IMG/VR virus record: IMGVR_UViG_3300031998_000028
Location: 1 to 64,000 of that record
Reading direction: 5' to 3' (one strand)
DNA from: a virus
Lineage: Duplodnaviria; Caudoviricetes
Length of the DNA: 64,000 nt
Part shown: in pieces, positions 1-64,000 of the stretch
Numbering within the stretch: the first letter of the stretch is position 1
How the letters are laid out: each line of letters begins with the position of its first letter
Made by a program: the position numbers and the translations under genes
The notes under the pieces: model-generated
Told to the model about the DNA's origin: nothing
Seen by the model: the letters and a program-made list of their open reading frames with translations, nothing else
The model's database searches: none

Positions 1-3000
1 AGCACTTTATCATAGTTAAAATTACCTGATAAAATGGCTGTAGATTTTAACAAAGCTTTTGTTAATGCTAATAAGGCTTTGGATGATTTTATAAGTAAGT
101 CTTCTAAAGGTATCAAAACTAAAGGTGATGCCAATGGAATTACTAAATCTTTTGAAAATGTTACAAAAGAATTAAATAATTTAGATAATTTAATGATAAA
201 ACTTCAAGGCTAGATTGGTAATGGTATTGATTTAAGTAATATTATTAAATTTGATGATACAACCAAAACAAAGTTAGAAGAAATTGGCAATGAAGTTAAT
301 GCTCTTTAGTCACAAATTGATAGTATTAATGCGGGGAAATTATCTGAATTAGAATAGGCCTTGAATGCAATTGCGACGGCAAAAGCAAAAGAGCAAGGAA
401 CTGAGGCTATAGAGTTATTTAAATAGGGAGACATAGAAGGCGCACTAAATTTATTAGACGCGGTTATAACTAAACTTGAAGCAGTAAAAAAAGCAAATGA
501 AGCTTAGGGACATAATACAGCAAATATAGAAGCTAGTCTTAGAGCTTTAGCTTCTATGCAATCTACTATTCAAAATGCATAGGAAGCTACAGCTAATTTA
601 GTAAATGAATAGAATTTAAAAATAGCAGAAGGCGCCCAAATTGCAGCAGATGCTGAACAAAATTTTGCTACAAAATTACAGTAGGCAAAGGAAGCTGCGC
701 ATGGTTTAGCGGAAGGCGCGAATGAAGCTAATGGTGCTATACGATAGGGTGTTGAAGACTAGGCAAATTTTATACATGAAATTGATCAAGTAAAATCTCG
801 TATCGCACATTTCTTTGGATTAGCTAATTCTATTAATTTAGTAAAACGTGCCATTCGTGACGCCTTTAATACAATTAAAGAGCTTGATAAAGTAATGACT
901 GAAACTGCAGTTGTTACTGATTTTTCAGTTAGTGATATGTGGTCACAGCTTCCAGAATACACAAAACGCGCAAATGAGCTTGGTGTTACTACAAAAGCTG
1001 CATATGAAGCTGCGACTCTTTATTACTAGCAAGGTTTAAAAACTAATGAAGTAAATGCACTTTCGGTTGAAACTTTGAAGATGGCACGTATTGCGGGTCT
1101 TGATGCGGCCGAGGCAACTGACCGTATGACCAATGCGCTTCGTGGCTTCAACATGGAGCTTACGGAAGCAAATGCATAGCGAGTAGACGATGTATATTCC
1201 GAACTTGCTGCAAATACTGCATCTAATGTTGATGAAATTTCAACTGCTATGACCAAAGTCGCTTCTCTTGCTAATAATGCAAATATGGAATTTGAGACAA
1301 CTGCGGCTTTCTTGGCGTAGATTATTGAGACAACTCGTGAATCGGCGGAAACGGCTGGTACGGCACTTAAAACTGTTGTAGCAAGATTTTCAGAAGTTAA
1401 AAAATTATTTGATGAAGGCCAAGTCAAGGGATAGGATTCTGAAGGCGAGATTATTGATGTAAACAAAGTATAGGCAGCTTTACGTACAGCTAATATTGAT
1501 ATGAGTAAATACTTCTTAGGAGAGGTAGGGCTTGACGATATTTTCATGGAGTTGGCTTCTAAGTGGAATTCACTCACTACGTTACAATAGAGATATATTG
1601 CAACTTAGGCTGCTGGTTCTCGTTAGCAATCTCGTTTTATCGCTATGATGTCTAACTATGCGCGCACTTAGGAGCTTGTTGGTAAAGCTTATAATTCAAC
1701 CGGCGCAGCAGAACGTCAATTTGAGAAAACATAGGAATCTCTAGAATCTAAGCTTAATCGTTTAAAGAACGCTTGGAATGAGTTCACTATGGGTCTAACA
1801 AATAATGTTATAGTTAAAGGAGCCGTTGATATATTAACAATGTTATTAAATATTGTTAATAAGCTAACAGGTGTTTTTGGCGATGCGGCCGGTTCGGTTT
1901 TAAAATTTGTTACTGCAGCTATGGCTTTTAAGGGTCTTAAAACTTTATTTATGTCTGGTGGACTTTTTGAAAACGGCCTTCTTAAAGCGTTTTCTGGTAC
2001 AGCATTAGAAACGATTTTAACAAAAATTGGTATTGGCAAAGCGGCGGAAGGAACGTTGTCTAAAGCAGCGGCTGGAGAAGGGACAACAATAGGTAAGGCT
2101 TTATTTGGTGGCATTACTACTGCTCTTAAAAGTGTTTGGGCTTCTTTTGAATCATTTGGAACATTACTTTCTGGTGGAGCGCTTACAGGAGCTACTGCTG
2201 GTTTTGCGAGTTTGGCAGTGGAAATAGGACTAGTAGTTGCTGCACTTATAGCAGCATAGGCTGCCTATAGTAAATGGCTAAAATATACTGATAAAGGGCA
2301 TATTAAAATTGCTGAAAACTATGCGAAAGCTATGCATACGGTAGCAGATAGCCTTTAGCAGTAGGCTAATCGGGCTAAAGATGCAAAGCAAAAAATTGAA
2401 GAATATAATAATAGCATATCTACAGCTGAGACTCCATAGAAACGTAATGAAGCAATTTTAGCATAGAATGAATATATTACTTCTTTATTAAAAGAAGATG
2501 CCACTTATGCTCAATATATACAACAGGTTACTTCTAGAGACGGTCAAATTTATTTGACTTTAGATTCTGCAGCTTTAGCTGATGCGGTTGATAAAATTGC
2601 GGAAGGTGCTTTAAGGGCTTCTGCATTAAGTGATATATCTGATGCGACAACTGCGTATGAAAAAGCTCAGTATTATGAAAATCAATTATAGAATGTTGAT
2701 TTAAATGGCGGCACTCGAACAGTATCTAGCGGTGGTACATCTGCTTAGGACTTAGGTAAATTAAAATGGTGGCAATTATTCGGTATGGGGCCGAGTGACT
2801 ATAGTGAAGCAAATTTTTAGACAACTCCTACCACAACTTATACTGCAGCCACTTAGGGTGAAAATGAAACATAGACGTTAACCGATGCTTAGAAGGCTCT
2901 TTATGCTTCACTTTAGAATTAGGCAACGGCTGAAAGAATATAGGCTTCAGCATTTTTAACTTCTGCTGGTACTAAATTTACCAATCTCTATGCTCCTAAT

Positions 3001-6000
3001 GCAAATTTAGATGCGTCTTAGGCCAGTTTGGTTGCTAATGCTTTTGCAAATACTTTCCAATTAGATGAAACTTTTAATAAATTAATTGATGAATATTCTA
3101 CATTTTTTCAGAAACAAAGTGAGGAATTTTTAGTATCTAGATATACTGATCTATTTGGGACCGCTCCAGAAACTAGAGATAAAGCAGAGCTAGCGCGTTC
3201 AATTGCTCAATAGGAAGCTTATGATGCCCAAGCTGGGCAAACCACCCAAAATCTTGCTAGTTTGGTAAAGGATGAAGCAGGAAGAGTTATAGTTGAGGCA
3301 TTATCTGGTTCATTTGATGGGGTAACTGAAAATCTTGGCTCTTAGCTTAGGGATGCTTATCGTAACTTAGATTCTGATTAGCAAAAAATGGTTCAACAGA
3401 TTTTAGGAGTTGAAGGTCGGCATGCATCGCAGAAGGCAATGGGCAGGTTAACTGCTCTAGGACAGGATTTAAGTAATGCAATAGATACAAATTTTATTGG
3501 CTAGCTTAGTAAGACAACTTCTTTTTCAACCAAATAGTTAGAAACTATTTCTAAAAAATTAACTGGAGCCTAGAAAAAATCACTTGCTCAAGTGGCTAAG
3601 AATTTTTCTTCTTATGGTAAAAAACTTTCTGATACTATTGTAACTGCTGCAACTAACAATATGCTGTCAGCAAACCCTGATTAGGCGGAGAATGATTTCA
3701 TTGATAAGCTTTCTAATCTTAGTGATAATCCAGTATTATTATTATAGGCCATTAATGACGCAGCCGCCAATGCTAGTGGAGAAGTTTAGAAATTAGCTAC
3801 TGATTTACAAGAAAAATTAGCAGATAATCCAGCATTTTCTTCATCTCAACAATTACAATTCTTCCTTACATCAGGTGAGTTTGAAAAAATAAATGAGCAA
3901 CTTGAAAAATTTATTGAAGAAAATGAGACAATTACACCAGAATATCTTAACGAGTTAGCGGCAAGTAGTGAAACTTTAAGTGCTTTAATAGACAATAATG
4001 TTGTCAGTATTGAAGGTCTTGCTAATATTTTAAATGGTTTATCAAGCGGCCGCATTGGTATTTTTGAATTAAGTGATTCATTAATTGATTTATATAATGA
4101 TTTTTATGACGTAGAAGGGGCTGCCACTAGAGCATATGCTACTATTAATAATTTTAAATTTAGTGGCGATGGTACTGAATTTCATTAGTATATTTAGGGC
4201 TTAATAGATAAATTAAAAGAATTACAAAAAACCGGCCAATACGGCGCGATGTCAAAATATTTAGCTGAGTTTTTTGATGATGTACCAAAAGGCGTTAAAG
4301 AAATTGACAAAGCTATTAAACTCTTAGATAAATTATAGAAGAATAATGGCGGAGATTTTTGGACTGATTTATTTGGTTTAAAATATAAGACTGGTAAAAA
4401 TGGTTAGAAAACTTTTGATTTCTAGAAAGTTATTGATTAGTTTTTAGCTAGTGGTAGTACTAACTTTAAAGATTATATAAAGAAAAAATTTAAAGATAAA
4501 TATGGCTTGAGCTTAAAAGATTCAATGATAGATGTTTTAATTGGAGATTTAGGCAGCCATAGAGATTTAAAAACAGAGATTGCTAATGCTTAGATTACCA
4601 ATACGATTAAAAAATACGTTGATGGTTTAGGAAAAGGTGTAAAGGTTGATAAAGATGCTATTAAGAAAAAGATTGCTCAAATAGCAAAACAATATAACTT
4701 AGATCCTACTGAGCTATTAAAGAATTTTCTTAATGAGAATGGTAAAAAGAGTGGTAAAGGTAAAGGTACTAAATGGAAATATAAAGGCGTTACTTTTACA
4801 CAAGACGACCTTGATATGTCTGGCATTGATTCAACCGTTACTTCTTTAGAAACGGCAGTTAATTCTGCTTTAAAAGATAAAGAAATAAGGGCTAAATTTA
4901 AAAAACTTGGTATTGATCTTTCTGATCCAAAAGCTATAAAAAAGATTGACATGAGCACACTTTTATAGGCTTTGGGCACGGATAAAGATGGCCATTTTGA
5001 TTTAGGTACTGCTTACGCAACATTATCTAATCTTGTCACTGAAGTTGGAGACGGCACATTAACTCCATAGCAATGGGTCGATCAACAATTAAATGGTCAA
5101 CCACTTAAACTAAAAGCTACTTTTGATTATGTTGGACAAGACGAGAACGGGAATTTTACAACTAAGCCTTTAGAAGTCACAGTCACAGCGGGAGATACTT
5201 CTAAATTAGAGGAAACACTAGCAGGTATTGGCGAATCGGTTCCCAATTTAGTTGAAGATATGGGCTTAGAAAATACTAAAGAACTATTAGACGAAATAGA
5301 AGGTGGCTTAGTAAACTTCGATAATACTACTCATACAATTAATGTAACATATACTAGTGCATCTGAAGCTGCAGGTGTTGCAACTAATCTTAAGAATACT
5401 TTAGCAGAAATAAATACAACTTCATATACAGCAAACGTTGACGTTAAAGCCAAAAAATCAGAATTAAAAATTACTGGCAAGAATGGTCAAGTAATTACAT
5501 TTACAATTTCAACCGCTGCACGTGGTGGAATTGTTGGGTCTTTCGCCAATGGTAATAATTCTATCTAGCCAGGACTCGCTTTGACAGGCGAAGAAGCTCC
5601 TGAGATTGTTTGGAACGCGGAAAAAGGCTATGCTTATTTAGCTGGGAAAAATGGACCGGAAATTAATAATTTAAAGCCGGGAGACCGTATTTTTAATGGG
5701 TAGTAGACAAAAGATATACTAAGACGTAGTGGTATTTCCTCTTTTAGTAAGGGAGGCATGATTCCTTCTTATGCGTTGCCGGTTCCTTGGGGTACAGATC
5801 CAACTGGGCCGGGTACTGGCACTAGATCTACAGAGAAAAAACGAGATTGGAAGAACGAATTGGATTGGCTTTACAATTTAGTTTAGGATATCGCTGAACA
5901 TATGCGTAAAGTAGATCTTTTTACATTAAAATATGATAAATATCTACATGGCACGGGTAGAAAGAGTAGTACTTTATATGACTATATTAAAAAATAGTTA

Positions 6001-7329
6001 GAACAATTAGAAGCGGCTCAAGACGATTATAACAGCGAATATAAAAAACGTGGAACCGAATTAGAAAAATTAAATAAGGCGGCTAACGACGATAAATTGG
6101 GTAAATATGTACAATATAACACAAAGGATAATACTGTTGAAATTGATTGGAAAAAAATTAATGAATTGGCCAAATCTGGTAGTGATAAAGATAAAAAGAA
6201 ATATGACACAATTGTAGAATATATTAATAAAATGGAAGCCGCAAAATCGAAGCGCGATGAAGCAGAAAAAGCTATGCTTGAAATTAATGAATAGGTATAT
6301 GAAATTAAAACGCAAATGCGTGATTCATATATTAGTTTAGAAAATCGAGTTTTAGATGCTGTAGAAACTAGTCGTTAGAATCAAATAGATAAATTATCAA
6401 AACTAAATGATAGTATTGATAATGTTAATAGTAATATTTTAAATTCTATTTAGAAAGAAATTGAATTATAGCGTTAGATTCGTGATAATACTAAAACTGA
6501 AAAAGAAATTACTGATATGGAAACACGATTAGCATTTTTGCGTAGAGACACTACAGGCTCTAATTAGGCTGAAATTTTACAATTAGAAAAATAGTTGCAA
6601 GAAGCTAGAGAGAGCTATAGTGATACCTTATTAGATCAATCTTTAGATAAATTGTCTGAAGTCAATGAGAATGCTAAAGAATAGCGCGAATAGTAGATTA
6701 ATTTACTACAAGAGCAATTAGATTATGATAAAGAAAATGGAAAATTATGGTCGGAAGTTACAACATTAATAAAGGGAGCATTTACCGGTGGTACTGTTAA
6801 AGATAAATCTAAATTAATAGATTTATTAAAAGGAACGGAATTGTATAACAGTTTAAGTAGCGCTTAGAGATCATAGTGGTCTCAAGAACTATTACAATAG
6901 CTAAAAGATGCTGGGGTTTATTTACTTTATCAAGCAGATCAAAAGAAAACAACAGGAAAGAACAGTACTACAACCGTACAAGGCAATAATGTAACTTTAG
7001 CTGGATAGTCTTCAAATACAACAGATACCACTAAAACAACTTCTGATACAACGCAATCAAATTCCAATCAAACAGTAACTAATCCTTTACCAGACAGCTA
7101 TCTTTCTAATAACAGTGATTTTATTTCATTACCAAATATAGAATCAGCAGCTATTAATGGTAATTAGACAAATAATGCTTATACTGATAATTCAACCTTT
7201 AATATTGAAATAAATGTCGGCTCTCTTAATAATGATTATGATGTAGATTAGCTAATTAATCGTATTAAAGAAGAGTTATATGACTCAGCCGCTTATCGTA
7301 ATGTTACTTCATTATCATTTATACGCTAA
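1..7329 (+). CDS. Tail tape measure protein (5'-partial, >2400 aa, TAG=Gln)
   Basis: Frame 1 appears open from base 1 to TAA at 7327-7329 when TAG is read through; track ORFs at 1789, 3028, 5260 and 6097 are all in this frame. TP901-like core (ELDKVMTETAVVT...MTKVASLANNANMEFETTAAFLAQ), Ala/Gly-rich hydrophobic segments, followed by a Dit-like gene. Confidence 0.9.
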
Positions 7330-7335
7330 TAGGAA

Positions 7336-7361
7336 TATAGGGGAGATAACTCTCCCCTATA
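7336..7361 (+). terminator. Stem-loop between TMP and Dit, abutting the Dit SD
   Basis: TATAGGGGAGA-TAAC-TCTCCCCTATA, immediately before AAGGAGG. No U-tract on +, so it may be an RNA-stability or processing hairpin rather than a terminator. Confidence 0.45.
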
Positions 7362-7374
7362 AAAGGAGGTTTAT

Positions 7375-8190
7375 ATGAGTGTTTTTTAGGGAGATTTTTT
7401 AGGTTTTACTCTAGGTGATATTCATTCTTCATTATTAAATATAACTCGCGTTAGCTCTAGTGATAGATATGAAAATAATTTATTGCCTACTTTCAAAGAT
7501 AGCACAGTGGAAATCCCTGGTGGGGATGGTACATATTACTTTGATACTAATTATAGTTCACGAACTTTTAATATAGATTTTGCTTATGATAATTTACATG
7601 ATGAAGATATGCGTGCGTTAAGTCAAACTTTAGGTTTTAAAGGCATACAACCTCTTATTTTTGACGAAACGCCATATAAAAAATATATGGTGAAATGCGC
7701 GGCTTAGCCATCTTTAAAATATATTTGTTTTGATTAGTATGGTACACGTATATATAAAGGTGAAGGGACAGTCAGTTTAATTGCTTATTACCCTTATGCA
7801 ATTAGTACAGTACCAACAATTGCAAATAATACATCTAGTAACTTTTTATCAAATGAAGGTGACATTGAAACAAACTTATAGGTTACATATAATATCAATC
7901 AAGTTACTCCTTTAAATAATTTAGTTTTAAAATTATAGGATATTACATAGCTCGACTTATATACATTAACATTAAATAAAATTAGTAAATAGAGTACTAA
8001 TGATGGATATATATTAGTAGATTTTGATACTCATTTGATCGAAGGGTTGGATAGTAATTTTAAAAAGACTGGGAATTTATATAATAAATTTATAAAATCG
8101 GGAGATTTCTTTAAATTACCAGTTGGACAATTTTATTTTTAGAGCAATGCTATAGCTACAGAAATAAAATATAATATGTTATATTATTGA
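7375..8190 (+). CDS. Distal tail protein (Dit-like), TAG=Gln
   Basis: AAGGAGG SD, ATG 7375, TGA 8188-8190; MSVFQGDFLGFTLGDIHSS...TVEIPGGDGTYY...LIFDETPYKKY; directly after TMP. Confidence 0.8.
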
Positions 8191-8200
8191 GGATCAATCA

Positions 8201-11200
8201 ATGAGTAAATATGAAATAAGTATATGGAAAGATTTACCTACAACTGGTTCTTATTTGTAGGAAGAAAAAATTGCTATTATTGGGGCGAATGACATGACTG
8301 TTCCTTTTCGTGCCTTATCCCCTAATTTAATAGAAGATATAAATGGTACAACTACGTTTACCTTTGAAATGAAAACAACTTATATTGATAATGTAACCGG
8401 AGAGACCTGTGATAATCCATTTATCCCATATTTATTTAACGAAAGAAAAATTAAAGTATACTGGAATAGTAAATGGTATGATTTAATTATAAAAAAGTGT
8501 TCGTCTGATAATGTTAATAAAACTGTTCAATATACTTGTACTGATATTTTTATTAATGAATTAAGTAAAAACGGTTATTCTATAGAATTTGATACTGATT
8601 TATAGAATAATATAGGCACGGCCGCGGAATTAGCACAAGTAGTTCTTGAAGGCACGTCTTGGTAGTATAGTAATGAATTATCATCTCCAATAGTGCAAAA
8701 GGTAAAAGGACCTGTATATGAAGTTACTGTAAAAGAAAATGGTAGGTTTAGTAGTACAAAATAGAGTCCATTAGGTGATACTTCTAAATTAATTCCTAAC
8801 GGAGCAAAAATTTTAGTATTCTATGATTCTATTGTTGATATATTAAATTTAAAAACCAATACATATTCTAAAGCAATACCTGTATAGTTTATTTATACTG
8901 ATGAAAATATTGACTTTCAAACTGATGTTAATGAAAAATTAGTTATTAATGGAAATTGTTATACTTGTAACTTTCGTTTTAGAAAAGTAACAAGAGACAA
9001 TAAAATCTTTTTAGTCGCAGATAAGATACGTGATACTACATATGTAGACTGTTTTGAAATAAATATTAGCGATGGTGTATCTAATCGTTATGTAGCAGAA
9101 CGTTTAGTTCGCGCGCGGAAAACTACCATTGATCCAATATTAAATAGAACTGTAACTTTGTGCAAAGATGCAAATGATAAAGACGTATATGAAATCATAA
9201 GTACTGAATATAGTAGTCCACAACTAGTTACAAATTTAATGGCAAATCCGATAAATTTTGTTAATACTCAAAGCTGGGCTGGTAAGATTGGAACAATTGG
9301 TTTCTTTCCTGCACTTACTGATTCTACTGATGTTGCAAATTATCAAGGTGAGGCATATTTAACTTTAAATAATGGCGATAGTTACAATGGTGGTATTTTA
9401 GCTAATATTGCTTATTTTACACCAACAGAAGCAGAAATATCAAAAGGAAATACTGGCGGTATTCATAAAGGTGAAAAATATATTTTTCGTATTCGTTGTA
9501 CTAAAGAGGCGCCATATGCTTCGAATAAGCTTCAAGCAGTCGGCGGTGGAAAATACAAGAGTTTAATTATTGGTAATATCTATCCATATGATAAGAACAA
9601 TTTAACTATATAGACAGGAGCAATTTTTAATATTTCAGATACTTGTGTGATTAAAAATATAAGCGGAAAAAGTTAGATGTGGATTGAATTAACTTTAACT
9701 GCAAATAAATCTGTGACAGTTACAAACTTAAAAGATTATGCAATATTTGTTCGCAATAATACTGGAGCAGTGCAAAAGATTTTTGAATTTTAGTTCTATA
9801 AATATGTAACAGGTGTAACCTCTTACGATGAAAATGCAACTATTGAAAGAATTGATCCAGGTGAAATTTCTTTATCATCGCTCGCAACAGAAGTATATAA
9901 ATATTATTATCCAATTAAAAAAGGGACAGCTACTGATATAAAATATCTTTACGTTGGGGACACAGAATCACCAAATTATACGCCATAGTATAATAATTAT
10001 GAAAAGAATGGTACAATTAGTGTAAAAGAATCCAATCGTTTTAATTTATTATAGACTATAGCAGAAACTTTTTAGGCGTGGGTTCATTTCAAAATTGATC
10101 ACGAAGAAAACGGTGCAATTAAAATTGAAGATGGCAAGCCGCAAAAATTTGTATACTTTACGGAAGAGATAGGTGAAGAAACTGGACTAACTTTTGAATA
10201 TGGTATAGATTTAAAAACTATATCTCGTGAGGTTACTTCTGATAGCTTAGTTACAAAGACTTTAGTACTACCTAATAGTAATGAATTTGCTGAAAATGGT
10301 TTTTGTTCTATCGCGCGCAGTCCCGAAAATTATACAAAAGAAAACTTTATTTTAAACTTTGATTATTATATTTAGTAGGGTTTATTAGATGAAGATACTT
10401 TGCTTAATGATTTATATGGTATAAATGATAATTCTATTGGATATTATTATTATTTATAGCAATATAATAATAGCTATGATGAAAATACTAAAATTATTTC
10501 ATAGAATTAGTTAGATTTGTTAGATATTTAGGCAAAAAAAGAAAGTTATGAAACCTATATAAGAGCTATATAGAGCGAAATTATAGAAGTATAGAATAGT
10601 TTACTTGCTATTGCTGGTTAGACTAATTATAATAGTTAGGCTATGACAAAATTTTTAAACGATAATAAAGATAAACCAGAAGTAGCAGCAAAATTAAGTT
10701 CTTTAACTCGTCTTAAATCAAAATTAACTAGTTATTAGAATTCTTATACGATAGCAGAAAGTAGGGTTGCAACATTAGAACATGATATTGAAACATTAAC
10801 CAGCAATCAATAGCAAAAATTACTTGATGCCAAAGCAAAACATCAAGAGTTTAATAATAAATATGGTTAGTATATTATGGAAGGCACTTGGATTAATGAA
10901 GATTATATTGATGATACCAAGTATTATCTTGATGCATTAGAAGTGGCTTATACTTCTAGTAGACCAAGTTTATCATATACAATTAATGTATTAAGACTTA
11001 GCGAACTAGAAAAATTCTCATCTAAAATCTTTCATCTTGGAGATATATGCTATATTTAGGATACAGAGTTTTTTGGCTATCTGCCTGATAGAATTACTCC
11101 TTATAAAGAAAAGATTTTAATAAATAAAATTAGTTATTTCTTTGATGAACCTTCTAAAGATGTTATAACAGTATAGAATTATAAAACAAAATTCGATGAT

Positions 11201-12217
11201 TTGTTCCAACGTATTGCCGCGGCCACCCAAAGTCTTACTTTTGCATAGGGTTCATATAATCGCGCAGCTAGCACATTAAACAGTGATGGAACCATCAAGT
11301 CAGCAATACTTTAGAAAACTATTGATTAGAGTACAAATTTAATTTTAAATAGTACAAATCAAAGTGTATCATGGGATAACACTGGTATTACAGTTATTGA
11401 TAATCTTAATGCAGCCAATTAGACTAAGATTATTGCTGGTGGTTTATTTATTACAGATGATGGCGGAGCCACATGGAAAAATGCTATTAGCGGTAATGGT
11501 ATTTCTGCTAATTTATTAACAGCTGGGCGCATTAATACGGATCAAATTTATATTTATAATGACGATAAGCCAACTTTTCTTTGGGATAAAAATGGTTTAA
11601 CTGCTTATAAAATATCTAATAATGAAATATCATCTGGATAGTTCGTAAGATTTGATCAATATGGTTTATATGGGTATAAGAATGACGAAGAAGATTTTAG
11701 TATATCAGAAGGATAGACTCCGTTTGATAATCCATATGTTAATTTTTCTTTAGGATGGGATGGATTGCGATTACGTTCTGTAAGAGACGTAACAGATCCG
11801 TAGTCAGGTGTGATTGTTGACGAAGATACTGGTGAGGAAATTCCTTTACCTCCAAAAACCTATCATGGTGAATTAATTATTGATTAGGCGGAATGTGCTA
11901 TTATTATTAAATCTGAAGATTAGGAAAGAATACGTATAGGCTAGTTAGATAATGGTAAAACTTTTGGTTTAGTTATTTATGATGAAAATCATGATGTTGT
12001 ATTTAGTACTGCTACAGCTGATACATCAGTAGTAACTACAGTAGACGGTGAGCAGAAACAAACAAGTATAAGTAATGGTACTACTCTAAGTGGTTTTAAA
12101 GTTTTTAGTGGTAGCCTTACTGCACTCGATGGTAGTTGGAGTCTTTCTAATAATGGATATAACGGTTAGGTATATACTTTCTCAGAAGATGAAACGTTAA
12201 GTGAATATGAAGGATAA
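8201..12217 (+). CDS. Large minor tail / tail-spike (Tal-like) protein, ~1338 aa, TAG=Gln
   Basis: Frame 2 joins track ORFs 8294, 9158 and 10877 and ends at TAA 12215-12217; TMP-Dit-Tal synteny; coiled coil and C-terminal TDDGGATWKNAISGNGISANLLTAGRINT motif. Confidence 0.8.
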
Positions 12218-12244
12218 AAGCACAAGCATAAAGCTTGTGCTTTT
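12216..12244. terminator. Bidirectional intrinsic terminator between convergent tail and replication operons
   Basis: AAAAGCACAAGC-ATAAA-GCTTGTGCTTTT. Confidence 0.85.
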
Positions 12245-12590
12245 AACTTTTTATTATTGGTAATAATTTTTCAAGTAAGTCTATCCTAAGTTTTGGATCG
12301 TTTAGTTTTATCAATTCAATTTTAGGCAAATCTAAATCTACTTTAATATCCATTAACTAATCAAATTCTTTTGCAAGATTCTACATATCTGTATTAGTAA
12401 ATGTATCATCATTGGGATTTTTATACTGTTTCATTAAGTCTTGTCGAGTCAGCATTATTGCTTTATAATGTGGCTCAAGCAATACCTTAATTCTTACTAA
12501 AGTATAATTTGTTTCTATATCTAGCTATAATCCTAAAGTATATATTTCTGCTATCCCTTCATATAGCTAAATAATTTCTCTATTAGTCAC
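12243..12590 (-). CDS. Hypothetical protein (115 aa, TAG=Gln)
   Basis: GTG start after a purine-rich SD; open with 4 in-frame TAG to TAA; absent from the ORF track. Confidence 0.65.
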
Positions 12591-12593
12591 CTA

Positions 12594-13322
12594 TCATCCC
12601 TCTCCCTCCCAATCGACAATTTCAACTTTTGGGGTCTAAATATCACTATAATATTTTCCAATTCCAATAGCATCACATTCGTCTTCAGTAGGCATTATAC
12701 CATACCACTATTTTACAAGTAGTTGCATACTTCTTTTTTTGTCCACTCGTGATTTTCCGCGGACGCCGCAATGAAGACGCCAAGTATTTGTATTGACCAC
12801 TTTATATGATTTTTTCTCTTCATAACAAGTAACCATTAAAATACCTTGAAGGCGCGCGAGCGTCTCAAACGTTGTAACACCCGCGGCCGCCTAGTACTGA
12901 ATACCTTCAAGTCCAATAAAATCAATCTAATACTATTCAATTAATGATATAAGCCATTGTTTGACCTGTGCGCAGCGTTCAATATCATTTTCTCCAGTTG
13001 CCTCAAAAGTGCCATAATCTATAAGTTCTTTATTACTAAAAACTGCATATCCACTTATATGAGTGGCCTAATCCAGTGCGAGTATACGATACTCGCCTTT
13101 TTTCTTTTTAGTGTTATGAAACTCTTTCGTTTTAAGGCTCGCGCGCATACAAATTGGACAAATCCGAGTTTCTCTAAATTTCTTCCAAGGGCCAATTACA
13201 GTATGGCCCTTGTCACATCGAAATTCTAAATTCGTATCTAAATTTTTATAAGTTTCGCTTACAAGCGTCCATTTATCAGACTGGAGCGTCTATTTAATAT
13301 CTTCAATATTGAGTCGTGCCAT
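12594..13322 (-). CDS. RuvC-like Holliday junction resolvase with N-terminal Zn-ribbon, TAG=Gln
   Basis: CDKGH...CPIC, then RILALDQATHISGYAVF (Q encoded by TAG), GLEGIQ, DECDAIGIG acidic motifs; ends TGA. Confidence 0.8.
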
Positions 13323-13330
13323 TTTAAGTT

Positions 13331-14218
13331 TTATTTTGTTCCTGTCGAACCGAATCCTTGACCGTGGTCTTTATCAAAGCTTCCAAGACTTGCTACAGGC
13401 AGCCAATTCACGATTGGGACTTCCACAAGACGCATTTGCGCGAATCGTTCGCCTTTTTCAATGATAAAACTAGAGCCATAAAGCGGCACAACGTCAAACT
13501 GATTGTCGTCTGAAACTTTACCGAATTGTACGTCTTTTATTGGTGGATCAATATTTTCAACTATAACTCCAATTTCCTCATGGTAATCACTGTCAATTAA
13601 ACCGGGCGTATTAGTGATACGTAGCTTAGTTTTACGACTAAGACCAGAACGAGGTTGAATTAAAAGGGCATAGCCAATAGGAATATTTACTTTTAAACCA
13701 GTAGGAATAACAACAGTTTCTCCAGGATTAATCGTATAATCTTCAGTAGCATAAATATCCATCGCGGCCGAACCATCGGTTGCATAAGTAGGCAATTTAG
13801 CATCTGCACGACATAGTTCAATTGGTATTTGAAGAATACGATGTGGAACATCTGTGGTGCTATTCATAGAATTAATAAAGCTAGCAAATAGATATTTAAG
13901 GAAGTCTTTTTTTGTATCTGTTAAAGTGATGTCTTCAGGCATCATTTGATCTATTGCTTCTGTAAGCAGGTCAAAATTGTTAGAAAAGTCTTCTACCTTA
14001 ACGCCTTTTTCATTCATCATTTGTACCAAAGCAATATGAGCTTCGGTATCATGAAAAGCCTGCTCAATACTGCCCATGAGAACAGGTTTAATAATTTCAA
14101 AAGATTCATCTGACATTGCCATTAGGGCGCCAAGTATTGCAATACCATCTGTATCTTCATCAGTCTCAAATACTCCATCTAATGTAGAAAAGATTTGATT
14201 TAAAATGTCTAGTTCCAT
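13331..14218 (-). CDS. dut: Trimeric dUTPase with ~125-aa N-terminal extension
   Basis: Motifs AAMD, PRSGLS, GLIDSDYH, RFAQM, GFGSTG. Confidence 0.92.
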   Translation of the reverse strand: MELDILNQIFSTLDGVFETDEDTDGIAILGALMAMSDESFEIIKPVLMGSIEQAFHDTEAHIALVQMMNEKGVKVEDFSNNFDLLTEAIDQMMPEDITLTDTKKDFLKYLFASFINSMNSTTDVPHRILQIPIELCRADAKLPTYATDGSAAMDIYATEDYTINPGETVVIPTGLKVNIPIGYALLIQPRSGLSRKTKLRITNTPGLIDSDYHEEIGVIVENIDPPIKDVQFGKVSDDNQFDVVPLYGSSFIIEKGERFAQMRLVEVPIVNWLPVASLGSFDKDHGQGFGSTGTK

Positions 14219-14230
14219 AATTATCTCCTT

Positions 14231-14704
14231 TTACTCATAATATTTGGCATATTGATTATCAGATGCCAATGTTACTCCAAGAATATCATCATATCGACTG
14301 GCCGCGTTTGGAATATAACGACCAAACTTTATAATGATATTGCCAAATGATACCACTTTAGGTATTTCTTTTTCTAACTCATCTTCTGTATAGCCAGTAT
14401 AGATGATTATTACATCTTTTGAACGTCTACGAAAACGGTCTATAAAAGGATAAAGTTCGTCTAAACTGTCAAAAGGTTCAAGACCGCCGCAGACCACAGC
14501 GTGTGTTAGAGGATTGGCTTCATATATATTTAAAATATCATATATATCTACGCTTAATATTGGTTCTTTTATTAATTGACTATTTTGACAAATCTTAGTG
14601 CCAAAATCTGCATCACATTTAAAATTACAATACGGGAACGCTATAAAGAGAGCTGGCTCTTTGTAATTTACAATATCATAATCATTCAATCCGCGAATCT
14701 GCAT
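14231..14704 (-). CDS. nrdG: Anaerobic ribonucleotide reductase activase
   Basis: CNFKC...C radical-SAM-type cysteines, GGLEPF, IYTGY, KFGRY, SDNQY; adjacent to nrdD. Confidence 0.85.
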   Translation of the reverse strand: MQIRGLNDYDIVNYKEPALFIAFPYCNFKCDADFGTKICQNSQLIKEPILSVDIYDILNIYEANPLTHAVVCGGLEPFDSLDELYPFIDRFRRRSKDVIIIYTGYTEDELEKEIPKVVSFGNIIIKFGRYIPNAASRYDDILGVTLASDNQYAKYYE

Positions 14705-16613
14705 TTACATCCATCCACTTTCTCATTTTAAATTCTGCTTTGCGCTCTTTTGAATAAGTTTTAATTGGTGTATAAAAACCAACAATTCGAGTATATTCTG
14801 TCTCTACTGGTTCACCGCATATTGGACAAGTTTTACCATAAAAAGCGTGATTATGCTTGCAGGCTTGAATTTTAGTATTAAATGCAAAATAGGTTACGCC
14901 TTGGTCAGAAATGTAATTTAACATATCCCAAGCCTGTTCAAACGAATTAAACGGAGCTTCAATATTTACATGGAGAATAGAACCACCATTACAATATTTA
15001 TCAAATAAAGAAGCAATTCTAACTCGTTCTGTAAGAGTGGTTTGAATTCCAAGAGGAATAAACTGGTTGCCGTAAAGTGGTAAGTCATCTACCACACTTT
15101 CTACATATAGCAGTTTATCTTTCTTCATTAATTTTGCGGCCGCGCTTTCTCCGGGAATTTGTTCTGTGTTTACCATATAATCTTTATCTATACAGAATAC
15201 ATCTTTGACGTTGCGAATAGTATCAAAAATCTTTTTGCCAAAGGCTGCAGCTTCGGGCTTGTAAAAAGTGTTACCAAGCGAATCTTGTTCTGTATAGCCA
15301 AAAGATTTCATTGTTTCATAAATACCAATAAATCCAATTGTATTATATAAATGTTCAAAATCAACCATCCCAAGTGTAAAGTTTTTAAGAAGCCCTTTTT
15401 CTACATTTCGAGAAATAATATGGCGTACGCAATCCAAAACTTCAAGGTCAAGTTGAACCATATCACGAAGTGCAGTTAAATAACTTTGCTCTGTGGTATT
15501 TTCCAGGGCCAAGCGCGCGAGGTTGATGGTTGAAACTTTAACTGAACCTACTTTGAGGGCGGTGCCACCAATAGAATTAAAGTACCCAAGGTCTTCAATA
15601 TTTGACTTTAAACGGCAGCAATTACTTAAACTATTGACGCTATCATCTATAAAAATATTGGAATCATTCCATTTCATGTTATGGCGCACAGCCCATTCTG
15701 CAAATTCTTTATCTTGGAATTCACCATTTTGTTTAAGAAGAGAAATTGTGGATACAGGAAAAGTCATCATATTATGTGACCTAATTTCACTCATACTTTC
15801 TAAATAAATCTTTTGGAAATCCATTATTTCTTCTATTTCATCAACCATTAGTTCCCCGTCGGGGAAAACAGCACCGCCGAAAAGAGCCATAAGATAAACT
15901 CTATCAAAAGCACTTGTATTAGTAAAAGCAGACTGAATACCGCCACGTAGGAAAGGCTGATTAAGAGCGTATATAAGACGTTGTATGTGTTGCTCTGCGT
16001 ATTTTCTTGGAGTGACAGTAAAATACCCATCACGCACGTCCCTACTCCAGAAATAATACATATAGGGAATAAGATTTGGAAGGCCAACTGCGCCACTTGA
16101 GCGATTGCATGCATAACTTACAAACTCCTTGACAAAGTCGATAAAAGTACCTAAATGCTTCGGCGGCTCTGCATTGAAGTTTTCAATAAAATACAAACCT
16201 TTTTCCGCAAGGTCTTTTAGGTCATAAGCAAAACAATAATGAACAAAACTGGTGGTATTAGCATCGTGCATATACAAATGGCCATTCCATTCGTTTTCAA
16301 GCCATTCGTTTGCGCGCTTAAAACCGTATCGCTTATTCATCTCGTGATAAATCTTATTAAAGGCCAAAAGTTTTTGATGCGGCTTAGGCATCTCATTCAT
16401 CAAAGTCACTATATCTTTATGGCCTACATTTGCATTGCCATCAATAGAGGCATCTGCAACCGTATCTTTATCAACAAAAGCGTCAATAAAATCAGTATAT
16501 GAAAGCTGTCCATCGGAGAAACCATTGATGGCCGCCATTTCTTCACCGTATTTTTCTTGCATACGGTTATATTGAGTTGTAAAATTTTTACTTAAACGAA
16601 TATTTATATTCAT
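14682..16613 (-). CDS. nrdD: Class III (anaerobic) ribonucleoside-triphosphate reductase, no ATP-cone
   Basis: YMHD, YC, TFPV, NCCRL finger loop, C-terminal Zn site (CKHNH...CPIC) and glycyl-radical loop TRIVGFY. Confidence 0.93.
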   Translation of the reverse strand: MNINIRLSKNFTTQYNRMQEKYGEEMAAINGFSDGQLSYTDFIDAFVDKDTVADASIDGNANVGHKDIVTLMNEMPKPHQKLLAFNKIYHEMNKRYGFKRANEWLENEWNGHLYMHDANTTSFVHYCFAYDLKDLAEKGLYFIENFNAEPPKHLGTFIDFVKEFVSYACNRSSGAVGLPNLIPYMYYFWSRDVRDGYFTVTPRKYAEQHIQRLIYALNQPFLRGGIQSAFTNTSAFDRVYLMALFGGAVFPDGELMVDEIEEIMDFQKIYLESMSEIRSHNMMTFPVSTISLLKQNGEFQDKEFAEWAVRHNMKWNDSNIFIDDSVNSLSNCCRLKSNIEDLGYFNSIGGTALKVGSVKVSTINLARLALENTTEQSYLTALRDMVQLDLEVLDCVRHIISRNVEKGLLKNFTLGMVDFEHLYNTIGFIGIYETMKSFGYTEQDSLGNTFYKPEAAAFGKKIFDTIRNVKDVFCIDKDYMVNTEQIPGESAAAKLMKKDKLLYVESVVDDLPLYGNQFIPLGIQTTLTERVRIASLFDKYCNGGSILHVNIEAPFNSFEQAWDMLNYISDQGVTYFAFNTKIQACKHNHAFYGKTCPICGEPVETEYTRIVGFYTPIKTYSKERKAEFKMRKWMDVNADSRIE

Positions 16614-16813
16614 GGCTGCGCGTTCACCCACTTAATTGCATTTGCAAAAGGCAAATAGGTTTCATCGTCTATTTTAAGCATCGGCGCGGCCTTAAAGTCG
16701 AGCTTTCTCATTTCTTCTTGATTGTCACAAATTTCGTACTCAATATTTTTCTTATTGAGTTTCATTTCTAATGCTTTACATTGAGGGCAATGAGTGCTAT
16801 AAAGAATAATCAT
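16610..16813 (-). CDS. Glutaredoxin/NrdH-like redoxin
   Basis: LYSTHCPQC and KAAPML motifs; overlaps nrdD start (ATGA). Confidence 0.85.
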   Translation of the reverse strand: MIILYSTHCPQCKALEMKLNKKNIEYEICDNQEEMRKLDFKAAPMLKIDDETYLPFANAIKWVNAQP

Positions 16814-17004
16814 TCAGCTTCCTCCTCAGAAAGGTCACAATAAATGCAAAGGCCATTCTCAAACTTGTGCTGACAGCGAGCTTGAAGTTCACCTTTTTCG
16901 CGCGCAAGTTGCTTAATTTTATCTGTAAGTACAAATTGATTGATTATATCAAAGATTTCATCATTAATTTCATTAATCCTCTGACGGGTTTCTTGTCCAT
17001 CCAT
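16810..17004 (-). CDS. Small hypothetical Zn-finger protein
   Basis: CQH...CIYC; translationally coupled to neighbours. Confidence 0.6.
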   Translation of the reverse strand: MDGQETRQRINEINDEIFDIINQFVLTDKIKQLAREKGELQARCQHKFENGLCIYCDLSEEEAE

Positions 17005-18118
17005 ATTCTAATTTTCCTCCATTCAAAATTACACCAGGCGCGCTATAGAATTTTTCAAATACATCATAATTATGTTCACGTATGTATTGAAATGATTCAC
17101 GCATTTGTTCTTTTGTTACTGTTAAATGCTACCAAGGAAAAGGTTCAATATATGCGACCTTACTTGAAGAGCAGTATCCGTACAAGGTGCGGCCGCCTGG
17201 TTTTGGTAAATCTTCAATAAAAGTTTTTCCATACCAGCAATTGATAAGCTTCATAAGATTTAATAATGCTGGAGTTTGGAAAAAATCTTCATCAATATTA
17301 AGTAAAATTTTTGTTTTATATTTACGTAAAAATAAAGCTTGTTTATAAATTTGTGGTAAGACGTTTATCACGAAATCATCTTCATTCTAACATTTATATG
17401 TAAAGTTATATATGGTTTGACGTAGACTCATGGATGAATCTTCAAGAAGTTCAATAAGCTATTCATCTGTAAGTAAACCGTTATATTGAAGATAAAAGCA
17501 ATTACCCATTGGATAAATATTTAACCATTTTTTAAGGTCTTCAAAGGTATAGACATTAATAGGATATTTATTACCAATGTGGTACATAAGCCCGCGCGGT
17601 CTAGCAGTCATTATATCATAGACCATATCATAGCTATTCGGTATGGCGGCCAAGTCATAGTCATGTAGAATTACACACGGATGGCGCGGCCGCAGTCGCT
17701 CGTATGGAAAAGGAAGTATTGTTTGTCCATTTAGTGACAATCTAAAGTGAGTTGCAGTTAATAATGTCTTTATTTGCTATGCTTCCTTTTTTGTATCTCC
17801 ATAATAACTGGTATAACGTCGATATATTTCAAAATCTGGCTCTATAAGTTCTGCTTCCTATGGAAGCGTGTGATATGTCTACGAAAAGGCACGCCCGCCA
17901 TATATAACATTTGATTTTAATATGTCTGTATTATATATACCATCATCATATTCTTTACGGAAATATGCAGTAGTATACCGTTCTGGCTCAAAATTGCTAT
18001 GAAAAACAGTTACGTTTCGTTTCTTTTTAAGGTAGGCCGCGAGTTTAGCACATTCAAGATTGGGAATTACTCCAGGGTAATGGAAGTAGTCGTAGTCATA
18101 AACTAAAGCTACTCCCAT
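16973..18118 (-). CDS. Degenerate radical-SAM-like phage protein (381 aa, TAG=Gln)
   Basis: Joins track ORFs 17879, 17459 and 17129 in one frame to TAA; N-terminus DYD...PNLECAKLAAYLK...YGGRAF...PDFEIY resembles a phage radical-SAM family, but there is no CxxxCxxC. Confidence 0.6.
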
Positions 18119-21100
18119 TACGCCACCTCTACTCGTTCATGCTTAATTATAAGTCGCGCGCCGTCAACTCCAACAATTTGTTCTACTTTGTGATATGGAG
18201 TCCGGCTATATGTCTTTGCAATAAAATCATCATCTTCTCGAATACCAGTAATAATGATTTTGTTGCCGCGAGTAAACATAGATTTTTCTATAATGTGCTT
18301 TTTCCCGTCGGCGCCTCGTTCAGAGATTTGTTTGTCATATTGCTCAAATACGCCGCCATAGATTTTTACATTTACTACTCCCGTAGTTGTAAGAATTGTA
18401 ACTGTTTTCTTTGCTTTATTACGGTCGAGGACTGTACCAGCAATACGCCGCAAAGTAAAGATTGGAACTTGTTTTCCTTTAATGGGAATAACACGTTCAA
18501 CCTCTGGCGTAGTGCTCAAATCAAAGAAATCATCAATTTGATACATACTTAAATCAATATTAGCAAGTTCGTGCGGATGGGAATAAAACGACACAGAATC
18601 CATTTCCCATTTACTAATTGTGCCCGTGCAATATTTATTCCATACATCTTCAGTGAGACGATTATTCACAGCAGTTAAAAGTTCTGCATTATTTTTCTTT
18701 ACAAAAGGACGAATAATATCCATTTGCTTTTGATAGATATTATCCCATGTAGATTGTTTAATTTTGAAACCGCTTTCAGTTTCGTCAGTTTGGGTTAACA
18801 TATCTATATCAAAATTTTTCTCTATAAAATTCATAGCGATATTATCTATACCATAATATGTACTATCTAATTTCATTTTCTTTAAATATTTATTAAAATT
18901 GAAGACACGACGCTGCATATCGTATTCATCCGGAATTAATCCAAAGTCGATTAACATACGCATATTTTGTAGAGTGATGCGCTTTTTAGTATCGCTTATC
19001 ATATCTACATATTGATGCATTATGTCGGTCCGCGCGCCGAAGCCATCAAAAGCACCGGATTTAATGAGATTTATCATCTGTACTTTATTAACTTTTACTC
19101 GCGCAAGGAAATCAGATATGGATGTATATGGACGATTTGCGATTATAAGTTTTACTAAGTCTTCTCCAATACGTGAAATACCACTTATACCATAACGAAT
19201 TATATTAGCGTCCATATCAGGAGAGAATGTAAAGGTTGATTTATTGATATCTGGTGGCTCAACCGTAATGCCGCTCATACGCATTTTACCAATTGCAGTT
19301 GCTATTTTTCCATAGTTTGTTGCGGCCACTCGTTTCTTTTTCTTGCCGTCTTTCATTACAAGAACTTCTGCGGGATAACCATCACAATCCTCTTCATCAT
19401 AGGAATCTTCTACATCCTCTTCATTATCATCCTCAGCAAACTCTTCCATCTCATTAGAATAGGTTTCTTCGGTTGGGTCGAGATTAATATCCTCTTCTTC
19501 CTCTTCTTGCTCGTTGCCGCCTGCATCTGTAATCAAACAAGCACAGTTCCAAAAGATAATGGGATATTTATAAGCAAGATTCATTTCTTGAAGAGCGATT
19601 AAACTATACGCAAGAGTATGAGATTGGTTCTTTACCACACTTAGTTTCCTAAGCCAGTTAGACTGTTGTGGTCTGGACTATACCATCATCCTTATCTAAT
19701 AAGGCGTCGTTATTATAGTCTCTGAACGTCTTTCTCAAATTATTATACTTTCTATTCATTCCAAATGGTTTATTATAAACTAAAGCAATAATTTGAGAAA
19801 TTTCGCTGCGGATTATCTAATCTTTAATAATTTTACCTTACCCGTACTTTTTCTGTGCGGCCACCATATACGTTGCCGTTATAGTTTGGTTATTAAAGCT
19901 CTAAAGAACTTCCCGCAATTTAAACGATTTTTTACTATATGTTGCCATATAGGGATTCAATTAAATTCTAAATCCATAACCTTTACTCATAGCAATCAAA
20001 ACGTCCCATACATAATGTGCAAATTTAGCATTTATACCTTTCTCTGCGGTTACACGATAAAACTCCTTTGTAAGTGCGTCGTAGTCTTTAGGGTTCTTTT
20101 TTGCTATTGACTTACGGAGCTTGTCTGCCCATGTCAGTCCAAAACCGCCGAGTTCGGGAAGCTGAACAAGTTCCATGAATTGTTCCTGTGCGATACAAAG
20201 ACCATAAGACATACCGAGAACTGGTTCCAGGATTTTTTGCTCTTGCGCGCCCAGCCCATATTTTTCGATTTCACGACTCCACGCATCGGGATTTGCTTTG
20301 AAGCGCGCGAGCTTGTTGGTTGGCATTTCTCCACCTTTTTCTTGAGCCATAAGACGAATTGTAGAGTTAAGAATTGCCAAGTCGTCAACGGATGTAGGCT
20401 TCAGAGTGGCTATGCCGTTAATACCGGATTGCTTTTCCATTTGGAATAGGGATTGAATCTCATGATTCCAAACCATTTCCCACATCTTTGGGTCATCACG
20501 TTCTATATTATAAATACCAATTATATTCTCATAAGTGGCTTTAAGAGAAGGTTCGCGCTCAACTAAACCTGCATCACAAAGCAAATCAATGCAATTATGA
20601 ATCTTATCCATCGCTTCGACAGAAAGTGCATCATATTTAATGAGTGATACAGCTTCAGAGTCATGTAATTCAAACTGCGTGCAGATTGTACCATCGGGCG
20701 CGCGCATGAGAGCAGTAGATTCAGTAAAAGGTTCATCAACAAAGATTACACCGCCGGCATGAATACCAGAGCCGCAAATCAACCCCTCAATTTTTTGGGC
20801 AACATTCCACAATTCAGAGTAGTTATTCATTTCAACGATGAATTGCTTTATGGGTGGATAATCATTTTCTTCATCACCGTTATAACACTGGGATAAAGTA
20901 CGAAGCATACCGCGGTCAGCGGGAATAAGACTTGCAATATATTGAGCAATATCTACATCAATTCCCAGACCGCGCGCAGCGGTCAAAATCGCAGATTTTG
21001 ACTTTTCGGTTCGAAAGGTTGCGACATTGGCAACTCTATCTTCACCATAATATTTACGGAAAGCACTTAATACCTGAGCACGGCGGCCGCCCTCAATGTC

Positions 21101-22470
21101 AAAGTCAACATCAAGAACAGAGACACGCTCCGGATTTAGGAAACGCCAACGGAATGTACGTGTGTTTTCTCTTAATGGATTGATTTGAGTAATATCCAAA
21201 CAATATAGAAGAATAAAACCCACTCCAGAACCTCTACCACAACCGACAAGACTACCAGCCTCCCAGCAAATGTCAATAATATTTTGAAGATTTAAATAAT
21301 ATGCACTCCAGCGCGCCTTATTGACTTCTGATGATATCCATGTGTCTTCGAGACACGCATTTATTTCATCATATGCTTCTTTTGTATTAAGGTCAAAATG
21401 TCTATAAATACCATCAATAACCGCATTTACAAGATATTTGTCTGCTGCGTATTCGGATTCATAAAATGTTTTAAGCATAGGAATACGCTTAAACCACATA
21501 GGATATTCAGTATAGTAACTAAGAACGGGCTTCCATTTTAATGTAGGAATATTGAGTGGCCGCAAGAGACTATAGTCTTGAATACTATCTTTAATCTTTA
21601 AGATATTTTGATATGCAACTTGAATTTGCTCTTCTGTCATATACTTAAAGAAAGATTCAAGTTCTTCTGTCCCCATCATATAGGTAGTCGCATAGAATTC
21701 ATCTACTTCGCGCTCGCCATTCTGTGCATTAAGATACGCCTTATGAACTACTCTATCTTCTTTCTTTAAATAGTGGGAGTCAGTTGTAATAATATAAGGA
21801 ACATCATATGTTTTAGAATAATCAAGAAGTCTTTTATTTACAATAATTTGTTCACTATTTTTTGAAGGCTGCATTTCAAGATAGAAATTCCCTTCGCCAA
21901 AAAGATTCTTTAATTGAGTAATCCAAGTACCAAGTTTTGCTTCTGATGTACCTTTGAGGATTTGCGTTGGAAGCGCGCCGCCAAGGCAAGCAGTAGAGCC
22001 AATTACATGACCAGGGTCAGCACCGATAATCTCAAATAAGTCATTGTAGTATGTAGGAACTCGCCGCATACCACGAGCCATGTAACTGCGCATCCATGCT
22101 CGCGTTGAAATTTCTCGAATCTGCCGCGCGCCTACTGCGTCCTTTGCCAATAGAATAAAGTGATAATATCTATCTACTTCTCTATTATAGTTTTGTGCGT
22201 TTAAACCGTTTCTACAAAGATAAATCTCATTTCCAAGAATTACTTTAAGGTCTGGATACTTCTCTTTAAGTTTTTTAGCTGCATTTTCAGCCTTAACCCA
22301 TCCACTAATACTTTCATGGTCAGTTAAGGCTACTACTTTGTGTCCAAGTTCTCCTGCGTAATTAAATAATTCATCTATTTTGTTGATGCAGTCACGTAGA
22401 CGAATATTTGACGCTAAGAATAATCGCTATGGTTATGGAGCGATCCTGGATAACTAAGTCGATTATTCAT
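18118..22470 (-). CDS. dnaE: DNA polymerase III alpha subunit; join(22470..22417, 22408..19970, 19629..18118)
   Basis: PHP motifs LHNHSDYS / ALTDHES / GNEIY / TDSHY, GRGSGVG, LDVDFD, HAGG, KYDAL, GYGF|NQSH and OB-fold C-terminus; interrupted by an 8-nt frame disruption and a group I intron. Confidence 0.92.
19630..19969 (-). mobile_element. Group I self-splicing intron (340 nt, no ORF) in dnaE
   Basis: Exon1 ends GGATTT, which pairs with intron GAATCC (U.G at the splice site); core elements AATTGCGGGAA (P), AATCCGCAGC (Q), GTTCAGAGACTATA (R), GGTATAGTCC (S); terminal G. Removal restores GYGF-NQSH. Confidence 0.92.
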
Positions 22471-23101
22471 TAACATCACCACCTTTCATGATTTCTTCAA
22501 TAAAATAATTACTATGAGTATTTGTTTCTTTCTTAAAATTATTCCACTCTTCCATGGTCATGTCTCGTTTGTTTAAATTTTCAAAAAGAGTTAGAAATTG
22601 TAAATTATTTAATTCGTTTGTTCCCCCACGTGATTTTGGCATGATATGATCTATTGAAGGTTTTGCTAAATCATAGAAGGTCGAACTATGCAGTTGTTTT
22701 TGCCAGAAATCATAGAGTTGATTAAATTGTAACTAATAATAAAAATACTCAATATAATCGGTATATTTGTTTATATCAATATTAGTCAAATTAATTGTCC
22801 GTGTAATACTTCTATGAATAAATAAAAATTTATCGAAATCATCAAAAGAGCATAGGTATTCTTCCGTTAGAGTTTTTACACCATTTGTTGCCAAAAAAGC
22901 ATCAATTTTCCGCAGACAGCCACAAGATTTAGTATGCCTTGCACAAGTTAATAATCTCTATTCAACTTGAGTTATGTTTCCACAATCACACTAACAATAC
23001 CATTCTTTCCTTCTTCCGGCATTTCTTCTTTTGTCTACAGGAACTAGAGAGAGCACGGTTAATCTTCCTATTCTCTAATTAGTTAAATCTTTTCCCTACA
23101 T
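22463..23101 (-). CDS. Free-standing HNH homing endonuclease (212 aa, TAG=Gln)
   Basis: MQGKDLTNQRIGRLTV...WYCQCDCG...SCGC and SIDHIMPKSRGGTNELNNLQFLTLFENLNK; 5 in-frame TAG including codon 2; stop overlaps the dnaE start region. Confidence 0.85.
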
Positions 23102-23102
23102 A

Positions 23103-23291
23103 TTAATTCACAAAAGACCCAGAGTCAATAATAACTCCATTTTCTTCTAGTACAAATCTAATATTTTTAGTATTATTTTTAAAACTATACTCCATTATAA
23201 GTTCATCATAATGGTCGTAAGCTTCATTTATATCATCAGTTTCAAAAGAATTTAATGTTAATAGATTTGGTGAATATACTTTATACCTCAT
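23103..23291 (-). CDS. Hypothetical protein
   Basis: AAGGAG SD, directly downstream of a consensus promoter. Confidence 0.65.
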   Translation of the reverse strand: MRYKVYSPNLLTLNSFETDDINEAYDHYDELIMEYSFKNNTKNIRFVLEENGVIIDSGSFVN

Positions 23292-23324
23292 TCAATCACG
23301 CTCCTTTTCCTATTTTCTATAATA

Positions 23325-23353
23325 ATTATACCATAAATTCAAACAAAAGTCAA
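23325..23353 (-). promoter_or_regulatory. sigmaA-type promoter for the HNH/dnaE/nrd operon
   Basis: TTGACT-N17-TATAAT with extended TG. Confidence 0.8.
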
Positions 23354-23432
23354 TTTTAATGTAGGCCGGTTAACCATTTAATCCATATAATTCCTACTAT
23401 TAAAACTAAAATCCAAAACATAGCATATCCTT

Positions 23433-25172
23433 TCAGAATGTAAGTAAATCATCTATTACTTCATAGTTCTCAATAAATATCTGCGGTGTTATATTTCCCA
23501 TCCATTCATTTAGATTCGCTCTACCTACAATATTCATTTTTATCTCATTACACTTCTCTAATTGTTTTATCATTTCAGTTGCGTGGAATTTCATATATGC
23601 CATTCCATTAACTGTTATTTTTACTGTGTCTTTATTCGCGCCCATGATACGAATGTCATCAGCTTGAACATATATATTTTTAACACAAATAAGTGGTTCT
23701 GGATTGCCTTGACCCCAAATCTCTGGATTCGAAGCAAGCTCATATACTAATTGAATCAAATCTGAGCTATCTCCACTTCTTTCAAAGTTTACATCATACG
23801 CACCGATATTAAAGTCAATATTACTTAAAGCTTGGTTTGCATATTTGTGGAAGGCGCGCAAGTTAGAGTCGAGGATTGAAGCACCAGCCGCATTGGCATG
23901 GCCCTGAACATATTCAAAATATCCACTTTCATTAAGAAATGATTTGAGGTCAGTAAGTTCACAGTCTGATACATTTCGTATTGACCCTCGGTCGTATCCT
24001 TCTGCGTTAAGACGCGCAACAATTGTTGGACGTTTAAAACGCGCGGCCAGCTTCATAGCAATAAGACCATTTATTTCCGGTGGGAAATCATCATCTTCAT
24101 CTAATCTCACAAAAAGAATTTTATTATCCAAAAGGTCATGTTTGTAAATTTTTTGTTCGAGTTTATCAACCATTTGGTCTGTAATACGGCCTTGTTTGGA
24201 TTTTGCATTAGTACATTCTCTAAGTGATTCGATTGCAACTTCTTCAAGAGTGCCTGCCGCGCCACGTTTGTTGCATGGGACTTTACGATGACCGTCAACT
24301 AGCCCCAGGAATAGACGTTCTTTTTCTTCCATTGTACCTACACGAATGAGTGCATTCATCATAGGAACTATATAGAAGGCAACAGTTGTTGGATTTACTT
24401 CGCCGCCCATTGAGTATGATTGCTTTTCGATTGCACTTCGGAAGAAATAATTACTAACATTCTCAAACCCATTCTTCATTATATAACGATTTTCAAGATT
24501 TAAAACTGAACCCATATCACCACACACACCCAGGGCCGCGAGGTCAATTAAAGTTTTTGCAAATAACCTATAAGCTAAATTCTGCTCAGCATGACATCTA
24601 CAGAATTGCCAGGTGACTCCTGCGCCAGTAAGGTCTTTATTGGAATAGTTAGGTGATAGCTGGTTATTGATAATACAAGCATATTGACTTATGGCTTGTC
24701 CTTCATCTATTTCATGATGATCAAGGATTAGGAACTTTGTACCTCGCGCGCCGATGCCTTCGTGAAAGTCAAAATCATTACTTGAACTATCTGGTAGTAT
24801 AATTAAATCATAAACTATATCTCCGCTTATAAGTTTTTCATAATGGTCTTGAAGTCCATGTTCTTTATGCTCGTGTAATACAAAATTTATATATTGCCCC
24901 GGCGCGATATATGTTATGTAATTATATATAATCGCAGCAGAGGTATAACCATCAACATCACTATCAACTACTATTAAAATAGTTGAGTTTTCTTTCTGTA
25001 AAGTTTCTTGTAATAAATTAATTCCTTTCTCTATATTAGTTAAATCATGTGGGTCATTTAGCGCGGTTGTGGGTGGATTTAGATAGAGCTCTAAATCTTT
25101 TATGCCGCGCGCAGCAAGTAAGTTTTTGAGATAGTCTTGCTGCCAATTTTCATTTATTAAATTTATTTTCAT
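23433..25172 (-). CDS. recJ: RecJ-like DHH-family ssDNA exonuclease
   Basis: DSDVDG, LDHH, DLAALGVCGD, GSIR and GHANAAG motifs. Confidence 0.88.
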   Translation of the reverse strand: MKINLINENWQQDYLKNLLAARGIKDLELYLNPPTTALNDPHDLTNIEKGINLLQETLQKENSTILIVVDSDVDGYTSAAIIYNYITYIAPGQYINFVLHEHKEHGLQDHYEKLISGDIVYDLIILPDSSSNDFDFHEGIGARGTKFLILDHHEIDEGQAISQYACIINNQLSPNYSNKDLTGAGVTWQFCRCHAEQNLAYRLFAKTLIDLAALGVCGDMGSVLNLENRYIMKNGFENVSNYFFRSAIEKQSYSMGGEVNPTTVAFYIVPMMNALIRVGTMEEKERLFLGLVDGHRKVPCNKRGAAGTLEEVAIESLRECTNAKSKQGRITDQMVDKLEQKIYKHDLLDNKILFVRLDEDDDFPPEINGLIAMKLAARFKRPTIVARLNAEGYDRGSIRNVSDCELTDLKSFLNESGYFEYVQGHANAAGASILDSNLRAFHKYANQALSNIDFNIGAYDVNFERSGDSSDLIQLVYELASNPEIWGQGNPEPLICVKNIYVQADDIRIMGANKDTVKITVNGMAYMKFHATEMIKQLEKCNEIKMNIVGRANLNEWMGNITPQIFIENYEVIDDLLTF

Positions 25173-25183
25173 CTTTTCTCCAT

Positions 25184-25417
25184 TTATCCATAATAACCAC
25201 CATCTGGAGGGTCTCGTTTGTATTCACTACAATTTCCATCTATATCTATATTAGAGCAAGTATTTTCATAAGCACATTTATGACAACGACTTACTGCTGG
25301 TCTAGATTTTATTTGTTGGCATTTCAAATTATATAAAATATTTATTGCTTCTTCATAACTAGAACATATACAATGTTTACGTTCCATATTATAATCTATA
25401 ATTATTTCTATTTTCAT
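25184..25417 (-). CDS. Small Cys-rich hypothetical protein
   Basis: ATGA overlap with the primase stop; CHKC...C...C. Confidence 0.55.
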   Translation of the reverse strand: MKIEIIIDYNMERKHCICSSYEEAINILYNLKCQQIKSRPAVSRCHKCAYENTCSNIDIDGNCSEYKRDPPDGGYYG

Positions 25418-26457
25418 ACACGTACCCTTTTCCATAAAAGTTGTTTGAAGACTTCTTCTCCGTGGTCACTTGGACTATCTTTTAGTCGAAGTAATCTTTC
25501 TCTATCATATATAAAACTAAAGTTGCAATACATATTATACTTTTGGCACAAAGTATAAAGGTGATTAAAATAAGTATCATCTTTTGGTTCTTCTTCACTG
25601 TCAAAACATATTACAATTTCTTGGGGATGACATTCACGTATTAGAATATCCAGTGCATATTTATTTAATTTTGAACCGCACACAGCGGCCGCGCAGTTTA
25701 ACATCTGAAAAGACTCAAATTGAAGAACTGATTTTTCCGCTTCAAAAAGATATGCAATTCCACTTCGTTTAATATTTTCTTTTGTGATATTAAGTCCATA
25801 TAGATTAAGACTTAGTGGGTGACTATACCATTTGTCTTCTATTTGAACTGGCATATACTTTCCTACATTTTCAATCTCCCATGGATTCAGCGCGCGGCCT
25901 CTAATTCCAATCAAACGACCATTTACGTCATAATGGGGGATTATAATTTTATTTTGCGAAGGAGAATATTTAATATTAAATTTGTCCATGGCCGCGCGCG
26001 AGATGCCATCATTAAGCCATTCGATTGGATAGTACTTTACGAATACATCTAAGATTCCTTCGGGATAAGCCGGAAGCTCTCTTCTAATTTTCTTTTGACT
26101 ATAATCGTCTTGGATACTTTTATACTTGTTTGCGTCTTCAGCATTAAACGAGATATTAGAACAGTCAAGAATTACTCGAAGTATATCATTATACCAGTCA
26201 TATTCATAATTGCGTGTTTCATAAAACCGCTTTAAGAATGAAAAGATTGACATCGCGCCATCTTCGGTATAGCATTGAAAGATATGAGTATTCTTATAAT
26301 AATAAAGTTTCCAAGAAGCATCATCAATATCTGCATGATGGCACACAGTTGGCATTATGATATAGCTTCCCTTTTCTTCAAAAGGAATTTGAAGCTTATC
26401 AAGTAATGCTTTTACTTTATTGTCATCAAGTTGTTCAATTATTTCTTCGTAATTCAT
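25414..26457 (-). CDS. DNA primase (Zn-finger + TOPRIM)
   Basis: CHH...CYT Zn-binding region, IIIPH...GRAL, LYGL, FEAEKS, CFDSE; follows DnaB. Confidence 0.82.
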   Translation of the reverse strand: MNYEEIIEQLDDNKVKALLDKLQIPFEEKGSYIIMPTVCHHADIDDASWKLYYYKNTHIFQCYTEDGAMSIFSFLKRFYETRNYEYDWYNDILRVILDCSNISFNAEDANKYKSIQDDYSQKKIRRELPAYPEGILDVFVKYYPIEWLNDGISRAAMDKFNIKYSPSQNKIIIPHYDVNGRLIGIRGRALNPWEIENVGKYMPVQIEDKWYSHPLSLNLYGLNITKENIKRSGIAYLFEAEKSVLQFESFQMLNCAAAVCGSKLNKYALDILIRECHPQEIVICFDSEEEPKDDTYFNHLYTLCQKYNMYCNFSFIYDRERLLRLKDSPSDHGEEVFKQLLWKRVRV

Positions 26458-27998
26458 TGAATCTTCTCTATCTCTTTTAATTCTTCTTGCCAGTTGTTGC
26501 TTTCCCAATCAATCTCATATATAAAATGTTTCTCATACTGGTCAATAACTTCCATTCGTGAATCCGTCATATACAAATCTTTCTTTCGTAGATTACCAAG
26601 GTCTACATAGCTCCAAATGCGAACTTGCGACCATTCGCCACTACGAACTTTATAAATATCAGTTACAATATTTGGAATTTCGCGGCCCAGCCCCACAAAG
26701 AAGTCTTGTTCTTCTTTAGTTGGACGTGCCATAACCATACCAACATCTGCTTTATTAATGACTGCGCGCGAACCAGCAATTGAGGATTCATTTCGGATTG
26801 TCGTATTAGAATCTGCATTTGCATTTACCTGCGTTGAGGTAAACATACACACATTCAACTCTACAGCTATATCTTTAAGTGCAGTTGAGAACATTAAGAG
26901 GATTTCGTCGTTTCTTAAACTTACGCCTCTAAATTCACTCAAAAGACTTGGAGATATAAAGATATAGTCGTAAAATACGTATTCAATATCATGAAGTAAT
27001 ACTTGTTCTCTTACAATGTTCTTTACTAAGTCAATACGAGGGTTTGGCATTTGCACAATAAAGAAATTATCTTGATATTCTTTCATTATCCATAGAGCCT
27101 GTTTAATGATTTGAACTTCTTTATCTGTAAAATTACCATAACGAAATTTAGACTCATTAAAACCAGTAAGATACGCCAAAATCATTTTCTGAATTTCAGG
27201 AATCGTTTGCTCTGTTGCAATAAACAAAACTTTTTTACCTGAGCCGCAAATAATCCACTCTTTCTTAAAGTGGTCATATCTAAAAGGATAAGCAATTAGA
27301 CACGCATCACCAACAGCTTGACGAGTTTTACCTGTACCGCTACCAGCGCTTCGAATTACCAATGTACCCAACCGCGCGCCGGCCATGACTTCATTTAGAA
27401 TATCACCTTGAACCGGGACTCCAATGTCAGAGCCTTGGACGGCCGCGTCAATAATATTTTGAATATTAGTAAAAGCACTTTCAGTTTGAGTAACTTCATT
27501 TTGTATAAAACTATGTTCAATAAGTAATAGTTTCTTCTTTATAGTATCAAGAATATCATCTACTTCAAGCTCTTCAAAATTTTTATTTACGTCAAGAGCT
27601 TCTGGACGAGTAAGGTCTTCGATATAAAACTCATCTGTATTAATGCCCTCTTTTTGAAGCCTATTAAGTAGATTTACTTTTTTAAGACGCTTATAGTAAA
27701 AAGAAAAATTACGTTCATCAGCTAAGAAATCTGCGTCTTGAAGAAATTCAATACCATTATTCTTTTTGAATAACGTCGCGGCTGCCCCATTAGATTGTAA
27801 ATAGTTTTCTACATCTATTGGTTGTATGCGCAAGGCGCCGCCGCGATATAAACTATCAATTGCTGCAAAAATATATTTATCAAAACGAGAAGTAAAGTCA
27901 TCAAGTGTTAAGAGATACTTATCAGTTTCAGATAGATATTGTGGATGCTTCATTAAGGAACCAAAGATTTGCAGGGTAGAATTTTTATCAACTATCAT
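26454..27998 (-). CDS. dnaB: Replicative DnaB-like helicase
   Basis: Walker A SAGSGTGKT, ATEQ, FYDYI, TSTQVN, KADVG. Confidence 0.88.
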   Translation of the reverse strand: MIVDKNSTLQIFGSLMKHPQYLSETDKYLLTLDDFTSRFDKYIFAAIDSLYRGGALRIQPIDVENYLQSNGAAATLFKKNNGIEFLQDADFLADERNFSFYYKRLKKVNLLNRLQKEGINTDEFYIEDLTRPEALDVNKNFEELEVDDILDTIKKKLLLIEHSFIQNEVTQTESAFTNIQNIIDAAVQGSDIGVPVQGDILNEVMAGARLGTLVIRSAGSGTGKTRQAVGDACLIAYPFRYDHFKKEWIICGSGKKVLFIATEQTIPEIQKMILAYLTGFNESKFRYGNFTDKEVQIIKQALWIMKEYQDNFFIVQMPNPRIDLVKNIVREQVLLHDIEYVFYDYIFISPSLLSEFRGVSLRNDEILLMFSTALKDIAVELNVCMFTSTQVNANADSNTTIRNESSIAGSRAVINKADVGMVMARPTKEEQDFFVGLGREIPNIVTDIYKVRSGEWSQVRIWSYVDLGNLRKKDLYMTDSRMEVIDQYEKHFIYEIDWESNNWQEELKEIEKIQ

Positions 27999-28536
27999 CT
28001 TCTGCTCCTATATCATCAAGATTATATTTTACTTTTGGTTTTTGAACAGTTGGTTTTGTAATTTTCTTTACTGGACGATGACTTCTTTCAAATATCTGCT
28101 CTTCAATAGCTTTTAAGAAACCGCGCTTCTTCCATTCTTGGTCAGTCCAATATTCTGTTGCTTCTTTATAAACATATGGTACAATACCAATTCCACCATT
28201 ACCTTTATCCCAAGCGTTATGCTTGATTTCATAAAAATACTTTAGTGTAAAGTAAATACCTTTATTTGTAAAACGATTTTCTTTCAAGAACTTCTTGCGC
28301 TGTGCTTCACACATATGGTAATTATAACTTACTTTGAGGTCGCGCGCGAGAAAGTCATAGATTAATAGACTCCAATCATCATCATCTTTATTAGTAATCT
28401 CTGTATTTTTCCAATTTTGATAACATTCTGTATGGTAATAAAAATTCTTAGATGGCATTATCCATTGGTCAGGTGCTAAAACTTCAGTATCAAAACATTT
28501 CTTACAAACTCTACACATTACTATATGTTTTGCCAT
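27988..28536 (-). CDS. Zn-binding replication accessory protein (possible helicase loader)
   Basis: CRVC...HTEC, GIGIVPYVY; immediately upstream of dnaB. Confidence 0.55.
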   Translation of the reverse strand: MAKHIVMCRVCKKCFDTEVLAPDQWIMPSKNFYYHTECYQNWKNTEITNKDDDDWSLLIYDFLARDLKVSYNYHMCEAQRKKFLKENRFTNKGIYFTLKYFYEIKHNAWDKGNGGIGIVPYVYKEATEYWTDQEWKKRGFLKAIEEQIFERSHRPVKKITKPTVQKPKVKYNLDDIGAEDDS

Positions 28537-28574
28537 CTTACCACTTCCTTTCATAGATATTTCCTTCTAATTAT

Positions 28575-28603
28575 ATTATACCACAATTTTACAGTTTTGT
28601 CAA
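28575..28603 (-). promoter_or_regulatory. sigmaA-type promoter for the dnaB/primase/recJ operon
   Basis: TTGACA-N17-TATAAT with TG. Confidence 0.85.
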
Positions 28604-28607
28604 ATTT

Positions 28608-28633
28608 AAAAAGCGTAGGATATACCTACGCTT
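28608..28633 (-). terminator. Intrinsic terminator after the AAA ATPase
   Basis: AAGCGTAGG-N5-CCTACGCTT followed by a U-tract on the minus strand. Confidence 0.75.
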
Positions 28634-28651
28634 CTGTGTTTTGTTATTTAT

Positions 28652-29632
28652 TTAAAGCATATCGCTCATTTCATCAACAACTAGTTGAAGTAGCTCTACT
28701 TGGTCTTCTGTGAACTCACTTAGCTTCATTCTGCGGCCCATCGTCATCTCAATCTTCTTGAGAATTTCTGCAGCGACTTCGGGTTTTGCATTATCGCCTT
28801 CTCCTACAAGTTTCTGCCATAGGCCTGCGGCCTTAGCACGAACCTCAGAGAAATCAAGCTTTTCAATTGTAGAAGTTAATGCAGCGCTATCAACTACTTT
28901 AACTCCATCCTCTTTTTCAGACCGCTCAATAGCTTCGGTAATTGCAGCGACTAGTTCATCATATCCAAATGGAATTTTCGGTTTCATATACTTAAAGCGA
29001 CTTCCAGCAAAAAGCGTCGGAGTTTCTCTTGTGTATAGATAACGCTTTGCTACTCCATCTTCCCATTCGGTTCCGATATAACCAATAATATCTACAATAC
29101 CATTACAAATTTCCGCCGCGCGCTTTGGAAGGTCGGGGTAAATAATTTCAATTTCACTTCCATCAGCGTTCTTCTCGATGCGGGAAGCATTGTGCGCAAT
29201 CAATACAACACCATAACCAAGCATTGTAATTTTTCTCAAAGAGTTTTCAAACTCTTTCTTTGCTGCGCTATAGCCTCCGCCCCACGGAATATCACCGATT
29301 TTTTGTACGCCATTCTGACGGCAAATAAATTGTTCACATTGGTCCCATGCAATAGATACAGTATCTACTACAATCGTGCTATATAGCTCTTTTGCTTCTG
29401 GCTTTTCAAGCTATCTTAGTACAGCTTTAAAATCACTCCAACTGTTGATGTCTTGAGCCATTACTCCGCCCAAACCATTATAACCACGCTCGAAGGCGCA
29501 TAGAAGCGCCTTCGGGAATGAGGCAGCAGCGGTAGTTTTACCACTTTTTTCTTTACCATAAATTAGCACATATTTACCTTTAAGGTCTCGGCTAATTACG
29601 GATGGCTTAATACTAAAAATATCTACTGCCAT
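28652..29632 (-). CDS. Sak4/AAA_24-like ssDNA-annealing ATPase (326 aa; single TAG at 29411-29413)
   Basis: Walker A GKEKSGKT, Walker B IVVDT, LIAH, DIIGY, AGSRF; the two track ORFs join in frame through one TAG. Confidence 0.85.
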
Positions 29633-29645
29633 AGATTAGGCCTCC

Positions 29646-30563
29646 TTAGAAGCCCAAATCAAACTGCTGCTTCGAAGTTGTACCAGCAGGGGCGGGCGCA
29701 GACTTCGTTGTGGCCTTATCCTTCAAAGACTCAATATAAGCTTTATGCTCTTTAAGAGCAGCAGCTAGTTCAGCTGGGTCAAATGCCGCATCGTCTTCCA
29801 TAGGAGCCTGGGTTCCCTTGGTAACGATAAGCTCACTTACGGTAATGGTACGAATGTGCTCTTCCGGCTCACCAAAATCCATCTCCTCAATAATAGTTTG
29901 AGTAGTGGTAGTGAAGTTCAAGCGACCCTTTGCGGTATAAGTCTTACCATTCTCCCAATAGGTAGTGATGGCATCAATAACTTTAGGATTGGTTGCATAC
30001 ATTTCAAGAGTATCGACCTTTCCGCCATACTGGGGGACAATTGCCTTAATGCGAAGCTTCTTAGGCTCAACCTCAACGCCGTCCTTGTCGGTTACAAAAT
30101 CGAGAGAAGAAACAGCAAACTCAAGAGAGAAAGATGCTTCTGGACGGAACTCGTTAGTTGCCTTAGAAATAAAAGACGCATTAATACGTGGGAAAGATAC
30201 AAACTGGCCCTGCTGATTCCAATACTCATTCATGCGAATGTTACCATTGGTGATACGTACCTTATCCGCGCCAACCTTTCCGCCGGCCGCAGCAATAGAT
30301 ACATAGCTAGTCATAACCTGCTCGATGTTCTCATAAGCAGGATTAAGCTTACCAGCATTGGTATACTTGGAAGCAAACATATAAACAGGAATATCAAGAG
30401 CGACATCTTCACCGTTAATATTCTGCTCTACCAATACCTTGATATGTCCACCGATATTATCAACGGACGCACCAGTGTTCTTGTTTACATATGAACCATA
30501 CTTAAGATTAATTTCTGAAAGGATTCCTTCAATACGTACTTTGTTTTCTGCTTGTCTCAACAT
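29646..30563 (-). CDS. Putative ssDNA-binding protein
   Basis: Beta-rich two-domain protein with Pro/Ala linker and QFDLGF tail, next to the Sak4-like ATPase; codon usage typical of high expression. Confidence 0.6.
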   Translation of the reverse strand: MLRQAENKVRIEGILSEINLKYGSYVNKNTGASVDNIGGHIKVLVEQNINGEDVALDIPVYMFASKYTNAGKLNPAYENIEQVMTSYVSIAAAGGKVGADKVRITNGNIRMNEYWNQQGQFVSFPRINASFISKATNEFRPEASFSLEFAVSSLDFVTDKDGVEVEPKKLRIKAIVPQYGGKVDTLEMYATNPKVIDAITTYWENGKTYTAKGRLNFTTTTQTIIEEMDFGEPEEHIRTITVSELIVTKGTQAPMEDDAAFDPAELAAALKEHKAYIESLKDKATTKSAPAPAGTTSKQQFDLGF

Positions 30564-30628
30564 TATTTTTTCTCCTAGATTCTTAATTTTGTTAAATACT
30601 TTTAGGGAGTCTTTCGGCTCCCATACTA

Positions 30629-30880
30629 TTACTCTTCACCCTGTACGAAATTCATACCAGTGTCAGTAAGCTGAACATAGGTAAGGGGCTTCTCTTCGCC
30701 AGGAACCTCAACCTTCTCACGAATAGCAAGCTCATGCTTTACGAGAGAGTTGACACGACCGGTAATAGAAGCGATTTTGTCGCAATTAAGAGCAACACGC
30801 ATCTCCTCAGTAGTAGCGCGGCCGCCATGTGCCTGTAGGTACTCAAGAGCCTCAAAAGTCTTTTCAGTTAACTTAGCCAT
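30629..30880 (-). CDS. Small winged-helix DNA-binding protein
   Basis: SITGRVNSLVKHELA...YVQLTDTG wHTH pattern; AAGGAG SD. Confidence 0.65.
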   Translation of the reverse strand: MAKLTEKTFEALEYLQAHGGRATTEEMRVALNCDKIASITGRVNSLVKHELAIREKVEVPGEEKPLTYVQLTDTGMNFVQGEE

Positions 30881-30998
30881 AATTTCATTCTCCTTTTTCT
30901 TTAAATAAATTTTTTTATTTATAAGGCGGCTGACCTTATATTTGTTATTAAAATGAAAGGAATTTGTAATTTTTTGTTACTTCTCACTTTCTATTTAT

Positions 30999-31027
30999 AT
31001 TATAACATAAATTTTCATTAAAATCAA
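30999..31027 (-). promoter_or_regulatory. sigmaA-type promoter for the wHTH/SSB/ATPase operon
   Basis: TTGATT-N17-TATAAT with TG. Confidence 0.75.
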
Positions 31028-31030
31028 ATT

Positions 31031-31582
31031 TTAATAAATAAATTTTGATATGGTAGAAACTAATAGGTGATTAAACATTAGATGAATATCTTCTGTTATT
31101 TGCATATTATTAATTGGCGCCCATAGATTAATATGTGCTAATTGTTTTAATTTTCCGCCATCGTATCCAGTTAAGCCAATAACAGTGGCCCCATGCCCTA
31201 AAGCATAAGTTACTGCATTAATTACATTGGGTGAATTGCCACTACCAGATATAGCAATAATAATATCGCTAGATTTAACGCGTCCGCGCAATTGATGACG
31301 AAATACCTCTTCATAAGAAATATCATTTGCTATTGCCATGATAGTTGCTATATTATCATTTAAACAAAAGCAATTAGCATTTAAAATTTTATTAAAGTCA
31401 TTTGTTAGATGAGAAGCTGTTGAAGCGCTACCACCGTTTCCAAAACAATAAATACATCTTTGATATTGTACTGCTTCATATAAAAGTGCAGCAGCCTTCT
31501 CTATTTCTACCATATCAAGATTTTTTAATACGTCAATTTCTTGAGCCAAATAATTACCTAAAGTTTCTTCAAAAACTATCAT
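31031..31582 (-). CDS. gmhA: Sedoheptulose-7-phosphate isomerase (SIS domain)
   Basis: GNGGSAS, AIANDISYEEVF, ISGSGNSPNV, LTGYDGG, QITEDIH. Confidence 0.92.
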   Translation of the reverse strand: MIVFEETLGNYLAQEIDVLKNLDMVEIEKAAALLYEAVQYQRCIYCFGNGGSASTASHLTNDFNKILNANCFCLNDNIATIMAIANDISYEEVFRHQLRGRVKSSDIIIAISGSGNSPNVINAVTYALGHGATVIGLTGYDGGKLKQLAHINLWAPINNMQITEDIHLMFNHLLVSTISKFIY

Positions 31583-32796
31583 AAAATTTTCCTCACCGCA
31601 TCTAATATGTCTACTGCGTCTTGTGGAATTATAATGGGTTTAACACCTACATTAATACCAGCTTGTTTATCTCGTTCTGCGTCTCCAATAATCCATGATT
31701 GCGACAAGTCAATATTATATCGCTTGGCCGCCTTCAACAGAAGACCTGGTTTCGGTTTTCGACAATCACAGTCAATTTTGTATTCTTTATTTTCGTCTGG
31801 ATACCCTCTATCTTGGTGATGAGGACAGAAAAATATATCATTAAGATATGCTCCCTCTCGACCAAGTGAATCTTCTAGTTTGGCATGAATGTAATCTACA
31901 TCTTTCATCGAGCACATTCCGCGCGCGACTACTGATTGATTTGTTACTACAATGGCTAAGTATTCTGAATCATTAATAAGTCTTAGCGCGGCCGCAGCGT
32001 TTGGAAGGAGGGTTAATTGACTTGGATCAGATACAAGTCCGACCTCTTCATTAATTGTTCCATCTCTATCAAGAAAAATTGCTTTTTGTTTATTTTTAAG
32101 ATTTCGATGAAATGGAATATTATTAATTATATCATTACTTACTTGATAATATCTGTCTACTGTTCCTATATCTTTAACATATTCAGAAGATGAATAGGCG
32201 TACAAATATTCTAAATATGGCAAAATCTCTTTTTCTAAATCAACTTTTGCGTGGTCTGGAAAAACATTTAGAATGCTTTTGTTAAAAATGTAAATACCAG
32301 CATTTGTGCAATTATGTAGCCATTTATTTCGTGCTTGTCCTTTAAAGATAATTTGTCTTATACGATTATTTTCATCTAATTCAATTAAATCGGAATCATA
32401 TGGATGTGAATTGGGATGAACAAATAATGTACCTTCTCCCTTATGCTGATGATGAAAGTTAATCATACGTTGAAAATTAATATTAAAGAACAAATCTCCA
32501 TAAATTAGAAAAAAGTCATCATCTAACAGGTCTTGTATTATTGGTAAAGCACCAGCGGTTCCAAGCGGCTCGTCTTCTTCAAAATAACGTACTGTTCCGC
32601 CAAATTTATCAAGAATTAAATCTCCTAAATGTCCAACCACTACAATAATATCATCTATTCCATTCTCTTTTAAATTTTCAATTTGCTATTGAAGTAGTGG
32701 TTTCCCACAAATTTCAATCATTGGTTTTGGAATTTTATCTTGAGTGAGTGCTCTTAATCGAGTACCTTGGCCGCCGGCCATAATTACAGCTTGCAT
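31579..32796 (-). CDS. Heptose-1-phosphate guanylyltransferase (HddC-like) fused to heptose-1,7-bisphosphate phosphatase (GmhB); TAG at codon 37
   Basis: MAGGQGTRL...[24 protein letters not shown]; then [30 protein letters not shown]. Confidence 0.9.
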
Positions 32797-32799
32797 ACT

Positions 32800-33777
32800 T
32801 CACCTACTATCGTATATAACTTTAGTTCCGTCATCTTCAAAATTAAAAGGCATTTCTATTAAATCTAGTGCTTCTCTTAGCCGTGTTTGATGTGATTTTG
32901 GGCAATAAAATAATAGAAATCCACCGTTACCTGCACCTAATAATTTACCGCCAAGGGCGCCATTATGTATAGCAATATCATAATATTTATCAATAATGGG
33001 ATTTGCAATTTTACTTGCCAAGCTACGTTTTAATATCCAGTTAGTGTGTAGTAAAAATCCAATTTCATCTAAATTGCCTACGCTGAGGGCGCGCCGTGCA
33101 TCATAAACAAGGTCAGTCATTTGTAATAATTTATCAAATTTTTCTTTGTCATCAATAATATTTTGACTTTGCTCTTGTAAAATTTGATTTGCTGAATGAG
33201 TAATACCAGTATAGAATAGTAACAAATTATTATTTAACTCTTGCATTACGTCATATTTTAAATATATCGGCTTTACTTTTACTTCTTCATTTGGCAAAAA
33301 TTTAATCATTTTGATGCCGCCAATAGCGGTTCCATATTGGTCTTGTTTTCCAATTGGCTCTTTTAAGATATTTAGCTCTAACTCACACGCTTCTTCTGCT
33401 ATTTGCGCCTATGAATATAATTCATCTTTATAATTGTGTAAAGCATTTATTAAGCCCACTGTATACGCACTTGAGGTAGAAAGTCCTGTACCTGAAAGTA
33501 CATCTGCCATACTTGTAATTTCTACACCTTTAACGTTATGTTTTAATAATAGCTCGCGCGCGATTGGATGTTGTATATCATGTACATCCTATACAATTTC
33601 AGTTTTATTATACTTTACTATTGTATCTTGTTGATTAAAGGTAGGGTGTATCATAATATACATATATTTATTAATCGTTGTCGTTAATACACAACCTTCA
33701 TGTTGGTGATAGAATGATGGTAAATCTGTTCCACCACCAATGAGGCTCACGCGAAATGGAGTTCGTGTAATAATCAT
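32800..33777 (-). CDS. hddA: D-glycero-alpha-D-manno-heptose-7-phosphate kinase (GHMP); 2 TAG
   Basis: RTPFRVSLIGGGTD, GTGLSTSSA, IGKQDQY, GGKLLGAGNGGF; in frame through TAG. Confidence 0.9.
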
Positions 33778-35156
33778 ACGTCTATTTTTAAGGATAAGTG
33801 AGTATTAGAGCCAGGACGACGATAGTTGTAGAAATAAGATGGTATAGATAGATACAGGACTTCGTCTCGTGTATTTGCTTTCAATACCCGTTCCATAAAT
33901 TCATTATCTTCTTGAAAGCGTATGTCTGCAAAACGAAAATCTTTAATAAAATCATATTTAAAAATATATTGCCAAACCATTGAAAAGTGTTGCATCTTAA
34001 AATAATTACTAACGAAATTTATTTGCATTATGTTTTCGCCTGGGTTATTCCACAAACTATCCATACATTGTTGAATGATTTCGTGGTTAATAATCCAATC
34101 ATCACCATCAACAAACCATATATACTTACCTTTGGCATAGTCAAGGCCGTAGTTACGCGCGGCCGCGACAGTTTTACCGTGACTATAAAGAATTTGATAG
34201 TTCATATCAGACATATAGGAACTAATTATTTTTTCTGTCGAGTCTGTTTCAGTATCTAAAACAAAAAGAATTTCATATTTAATTCCTATAAAGTTTACTA
34301 TGTGAAAGCTAAGAAGTAGATTTTTAATATAATCTGGAATATTTTTGCACGGAACAATAATTGATATATCCAATGGTTGAGTTTCTTCAGCTTTTATCTG
34401 TTGCCAAACTTCATCATCATAAAGGTCTTTTACATAATATTGAGGCCATAGATAGAAATATTTATAACTTGAATTTTGATTATTCCAAAACTTATAATTA
34501 AGCATATGGTATATTTTGACATCTTCAATAGGTGGAATATTTTTATAGTTTATATTTCCAAAATTGTAAATAGTGTCAAGATATTTAATATACCCATCAC
34601 AAGCTAAATTTATAGCATCTTGGTCTGGCAAAGGTAACTTAATATTATTAAGTATAGAAAACCATTTATCGTCAATTTTATTTTCTCGAATGAACTTTAA
34701 ATTGAATAAAACCACACCGGAATTAATGTATTTACTTTTCTACATTTTCTTGCGTGGCGGCATACACCAATCCATTATTAGGTCTTCATCTCTATCTTCA
34801 GGCCAGGCCGCGATAGCATAATCAGACATATCCATATTCCATAATTCATCAAGATTACCTAATACTAAAGTGTCTATATCAAGATATAACACTTTATCTT
34901 CTTCTAAAAGTTGTGGCAGCCAACACCGAGACATTTGCATGGCATTGGCGCCACTATTTGGGCCATCTGATAATGGGAAATTTGGGATTTTATCTTTACT
35001 AATAATTTTTATATTTTTTGTTCTTTTAATACAATCAAGTGTTTCGTCTTCGGTAATAATATACACAAAGGCGTCTGGATTGTGCGTAAATAAAGAGTTT
35101 AATGCAGTAGGTAAATACTAATCTACATTACGACTCGAAGTATATACAACTATCAT
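33774..35156 (-). CDS. Bifunctional glycosyltransferase, GT8-like + GT2-like (460 aa; TAG at codon 13 and at 34740-34742)
   Basis: GT8 motifs YLDIDTLV, YINSGV, DQDAIN; GT2 motifs ISIIVP, AARNYGL, FVDGDDW, ED, YNYRRPGS. Confidence 0.88.
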
Positions 35157-35170
35157 TTTATCGTCTCCAT

Positions 35171-37504
35171 TTATAGACTTGAAATACTAATTACATGGTT
35201 ATTAGTTAATTTTATTAATCTGACGCCTTGTGTATCACGAAGGGACAGTGGAATATCATTGTACTTGATACGAATTTGAGTTGTTGTTGAATTAATGAGT
35301 ATATCTTCAGTAGAAACCAATGGTATAAAGTCACACATTTGTTCTGATTTTTGGATACGTACACCTTTAGTGTTAGTATTTGTAATATTAAAATCAGAAA
35401 GACGAGTAAGTTTACCATATCCATCTTCAGAAATACTGAATAGCTCTTTTGTCGTGGCTGGGATGGCTCGCGCGCTCTGTACGTAATCACCTGGATTTAA
35501 TTTCATACCCATAATGCCACGAGTTACACGACCAATAGCATTGATAGTGGATGAATTAATCATTATAAATTGACCTGCGCGTGACATTATGCCTATTTTT
35601 TCATCTATTAAAGTAAAGATAGAAGTAATTTCATCACCTGTATCTAGCTTTACAGCTTGCGCGCCGGTATTACGTTTGAGATTATATTCACTGAGCTTAC
35701 TTTTCTTTATGATGCCCTTACGAGTTATAAAGACAATAAAGCGATTTTCTTGTTTTGGATTTAGAATTACTGCGGCCGTGGCATTATCGGTAAGACCATA
35801 AGCAGAGAGATACTGTTTTTCTCCAATGGCAAAAGCATTGAGTTTTGTATGATAATAATTTCCTTTATTATTAAAGAAAAGAATTGTATCTGTATTTTGA
35901 CCTATAAGATTATCGACAATAAATTCATCAGAGTCAAGCTTAAATTTTGCACCGACTCCACCGCGGCGTTGTGTAAAGAGACTGGATGTTTCTATTACAA
36001 ATACTGCACCTTTGTTGGTGAAAGAAATAGAAAGTTGTTTTTCTTCTACTACTTCATCTTCATCGGAGATTATGTCCATAATTTTTGTGCGGCGCGCGTC
36101 ACCCAGTAGTTTAGAAATCTTTTGAAAACCTTTTTCAATTTCTTTATAGAAAAGAGTTTGGTCGTTGAGGATAGCATTAAGTTCGTCGCGCTTTTTCTCA
36201 AGTTCTGCTTTTTCTTTTTCAAGCTTTTCAACTTCCAAATGAGCAAGGCGTGCAAGCTTAAGGTCAAGGACGGCTTTTGCTTGGACATCATCAAGTAGGA
36301 ATTGTTTTGTAAGTTCAACGCGCGCCGTCTGTGAGGATGCACTAGACTTGATGACTTGCACTACTTCATCAATAGAAGCAAGACAAATCAAAAGCCCTTC
36401 AAGGATATGAATGCGGGCTTCTACTTCGTGGAGGTCATATAGAAATCCACAACGATAGACGAGTTTTTCATGTTTTAAATGCTCTTCAAGTGCTGCCTTC
36501 CATCCAAAAACTTGCGGGAAGCGGCCATCACGCAGCATTGTCATATTAATGCCGTAGTGAGATTGAAGTGAGGTATTTTTATAAAGTGATTTAAGAACTT
36601 TGGTTGGATTAGCCTTTTTGACGAGATAAATTTTTAAAAGAATTTTTTCTCCAGTGAGGTCGTTGTAGCGTTCAATACCAGGGTTGTCTTCGGATTCGAT
36701 TAAAGCATTAAGTTCTTCTCGGATTGTAGAAGTATAAACATTGTATGGGATTTCGGTCACTACAAAACAGTTATCTTTGGGGTCCCATTCGACCGTACTT
36801 CTTAACTTACAGGCCGCGCCCGTTCCATTTTTTAATGACTCTTTTACTTGGGATTCATTGAGTAAGGTCGCGCCCGTCGCAAAGTCTGGCGCGCAGTATA
36901 TATCTTCAAAGTCTATATCTGGATTCCACAATAATTTTATAAGTGCTTCATTGACTTCTTTAATATTGAATTGTGGAATCGAACTTGCTGCGCCAACTCC
37001 GATACCAAGAGAACCATTTACTATATTATAGTATCCTTTAGAGGGAAGAATTGCAGGATATTGCTTAGTATCATCATAGTTATCACGCCATTCTGCAATT
37101 GTGTCTTTATCTATATCTTCAATGATATGATTAAAAATCTCTGCCAGGCGTGCGGAGGTATAACGTGGAGCAGACCAGTTACCAGTCATTTTTGCATCGC
37201 CATTAGAACCTTCAACTTCGACAAGCGGATAGCGCATAGCAAAATCTTGGCTTGCGCGCATTATAATACCTTCACAAGAAGCGTCGCCATGAATGTAATA
37301 GTCTGCCATGGCGAGACCAATGGCGTTATTTGTCTTTTTGAACGGCTTACTATGCACAAGTTTATTTTGATACATAGAATAGAAGATTTGACGCGCAGAT
37401 GGCTTGAAGCAATCACGCACATCAGGAAGGGCGCGAGATTGTAATACTGCCCCAGCGTATGACGTAAAGGCAGTATTAATTATATCAGTCATTGTTTGGG
37501 ACAT
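35171..37504 (-). CDS. gyrA: DNA gyrase subunit A
   Basis: RALPDVRD, HGD, APRYT (catalytic Tyr), PDFATG, beta-pinwheel CTD with GyrA-box-like QRRGGVG. Confidence 0.9.
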   Translation of the reverse strand: MSQTMTDIINTAFTSYAGAVLQSRALPDVRDCFKPSARQIFYSMYQNKLVHSKPFKKTNNAIGLAMADYYIHGDASCEGIIMRASQDFAMRYPLVEVEGSNGDAKMTGNWSAPRYTSARLAEIFNHIIEDIDKDTIAEWRDNYDDTKQYPAILPSKGYYNIVNGSLGIGVGAASSIPQFNIKEVNEALIKLLWNPDIDFEDIYCAPDFATGATLLNESQVKESLKNGTGAACKLRSTVEWDPKDNCFVVTEIPYNVYTSTIREELNALIESEDNPGIERYNDLTGEKILLKIYLVKKANPTKVLKSLYKNTSLQSHYGINMTMLRDGRFPQVFGWKAALEEHLKHEKLVYRCGFLYDLHEVEARIHILEGLLICLASIDEVVQVIKSSASSQTARVELTKQFLLDDVQAKAVLDLKLARLAHLEVEKLEKEKAELEKKRDELNAILNDQTLFYKEIEKGFQKISKLLGDARRTKIMDIISDEDEVVEEKQLSISFTNKGAVFVIETSSLFTQRRGGVGAKFKLDSDEFIVDNLIGQNTDTILFFNNKGNYYHTKLNAFAIGEKQYLSAYGLTDNATAAVILNPKQENRFIVFITRKGIIKKSKLSEYNLKRNTGAQAVKLDTGDEITSIFTLIDEKIGIMSRAGQFIMINSSTINAIGRVTRGIMGMKLNPGDYVQSARAIPATTKELFSISEDGYGKLTRLSDFNITNTNTKGVRIQKSEQMCDFIPLVSTEDILINSTTTQIRIKYNDIPLSLRDTQGVRLIKLTNNHVISISSL

Positions 37505-37733
37505 TATCATTCTCCTTTATTATTCGTTCATATCTAACATAAGGAGTACACTGACTAGTTAGCAAAGCCGCCCAGTTCATTCCAAGCATAAAACCAATAT
37601 CAAAATCTTTGGAATCAGCATAAGTAGAGTTTTGTATATATTTTTTATACTCACCAGACATAATATTATTTACAATAAAAGTTTGAAATTCTTTTTGGTC
37701 AATAAAAATACCACTTATTTTTTCGTTTTCCAT
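37485..37733 (-). CDS. Hypothetical protein between gyrB and gyrA
   Basis: AAGGAG SD and its own promoter. Confidence 0.65.
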   Translation of the reverse strand: MENEKISGIFIDQKEFQTFIVNNIMSGEYKKYIQNSTYADSKDFDIGFMLGMNWAALLTSQCTPYVRYERIIKENDNVPNND

Positions 37734-37760
37734 AATACATACTCCTTCTATTCTATATCT

Positions 37761-37789
37761 ATTATATCATAAAAATTGAGAAAAGTCAA
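37761..37789 (-). promoter_or_regulatory. sigmaA-type promoter driving gyrA and the heptose cluster
   Basis: TTGACT-N17-TATAAT with TG. Confidence 0.8.
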
Positions 37790-37801
37790 ATTTGGCTTTT
37801 C

Positions 37802-39661
37802 TCATTCTCTTATTGTCTGAAAATCTATTTTATTAAAGACATAATCTTTTCGAGGTTCACCATCTTTGCCCATTAAAGCTTCAAGTAATGAAATAGAATC
37901 CGAAGCTGGCATTATCTGCTCAAAGCGTTGAAATTCTGGAGAAAACATTGAAGCGCGGGCTTGTGATGGAGTTAAACTACCAAGACCTTTATTGCGCTGG
38001 ACTTCACCTTTTACTTTTCCTTTAACTTTATTAAATTCATCATCAGAGAAGTAATAAGACTCTGTTTTTCCATTTTTCACTATATAGAGTGGGGAACGCA
38101 ACCAATAAAGGCGACCTTCTTGGATAAATTGCGGTGCGAGATATTGTAGACAAGCCATTATAAGAAGTGAGATATGACTTCCATCAGAGTCCGAGTCAAC
38201 ACAAATCCCAAGTTTTCCATAGCGTAATTTAGAAGCGTTATATTTGCCAGGAATTATATTCATCGCACTCAGCAGAAGTTTGATTTCTTCGTTCTGAAAT
38301 ACCTTTTCTTCGGGATTTGAAAGTGCATTAATAATTTTTCCACGGATTGCCATTAAACCATATTTCGTATAATCGCGCGCCTTTGATATGGAGCTGGCCG
38401 CAGAGTCTCCCTCAACTACCAACAGTATTGAGTCTGGCCCAAGTTTTTCTGCATCAAAGAGCTTATCGGAAGTAATCATTGATTTCTTTTGATTACGTTC
38501 TATTTCTTTTGTGGCTTCAAGAACTTGTTTGCGCGCTCGCTCGGCCGCGGCTTCTGCACGGGCTACCTTTTTCATTAATTCTACGATGCTTTCAAATTCA
38601 TCGGGATAACGCGCTTTCATATTTTTGAGAGCATTAGAGAAACAGTTGGAAGCCATTGTACGAAGATTTGTGTTATTGATTTTTGATTTGGTTTGGTTTG
38701 CGAAAGATGGTTGAGCAACAGAGCAATTAATTACATAGAATAGATTTTGACGAATGCTATCGCCATCAAAGTTTTGTTTTGAAAGTGAATTGAATGTGCG
38801 AGTAATTGCTGTTTTCGCTCCGGTGATGGGGCTGCCGCCTTCTGGACAGAGCAAACCATTTACAAATACATATGATTGCTCTCGTTTTGCGCCCCATTGG
38901 AAAGCAATTTCGAGCTTGTCGCCATTTGTATCAGTAATTGAGTCGTAGATAATAGACTTATTGAGGGGTTTTTCAATATTATCTTTAATGAAATCTTTTA
39001 TTCCATTCTTTGCGCAGTATCTATTTTCTTTATTAGTCTCTTCATTTTTAATTATAAAAGTAATACCGCTGTAAAGATAGGAAATATTTTTTATATCATC
39101 ACAAATTTTATCAAAAGAATAGCCAATTTCTCCGGTTTTAAAAACTTCGGGGTCTGGAATAAACCAGACTTCGGTTCCATTCGGTTGTGTAGTTTCTATT
39201 TCTTTATAGGAGTAAAGCTCGCCTTTTTTAAAATATGCTATCGCTTCAATTCCATCACGAAAGCTATCTACTTCAAATTCTAAGGCACTTAAACATACAC
39301 AAGAGCCTCCCACGCCGTTGAGGCCACTTGCATTTTTATATGCACCTTCCTCAAACTTTCCACCAGTATGAGATTTGGTATATACATCCACTAGTACTTC
39401 AGAGCCAGTTTCACTTTTGCCAAATGGGACGCCGCGCCCGTAGTCACGAATACGAATAGAGTTTTCTTTTTCGTTTACTGTAATTTCGATTTTAGTGCCA
39501 AAACCAGCTATTGCTTCATCGGTAGAGTTATTAATAATCTCTTTAAAGGCTTGATAAGTACCGTCTATATCATTACTACCAAGATACATGCTAATGCGGG
39601 TTCTAACACCCTCACGAAATGAAAGAGATTTTATATCTTTTATTCCATATGATTCATTCAT
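37802..39661 (-). CDS. gyrB: DNA gyrase / type IIA topoisomerase subunit B
   Basis: EIINNSTDE, DYGRGVP, HTGGKF, GLNGVG, VEGDSA, RGKIIN, DSDSDGSHI, KGLG. Confidence 0.92.
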   Translation of the reverse strand: MNESYGIKDIKSLSFREGVRTRISMYLGSNDIDGTYQAFKEIINNSTDEAIAGFGTKIEITVNEKENSIRIRDYGRGVPFGKSETGSEVLVDVYTKSHTGGKFEEGAYKNASGLNGVGGSCVCLSALEFEVDSFRDGIEAIAYFKKGELYSYKEIETTQPNGTEVWFIPDPEVFKTGEIGYSFDKICDDIKNISYLYSGITFIIKNEETNKENRYCAKNGIKDFIKDNIEKPLNKSIIYDSITDTNGDKLEIAFQWGAKREQSYVFVNGLLCPEGGSPITGAKTAITRTFNSLSKQNFDGDSIRQNLFYVINCSVAQPSFANQTKSKINNTNLRTMASNCFSNALKNMKARYPDEFESIVELMKKVARAEAAAERARKQVLEATKEIERNQKKSMITSDKLFDAEKLGPDSILLVVEGDSAASSISKARDYTKYGLMAIRGKIINALSNPEEKVFQNEEIKLLLSAMNIIPGKYNASKLRYGKLGICVDSDSDGSHISLLIMACLQYLAPQFIQEGRLYWLRSPLYIVKNGKTESYYFSDDEFNKVKGKVKGEVQRNKGLGSLTPSQARASMFSPEFQRFEQIMPASDSISLLEALMGKDGEPRKDYVFNKIDFQTIRE

Positions 39662-39663
39662 TT

Positions 39664-39924
39664 TTATACCCTCATTTCATCTGCGGCATTTATTAAATCC
39701 TTTTTTCTTTCATGTTCAAGTTTATTTAAATTATTAAAACGCTCATGCTCTGTTCTAAATTTCTTAAAATCATCAAGACAATTATTACACAGGCAAACGC
39801 CTTTTTCACCAAACCAAACGCCGCCCCATTGATAAGAACCGTTAGATTGATCTTTGTTAGGTAAAAGAAATGCAACCTTATTTTCTGTCACGCGGCCGCA
39901 TCTGTCACATAGTTTAATATACAT
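39664..39924 (-). CDS. Small Zn-finger hypothetical protein
   Basis: CDRC...CNNC; SD present. Confidence 0.65.
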   Translation of the reverse strand: MYIKLCDRCGRVTENKVAFLLPNKDQSNGSYQWGGVWFGEKGVCLCNNCLDDFKKFRTEHERFNNLNKLEHERKKDLINAADEMRV

Positions 39925-39955
39925 ATAAAAACTCCTTTCCCCATTCTATAACTCT

Positions 39956-39996
39956 ATTATACCATAAATTTAAAGAGAAGTCAAATTTGACTTCTC
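39956..39996 (-). promoter_or_regulatory. sigmaA-type promoter with -35 inside a perfect 22-bp palindrome
   Basis: TTGACT-N17-TATAAT; GAGAAGTCAAATTTGACTTCTC at 39975-39996. Confidence 0.8.
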
Positions 39997-39997
39997 C

Positions 39998-41284
39998 TTA
40001 ATTACCTTTTATATAGTTAGTATTTTGATTAAACACTGTTGTAAGATCTGCTTGTTCAACCCATGAGCCACTTACTTTTTTAAAGGCTTTTGTTATCTAT
40101 ACCCAACTTCCATTATTTTTAAAATATATTGTGTTTGTACTAGCTGTACTCACTACAATAGTATGGTCAGCAGTAATATTAGTAAGTGTATAACCCCAAT
40201 ATGTACGAGGAGTAAAAGCTTCATTTAAAGTAATTGAAACTTTAAATTGCAGACTATCATTATTAGAATCTGTGTAACTGTCCTTAAAATACTTTACATA
40301 AATGTAATGTTCTCCAGCAGTCACATTTGAATATGTTACAGTCTGCACACTGGACGAGTTGTTGTTCTTGCCGTTCCAATAGACATTTGATGTATCAGCA
40401 CTTGCGTTAGTATTTAAGGTTTTGTCTATATTTGATAGTAAACCATAGTCATATGTACTTTCTGCATAGTTAATTACACTAAATGTTATCGTTGCCGCCA
40501 CCGGAAGAACGAAATCCACCCGGCAGACGGCCGCAGAACTCGCATGAGCTTTGTTGTTGGACTCATAATAGTTGTTGTTGTTTAGGGCAAAGCCATAGGT
40601 TGTTGTTATATTTGTGACTGTATAACTCGCGCCCGTTTCTGTTCCCTAAACCAACTGGCTCGTTACATCGACGTTATTATCTGTGACGGTCGGCTTTGTA
40701 TCTTGATAAGCCTTGACTGTAAGAGATGTTCCTTCAAGAACACTCGTCGTTCCGCTCGGAGAAACGTCTGTTCCGCTTACACTTATGTTATGATAGACGG
40801 GAACGGTGTACTCAACATCTATTTCCGCACCATAAATATATATGTATGCGGTATTATTTCTATTCGACCGCTTGCAGTTGATTCGGATACCAAAGTTATC
40901 CCCATAACCTTTTAAGGTAGCCCAAGTTATTGTCGTATTTGAAAATGTCCTCGTTGCGGCCGATGTTCCGAAAGACGAAGCGCTGCCCGCAGAGCTTACT
41001 TGGGTCGTTCCATTATAACAGTAGAATGTGCCCGTACTGCCGTTGGTGTGGTAGCCTCTAAGCTTGATAGTTATACTGCTAACTATTGCATCATCCGGGA
41101 CAGAAGAGAAATTGAAGCCCCTTAAATATATATATCGGTTTGATGTTGAACCATTTATGTTTTCGACAGTGGCATAGGTACTGCTGTCCGTATTTGTATA
41201 GGCGTTTTCTGCATTGGTTACAGTTAGGTAGTTCGTTCCTGCATAGTTATATAGAATAGATGGTACTAATCTTGCTGTTGCCAT
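39998..41284 (-). CDS. Ser/Thr/Asn-rich beta-sandwich virion/adhesin protein (428 aa, TAG=Gln)
   Basis: Track ORFs 40646 and 40097 join through TAG to TAA; C-terminal KNNGSWVQ...KKVSGSWVEQ repeats. Confidence 0.7.
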
Positions 41285-41292
41285 GATTCACC

Positions 41293-42459
41293 TCACGATG
41301 AGGTTTGGAGATAAATGTCTCCATTATTTCCTAAACCAGCAGAAGGAATGCCAGTTCCTGTATAATATGACTAAATTACAAGACTACCAGTAATAGAACT
41401 ACCTCTAACATATGCTGTTTTATTCTATAAAATATCTGCTGCAGAAGCTGTAGCATCTGAAGTAAATGTACCAGTTATACTTGTTATACCATCAGTAGCG
41501 TTAGCATCGCCGACTTTAACGGTACTTCCCATTTTGATTACACCTGCTGTTAAACCAGTTAAAACTACTGCTTTAATAGTTTGCTTACCGGTTAGGTATT
41601 GCCCTGACGCGATTGTTTGATCGGTGATCTAGGGATAGTATGTAGTAGCTGCTTTTACGGTAAGCTAAGATGTACTACTGCCACTGACCGTGATAGTTCC
41701 GGCTGTACCCCCATAGTTCCTTATATATCCACCCGAAATAGTTGGGGTTACGCTTTGTGACGCACTCGCCGTTACGGTAATCAAACCTGTCGAACTGTTC
41801 ACACTGATAGACGGATTTGCTGTTATTGTTGTGGCGGGAGTCGTAGCCGAGCCATTCGGAACAAGAAAATCGGTATAATTTGGGTAATATCCGGAATATC
41901 CATACACTACATATCTGCCACTGTCATACTCACCATTTAGAGAGGTACGAACCGGCACCCCAGACCCAACATAAGAACTGCTGATGGCATTTATCTACAC
42001 CGAATTTAGACCATCGTATCCAGTATCATAAGTAATTGTCTAACTAGATTCAGTTGGTACAATACCAGTTTTTGTCTAAAGATTTGGAGAAGCTGCTGAG
42101 ACAGCTACATTAACTGAAGCATAGGCTGCGATGTCAATTCCGGTTCCGTTGGCTGTAATTGTTGAAGTGCCAGTAGGAACTATATATTGACTTGGAATTG
42201 CATTTATCTAAACAGAAGATAATCCATCATATCCATTATCTGCTGTAATTGTCTAACTACTTCCTGTTGGAGATATATTACTTTTTGATTGTAATACTGG
42301 TACGCCACTACCACTACTACCTGTGCCTGTAACCTATGTACCATCCGCAAGATGGCCAACATAACCAGATAGAATATGACTAGCGGAGGTAACTGTATCC
42401 TATGATAAGTCAATAAGTGTAGTTCCATTTGCTGTAACTTTATTATAAATTGTTGGCAT
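41293..42459 (-). CDS. Tail-fibre-like Thr/Ser-rich protein (388 aa, TAG-rich)
   Basis: MPTIYNKVTANGTTLIDLSQDTV; internal repeat LQxKxxIxPTxSSQTITxDxGYDGLxSVQINAI; ends TGA. Confidence 0.75.
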
Positions 42460-42471
42460 ATCAGTTCCTCC

Positions 42472-43383
42472 TCACGATGTGCGTATTAGTGACATATGGT
42501 CACTATCCGCGCCGGTTCCGGATATTCTCATATACTTTGCGTTTGCCGGAATATTTGACCCGCTGATATTTCCATACCCAGTGTTGCTGTCATCCGGGTC
42601 GGCTGTGGCATAGTTATAAACATAAATAGTTGCAATTGCAGCCTTTGCTTCTGTATAGAATGCCATATATGTCCACAGTCCTGCTCTGTAAGAGAAGTTC
42701 ATTCCGGTCTCAACAGGTGTATAATCAGAAGCATAATACCATTGCTGAGATGTGGCGCCGCCCTGAGCGTCTATTGTCGTATCGCTAGATACTTTTGTGT
42801 AATCAATGAGTTGCGTATTAATTGGAATAGTAGTTGGTTCATACCATGCAACGTCATCAAGCTCGGCGAGGGTTACAGTCTTATTGTTATACGTCACAGG
42901 AGTATAAGAAGTTATCATTGTACCAATTAATGAATCATCATAGTAGACATCTATATCTGTATCTGTACTATCAGAAAATTCTAAATGTATAGTGTGCTAT
43001 GTAACTGATGGTGTGCCACCACCGCTACTATTACTAGCGGTAATTTCTGCTGTTATACCGGTGCTATTTGCAGAATCGGTAATAGTAAATGAGTTAGGCA
43101 CATTGACTATTACTGAAGAATATCCATCTGCACTATCATCTACAGCGGAATACGTAGCATTAGCTGCAATATTTTTTGTAATTAATACTGCGCTACTGCC
43201 GCTGCCTGCAACATTAACAGATGCAATTGCGTATGAAGTAATATCTATATTTGAACTATTTGCGGTAATTTCTAAAGTTCCTTGCGGCCTTATATATGTT
43301 AAAGTAGATGAACTACTCGCGGCCGCTTTAAAACCAGCAACATTACTATAAGTTGTACCAAATATGGTTAAAGAGTCAGGCAT
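42472..43383 (-). CDS. Tail-fibre-associated protein (303 aa, one TAG)
   Basis: Track ORFs 42997 and 42472 join in frame through TAG. Confidence 0.7.
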
Positions 43384-43802
43384 TATGCCACCTCCACATA
43401 TAACCCCACTAAATCAGCTAAATTATTATATACAGGCACTCCAGTACTACGAGTACAACGATATACAATATCATTTTGGCTATAATATTTATTTTCAATG
43501 AGTTCCATATTATTATTGTATGGGATTGGGTTATCAATAGAATCTCCTTGACCTGGGCGCTCAACTTCTGCATAGAGTGAGGCAGTATATATAGATGGAG
43601 GATAGGTTTCTTGAGAGGTATGGTCTTGAAGAACTTTCCATAATTTTTCGTCGTAACGAAGACGAAGATTTTGTTTATAGAAGGTGTCTTTTGTCCATAT
43701 TGGATATAATTCAATTGAATTTAATGCATCAGAATCAGAAAGTGATTCCGCGGCTTTCTCAATATAGGGGCGTAATTGTCTTGCCCGTTCTGTATGCGTC
43801 AT
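43383..43802 (-). CDS. Protein with CBM5/12-like carbohydrate-binding repeats
   Basis: YPIW...Y..LWKVLQDHTSQ..YPP...SLY pattern; GGAGG SD. Confidence 0.65.
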   Translation of the reverse strand: MTHTERARQLRPYIEKAAESLSDSDALNSIELYPIWTKDTFYKQNLRLRYDEKLWKVLQDHTSQETYPPSIYTASLYAEVERPGQGDSIDNPIPYNNNMELIENKYYSQNDIVYRCTRSTGVPVYNNLADLVGLYVEVA

Positions 43803-43819
43803 TTTTCCCTCCAAAATTA

Positions 43820-43984
43820 TTAAGTGTCATATTCTGCACCTTCATCTTTAGGTGGTGGTGTTGTTTCTTGTACTTGTTCGCCTAATAAAATGCGCGCAGC
43901 ATCAATATAGTCTTTAAATTCTGGATCAATTAATACCTTGACTTTTTGATGGCCATTTTCATATGTTGTTTCTATTTTAAACAT
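43820..43984 (-). CDS. Small hypothetical protein (tail-fibre chaperone-like)
   Basis: 54 aa; shares AARILLG with the upstream gene. Confidence 0.5.
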   Translation of the reverse strand: MFKIETTYENGHQKVKVLIDPEFKDYIDAARILLGEQVQETTPPPKDEGAEYDT

Positions 43985-44204
43985 CGAGGTCTCCTAGCAA
44001 AATGCGCGCGGCTTCTGCATATTCTATTTCTTCATCTTTTTCGTTGAGAGGCATTAGCTCTCCTTCTGTGTATGTTCGCTAAAATTCGGCTGGGTCATAG
44101 GCCTCACTATATGATACATTGTCACGAACAATATAACGATGCGAATTAGAATATGTATGAATAAATTCTTCATCATTTATATAAAAACTTTCTGTTATAA
44201 TCAT
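43977..44204 (-). CDS. Small protein, paralog of 44204-44431 (TAG=Gln)
   Basis: MIITESFYINDEEFIHTYSNSHRYIVRDNVSYSEAYDPAEFQRTYTEG. Confidence 0.75.
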
Positions 44205-44431
44205 TATGATTCTCCAATGAGTACGTCGTAGGCGGCGGCCTTGTCACTTGTTTCATCAGAAAACTCGTCTGGTGGTATTAAGTCCCCCTCGGTATAAGTG
44301 CGCCCAAACTCAGCCGGGTCACACGCTTCTGAATATGAGACTCCATCCCGGACAACATAGCGGTGAGCGTCTGAATATGTCCGGGTGAACTCGGTTTCGT
44401 TTATATAAAATGTTTCAACTATAATTGCCAT
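44204..44431 (-). CDS. Small protein, paralog of 43977-44204
   Basis: MAIIVETFYINETEFTRTYSDAHRYVVRDGVSYSEACDPAEFGRTYTEG. Confidence 0.75.
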   Translation of the reverse strand: MAIIVETFYINETEFTRTYSDAHRYVVRDGVSYSEACDPAEFGRTYTEGDLIPPDEFSDETSDKAAAYDVLIGES

Positions 44432-44442
44432 ATTGTCCTCCT

Positions 44443-45792
44443 TTACGGCGATTCCTCAAATATATAATCCGCATAAGTAGACCAGTTAGTTGCTGTCTTA
44501 TAAGCATTGAGTACGCTGTGATCTGCGGAGTAAGGTACATAGATTTTCTTGCCGCCTGCGTCTGTCATGTTGGTAAATGCATTGGTGTCGGTAAGAGTCG
44601 GAGGTGTGGTTTTTGCGAAGTGAAATTCAAATAACTGCCTTGCGTTGTTGAACATATTCGCACCAACAACGGGCAAGCTTGCAGGAAAGACCAGACTCGT
44701 TCCCAAATCTGCACAGCCTCGGAACATTTCGCTTGTGTCTGTCGCGCTTGACATATCCCACGAATTTATAGTTATTTTTTCAATGGCGTTGCAACTATGG
44801 AACATAGCGGCAAAATTTGTTACCAAATCAGCATTCCATCCAGAAATATCAACTTCGCGCAAATTGTAGCAATACTAAAATGTTTGTTTAAAGGAGGTTG
44901 CTGCATTTGTTTCCCATTCACTCACATCTACTGTTTCCAACGCAAAGCACTGATAGAATGTTTGATTAAAAGTTAAGACTTTTTTTACATTCCATCCGCT
45001 TACATCAACAATTTTAAGATCACAACAATTATAGAATACCAAATTGAGACTTGTTACATTGGACGTATCCCATCCTGTTGTATCAACTTTTACAAGATGC
45101 CTATTATTATAAAAAAGACTTTCCATACTCGTGGTACTGGATGTAATAAAATATGGAAGCTCAGCCAATATTAAGGCATCATTATCTCGAATCATGTGGT
45201 TCCCCGCACCGCCTGTCATATATAGATGTTCAAGAAACTTCATAGCCCGGAACGTCGTACTTGTCGAGTTTTGCAGTTTGCCTCTTGCTTCAGCTAAACC
45301 TTGGTTTGTGTTGAAACGATATTGCCCGTTATAGCTGTTTATGCCGTTATAGTTAGTCGTAAAATATGTTATATTTCCTGTGACACGGATAACTTTATAG
45401 CCGCCCAAAGCAGACCCAAAATAAAGCTGACAGGCGTTGTTGGAGTTGTAGCTTTGCGTGGAATCTGCCGTGAACGTAGACCCGGAAATCGTGCCGACTT
45501 CCACGGTGTACTGCCCGGAGGAAGTCTTGCACTTTATGTCGCAGAAGCCATTTGCCTCGTTTGCGATATAAGTCAGATAGAGGATGTTGCCGCTGGATAT
45601 ATCGAGGTTGTCAAGATTAGGCCAATTATTAGGGCGTGTCCACACAACGCTACTGCCACTCGGAATATCCTCCACATAACTTGCAAATCCATCCTGTCCC
45701 CATGTCAGATCATTCTGTGTTCCGAGCTTTGTCTTTATCGCATCTGCGGTATCATCAATAGAGTCCGTAGGGACTATCATATATTCACTCAT
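44443..45792 (-). CDS. BspA/DUF285-type leucine-rich-repeat surface/receptor-binding protein (449 aa, one TAG)
   Basis: Repeats WDTSNVTSLNLVFYNC / WNVKKVLTFNQTFYQC; C-cap IYVP...YKTATNWSTYA; two track ORFs join through TAG 44875-44877. Confidence 0.8.
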
Positions 45793-45804
45793 GGCTTGAC
45801 CTCC

Positions 45805-46695
45805 TTACGTTGATGGAATTTCAGTATCATCGGCATAGTGCGTTTCATAATACGAACCTTCAATCTGCGCCCATGTTATCGTGCCATATCCGTCAATAGT
45901 AGACCAATTTGTAGCAGCTTTGTAATCGGATGAAGTGCCGTCACCGAGATGGTCATATAAAGATTTTGGGATATAGATTGTGCCGCCTGTACCGCCTGAC
46001 GCAAATGGTGTATTTGTAAACGCTGAAACATTCGCTAACGGCCACACCTTATTAGCGTATCGAATAATTAACGTATTAAGGGCCGTCGCTCCATTAAACG
46101 CATTAGCATATATACTTCCCGGAGCATTAAGGCTTGAACTACCAATATCTAAATACACCAACGCTGTACATCCAGCAACAAACCAAGACCATATATTCCC
46201 ATTTTTAACGGCAGGAAAAACAAGCCCTGTTATAGATGTGCAATTTTGGAAAAACCCAGTCGCAAGATTTGTAATTATATCAAATCCTAAGCCTAAATTT
46301 ACAAGATTTACACAACCTTTAAAAATATAATCGGCTCTATCGAATGAAACAACTTTTGGTAAATTTACAGTCGTCAACGCAGTACAACCCTCAAATGTAT
46401 ATACTTCTGCTGCGCCACGTGCGACAGTTGTAACATTATTCCCGGTAAAACTTGTAAGTTGCGTGTCTCTATAAAATAGATATGGCGGCAAAAAGGTTCC
46501 AGAAAACACTATATCTCCCGGGATATTAGCACTTGCAATATCTTCAAGAGTATACCCGATTTCAATATCCTCAATCGCATCCGCGAATCCTTCCTGTGTA
46601 AACTCAATACTTGCCTGAGAACCGGTCTTTTCTCTTATGGCATCTGCTGTGGCATCAAGTGAGTCTTTTGGCACAATATAAAATTCATTAGACAT
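45805..46695 (-). CDS. BspA-like LRR_5 protein
   Basis: FEGCTALTTVNLP repeats; C-cap IYIP...YKAATNWS; N-terminal DATADAIREKTG anchor shared with the next gene. Confidence 0.8.
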   Translation of the reverse strand: MSNEFYIVPKDSLDATADAIREKTGSQASIEFTQEGFADAIEDIEIGYTLEDIASANIPGDIVFSGTFLPPYLFYRDTQLTSFTGNNVTTVARGAAEVYTFEGCTALTTVNLPKVVSFDRADYIFKGCVNLVNLGLGFDIITNLATGFFQNCTSITGLVFPAVKNGNIWSWFVAGCTALVYLDIGSSSLNAPGSIYANAFNGATALNTLIIRYANKVWPLANVSAFTNTPFASGGTGGTIYIPKSLYDHLGDGTSSDYKAATNWSTIDGYGTITWAQIEGSYYETHYADDTEIPST

Positions 46696-46955
46696 TAGAA
46701 GCTCACCCCCACAGCCGTTGGGATAGAACCGGTTTCATCTAAAACTATATATCCATCCTAGTCCTATTTAAATAAAATTGTAACACTTGTTGGTTCTCCG
46801 CCTCCACTACTAGCTGTTCCTACTGTTTTAATGCCAGCGGCGTTATAAAAATACTTACCGCTGGCAACATCTGAAGCTGTAGCTGTGGTATCCGTAATAT
46901 CAATAAGTACTGTCCCATCTGCGAGTTGTACTTTATTGTTTGCTACTTCGGGCAT
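46695..46955 (-). CDS. Short tail-fibre-associated protein (86 aa, TAG=Gln)
   Basis: NKVQLADGTVLIDITDTTATASDVASGKYFY; TAA overlaps the next ATG only when TAG is read through. Confidence 0.7.
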
Positions 46956-46968
46956 TCAGCCCACCTCC

Positions 46969-47565
46969 TTACGAAGCGGTGCCAATAGTTACAGTTTTTC
47001 CACCGGCCGCGTTGTCAGAATAAACTACTGCGATAGAAGCAACCGTTACTTCACTTAAATAGTTATAAGTTGGACTATCTGGACTAATCGTCTATGAAGT
47101 AAATGTAGGATTTACTGTTTTAGTCTATGCACTAGCACCTTCAGTGCCACTCATAGAGCCGGTTACACCAAGAATTGTAATCCCTTGACGAATATTTGTT
47201 GCAATAATTTTTGATTGCTCTGCTGCGGCAATCATAACTTTACCAGTACCATCATGGTAGCCTTGAGGTATAGTATACTCCTAAGCTTTACTAGTAATAC
47301 TAGCTGTGACTGCACCGCGGTTTGTCATGGTACCAGTATATGCGCTACCTCTAGCATGGAATGTCTTACCAGATAAAGCTTCTGCAATTAATAAAGTATC
47401 ATTAGTGGTATTACTGTCAAAATCACAGGAGCCAGTTACTGGTGCGCCATTTGCGCCATGCGCTGTATAACCACTAAGAAGATGCGCTGCATCAACGGTA
47501 TCTGATGTAAGGTCAATTAATGTAGTACCGTTAGCTAGGGCAACTTTACTTACATAATCAGGCAT
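46969..47565 (-). CDS. Tail-associated protein (198 aa, TAG=Gln)
   Basis: LIDLTSDTV...GYTAH, YTIPQGYHDGTGKV, NIRQGITILGVTG. Confidence 0.75.
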
Positions 47566-47851
47566 TTAAATTTCCTCCAATAAAAATTGTTATTCCGCCG
47601 GCCAGATTAGTCGTCCGGCTTACCTCAATTGCTTCAACTTCTACATCAGAATTCATTAACTTATTATTAGTATATAAAGTTTGATCTTCAAATGAAGGTT
47701 TAACAATATAGGGGCCATTATAATAATTTGTTTGAACTTGTTTACTTAAAATTCCAGTTAATGTTGGCTAAGCACTTAATTGACACCTTAAAGTTGGCTA
47801 TGCAGATAATGTACCTTTTAAATAGCATTTTTTGCAGACGGCTTCGGGCAT
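47558..47851 (-). CDS. Small tail-associated protein (97 aa, TAG=Gln)
   Basis: YNGPYIVKP...TLYT...NLAGGITIFIG; overlaps the next start. Confidence 0.65.
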
Positions 47852-47852
47852 A

Positions 47853-48182
47853 TTAATATACCTCTTCTGTTAGTATTAGTTTTGCTTTACTTATAAAAGT
47901 ATCTACATCACCATTTGCATATGTCATTTCAATATCATAAACATACTCAGCGCATGGAAGAGTTTTTGTTTCTAATGGTGCAATTTCAAATACTAATGTA
48001 TCAGTTGGTATTGGTTTGAGTATTAATGGAGTTGCATCATTATAACGCCTTTTCATAGCAAAACGTATAGAATCTCCTTCTGCAGGTACATATGTATTTC
48101 CCGCCTAATCACTTAAAGAAAGTGTAACTCTTAAAGTGTCGCCTTTTGTTAATGTAATGGTTGAACCTTGAATATTTACCAT
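47853..48182 (-). CDS. BppU-N-like small baseplate protein (109 aa, TAG=Gln)
   Basis: GGAGG SD; ITLTKGDT...YVYDIEM...VDTFI...EEV. Confidence 0.7.
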
Positions 48183-48411
48183 GTATCAAAATCCTCCTGC
48201 AAAAATTACCTAGATGGTTTTAAACCGTCAAGGATTTGATACCATAACGGCGATCATTTGCTTCATTTTATAAGTCGCAAAACTTTATGCTAAATACAAA
48301 AAATTCCATTTAATTTAGTAATTTTTTTGAGATATTATTTTTAAAAAAATGTAATTTCTACAAAACCTCATTTACTTATATATGGAAAAATATTTATCGT
48401 GAGGTAAAATC

Positions 48412-50130
48412 ATGGTTTATAATTAGAATATAAATTTGGACTTAGATACTCGCGCGCCAAGTGTTATAATTGGTGCGAAGTAGTATGATAATAATAGCCG
48501 TACTATTACTGCTACTATATTAGAAAATGGCAAAGCATTAAATATTCCTTCTAATGCTTTAGCATCATATCGTATTCAAAAACCTAATGGGCGCATTAGC
48601 TGGAAAAATGCTCCTATTGATTATGCAAAAAGTACAGTAAAAATTATTTTACGTTCAGAAGACTTATCAGTGAGCGGCCGCAATATAGTTGATGTAGTTT
48701 TAACTATTGGTTCTTTTACACTAGGAACTACCAATTTTATTTTAGATATATAGCCAGCTCCGGATATTCATACCGTAGAACAAGACTCTGAATCTTTAAG
48801 TCATTTAGAAGAACTAGTTCAATAGGCTAATTTTATTATCGAAGGTGCGCAAGCATGGGCGGTTGGTAGACGCGGTGATGAAGCGGTAGTTACTGATAGC
48901 TATACAATTGGGGCACCTGAAGGTTTAAATGTTACTTTAGATTTTGAAACTTTTAAATCATAGATTACTCCTAAAACTGCAGGCTCTACCATTATTTATG
49001 TCTTTACATATACTACTGATGGCTGGGTATATAGTTATAATAATTCTGTTGTTGATATGAGTAGTCTTGGAATTACTATTATTCCAGGAGATGATAATAA
49101 CCCAGTTTTAGGTGATGTAATTAATATTATTGCTGCATATACAGACGAAGCATATTAGAATAATGCTAAATATTATTCTGAGATTGCAGCAAGTATAGCT
49201 ACTTCCGTATAGAGTAATTTAAATACTTTTACTGAGAATTTAAATAATAAATTAGACGTACCTTTAGCTTAGTCAGTAGCCCCAACTAACCCCAAAGTTG
49301 GCGATTTTTGGGTTGATAGTAATGCTGAATTTATTCTTAGAGGCGAAGTTTTAGATTCGGCTAATATTAAACCTGGTGCAGTTCTTGCTAGCCACATAAG
49401 TTAGGGAGCTATTCATGCAATTCATATTGCTGATGGAGCTATTGTGACCTCTGCTATATCATCTGGAGCAATTACAACTGCTGCTTTAGATATAGGTGCA
49501 GTAGATTCTATGAATATACTTTAGGGCGCAGTATAGAGTTGGCATATTGCAAATGGTGCAATAACTAGCCTTGGTATTGAAAGTGGGGCTATTCAGGCAG
49601 AACATTTGAGTCATGGCATTGTTTCTTCTGAACACCTTGTAAGTGGAGCTGTATATAGCGATAATATAGCTAATTATGCAATTTTAAGTAGACATTTAGC
49701 AGTAGATGCTCTTGATGGTGGAAAATTATTAGATGGTAGTATTACAAAAAGGAAATTTGATTTTATAAAAAGTGGATATATAGCAGGACAAAAGGGTAAT
49801 GACACTTACCACGTAAGAGTATAGGCATCACCATCAAGTGCAATTGCGCGAGGATTTATATTACTTAGTGGTAAAAGGGCCTCGGGATTAGTTGCATATA
49901 ATATATAGGATAGTTCAACTGAAGGCACCACTTTTATAGGATATCGTTCTTCTGAAGGTACAGTAACAATAGGTAATAATACTATAACATTACCTGCTAC
50001 TAATCTTGGCCTTAGCCTTGGATCATATGGTCTTAATGTTACTAATAGAACTACTGCTGTAACCACTTTTTTAGTTATAAATGTTACTGGGACAGTTACA
50101 GTTGCAGTTGATAGTGGTATGGTATATTAA
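48412..50130 (+). CDS. BppU-like baseplate/tail-fibre protein with GAI/V decapeptide repeats (572 aa, TAG=Gln)
   Basis: AKQYDNNSR...KPNG N-terminus; repeats GAVLASHISQ/GAIHAIHIAD/GAIVTSAISS at ~49370-49750; TAA 50128-50130. Confidence 0.75.
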
Positions 50131-50142
50131 TGGAGGTTTAAT

Positions 50143-50940
50143 ATGGGCATTTTAAAAAGATGGACAGGTTCTGAATGGGAAGTACTTGGTCTCGGTGTTA
50201 ACGCAGACGTTAACGAAGTAGAGGCCATTAGAACTATTAATGATAAATCTGGAGCTAGTGTAGTTTTAGATGCAGGAGACATTCCATATAGTGCTACTAG
50301 TAGTAACTACCCCTCTAATACTACAGGTAAAACACTATAGACTTTAACTAATATAAGTACACCTTATGTTGCTAATGCAAGTAGCACACTATCACAAATT
50401 TTAAGTGCTATAAGTGCAGGAAAAACTGTATATGCTGATGTAGATAATTATCGTCATAATTTATTATACAAAGGAATGATAGGAACTAACAATCCTGGTG
50501 TATAGTTTACGGCTCTAACAAATGGTAGTATTAATACTATAACTTATACGGGTAGTGGAATGACACAAACAAATACTGTTATAGGCAATAGTAATTTTTG
50601 GGCGACATCTGGCAAAACTACTTTTGAAGAAATCCATACTGCAATTCTTAACAATAAAGCAGTAAAATGTTATTTAGCTAATTTAGTATATGATTTAAGA
50701 TATATTGACTTATCTCAATAGTTAGCTATTTTTACTTGCATAACTGTTGAAAATGATATTCCTATTATATATTGGATTCAAAATTAGAATGCTGATTGGA
50801 CTATCCCTACCCCAAATAGTATTTCTTTAGCACGTACAGCCAATAGTTTACCAAATGCTCCTACTACTAGTGGCACATATATATTAAAAGCAACAATTGC
50901 TAATGGCACACCTACATATTCATGGGAAGCTGAATCATAA
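50143..50940 (+). CDS. Tail-fibre-associated protein (265 aa, TAG=Gln)
   Basis: GGAGG SD; LKRWTGSEWE; C-terminal LPNAPTTSGTYILKAT...YSWE. Confidence 0.7.
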
Positions 50941-51040
50941 ATATCAAAATTCATTTATCCCTTAATTTTTTATAACAATTTTACATAATTTCTACTTTAT
51001 AATGTAGGGAAGATTGAGAATAAATTAAGGAGTCTTTTCT

Positions 51041-51496
51041 ATGGCCTATAATCCTAATACTCTATAGCAATAGCTTCAAGATTTATCTCGACAATATCAA
51101 TCACTAGTAGGCCAACAAATAGTGCCTACATCCCCAGTTCAAATACCAGTCCTTCCACATCAAATTCAATATGTAGAAGGTCTTAATGGAGCAACGCTTT
51201 ATCAAACAAATATGCCATCAAATAGCTCAGAAATAATTCTTGACAAAGATGAAGACATATTTTATAAAGTGTCAAAAGATGCAAACGGAATACCAGCAAA
51301 GAAAATCATTAGATGTCGTTTCACAATTGAAGAAATACAATCGGACGAACCCGATTTCTTAACTCGCAAAGATTTTGAAGAATTTAAAGAAGAATTACGG
51401 CAAATGCTTAACGCGCAATCCTCCGCTCCACTAAAAGTGGAAACAAAATCCCTCAAAAAATCTTCGGGAGATGTGATGCATGAATAGTCTGTTTAA
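51041..51496 (+). CDS. Hypothetical Gln/Pro-rich protein (cluster gene 1)
   Basis: AAGGAG SD; TAG at codons 9 and 11; QYVEGLNGA...ILDKDEDIFYKVSKDANG. Confidence 0.7.
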
Positions 51497-51779
51497 TGGT
51501 TCCAACGCTTTGGCAAAATTATCGAATCTTGCTCAATCTGCTCCTACAATAAATACCGCCCCATAGTCACCTAATCTGTTGTGGATGGCTATTGGGGCGG
51601 CTTTGCGTCATGAATCTCCTCAATCTTTTATGGAAAATTTAGCACAGACACACCCATTACTAAAACAATATGATTTATCTAATTTACCCCAGGCCGCCGC
51701 GCAAATATGCCAGCAAAGAGGGGTAGATATGCAATCTGTTATTCAACAAATTGATAGTGTAACGTCATCTTTTATGTAA
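51480..51779 (+). CDS. Hypothetical protein (cluster gene 2)
   Basis: ATG overlapping gene 1; one TAG; ICQQRGVD C-terminus. Confidence 0.65.
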
Positions 51780-51832
51780 TCACCACGGTCGCGACGTGTT
51801 GAAATTTAATATTTTTTAAAAGGAGATTGATT

Positions 51833-52360
51833 ATGAACGGTTCTTCTACTAGCTCGTTTTTCGGCTCTGATTGGCTCGGCGCGTTTTTAATCATTGCTGT
51901 CTTATTTGGAGGATTTGGCGGCTTTGGTTTTGGTAATCGCGGCGATGGTTTTGCTACTCCTGAATATGTTCAGAGTGCAGTGAACAATCAGTCAACTCAG
52001 ACAGGACTGCGTGACATCCTTTTATCGTCCGCAAATAACAACTATGAAACCGCGCAGCTCATTAACAGTCAGACTCGTGACTTAATGACTATGAATTACA
52101 CTAATCAAATCAATGTAGTTCAAGGTTTCAATGCAATTCAACAGTCTCTTGCTCAGCTTGGGTATCAGATGGATCAGTGCTGCTGCAGTATCAAGACTCA
52201 AATGCTCCAGGATAAGTATGAGAATCTTGAGAATATGTATCGTACTGCCCAGAATGATTTGTCCAATGCTGCGCAGAGCCAGTACATTCTTAATGCGCTC
52301 GGCCGCTTTGTGGCATATCCTGCCTCAGCTGCCGCTGCCGCTGTAACTACTGGTGGTTAA
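51833..52360 (+). CDS. Gly-rich membrane/coiled-coil protein with QCCC motif (cluster gene 3)
   Basis: AAGGAG SD; WLGAFLIIAVLFGGFGGFGFG hydrophobic segment; MDQCCCSIKT; followed by hairpin 52371-52401. Confidence 0.8.
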   Translation: MNGSSTSSFFGSDWLGAFLIIAVLFGGFGGFGFGNRGDGFATPEYVQSAVNNQSTQTGLRDILLSSANNNYETAQLINSQTRDLMTMNYTNQINVVQGFNAIQQSLAQLGYQMDQCCCSIKTQMLQDKYENLENMYRTAQNDLSNAAQSQYILNALGRFVAYPASAAAAAVTTGG

Positions 52361-52414
52361 TACATAATATAAGGGTGGGTATTTATACCCACTCTTTTTT
52401 TGAGGGGAGATAAA

Positions 52415-52726
52415 ATGCGAATAATTAAGTGCTTAACGGAGTATATCAATGAAGAGCTCCATGACGCGCAAAAATATGCAGAGAAGGCCCTAAAAGTAAA
52501 AGCTGACTATCCAGAAGTTGCAGAAGTTTTTGAAAGTTTATCCAATGAAGAATTAAAACATATGTACTCTTTACATGGATAGGTTACAAGACTTATTGAA
52601 AATTATAGAAAACTTTAGGGCGAACCGCCTGCTAATATGCTTGCTGTGTATGATTATTTACATGAGGAAGCAATTAAAAAAGAAAAAGAAATTCGATTAC
52701 TTCAACAAATGTATATAGAAAAATAA
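52415..52726 (+). CDS. Ferritin-like four-helix protein (cluster gene 4, TAG=Gln)
   Basis: EELHDAQKY...EELKH...LH...YDYLHEE; 2 TAG. Confidence 0.7.
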
Positions 52727-52728
52727 AA

Positions 52729-52754
52729 AGAAGCCCTCCGGGGCTTCTATTTTT
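52729..52754 (+). terminator. Intrinsic terminator
   Basis: AGAAGCCC-TCCG-GGGCTTCT followed by ATTTTT. Confidence 0.8.
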
Positions 52755-52759
52755 AAAAT

Positions 52760-52788
52760 TTGATTTTTTGATAAAATTATAGTATAAT
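52760..52788 (+). promoter_or_regulatory. sigmaA-type promoter for GT2/ligase
   Basis: TTGATT-N17-TATAAT. Confidence 0.7.
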
Positions 52789-52832
52789 ATATATATAGTA
52801 GAGGAAAATATATATATTATAGGTGAGAGAAT

Positions 52833-53804
52833 ATGTTAGAAATAGGTATACCTGTATATAAAGCAAAAGATACTTTACCAGAATTGTTAGATTCTATCGT
52901 TGCCTAGACGCGAAAAAAATTTTTTGTATGTTTATCTATTGATGGTGACGGAGAAGATTATTCTGAAATTATTGATACGTATAAGGCGCGTGGCCTTAAA
53001 ATTCGTGTAATTAATTCTGATATTAACGGTGGTCCAGGTATTGCAAGACAACGCGTATTAGATTCTACTTAGTGCGATTTTCTTATGTACGCAGATGCAG
53101 ATGATCTATTAATGCCTCGCGCTGTTGAAGTATTATATAAAAAAATTACAACGAACAATTTAAATATTGTAAGAAGTGCTTTCATTCGCACTCATCGTGA
53201 TACAGAAGATCAAATTTTTAGATGTAATGATGCTATTGTTACTTGGTTTCATGGGAAAATTTATAGAGTATCTTATTTAAAAGAGAAAAATATAAATTTC
53301 CTACCGGAACTTCGTATGGATGAAGATGCATATTTTAATATGCTTGCATGGAATGCAACAACTGCACATGATGTAGTAGAGGAAATAACTTATATTTGGA
53401 GAGAGAATCCTAATTCTATTACAGTTGCTAAAGGTCAAACCGATTATTTTATTAGAAGTCATATGGATTATATACATGGCCAAGTAGAAGCTTTAAAAAA
53501 ATTATTTATGATTACACCAGAAGTCCCAACATTATTGATTACTTTAGAGTTAATTAACATTTTTTATCACTATATGAAAGCTAGATTTTATAAATGTGAT
53601 GAAAAAGAAATGGATGACTGCATTTCTACATTAAAAGATAAGGCTTGGTTATAGGTATGGATGCAGGGCGCGCAAAATTGGATAGATGTTTTGAATAATA
53701 TTAAACCTGGTGAAATTTATGATGGTCAATATGTGGTTTTCTTTGAAGAACCGTTCAATCTATGGGCTGTAAGATTATTTGGTAATAATGAAAAGGAGAC
53801 TTAA
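52833..53804 (+). CDS. GT2-family glycosyltransferase (323 aa, TAG=Gln)
   Basis: IGIPVYK...LDSIVAQT (Q encoded by TAG), IDGD, NGGPGIARQ, YADADD, HGKIYR, EDAYFN. Confidence 0.87.
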
Positions 53805-54917
53805 ATGAAAGGATACGCTGGGGGAATAGATTGGATTAACGCAGAAAGTATGCGTTATTGGAGTTTTCCATCTTCTTATAAAGGAGACAAAAAAGCCGAA
53901 ACTCGTAATATGATTTTTTCTGGCGATTACTGGGGCGCGCTTAAAGTGGATGGTTATTATGAGCGTCTTATTAAAGATGAAGATGGTAATTGTTTTATGG
54001 TCGCGCGCAGCAAGAACGTAAAAGGAGAAGCAGTTAATAAATATGAGTGGGTGCCGCAGATTCATGATTTTATGAAAAGTTTACCAAATGGTACCGTTCT
54101 ACTTTCTGAATGTTATTTGCCTGACAATGAAGGCTCACAAAAAATAACTGGACTTCTTGGATGTTTGAAAGACCGTTGCATCGCACGGCAGGCCGCAGGA
54201 CAAAAACTTCATTTCTACATTTTTGATGTAATGTCATATGCAAACATAGATTGTTCAAAAGACAGTTTTGAACGACGTATTAAAGATTTAATCCATATTA
54301 AAAAATTATTTCCATCTGAATATATATCCTTTGCTACTTATTATGAAGGTGAAGAACTTTGGAATGAACTCCAAAAAGCACTTGCAGATGGTCGCGAAGG
54401 TATGGTCATCATGCGCAAAGATGCCCCAGTTTATTTCAAACGGACGCCAGCGCGCGTGAGTCTCAAAATAAAGAAAGAACTTCGCGAAACAATTGATTGC
54501 TTCTTTACAGGGCGTGCAACTGCACCTACCAAAGACTATACAGGTAAAGAAATTGAAATCTGGCCTTATTGGATACATCAGGAAACTAATGAGCGACTTC
54601 CAATTGGTAATCATTACTATGAAGCTTTTATGGAAGGCAAGCCATATATTCCAGTAACAAAACCATACTATAATCATTGGGCTGGGTCATTAGAAATCGG
54701 TCTCATTGATGACGTTGGCGCAATAATAGGTATCGGTTATTTAAGTGGTTTAACAGATGAAATCAAATCCAACTATAAAGACTATCAATACCGAGTAATT
54801 GAAGTCGGCGCAATGCAACTCACACCAGACGGCGCGCTTCGTCACGGAAAAATGTTGGGATGGCGCGATGACAAAATGTGGAGAGAATGTAATCTTTCAC
54901 AACTTAAAACACTTTAA
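53805..54917 (+). CDS. ATP-dependent DNA ligase
   Basis: KVDG (motif I), FDV, EGMVI, LKIKK, LRHG and OB domain. Confidence 0.88.
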   Translation: MKGYAGGIDWINAESMRYWSFPSSYKGDKKAETRNMIFSGDYWGALKVDGYYERLIKDEDGNCFMVARSKNVKGEAVNKYEWVPQIHDFMKSLPNGTVLLSECYLPDNEGSQKITGLLGCLKDRCIARQAAGQKLHFYIFDVMSYANIDCSKDSFERRIKDLIHIKKLFPSEYISFATYYEGEELWNELQKALADGREGMVIMRKDAPVYFKRTPARVSLKIKKELRETIDCFFTGRATAPTKDYTGKEIEIWPYWIHQETNERLPIGNHYYEAFMEGKPYIPVTKPYYNHWAGSLEIGLIDDVGAIIGIGYLSGLTDEIKSNYKDYQYRVIEVGAMQLTPDGALRHGKMLGWRDDKMWRECNLSQLKTL

Positions 54918-54944
54918 GAGCAGATTATAGTCTGCTCTTTTTTT
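54916..54944 (+). terminator. Intrinsic terminator
   Basis: AAGAGCAGA-TTATAG-TCTGCTCTT followed by a T-tract. Confidence 0.8.
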
Positions 54945-54975
54945 AAGTTCCTTTACAGAATCTCCACTTTAAATT

Positions 54976-55386
54976 ATGAGTAAAGGTGAAGATTTGATTG
55001 AGCATCTACTACGAAAGAAGAAAGTAACTTATACCAAAGAAAAGAGTTTTCCTGGATTCCGTGGCGGAAAAATGCGTTTTGATTTTTATTTACCAAATAC
55101 TTCTACTTTAATTGAAGTGGATGGTGAGTAGCATTTTAGGTATAACTCTTATTTTTATGCCTCAAAAAAGGAATTTAATCATGCAAAGCAAAATGATTAT
55201 TATAAAAATTCTTTTGCTCTCGCGCATGGATATAAATTATATCGTATTCCTTTTTGGGATTTACCAACTATTTAGCATTTTTCAGATATTTTTCAAGACA
55301 AATATTTAGTTAAAAGTAAATGGCATAATGACCAAATTTATCGCTAGTATTTATTGGAGGCACGCTCAAGTGGGAGATTTAAGTAA
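54976..55386 (+). CDS. DUF559/Vsr-like PD-(D/E)xK endonuclease (136 aa, TAG=Gln)
   Basis: RFDFYLP...LIEVDGEQHF (Q encoded by TAG)...KNSFA...LYRIPFW. Confidence 0.8.
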
Positions 55387-55864
55387 TGCTGCTAATCTGA
55401 TTATTTTAGTAGGAGCAGTTATTGTAGCTATTAAGACTATATATGGATTCTTCAAAAAGCCGGTAGAGATTGTGTAGGAAAATGCACGATAGAATGAAGA
55501 AGAACATATAAAAGAAGTTCTAAAAGAAGAAATGCCAGACCTTCTTTCTAAGAACTGTGAACCTATATTGGCCTCGTTAGATGAAATCAAAGAGATGACA
55601 TTAAATCAAGAAGAAAGGCTTGAACAGATGTAGAAATCTTTAGATTTATTAAATGTATCATAGCTTGATATGCTTCGTTATAATATGAATCGTTTATACT
55701 ATAAGTATCGTCCCTATAAAAAGATTCTAGACGCAGACAAACAAGCGTTTTTAAAGCTATATCATGACTATAAAGATATGCATGGTAACACCTGGATTGA
55801 TTCTTTATATAATGAAGTTATAGAATGGCCTATTGTGGCTTCATAGGATGAATTGAAAAATTGA
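55370..55864 (+). CDS. Holin-like single-TM protein (164 aa, TAG=Gln)
   Basis: GGAGG SD, GTG start; N-terminal TM helix, coiled coil, LYHDYKDMHGN motif; 5 TAG. Confidence 0.6.
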
Positions 55865-55889
55865 CATATGAATAAAAATATGATATAAT
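55861..55889 (+). promoter_or_regulatory. sigmaA-type promoter
   Basis: TTGACA-N17-TATAAT with TG. Confidence 0.85.
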
Positions 55890-55914
55890 ATATACATAAG
55901 GGAGGAATTTTCTT

Positions 55915-56880
55915 ATGTATATATTTTTTTCTATTTTGATATTTATTATAGGTATAATATTTTTTATTATTGGTATCAAAAAGTAGAGTCAAGACCTAAT
56001 AAAACTTGAAAAAACTAAAAGTGAATATTTAGAAAATCGTATTAAAGATACCATAAAACGTTGTAATGATTTAGAGCAATTACATAAATAGTTAGAACTA
56101 TAGCGCGATGCCACATTACGAGAATAGCTAATTGAGAAGTAGCATTTAGAAGATCTCCGTAAGCATAGTCATGAGTTACTCTTATCTGAACGAGAACGTA
56201 TTGATACAGAGATAAAAATGACACGCCACCAAAAAATGGAAGAACTCCGAAAGGAATATGATAATTAGCGAGTCCTTTTAGAGCATAATTTTCTTTAGCG
56301 TCGTGATGATATTAATAAATAGCTTGAGACTTGTTAGAATGAATTAAAGGCATTTTAGGATATTTAGGCTTCTATTAATGAAGCCGCGCGCCGTAAGCGT
56401 GAGATAGAAGAACAAGAATCATTCTATTCTATTGATGTTTCTGAAAATGATAGAGAGGATATCTCTGTACTTTAGTCTATGGATACTCGACTACATAATA
56501 GAGATGTAATACCTAAGCTCATATGGGAATTATTTATACGGCGCCCGACCCAAGAGATGATTAAACGCGTGGTTGGTAATGAAAAGGCGAGCGGTATTTA
56601 TAAAATTACCTATAAGAATACAGGAGAAGCGTACATTGGTAAGACGACAGATTTTGCAACTCGATGGCAGAATCATATCAAGACCGCTATTGGACTTGAA
56701 GGAGCTGCGAGAGCTACACTTCATAATCGTATGGCAAAAGATGGTATCTGGAATTACACTTTTGAAATATTAGAACGAGTAGATAAAGAGTCTCTCGCAT
56801 CACGAGAGTCTTATTATATTAATCTATATGGAACAAAATCACAACTCAATATGAAAGAAGGGAATAAAAATGGAACTTAG
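55915..56880 (+). CDS. Membrane-anchored coiled-coil protein with C-terminal GIY-YIG nuclease domain (321 aa, TAG=Gln)
   Basis: GGAGG SD; MYIFFSILIFIIGIIFFIIGI TM helix; TAG-rich coiled coil; SGIYKIT...AYIGKT...RWQNH...E...LN. Confidence 0.8.

Positions 56881-64000: not shown

What the first reader, a model, noticed from the sequence alone, without database searches (positions are those of the whole stretch)
22400..22470. Candidate TAG-triggered ribosomal hop (or frameshift) needed to make DNA polymerase
Seen (minus strand): ATG at 22470 with a GGTGGTG SD reads MNNRLSYPGSLHNHSDYS, then TCT TAG CG TCA AAT ATT CGT, and DnaE continues (NIRLRDC...ALTDHES) in the -1/+2 frame. That frame has a TAA shortly upstream and no ATG/GTG/TTG until 22150. 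The zero frame dies at a TAA about 30 codons later even with TAG=Gln. Skipping exactly 8 nt gives a clean PHP motif, HNHSDYS-NIRLRD. The layout is Ser codon (TCT), stop codon, 2 nt, Ser codon (TCA): a take-off/stop/landing arrangement as in stop-hopping and T4 gene 60 bypassing. Inference: if hopping needs a slow, unsuppressed UAG, polymerase would be made before the code switch and shut off once UAG is decoded as Gln. That would be an inverse recoding switch. Alternatives: a remnant of a deleted group I intron (TAT|TCTTAGCG|TCA has the U...G boundaries), an endonuclease repair scar next to the HNH gene, or an assembly error.
Basis: partly seen in the sequence, partly recalled or inferred. Interest (0 to 1): 0.85.

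Follow-up and report, generated by a model that had tools for sequence, protein, structure and literature searches.

The report
Ribosome-hop gap in phage dnaE
The only DNA polymerase gene of this uncultured rumen phage is broken after 18 codons by 8 real bases that begin with a stop codon and came in with a selfish nuclease gene; 21 natural variants in related phages suggest that ribosomes hop over such gaps, a very rare way of reading a gene that has not been tested at the bench.

Summary
On the minus strand, ATG 22470 opens MNNRLSYPGSLHNHSDYS, then TCT-TAG-CG-TCA, and DnaE continues 8 nt out of register.

The 8 nt are real: four IMG/VR contigs and a Logan contig from another sample carry them.

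Of 78 related dnaE loci, 54 are uninterrupted (...HNHSDY-SNIRLRD) and 24 carry short gaps. With pattern scans there are 21 distinct variants at two main sites: shifts of 6, 7, 8, 10 and 11 nt after D-Y/F, and 4, 5, 8, 9, 10 and 11 nt inside H-N|H.

Each variant reads sense codon, stop (TAG, TGA or TAA), 0-5 nt, then a codon for the same tRNA. All three frame relations occur. One variant has both ±1 paths blocked by stops.

Gaps travel with homing-endonuclease genes: HNH with the first site, GIY-YIG with the second, none beside intact loci. They are scattered over the DnaE tree.

Best reading (about 0.7): short translational bypass, a miniature analogue of T4 gene 60/mobA.

Apparently unrecoded relatives, and TGA or TAA gaps, show it is not the reason the gap exists.

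This scan has noted the same kind of gap before on other DNA. I found no published report.

The parts
23325..23353 (-). Sigma-70-like promoter, TTGACT-17-TATAAT with an upstream TG. In uninterrupted relatives the same region sits directly before dnaE.
   Evidence: 11 of 12 matches; homology with L004 runs up to the position of its dnaE start.
23103..23291 (-). orf62, a small ORF of unknown function. It is the first gene of the cassette and starts where dnaE starts in uninterrupted relatives.
   Evidence: no Pfam match.
22463..23101 (-). Free-standing HNH homing endonuclease gene, 212 aa with 5 in-frame TAG read as Gln. Its end overlaps the dnaE start.
   Evidence: Pfam HNH 22.0 bits against a cut-off of 21.4, and PHROG 374. 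TAG codons align with Gln in homologues at 4 of 5 positions. Homologues of 45-77% identity lie directly before dnaE only in loci with the site-B gap.
22475..22483 (-). Shine-Dalgarno sequence GGTGGTGAT of dnaE, inside the end of the HNH ORF.
   Evidence: Read from the sequence.
22417..22470 (-). dnaE mini-ORF of 18 codons, MNNRLSYPGSLHNHSDYS. It carries the HxH of the PHP domain, and its last codon, TCT (22419-22417), is the proposed take-off codon.
   Evidence: Purifying selection on this peptide among gap-bearing loci: pS 0.68 against pN 0.13. TCT is invariant in 12 of 12 site-B loci.
22412..22416 (-). Untranslated gap: stop TAG (22416-22414) plus CG (22413-22412). Counting the duplicated Ser codon, the insert is 8 nt.
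22409..22411 (-). Proposed landing codon TCA. Decoding would resume at AAT 22408-22406.
   Evidence: The landing codon is UCN in 8 of 9 site-B variants, whereas about half of the uninterrupted loci use AGY here.
19970..22408 (-). dnaE exon 1 after the gap (PHP, polymerase core, fingers), with no TAG.
   Evidence: dN/dS is 0.05 against L001.
19630..19969 (-). ORF-less group I intron of about 340 nt, inserted between GYGF and NQSH of dnaE.
   Evidence: Rfam RF00028, 50.6 bits, E 3.5e-11. Absent from the 95%-identical L001.
18118..19629 (-). dnaE exon 2 (HhH and C-terminal part), in frame with the ORF 18118-19689.
22400..23289 (-). Extent of the mobile cassette: orf62, HNH, SD, 18 dnaE codons, the gap, and about 4 codons after the landing codon.
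   Evidence: BLAST against L001, which holds a different cassette at the same place, and against uninterrupted L004. Homology breaks at 23289-23314 and resumes at 22399-22408.

Best explanation
The 8 nt are the coding gap of a homing-endonuclease cassette (window about 23289-22400: orf62, the HNH gene, an SD, a replacement 5' end of dnaE, and the gap). The cassette sits between recJ and dnaE.

Proposed mechanism (inferred). Ribosomes start at ATG 22470 and make 18 residues. With peptidyl-tRNA-Ser on UCU in the P site and the stop UAG in the A site, the tRNA lets go of the mRNA. The mRNA slips 8 nt, the tRNA re-pairs with UCA, and decoding resumes at AAU. The product is the canonical ...HNHSDYS-NIRLRD... 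DnaE. Together with splicing of the group I intron at 19969-19630, this yields one polymerase of about 1334 aa.

Proposed purpose of the gap (inferred by analogy with T4 mobA/gene 60). It breaks the nuclease's target in a stretch of dnaE that cannot change at the protein level, so the carrier genome is immune to its own HNH enzyme.

Shown here: the gap is real; the cassette is mobile and tied to the nuclease; both the mini-ORF and the body are under purifying selection; and the gaps in relatives keep the codon-stop-codon layout in all three frame relations.

Not shown: the hop itself, its efficiency, and cleavage or immunity.
For: 1. Uninterrupted relatives give exactly the hop product: 54 of 78 loci read ...H-N-H-(S/T)-x-(Y/F)-S-N-x-R-L-R-D with no length variation.

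2. There are 21 distinct gap variants.
- Site B: TCT + TAG/TGA/TAA + 0-5 nt + TCA/TCT/TCC (once ACT), with shifts of 6, 7, 8, 10 and 11 nt.
- Site C: AAC/AAT + stop + spacer + AAC/AAT (twice AGC), with shifts of 4, 5, 8, 9, 10 and 11 nt.
- Site D: CAT TAG TT CAA.
- The shift modulo 3 takes the values 0, 1 and 2 at both main sites. A landing set by re-pairing predicts this; a fixed frameshift does not.

3. In TCT TAG GTGA TCC (L049/L078) the zero frame stops at TAG and the body frame has TGA directly before TCC. No single ±1 shift can join them.

4. Site C lies inside the HxH motif, so any frameshift product would break H-x-H.

5. The take-off codon TCT is invariant, and the landing codon stays in the UCN box. 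Other Ser codons of the mini-ORF vary (AGT/TCT/TCG), and about half of the uninterrupted loci use AGY at the landing position.

6. Selection.
- Body dN/dS is 0.03-0.10 between gap-bearing loci.
- Mini-ORF: pS 0.68 against pN 0.13 at site B, and 0.48 against 0.04 at site C.
- The 11 nt TCTTAGCGTCA are identical in three lineages whose flanking synonymous codons differ in 29-62% of cases.

7. dnaE is the only replicative polymerase found in this genome, which CheckV rates 96% complete. Gap-bearing dnaE also occurs in records rated 100% complete (G002, G003, G005), two of them with direct terminal repeats.

8. Mobility and the link to the nuclease.
- An HNH or GIY-YIG homologue lies within 150 nt before dnaE in 16 of 23 gap-bearing loci and in 0 of 54 uninterrupted ones (Fisher 2e-11).
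- Of 11 phylogenetically independent pairs, about 7.5 go the same way and none the other (sign-test p about 0.016).
- HNH occurs only with site B, and GIY-YIG only with sites C and D.
- At least 11 gains or losses are needed on the DnaE tree.
- The window and L001 share 90% DNA identity on both sides but hold different cassettes.

9. Precedent. The mobA/gene 60 bypass cassette protects against MobA (bioRxiv 10.1101/2022.08.31.505936). Synthetic stop-hops over matched codons work in E. coli, and shorter natural counterparts were 'long presumed' (PMC5009743).
Against: - There is no RNA, protein or reporter evidence.
- For the window's own 8-nt variant the body frame is open from 22426, so a -1 shift on U-UCU would give DYS-LA-SNIR, which sequence alone does not exclude. 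Site B lies where Thermus Pol III alpha is 3 residues shorter, so extra residues there might be tolerated.
- The window lacks the known stimulators of gene 60: no take-off hairpin (MFE -4.4 against -3.0 in uninterrupted loci), no SD-like element in the gap, and a nascent chain of only 18 aa. Efficiency may therefore be low.
- Three variants have near-cognate rather than cognate landing codons (ACT, and AGC twice).
- Many variants descend from a few founder insertions, so they are not 21 independent trials.
- The immunity role rests on association and analogy only.
Confidence: 0.7

Rival explanations
1. A conventional -1 (or +2) ribosomal frameshift at U-UCU-UAG gives DnaE three extra residues (…DYS-LA-SNIR…). 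Other variants would each use whatever shift or read-through fits their length.
For: - In the window the body frame is open from 22426, so a single -1 shift is formally possible.
- tRNA-Ser could re-pair on UUC with one G-U pair (inference).
- Site B coincides with a 3-residue length difference against Thermus Pol III alpha.
Against: - There is no X-XXY-YYZ heptamer and no downstream structure.
- It needs a different mechanism for each length class.
- It is impossible for TCT TAG GTGA TCC.
- It would destroy HxH at site C.
- It does not explain the matched flanking codons or the invariant TCT.
- The 54 uninterrupted relatives show no length variation here.
Confidence: 0.12
2. The 8 nt are removed or bypassed at the RNA level, by an unknown micro-splicing or editing step, so ribosomes read a continuous mRNA.
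For: The same gene does hold a true self-splicing intron. No RNA data exist to exclude this.
Against: - No known ribozyme or enzyme removes 4-11 nt with these boundaries.
- There is no Rfam match at the site.
- It does not explain why every gap starts with a stop codon right after a sense codon that is repeated, in tRNA terms, at its end.
Confidence: 0.05
3. The gap inactivates or truncates DnaE. The mini-ORF is a dead remnant, and the polymerase is either made from an internal start without the HxH motif or not needed.
For: A stop codon after 18 codons is what table 11 reads. The host polymerase could in principle replicate the phage.
Against: - Body dN/dS is 0.03-0.10, and the mini-ORF is itself under purifying selection.
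- There is no start codon in the body frame before TTG 22150, about 87 codons into the PHP domain.
- Gaps persist in records rated complete and across deep divergence.
- No other polymerase is found in the genome.
Confidence: 0.05
4. The UAG gap is above all a timing device. Early on, UAG is a slow stop and ribosomes hop, making DnaE. Once the phage tRNA(CUA) reads UAG as Gln, ribosomes run on in the zero frame to TAA and DnaE synthesis stops, while the TAG-laden HNH gene is switched on.
For: - The genome encodes tRNA(CUA) at 72880-72955.
- TAG aligns with Gln in homologues, and late genes are full of TAG.
- The dnaE body has none.
- HNH has TAG at codons 2 and 9.
- Every gap-bearing locus in the window's clade of the DnaE tree, the clade that holds the relatives with TAG inside their Dit gene, uses TAG as its gap stop.
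Against: - The same gaps occur with TGA and TAA, and in relatives whose Dit gene has no in-frame TAG.
- The recoded clade's TAG gaps trace to only two founder types, so they carry no statistical weight.
- The link to nucleases explains the gap without any timing role.
- This is a consequence layered on the hop, not an alternative to it.
Confidence: 0.25
5. Sequencing or assembly artefact.
For: None, beyond the general possibility in metagenome assemblies.
Against: The identical 8 nt occur in four IMG/VR contigs from four metagenomes, and in Logan contigs of two samples without a gap. Twenty further variants are present in dozens of contigs.
Confidence: 0.01

Closest known systems
Phage T4 gene 60 translational bypass within the MobA homing-endonuclease element (Huang 1988 and Bonocora 2011 from my own knowledge; Manning & Atkins, bioRxiv 10.1101/2022.08.31.505936, read)
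   Same: [quoted passage not shown]
- A stop codon directly 3' of take-off.
- The gap lies in a highly conserved coding stretch of an essential replication gene.
- The gap travels with a free-standing homing endonuclease gene placed just upstream.
- The nuclease can be lost while the gap stays, or be replaced by another nuclease family (here HNH, GIY-YIG, Vsr-like).
- Sporadic distribution that points to repeated transfer.
   Different: - The gap is 4-11 nt, not 50.
- The gene is dnaE, not the topoisomerase.
- The gap lies after only 12-18 codons, so a gene 60-type nascent-peptide signal 25-30 residues back is impossible.
- The window has no take-off hairpin and no internal SD.
- There are two to three gap sites, each tied to its own nuclease family.
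- The host gene is not split into two ORFs with new tails.
- In this phage the gap's stop codon is one that the phage later reads as Gln.
- No sequence homology to the gene 60 cassette was tested or is claimed.
Synthetic 'stop-hops' and spontaneous short bypassing in E. coli (Weiss 1987 and Gallant and Lindsley from my own knowledge; summarised in PMC5009743)
   Same: A peptidyl-tRNA leaves a codon next to a stop or a hungry codon and re-pairs at a matched codon a few nucleotides downstream, independent of frame.
   Different: Those were engineered or accidental, and inefficient. The review states that no natural in-frame stop-hop is known, and that shorter natural counterparts of gene 60 were only presumed. 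Here the layout is natural, conserved and required for an essential gene.
Magnusiomyces capitatus mitochondrial 'byps' (cited)
   Same: - Many short inserts in essential genes that must be bypassed.
[quoted passage not shown]
- Spread like mobile elements.
   Different: - Those are 27-55 nt GC-cluster-like inserts.
- They use an unused sense codon rather than a stop in the A site.
- They depend on a relaxed mitochondrial translation system.
- They have no link to homing endonucleases.
prfB (RF2) +1 frameshift at CUU-UGA
   Same: A stop codon in the A site provides the pause. The +4 variants (AAT-T-AAC) look superficially similar.
   Different: - prfB shifts by one base onto an overlapping codon and needs an SD 3 nt upstream.
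- It is autoregulatory.
- Here most shifts are 5-11 nt onto non-overlapping codons.
Intron or intein protection of homing-endonuclease targets, including 'collaborative homing' of a free-standing nuclease with an ORF-less intron (from my own knowledge)
   Same: An insertion in the target site makes the carrier immune without harming the protein. This same dnaE also holds an ORF-less group I intron.
   Different: - Here the insertion would be dealt with by the ribosome, not by RNA or protein splicing.
- HNH co-occurs with the gap in all homologue-bearing loci, but with the intron only in the window.

Membership tests
Programmed translational bypassing (gene 60 type) | Take-off and landing codons readable by the same peptidyl-tRNA, with resumption at the next codon restoring the protein | tested here: met
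   Window: UCU...UCA, then AAU, gives the DYS-NIR found in 54 uninterrupted relatives. The landing codon is cognate in 17 of 20 site-B and site-C variants and near-cognate (two of three positions) in the other three and in the one site-D variant.
Programmed translational bypassing (gene 60 type) | A slow-to-decode codon (stop) directly 3' of the take-off codon | tested here: met
   TAG in the window; TAG, TGA or TAA in every variant.
Programmed translational bypassing (gene 60 type) | Landing independent of reading frame | tested here: met
   Shift modulo 3 takes the values 0, 1 and 2 at both sites B and C within related cassettes.
Programmed translational bypassing (gene 60 type) | Take-off stem-loop that includes the take-off codon | tested here: not met
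   Window: MFE -4.4 kcal/mol, like uninterrupted loci (mean -3.0). A 10-12 bp hairpin starting at UCU exists only in L023, L032, L053/54 and L062.
Programmed translational bypassing (gene 60 type) | Nascent-peptide signal and an internal SD 5' of the landing site | tested here: not met
   Only 18 residues have been made at take-off. The window gap (TAGCG) has no SD-like run. Some relatives have GGTG or GAGG in the gap, but only 0-1 nt from the landing codon.
Programmed translational bypassing (gene 60 type) | One polypeptide made from the two ORFs | not testable with these tools
   No RNA holder is listed and no proteomics is available. Needs a reporter or mass spectrometry.
Homing-endonuclease cassette with a target-site-disrupting insert (mobA-like) | Free-standing endonuclease gene next to the interrupted gene | tested here: met
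   The HNH gene 22463-23101 overlaps the dnaE start. A nuclease lies adjacent in 16 of 23 gap-bearing loci and 0 of 54 uninterrupted ones.
Homing-endonuclease cassette with a target-site-disrupting insert (mobA-like) | Sporadic, tree-incongruent distribution; the cassette is exchanged as a block | tested here: met
   At least 11 changes on well-supported branches. The window and L001 are 90% identical on both flanks but hold different cassettes with sharp borders.
Homing-endonuclease cassette with a target-site-disrupting insert (mobA-like) | The nuclease cuts the gap-less allele, and the gap protects | not testable with these tools
   Inferred only, from the one-to-one pairing of nuclease family with gap site.
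-1 programmed ribosomal frameshift | Slippery heptamer X-XXY-YYZ with a downstream stimulatory structure | tested here: not met
   The sequence GAU UAU UCU UAG is not such a heptamer, and there is no significant local structure (z = -1.1).
Group I intron (or a remnant) at 22412-22419 | Match to the group I core | tested here: not met
   Rfam at E <= 1 over 19400-22700 finds only the intron at 19660-19979.
HNH endonuclease (Pfam PF01844) | Score above the curated cut-off; catalytic H...N...N/H motif | tested here: met
   22.0 bits against a cut-off of 21.4, which is marginal. It is backed by PHROG 374 (E 7e-16) and by the motif DHIMPKSRGGTNELNNLQFL read from the translation.

The most novel reading that the evidence does not exclude
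In this TAG-to-Gln recoded phage the gap's UAG couples two programmes to the code switch. Before tRNA(CUA) appears, ribosomes hop and make the polymerase, while the HNH gene (TAG at codons 2 and 9) stays silent. After the switch, UAG is read as Gln, the dnaE ribosomes run into TAA after 48 aa, and the nuclease is made. That would be a translational bypass acting as a temporal switch set by a change of genetic code.
Probability: 0.25. Interest if true: 0.92.

Novelty: new variant of a known kind. Interest (0 to 1): 0.85.

Why it matters
Natural translational bypassing is known with confidence only from T4 gene 60 and its homologues and from one yeast mitochondrial lineage. Reviews say that shorter counterparts were 'long presumed' but never found, and that no natural stop-hop is known (PMC5009743; 10.1101/2022.08.31.505936).

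This locus and its relatives offer a natural series of 4-11 nt gaps. They use three stop codons, several spacers, cognate and near-cognate landing codons, and come with and without hairpins, all in one essential gene. That is a ready-made mutational series for asking what a ribosome needs in order to hop a short distance.

It also points to a third way, besides introns and inteins, for homing endonucleases to protect their own genome. And it means gene callers will mis-annotate such polymerases as broken.

The recoded-TAG context adds a testable link between bypassing and phage code switching.

Tried and rejected
- **RNA evidence.** No RNA holder is listed for this stretch, so expression and RNA-level removal could not be examined. 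Read laying returned contigs only, and no 99%-identical Logan contig spanning the whole stretch was listed.
- **INPHARED search at DNA level.** No match.
- **Cultured relatives.** They are only about 40% identical (phages of Firmicutes such as Staphylococcus, Bacillus and Enterocloster, plus Arcanobacterium). The one I opened, Enterocloster phage PMBT24, has an HNH gene before dnaE but an uninterrupted 5' end. I found no cultured example, but did not check all 122 records.
- **First pattern scans.** Both were corrected.
- **tRNA-Ser(AGA) link.** I asked whether this phage tRNA travels with the UCU take-off codon. A BLAST of the tRNA against ten relatives' records found nothing in either group. 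BLAST of a tRNA is insensitive, so this is inconclusive.
- **Genetic code of relatives from summed ORF length.** Too noisy. A tail-fibre-like query was not conserved. The Dit protein worked, but one gene without TAG does not prove a standard code.
- **A conserved RNA structure around the gap.** A take-off hairpin exists in four variants only. The window has a 7-bp hairpin ending 2 nt before UCU, but it is not conserved in L003, so I draw no conclusion.
- **Other overlapping ORF pairs in the window (dnaB region).** These are ordinary.
- **Reinitiation after termination.** Rejected: there is no conserved start-like codon after the gap, and the product would lack HxH.
- **Collaborative homing of HNH with the group I intron.** Rejected as the main link: HNH homologues co-occur with the gap everywhere, but with the intron only in the window.
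Full report
**1. The observation**

- ATG 22470 follows the SD GGTGGTGAT and opens MNNRLSYPGSLHNHSDYS.
- Codon 18 is TCT (22419-22417). Then come TAG (22416-22414), CG, TCA (22411-22409) and AAT ATT CGT..., which reads NIRLRDC...ALTDHES.
- The downstream frame matches Pfam PHP only from profile position 8, then DNA_pol3_alpha and the finger domain. Uninterrupted relatives match PHP from position 2. The mini-ORF therefore supplies the HxH start of the domain.
- The body frame has no start codon before TTG 22150.
- With TAG read as Gln, the zero frame ends at TAA after 48 aa.
- The bare pattern TCN-TAG-NN-TCN is no rarer than chance. Its position is what counts.

**2. Context**

The window belongs to a phage contig of 114,915 bp, which CheckV rates 96% complete. 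The phage reads TAG as a sense codon.
- Late genes are full of in-frame TAG, for example 75 in the 2442-aa ORF at 1-7329.
- The genome encodes a tRNA with anticodon CUA.
- The five TAGs of the HNH gene align with Gln in homologues at four positions.

The dnaE body has no TAG. dnaE is the only replicative polymerase found; there is no family A or family B polymerase.

**3. The 8 nt are real**

The identical TCTTAGCGTCA occurs in L003/L046, L007 and L012, from four metagenomes. Logan contigs of the source sample and of an unrelated sample cross the site without a gap. The source sample also holds a close relative carrying a different gap, AAC-TAG-GGTG-AAC, seen as a loose end at 22408.

**4. Relatives**

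Eighty IMG/VR loci encode DnaE at 49-95% identity.

Of 78 usable loci, counting the window, 54 read straight through as M..YPGSLHNH(S/T)x(Y/F)SNxRLRD with no length variation. The other 24 are interrupted. Two pattern scans added more. Together they give 21 distinct variants.

| Site | Position | Layout | Shifts (nt) |
|---|---|---|---|
| B | after D-Y/F | TCT + TAG/TGA/TAA + 0-5 nt + TCA/TCT/TCC (once ACT) | 6, 7, 8, 10, 11 |
| C | between N and the second H of HxH | AAC/AAT + stop + spacer + AAC/AAT (twice AGC) | 4, 5, 8, 9, 10, 11 |
| D | one locus | CAT TAG TT CAA | 8 |

In every case, dropping the bases from the stop through the second codon restores the canonical protein.

**5. Why a hop rather than a frameshift**

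- The same cassette lineages include gaps whose length modulo 3 is 0, 1 and 2. This is expected if the landing is set by re-pairing of the anticodon, and not if the shift is fixed.
- In TCT TAG GTGA TCC the zero frame ends at TAG and the body frame has TGA right before TCC, so no single ±1 shift can join them.
- Site C lies inside H-x-H. Any frameshift product would put two or three residues into that motif.
- The take-off codon is TCT in all 12 site-B loci, while other Ser codons of the mini-ORF vary between AGT, TCT and TCG. The landing codon stays in the UCN box, although about half of the uninterrupted loci use AGY there.

Selection points the same way.
- The body has dN/dS of 0.03-0.10 between gap-bearing loci.
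- The mini-ORF has pS 0.68 against pN 0.13 at site B, and 0.48 against 0.04 at site C.
- The 11 nt TCTTAGCGTCA are unchanged in three lineages whose neighbouring synonymous codons differ in 29-62% of cases.
- Gap-bearing dnaE occurs in records rated 100% complete, two of them with direct terminal repeats.

Caveat. For the window's own 8-nt form, a -1 shift giving DYS-LA-SNIR is not excluded by sequence. Site B also coincides with a 3-residue length difference against Thermus Pol III alpha (HLHQHTQFS---LLDG).

**6. The gap is part of a mobile nuclease cassette**

BLAST against L001 shows 90% DNA identity on both flanks, yet the window holds 914 nt (23313-22400) where L001 holds an unrelated 883 nt. 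L001 carries a GIY-YIG gene and a site-C gap. Uninterrupted L004 has only its first 16 dnaE codons there.

The window cassette therefore runs from about 23289 to 22400. It contains orf62, which now sits on the ancestral dnaE promoter TTGACT-17-TATAAT. It also contains the HNH gene, a new SD, a replacement 5' end of dnaE, the gap, and about four codons beyond it.

The nuclease families pair with the gap sites.
- Homologues of the HNH protein lie 50-76 nt before the landing codon only in site-B loci.
- GIY-YIG homologues lie 59-146 nt before it only in site-C and site-D loci.
- Neither lies within 150 nt of dnaE in any of the 54 uninterrupted loci.

The counts are 16 of 23 against 0 of 54 (Fisher 2e-11). 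Of 11 phylogenetically independent pairs, about 7.5 go the same way and none the other.

Decay and replacement also occur.
- Some loci keep the gap but have lost the nuclease, leaving only its last codons (L007/L012, L002, L005, L033).
- L032 (site B) and L038 (site C) carry the same Vsr-like nuclease instead.

On the DnaE tree the cassettes are scattered, needing at least 11 changes on well-supported branches. The window's nearest relatives, L001 and L013 at 95% identity, carry the other cassette.

**7. Mechanism**

Most likely, peptidyl-tRNA-Ser leaves UCU while UAG waits in the A site, the mRNA slips 8 nt, and the tRNA re-pairs with UCA.

The known gene 60 stimulators are absent in the window. 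There is no take-off hairpin, no SD in the gap, and the nascent chain is only 18 aa. Four relatives do have a 10-12 bp hairpin that starts at the take-off codon.

Efficiency may be low. Two features may make that affordable: the hop comes very early in the gene, so abortive products are cheap, and the SD is strong. These points are inference.

The immunity role is inferred from the pairing of nuclease family with gap site, and from the mobA precedent.

**8. The code-switch idea**

In this phage the gap's stop is the reassigned codon, and the HNH gene has TAG at codons 2 and 9. Once tRNA(CUA) is active, UAG should be read through. dnaE ribosomes would then be lost to the zero frame while HNH becomes translatable. 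This is a reasonable consequence.

Three points limit it.
- The relatives L009, L088 (the contig of L012) and L089 have in-frame TAG in their Dit gene. L078, L085, L086, L053 and L041 do not, yet those five carry gaps.
- Gaps also use TGA and TAA.
- Every gap-bearing locus in the window's clade of the DnaE tree, which holds the TAG-recoded L009 and L012, uses TAG as its gap stop. These gaps trace to only two founder types.

**9. Known or new**

The held literature has T4 gene 60/mobA and its homologues, the Magnusiomyces byps, and a candidate Streptomyces phage case. It states that the gene 60 cassette 'remains unique', and that shorter natural counterparts were presumed but not known. I found no report of short gaps in phage dnaE.

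Notes of this scan describe the same kind of gap on other genomes, including the DnaE PHP motif. They agree with this report but are not independent evidence.

**10. Verdict**

- The hop reading is the best supported (about 0.7) but untested.
- The cassette context is well supported.
- The code-switch role is open (about 0.25).

Noticed in passing
window 19630-19969 (-): ORF-less group I intron (Rfam RF00028, 50.6 bits) between GYGF and NQSH of the same dnaE. It is absent from the 95%-identical L001. L060 and L033 are also broken at this motif.
   Followed up: partly
genome G000:C1:80271-80355 (outside the window): The phage encodes a tRNA-Ser with anticodon AGA, which is unusual for bacteria. 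If its A34 were converted to inosine it would read UCU, UCC and UCA, exactly the take-off and landing codons seen at site B. A BLAST search in ten relatives found nothing, so a link is neither shown nor excluded.
   Followed up: partly
window 23103-23291 (-): A 62-aa ORF with no family match now occupies the start position and promoter of ancestral dnaE, as the first gene of the cassette.
   Followed up: partly
window 55915-56883 (+): Another homing endonuclease gene (GIY-YIG, PHROG 314/5123) with 13 in-frame TAG. The genome is rich in selfish nucleases that depend on the recoded codon.
   Followed up: no
L066:2925-3000: The dnaE of this relative has no gap at sites B or C, but its only SD-linked ATG is in the +2 frame relative to YPGSVHNH, and no in-frame start lies nearby. 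This may be another recoding or gap site further 5'.
   Followed up: no
L002:3100-3115: In-frame TAG at a conserved Trp position of the dnaE body (TGG in all other loci) in an otherwise TAG-free gene. It may be an error, a pseudogene, or TAG read as a residue.
   Followed up: no
L032:949-1929 and L038 (133 nt before dnaE): The same Vsr-like/DUF2726 nuclease (98% identical), with repeated N-terminal DNA-binding modules, sits before a site-B gap in one phage and a site-C gap in another. This suggests nuclease replacement on resident gaps.
   Followed up: partly
L023, L032, L053, L062 around the gap: In these variants the gap and landing codon form the 5' arm of a 10-12 bp hairpin whose 3' arm is the RLRD coding sequence. 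This could be a selected take-off hairpin, or a trace of templated (snap-back) repair at the origin of the insert.
   Followed up: partly

Follow-up and report, generated by a model that had tools for sequence, protein, structure and literature searches.

A putative heptose glycosylation cassette carried as optional cargo behind gyrA in a TAG-recoded rumen-type phage

Comparison with related phages indicates that a four-gene cluster in an uncultured rumen-type phage is an optional, horizontally exchanged cassette, putatively for glycosylation, which forms the 3′ part of the transcription unit of gyrA and lies in a slot bordered by gyrA and a small MarR-like gene. The cluster was examined in a window (the whole 64,000-nt stretch of DNA that was analyzed) from a 114.9-kb genome that CheckV rates as 96% complete. 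Translation with table 11 yields only fragments between positions 31031 and 35156. When TAG is read as glutamine, as in this phage, the same region resolves into four contiguous minus-strand ORFs whose limits match these positions exactly. The in-frame TAG codons are spanned by Pfam domain matches, and glutamine is frequent in relatives at the corresponding alignment columns. The cassette carries 3.6 TAG codons per 1000, compared with 0.6 in the replication genes and about 30 in the tail genes, a density that is consistent with expression after the code switch.

The four genes begin 14 nt after gyrA, overlap by 4 nt or stand 3 nt apart, and have SD-like GGAG/AGGTGA sequences upstream of their starts. 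Thus, the arrangement given in the preliminary description, wherein GT8-GT2, hddA, hddC-gmhB, and gmhA are coupled in this order directly after gyrA, is borne out by the ORFs, their junctions, and their Pfam matches. The second of two promoter-like sites (Table 1) would start the next unit, comprising the MarR-like gene, a YorF-family gene, and an AAA_24 gene. The MarR-like gene has no Pfam match in the query phage, and its syntenic homologue in relative L015 gives weak matches to MarR.

Table 1. Positions of the cassette genes and of associated features in the window.
Feature	Positions	Strand	Remarks
GT8-GT2 fusion (protein 1)	33774–35156	−	460 aa; TAG codons Q13, Q139
HddA-type GHMP kinase (protein 2), D-glycero-D-manno-heptose 7-phosphate anomeric kinase	32800–33777	−	325 aa; TAG codons Q63, Q123
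HddC-GmhB fusion (protein 3)	31579–32796	−	405 aa; one TAG, codon 37
TAG codon 37 of hddC-gmhB	32686–32688	−	Trp (TGG) in every relative, KPLLxWQIE motif
GmhA-type sedoheptulose-7-phosphate isomerase, SIS domain (protein 4)	31031–31582	−	183 aa; no TAG
gyrA	35171–37510	−	Pfam DNA_topoisoIV, E 2e-103; upstream gene in the same transcription unit; left slot border; synteny in relatives
Promoter-like site TTGACT-17-TATAAT with TG	37761–37789	−	Consensus match only; precedes the gyrA-cassette unit
Promoter-like site TTGATT-17-TATAAT with TG	30999–31027	−	Consensus match only; just past the gmhA stop
Small MarR-like gene	30629–30880	−	83 aa; right slot border, kept in all relatives
YorF-family gene	29646–30563		Next after the 83-aa gene
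Second GT2 gene (GT2b)	52833–53804	+	323 aa, 3 TAG; flanked by baseplate-type genes and DNA ligase

Among relatives, the slot holds either GT8-GT2 with the heptose genes, GT2 with the heptose genes, a methyltransferase (MT)-GT2 with the heptose genes, or a radical-SAM gene and GT2 without heptose genes, and it is empty in more distant phages. Relatives also carry a GT8-MT-GT2 form. The constant part of the slot variants is a GT2 domain of about 200 aa whose family, confined to phages, numbers about 97 clusters; beyond it there is a gap and bacterial GT2s drop to 29% identity. A tree of gyrA places the cassette-bearing phages in a single clade (support 93/95), within which the cassette types are intermingled and thus do not follow the gyrA phylogeny. 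The GT2 sequences group by donor module, with 52 to 66% identity within the heptose type versus 42 to 51% across types. About 40 of the 120 hddC-gmhB clusters listed are 58 to 95% identical to the query, and the four of these whose contexts were read all reside in this phage module. Measured against a close relative whose gyrA protein is 97% identical, dN/dS is 0.05 to 0.18 for the cassette genes and 0.04 for gyrA; for hddA the value against L001 is 0.05. Together with the presence of the catalytic motifs, these values indicate that the genes are in use. Decay of the cluster in relatives, a concern raised in the preliminary description, is not what was observed, as the genes are kept under purifying selection.

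The three donor genes appear to supply all four activities of a heptose pathway, with motifs intact and heptose enzymes as the best matches. Protein 2 carries the Pfam domains GHMP_kinases_N and GHMP_kinases_C, has HddA as its best NCBIfam name, and matches the heptose kinases 3K85, 4USK/4USM (WcbL), and 4N3O in the PDB (E 1e-34 to 3e-41). Protein 3 joins an HddC or GDP-mannose-pyrophosphorylase-type nucleotidyltransferase (residues 1–225; Pfam NTP_transferase at 3–224, E 3e-30) to a GmhB-type HAD-IIIA heptose-1,7-bisphosphate 7-phosphatase (residues 236–390; Pfam HAD domain), a fusion that is common among bacteria too. Its best NCBIfam names are of the GmhB/HddC type; its PDB matches include 7WHR, GDP-mannose pyrophosphorylases (GMPPB), HddC 6JQ8, and GmhB 2GMW; and the GxGTRL and DRDGT motifs and a CxH...CxC zinc loop are visible in the sequence. 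Protein 4 (Pfam SIS_2, E 2e-20) is named GmhA by NCBIfam, scores 99.7 bits with the gmhA model TIGR00441 (cut-off 209), and, when aligned with 5BY2 and 1X92, retains GNGGS, SGSGNS, and the C-terminal His, with Asp at the catalytic Glu position. All four proteins fall below the NCBIfam equivalog cut-offs (152 bits versus 600 for HddA, and 88 versus 300, 148 versus 178, and 101 versus 276), and the sugar and nucleotide specificities given here are therefore predicted ones.

By these family assignments, GmhA would convert host sedoheptulose-7-phosphate to D-glycero-D-manno-heptose-7-phosphate, which HddA would phosphorylate at the anomeric carbon to give the α-1,7-bisphosphate. The GmhB half of the fusion would then take off the 7-phosphate, and the HddC half would form GDP-D-glycero-α-D-manno-heptose. 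The fact that the anomeric kinase is of the GHMP rather than the HldE type points to this α/GDP route, which is known with a GHMP-type kinase from Aneurinibacillus and Campylobacter (PMC10680097), and the activating nucleotide is probably GDP. Indeed, the product proposed in the preliminary description holds up as a prediction, given the matches to heptose-enzyme families and structures. The S-layer pathway of Aneurinibacillus thermoaerophilus and the capsule pathway of Campylobacter jejuni likewise combine a GHMP-type anomeric kinase, a zinc-loop HAD-IIIA phosphatase, a SIS isomerase, and a GDP-mannose-pyrophosphorylase-like transferase (PMC10680097). In contrast to those pathways, the genes described here are phage-borne, contain in-frame TAG codons read as Gln, have HddC and GmhB fused, include no tailoring enzymes, and encode proteins that score under the equivalog cut-offs, with a product that is predicted.

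Protein 1 comprises an N-terminal GT8 domain of the retaining type (about residues 1–250; Pfam Glyco_transf_8 at 72–226, E 1e-20) and a C-terminal minimal GT2 domain of the inverting type (about residues 255–460; Pfam Glycos_transf_2 at 265–358, E 5e-17). An AF2 model (pLDDT 86.5) has two GT-A domains; DID, HxxxxKxW, DGDD, and ED motifs can be read in the sequence; and D305, D352, D353, and D417 are nearly invariant. Foldseek matches the whole protein or its GT8 part to LARGE1, K4CP, GlyE, and LgtC, and the GT2 part to TarS, TarP, RmlT, and CgT. In all relatives the donor genes come with this minimal GT2 domain, which we infer to be an inverting heptosyltransferase that would place β-heptose on its acceptor. 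GT8, which one sublineage has in addition, would attach a second, α-linked sugar. The two domains could possibly alternate repeatedly, in the manner of two dual-domain polymerases, LARGE1 (GT8 + GT49) and E. coli K4 chondroitin polymerase; these are likewise tandems of GT-A domains and give the top Foldseek hits for the whole protein (E about 3e-17). However, TM-scores are low (0.35–0.44), their domain order and second family are not the same, and such polymerization is impossible for the relatives that carry GT2 alone. GT2b is a possible partner of the cassette GT2, and GT2b-like genes occur in relatives G004 and G005 too.

The cassette encodes soluble enzymes and no export machinery, with no hydrophobic segment in its glycosyltransferases and no membrane or export genes, from which we infer a cytoplasmic acceptor. 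Our leading guess, held tentatively but above wall polymers and DNA, is that heptose would be transferred to phage structural proteins, forming a glycan coat on the particle. In phage L021, a cassette-family GT2 fused to a GT2b-like domain adjoins a SPASM radical-SAM gene; it is flanked by an 871-aa gene, which has no Pfam match and is probably the tape measure, and by more tail-region genes, with the portal gene upstream. This tail-region position was counted for a virion target, as were the TAG density of the cassette, the absence of membrane and export genes, and the parallel between the GT8-MT-GT2 proteins of relatives and A064R, a protein with two GT domains and a methyltransferase that builds the PBCV-1 capsid glycan (PMC7826918). 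Both A064R and the Che8-type enzymes cited in PMC11256854 are virus-encoded, soluble, multidomain GT-A enzymes, and mycobacteriophage GTs that glycosylate virions also lie outside the structural module, as here. The present case differs from these in its predicted heptose, in the donor pathway beside the transferase, in its Gram-positive anaerobic host, and in that the glycoprotein is only proposed.

Other observations count against virion proteins as acceptors. The Ser/Thr-rich tail proteins, which the preliminary description considered plausible acceptors, resemble ordinary fiber or β-rich proteins rather than serine-rich-repeat glycoprotein substrates. Moreover, the cassette lies among replication genes, GT2b is beside the ligase gene, and the homologous GTs of relatives adjoin genes for RNase H, dNMP kinase, and ligase, a neighborhood that a nucleic-acid target would fit too. 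We know of no case in which a GT2 enzyme O-heptosylates a protein directly.

The next reading, which we consider possible although rather unlikely, is that GT2, with or without GT8, acts at the cytoplasmic face of the membrane to glycosylate a lipid-linked wall glycopolymer such as wall teichoic acid or a secondary wall polysaccharide. Among solved single-domain structures, the GT2 part is closest in fold to TarS and TarP of S. aureus and RmlT of Listeria, which glycosylate wall polymer on this face and share its DxD and ED motifs. TarP, in the account of Burke et al. (bioRxiv 10.1101/2023.12.21.572611), is encoded by a prophage. The endolysin (lysozyme, CHAP, and LysM domains), NrdD/NrdG, and BppU of the phage point to a Gram-positive, anaerobic host; a homologue of this phage's hddC-gmhB fusion in a bacterium is located in a surface-polysaccharide locus; and sugar-type swaps between close relatives are consistent with receptor-masking competition among phages. 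If this reading were true, an altered receptor on the infected cell would lead to superinfection exclusion or to fewer progeny lost on debris. However, the GT2 domain consists of the catalytic core alone, without the C-terminal oligomerization and polymer-binding part of those enzymes, to which it is about 17 to 23% identical, and it would presumably use GDP-heptose as donor in place of UDP-GlcNAc or TDP-rhamnose. The phage also looks virulent, since Pfam scans of the genome ORFs found no integrase or repressor, and in-frame TAG codons imply expression only under active suppression, which is late for remodeling of the cell surface. Burke et al. also found a TarP-like fold in DNA glycosyltransferases, such that the acceptor cannot be told from the fold.

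Of the three targets named in the preliminary description, DNA ranks last, and we regard it as improbable that heptose and then a second sugar are placed on a modified base as antirestriction armor, as in T-even phages, RB69, and metagenomic 5hmC-glycan clusters. There is precedent for these enzyme types: in the 5hmC clusters, TarP/JGT-like GT-A enzymes add the first sugar and GT8-like enzymes later ones, and one phage cluster reconstituted in E. coli yields mono- and di-heptosyl-5hmC (bioRxiv 10.1101/2023.12.21.572611). These clusters, including the heptosyl-5hmC ‘contig 53’, resemble what is predicted for the present cassette in their soluble phage-encoded transferases, in the supply of their own nucleotide sugar, and in the transfer of heptose. 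RB69 and DLP3 synthesize their own NDP-sugar by an analogous route that runs through an isomerase, a kinase, a phosphatase resembling GmhB, and a nucleotidyltransferase (PMC13326640). The gyrase, ligase, RNase H, and dNMP kinase genes beside the cassette and related GTs fit a DNA target, and rapidly swapped accessory genes are typical of antirestriction functions.

However, the 5hmC clusters always include a C5-methyltransferase and a 5mYOX/TET enzyme, and the one for heptose relies on a bifunctional HAD/APH enzyme, a cytidylyltransferase, and a GT-B transferase; all of these are absent here. The 96%-complete genome contains no thymidylate-synthase-like hydroxymethylase or hydroxylase, C5-methyltransferase, TET/JBP or other 2OG oxygenase, or TGT/DpdA, and Pfam scans of the remaining ORFs gave the same negative result, which extends to all 114.9 kb the earlier remark that the window lacks a base hydroxymethylase. 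No cassette variant brings an enzyme of this kind, and those of the heptose type do not even have the radical-SAM gene. GATC is strongly avoided (64 observed versus 288 expected), and ATCGAT, GATATC, TGTACA, and GAATTC are depleted too, which is at odds with globally shielded DNA. Both cassette GT domains are acidic (pI 4.7–5.2), and the methyltransferase-fused variants have no counterpart among known DNA glycans.

Least probable of all is that the enzymes activate another sugar phosphate or that the cassette is crippled here: the scores are far under the cut-offs, the nucleotidyltransferase half of protein 3 scores higher with mannose-1-P guanylyltransferase models (123 bits) than with the HddC family (88 bits, versus 148 for its other half with the GmhB model PRK08942), look-alike enzyme sets make UDP-arabinose in RB69/DLP3 (PMC13326640), and the invariant Trp37 codon is TAG. 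Yet all four activities find their best family and PDB matches among heptose enzymes rather than with the arabinose-5-P isomerase or the APH-type kinase that RB69 employs, GmhB has its zinc loop, GmhA has its catalytic His and acidic residues, and purifying selection is strong. Codon 37 remains TGG even in two phages with 95% identity in protein 3. If TAG encodes Gln, as in this phage, the change would be a W37Q substitution and not a stop; otherwise the protein would end at residue 36. The change may weaken or abolish the nucleotidyltransferase of this genome.

The preliminary description overstated the novelty of phage heptosylation when it knew of no characterized system, because heptosylated 5hmC has been reconstituted and two cultured phages, Cr30 of Caulobacter and Bellamy of Synechococcus, already had annotated heptose clusters. 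Both encode an HddA-type kinase (30–34% identical), GmhA, and a glycosyltransferase in one cluster, annotated in Cr30 as a GT, a D,D-heptose 7-phosphate kinase, a phosphoheptose isomerase, and an epimerase. These T4-like phages differ in having Gram-negative or cyanobacterial hosts, epimerases, and unrelated GTs, and their uncharacterized clusters lack the HddC-GmhB fusion and are not in the gyrase slot. What is new is the apparent nature of the cluster as optional cargo within a fixed slot between gyrA and the MarR-like gene.

ORF calling with the standard genetic code returns only fragments across the region that follows gyrA. When TAG is read as glutamine, the same region resolves into four back-to-back minus-strand genes, whose coordinates are identical to those of the preliminary description. 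The recoding assumed there is sound, because in-frame TAG codons are scarce in replication genes and abundant in tail genes (74 fall within one ORF of 2431 aa), and because alignment columns in which the query phage has TAG are often occupied by glutamine in relatives. Per 1000 codons, TAG occurs 3.6 times in the cassette, 0.6 times in replication genes and about 30 times in tail genes. The source record is linear, spans 114,915 bp and is 96% complete according to CheckV; the window is its first 64 kb. As had been described, the cassette follows gyrA, which ends 14 nt before the first cassette gene. The gene junctions are 4-nt overlaps or a 3-nt gap, Shine-Dalgarno-like sequences precede the starts, and promoter-like sites are found ahead of the gyrA unit and after gmhA. 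Genes that depend on TAG=Gln decoding can be part of replication operons that are otherwise free of TAG.

Cassette genes and other features of the phage genome and its relatives (window positions unless a contig is named)
Feature	Coordinates	Strand	Length (aa)	Remarks
GT8-GT2 gene	33774-35156	minus	460	TAG=Gln ORF call
hddA-type kinase gene	32800-33777	minus	325	TAG=Gln ORF call
hddC-gmhB fusion gene	31579-32796	minus	405	TAG=Gln ORF call
gmhA gene	31031-31582	minus	183	TAG=Gln ORF call
Sole TAG of hddC-gmhB	32686-32688	minus		codon 37
Two stretches just upstream of gyrB	39998-43383 and 44443-46695	minus		
GT2b, a second GT2 gene	52833-53804	plus	323	3 TAG; abuts DNA ligase gene
DnaE gene split around HNH gene	19961-23101			
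dUTPase-like protein	13331-14218		295	N-terminal extension
dNMP kinase gene	59780-60304			
Xanthine/uracil permease gene	L011:347-1576 (genome 64347-65576)			E 1e-47
Radical-SAM/SPASM and GT2 genes in place of heptose genes	L023:9331-10691; L025:2190-3550; also L044-L046		~250 (radical-SAM)	relatives
GT2 fusion and radical-SAM gene pair	L021:9276-11644			siphophage

Searches against Pfam, NCBIfam and PDB sequences agree with the gene identities originally proposed (GT8-GT2, GHMP kinase, HddC-GmhB fusion and GmhA). The kinase has the N and C domains of the GHMP family, its top NCBIfam family is HddA, and its top PDB matches (3K85, WcbL 4USK and 4N3O) are heptose-7-phosphate kinases. The ADP-beta route uses a PfkB-type HldE/HldA kinase and not a GHMP-family anomeric kinase; the phage enzyme is of the GHMP type. 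The GmhB half (TIGR00213, 128.8 bits; PRK08942, 147.9 bits; PDB matches 2GMW, 3L8E and 4PNH) retains in translation the DRDGT motif and the C-x-H...C-x-C zinc loop of a HAD-IIIA 7-phosphatase. GmhA (SIS_2, E 2e-20), when aligned to 5BY2 and 1X92, has the features of a SIS isomerase, wherein GNGGS, SGSGNS and the C-terminal His are kept and Asp occupies the position of the catalytic Glu. The HddC half matches NTP_transferase (E 3e-30) and carries a GxGTRL motif; it scores 88 bits with the HddC family versus 123 bits with mannose-1-phosphate guanylyltransferase, and 81 bits with the HddC structure 6JQ8. All four fall short of the NCBIfam equivalog cut-offs (HddA, 152 versus 600; HddC, 88 versus 300; GmhB by PRK08942, 148 versus 178; GmhA, 101 versus 276), and for this reason we describe the pathway as one that works like the GDP-heptose pathway, with the four proteins as its probable divergent members. 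The route would be the known alpha/GDP heptose route. Its predicted product, GDP-D-glycero-alpha-D-manno-heptose, is a well-founded inference, in which GDP as the nucleotide is the least secure element.

The glycosyltransferase (GT) protein comprises a GT8 domain (residues 72-226) and a GT2 domain (residues 265-358), and its translation includes DID and DGDD motifs and an ED base motif. In an AF2 model (pLDDT 86.5), a poorly ordered linker connects two GT-A domains. Foldseek matches the whole protein to the dual-domain polymerases LARGE1, K4 chondroitin polymerase and heparosan synthase, the GT8 part to LgtC and GlyE, and the GT2 part to TarS, TarP, RmlT, CgT and a 190-aa Leptospira GT; among the viral matches, multi-GT proteins encoded by giant viruses and by uncultured phages are frequent. 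The DNA glycosyltransferases of Burke et al. share the TarP-like fold (bioRxiv 10.1101/2023.12.21.572611). Because TarP-like folds serve DNA, teichoic-acid and protein acceptors alike, the modeled fold does not disclose the acceptor, and structure searches have no power to separate the three. Both GT domains are acidic (pI 4.7-5.2), and the protein lacks a hydrophobic segment (maximum 19-residue hydropathy, 1.56).

The preliminary description had allowed that the cluster might be decaying in relatives. It is not, as judged from low dN/dS values and many retained homologs. The phage used for comparison, L001, has a gyrA protein 97% identical to that of the query phage; against it, the dN/dS values are 0.10 (GT gene), 0.05 (hddA), 0.06 (hddC-gmhB) and 0.18 (gmhA), compared with 0.04 (gyrA). 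Of the 120 hddC-gmhB clusters listed, about 40 share 58-95% identity with the query, and the lineage of the query phage contains about 20 GT8-GT2 clusters. Codon 37 of hddC-gmhB, which lies within a KPLLxWQIE motif, is TGG for tryptophan in all relatives, including two phages with a 95% identical protein. If TAG is decoded as Gln, the query HddC-GmhB would be a W37Q protein; the codon may represent a genuine W37Q variant, a polymorphism or an error of assembly.

A survey of co-occurrence in related phages, as proposed earlier, reveals that the stretch between gyrA and an 83-aa MarR-like gene is a cargo slot with variable contents, of which five states were seen. To its right, the MarR-like gene is followed by YorF, AAA_24, YorH, DnaB and DnaG. 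GT8-GT2 and three heptose genes fill the slot in the query phage, L001/L008 and L020 (L numbers other than L011-L013, which belong to the query genome, denote contigs or genomes of relatives). A stand-alone GT2 of 198-199 aa accompanies the heptose genes in L003, L004 and L034, and a methyltransferase-GT2 fusion does so in L015. In L023, L025, L044, L045 and L046, a radical-SAM/SPASM protein of 251-254 aa and a GT2 of 201-205 aa are present without heptose genes; the radical-SAM enzyme has only generic matches (MoaA, viperin, BlsE, DesII and spiro-SPASM) far under cut-offs. The slot has no GT or sugar genes in L027-L033, one of which has an HNH-like ORF only, and whose gyrA is 52-56% identical. 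In three essentially complete cassette-free genomes, the GT2 domain is absent genome-wide.

L034 carries gyrB, gyrA, GT2, heptose genes, YorF and DnaB on a 343-kb ENA scaffold, approximately three times the size of other genomes of the clade; possible explanations are a concatemer, a mis-assembly or a relative of much greater size. Insertions of the HNH, LAGLIDADG or intein-like kind break up gyrB, gyrA and DnaB in L031-L033 and L045, and the DnaE gene of the window is likewise split around an HNH gene. L005 (47% identity) was left out, since its serine recombinases and UDP-glucose dehydrogenase remnant identify an integrative element of another kind.

Several observations suggest that cassettes, whole or in part, have been exchanged repeatedly. 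In the gyrA tree, the phages that carry a cassette group in a single clade (support 93/95) with cassette-free phages outside, and the cassette types are mixed within that clade. The GT2 domains group by donor module, with identities of 52-66% inside the heptose type versus 42-51% between types, and between the query phage and L020, conservation is higher for the GT than for gyrA. Moreover, gmhA is only 75% identical to its L001 counterpart versus 95-97% for neighboring genes, and its dS is 1.08 versus 0.2-0.4; this divergence marks a recombination junction within the cassette.

The GT2 of ~200 aa, whose stand-alone homologs measure 198-213 aa, is a phage-restricted family, as about 97 clusters are found at 37-94% identity and the next matches are bacterial GT2s of 330 aa at 29%. 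The HddC-GmhB fusion is common in bacteria (at least 8000 homologs), and the single bacterial copy examined in its genomic context is part of a surface-polysaccharide locus. Thus, GT2 appears to be the constant acceptor-side enzyme and donor supply to be interchangeable, and on this basis we call the GT2 domain a putative heptosyltransferase and GT8 an added second transferase.

Virion proteins are the leading, if still tentative, candidate for the cassette's target. In an unrelated siphophage, L021, a cassette-family GT2 forms a fusion with a GT2b-like domain and has a SPASM radical-SAM gene as its partner; this pair is flanked on one side by an 871-aa gene, the probable tape measure, and on the other by more genes of the tail region, with the portal gene upstream. 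The cassette of the query phage follows gyrA and is unlinked to structural genes, and the virion-glycosylating GTs of Che8-type mycobacteriophages likewise lie outside the structural module (PMC11256854). Some relatives carry GT8-MT-GT2 variants, a GT/methyltransferase combination that parallels the GT-GT-methyltransferase A064R of PBCV-1, which builds a capsid glycan (PMC7826918). The TAG density of the cassette, intermediate between those of replication and tail genes, was also counted toward virion proteins. No Wzx, Wzy, ABC-exporter or polyprenol-GT gene was found in any scan of the query phage genome, which encodes its GTs as soluble enzymes without export or flippase genes.

Serine-rich-repeat-like acceptors were sought, and the Ser/Thr-rich proteins encountered are ordinary fiber-like ones that give no support either way. 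Just upstream of gyrB are three acidic proteins of 428, 388 and 303 aa with 26-29% Ser+Thr, the middle one with 11 TAG codons, together with a CBM5/12-like protein and two BspA-type LRR/DUF285 proteins, all of which are probably adhesin or fiber-like.

It is conceivable, but doubtful, that this TAG-recoded clade of phages of Gram-positive anaerobes uses a plug-in module to coat its own particles with a strain-specific heptose glycan. In such a module, the phage-only minimal GT2 would be fixed and the sugar-donor genes would be swapped among close relatives, some carrying the complete pathway to GDP-heptose and others a radical-SAM enzyme, and GT8 and methyltransferase domains being present in some cases and absent in others. 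If true, these phages would provide the first heptosylated virion as well as the first example of interchangeable virion glycotypes in phages.

Host wall polymers are an unlikely target. The GT2 fold does resemble that of teichoic-acid transferases, and the host is Gram-positive as indicated by a lysozyme-CHAP-LysM endolysin, NrdDG and BppU. However, TarS and TarP have a C-terminal oligomerization/polymer-binding domain after GT-A, whereas the ~200-aa core of the cassette GT2 ends at residue 460 and lacks such a domain. Furthermore, the phage appears virulent, and in-frame TAG codons in the cassette imply that it is expressed once the code has switched.

We consider DNA a distinctly improbable target, despite the fact that gyrase adjoins the cassette, ligase adjoins GT2b, and RNase H and dNMP kinase adjoin the GT8-MT-GT2 gene of a relative. 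The GT fold class (TarP/TarS matches and R...DxDD...ED motifs) is a type shown on DNA, but it also serves non-DNA acceptors. Both TarP-like and GT8-like transferases, and heptose itself, have been demonstrated on 5hmC (bioRxiv 10.1101/2023.12.21.572611). The preliminary description had seen no base hydroxymethylase in the window, and this statement extends to the whole 96%-complete genome, in which no thymidylate-synthase-like enzyme, C5-methyltransferase, TET/JBP or other 2OG oxygenase, or TGT was found by profile searches (PF00303, PF00145, PF12851, PF13640 and PF01702) and Pfam scans of the other ORFs. To our knowledge, all DNA glycosylation requires a base bearing a hydroxyl; the genome has no enzyme to make one, and no cassette variant brings a base-hydroxylating enzyme. 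The acidity of both GT domains also argues against DNA. In addition, restriction-site avoidance is relaxed in T-even genomes, and in the whole query genome (the window plus L011-L013) GATC occurs 64 times versus 288 expected (ratio 0.22, z about -16), ATCGAT is absent versus 10.5 expected, GATATC, TGTACA and GAATTC have ratios of 0.29-0.38, and CCATGG is depleted. This avoidance implies host restriction pressure and argues against global shielding of the DNA. That the pathway is mis-assigned or inactive seems very improbable beside the concordant searches and low dN/dS values.

A 305-aa cassette neighbor was rejected as a base-modifying enzyme on the grounds that its syntenic homologs carry precomputed Pfam YorF matches; it matched a PHROG of unknown function, and phmmer against PDB sequences gave no match for it or for a 381-aa neighbor. 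In the cassette-free relative G004, GT2b-like genes adjoin dNMP kinase and ligase. The query phage also encodes NrdD/NrdG, an NT5C-type deoxyribonucleotidase (one ORF within genome 64-99 kb), and the permease, dUTPase-like protein and dNMP kinase listed in the table. GCGC, CGCG and CGGCCG are mildly over-represented in the genome. The sequence GCGGCCGC has 28 genome copies (window 4046 to 63190 and beyond) versus 0.17 expected from base composition, an excess that vanishes when the expectation is taken from a 7-mer Markov model; the sequence lies within longer repeated elements that are GC-rich, and no link to the cassette was found.

The earlier statement that no phage heptosylation system has been characterized is superseded, as existing annotations of Caulobacter phage Cr30 and Synechococcus phage Bellamy include heptose genes together with a GT, and reconstitution of a phage cluster has yielded heptosylated 5hmC (bioRxiv 10.1101/2023.12.21.572611). 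Functional heptose-nucleotide enzymes of the beta route have also been reported for viruses (PMC11461863). The novelty lies in the anatomy, in which a minimal GT2 confined to phages shares a fixed slot with interchangeable donor modules and added domains. Cassette DNA gave three short weak matches among 50,697 phage records, all to unannotated fecal contigs, and protein searches recovered no cultured phage with the cassette GT and none with gyrA more than 34% identical. The clade is uncultured and TAG-recoded, with no cultured relative in the phage collection. HddA matches in 'Bacteriophage sp.' fecal records were set aside as unannotated and bacterial-looking (58-73% GC).

This instance alone is moderate news, in that the pathway is known, the target is a candidate and the phage is uncultured. 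Phage GTs with their own nucleotide-sugar supply are emerging in many lineages, and we know of glycosylated targets for only a few of them, namely T-even-type DNA, some mycobacteriophage virions and chlorovirus capsids. The cassettes constitute a natural experiment wherein the apparent acceptor-side enzyme is constant, donor modules are swapped, and sister phages lack the cassette altogether. This design could be used to find the acceptor and the forces that favor a change of glycan among phages of the gut and rumen, candidates for which include restriction, competing phages, and particle stability or immune recognition.
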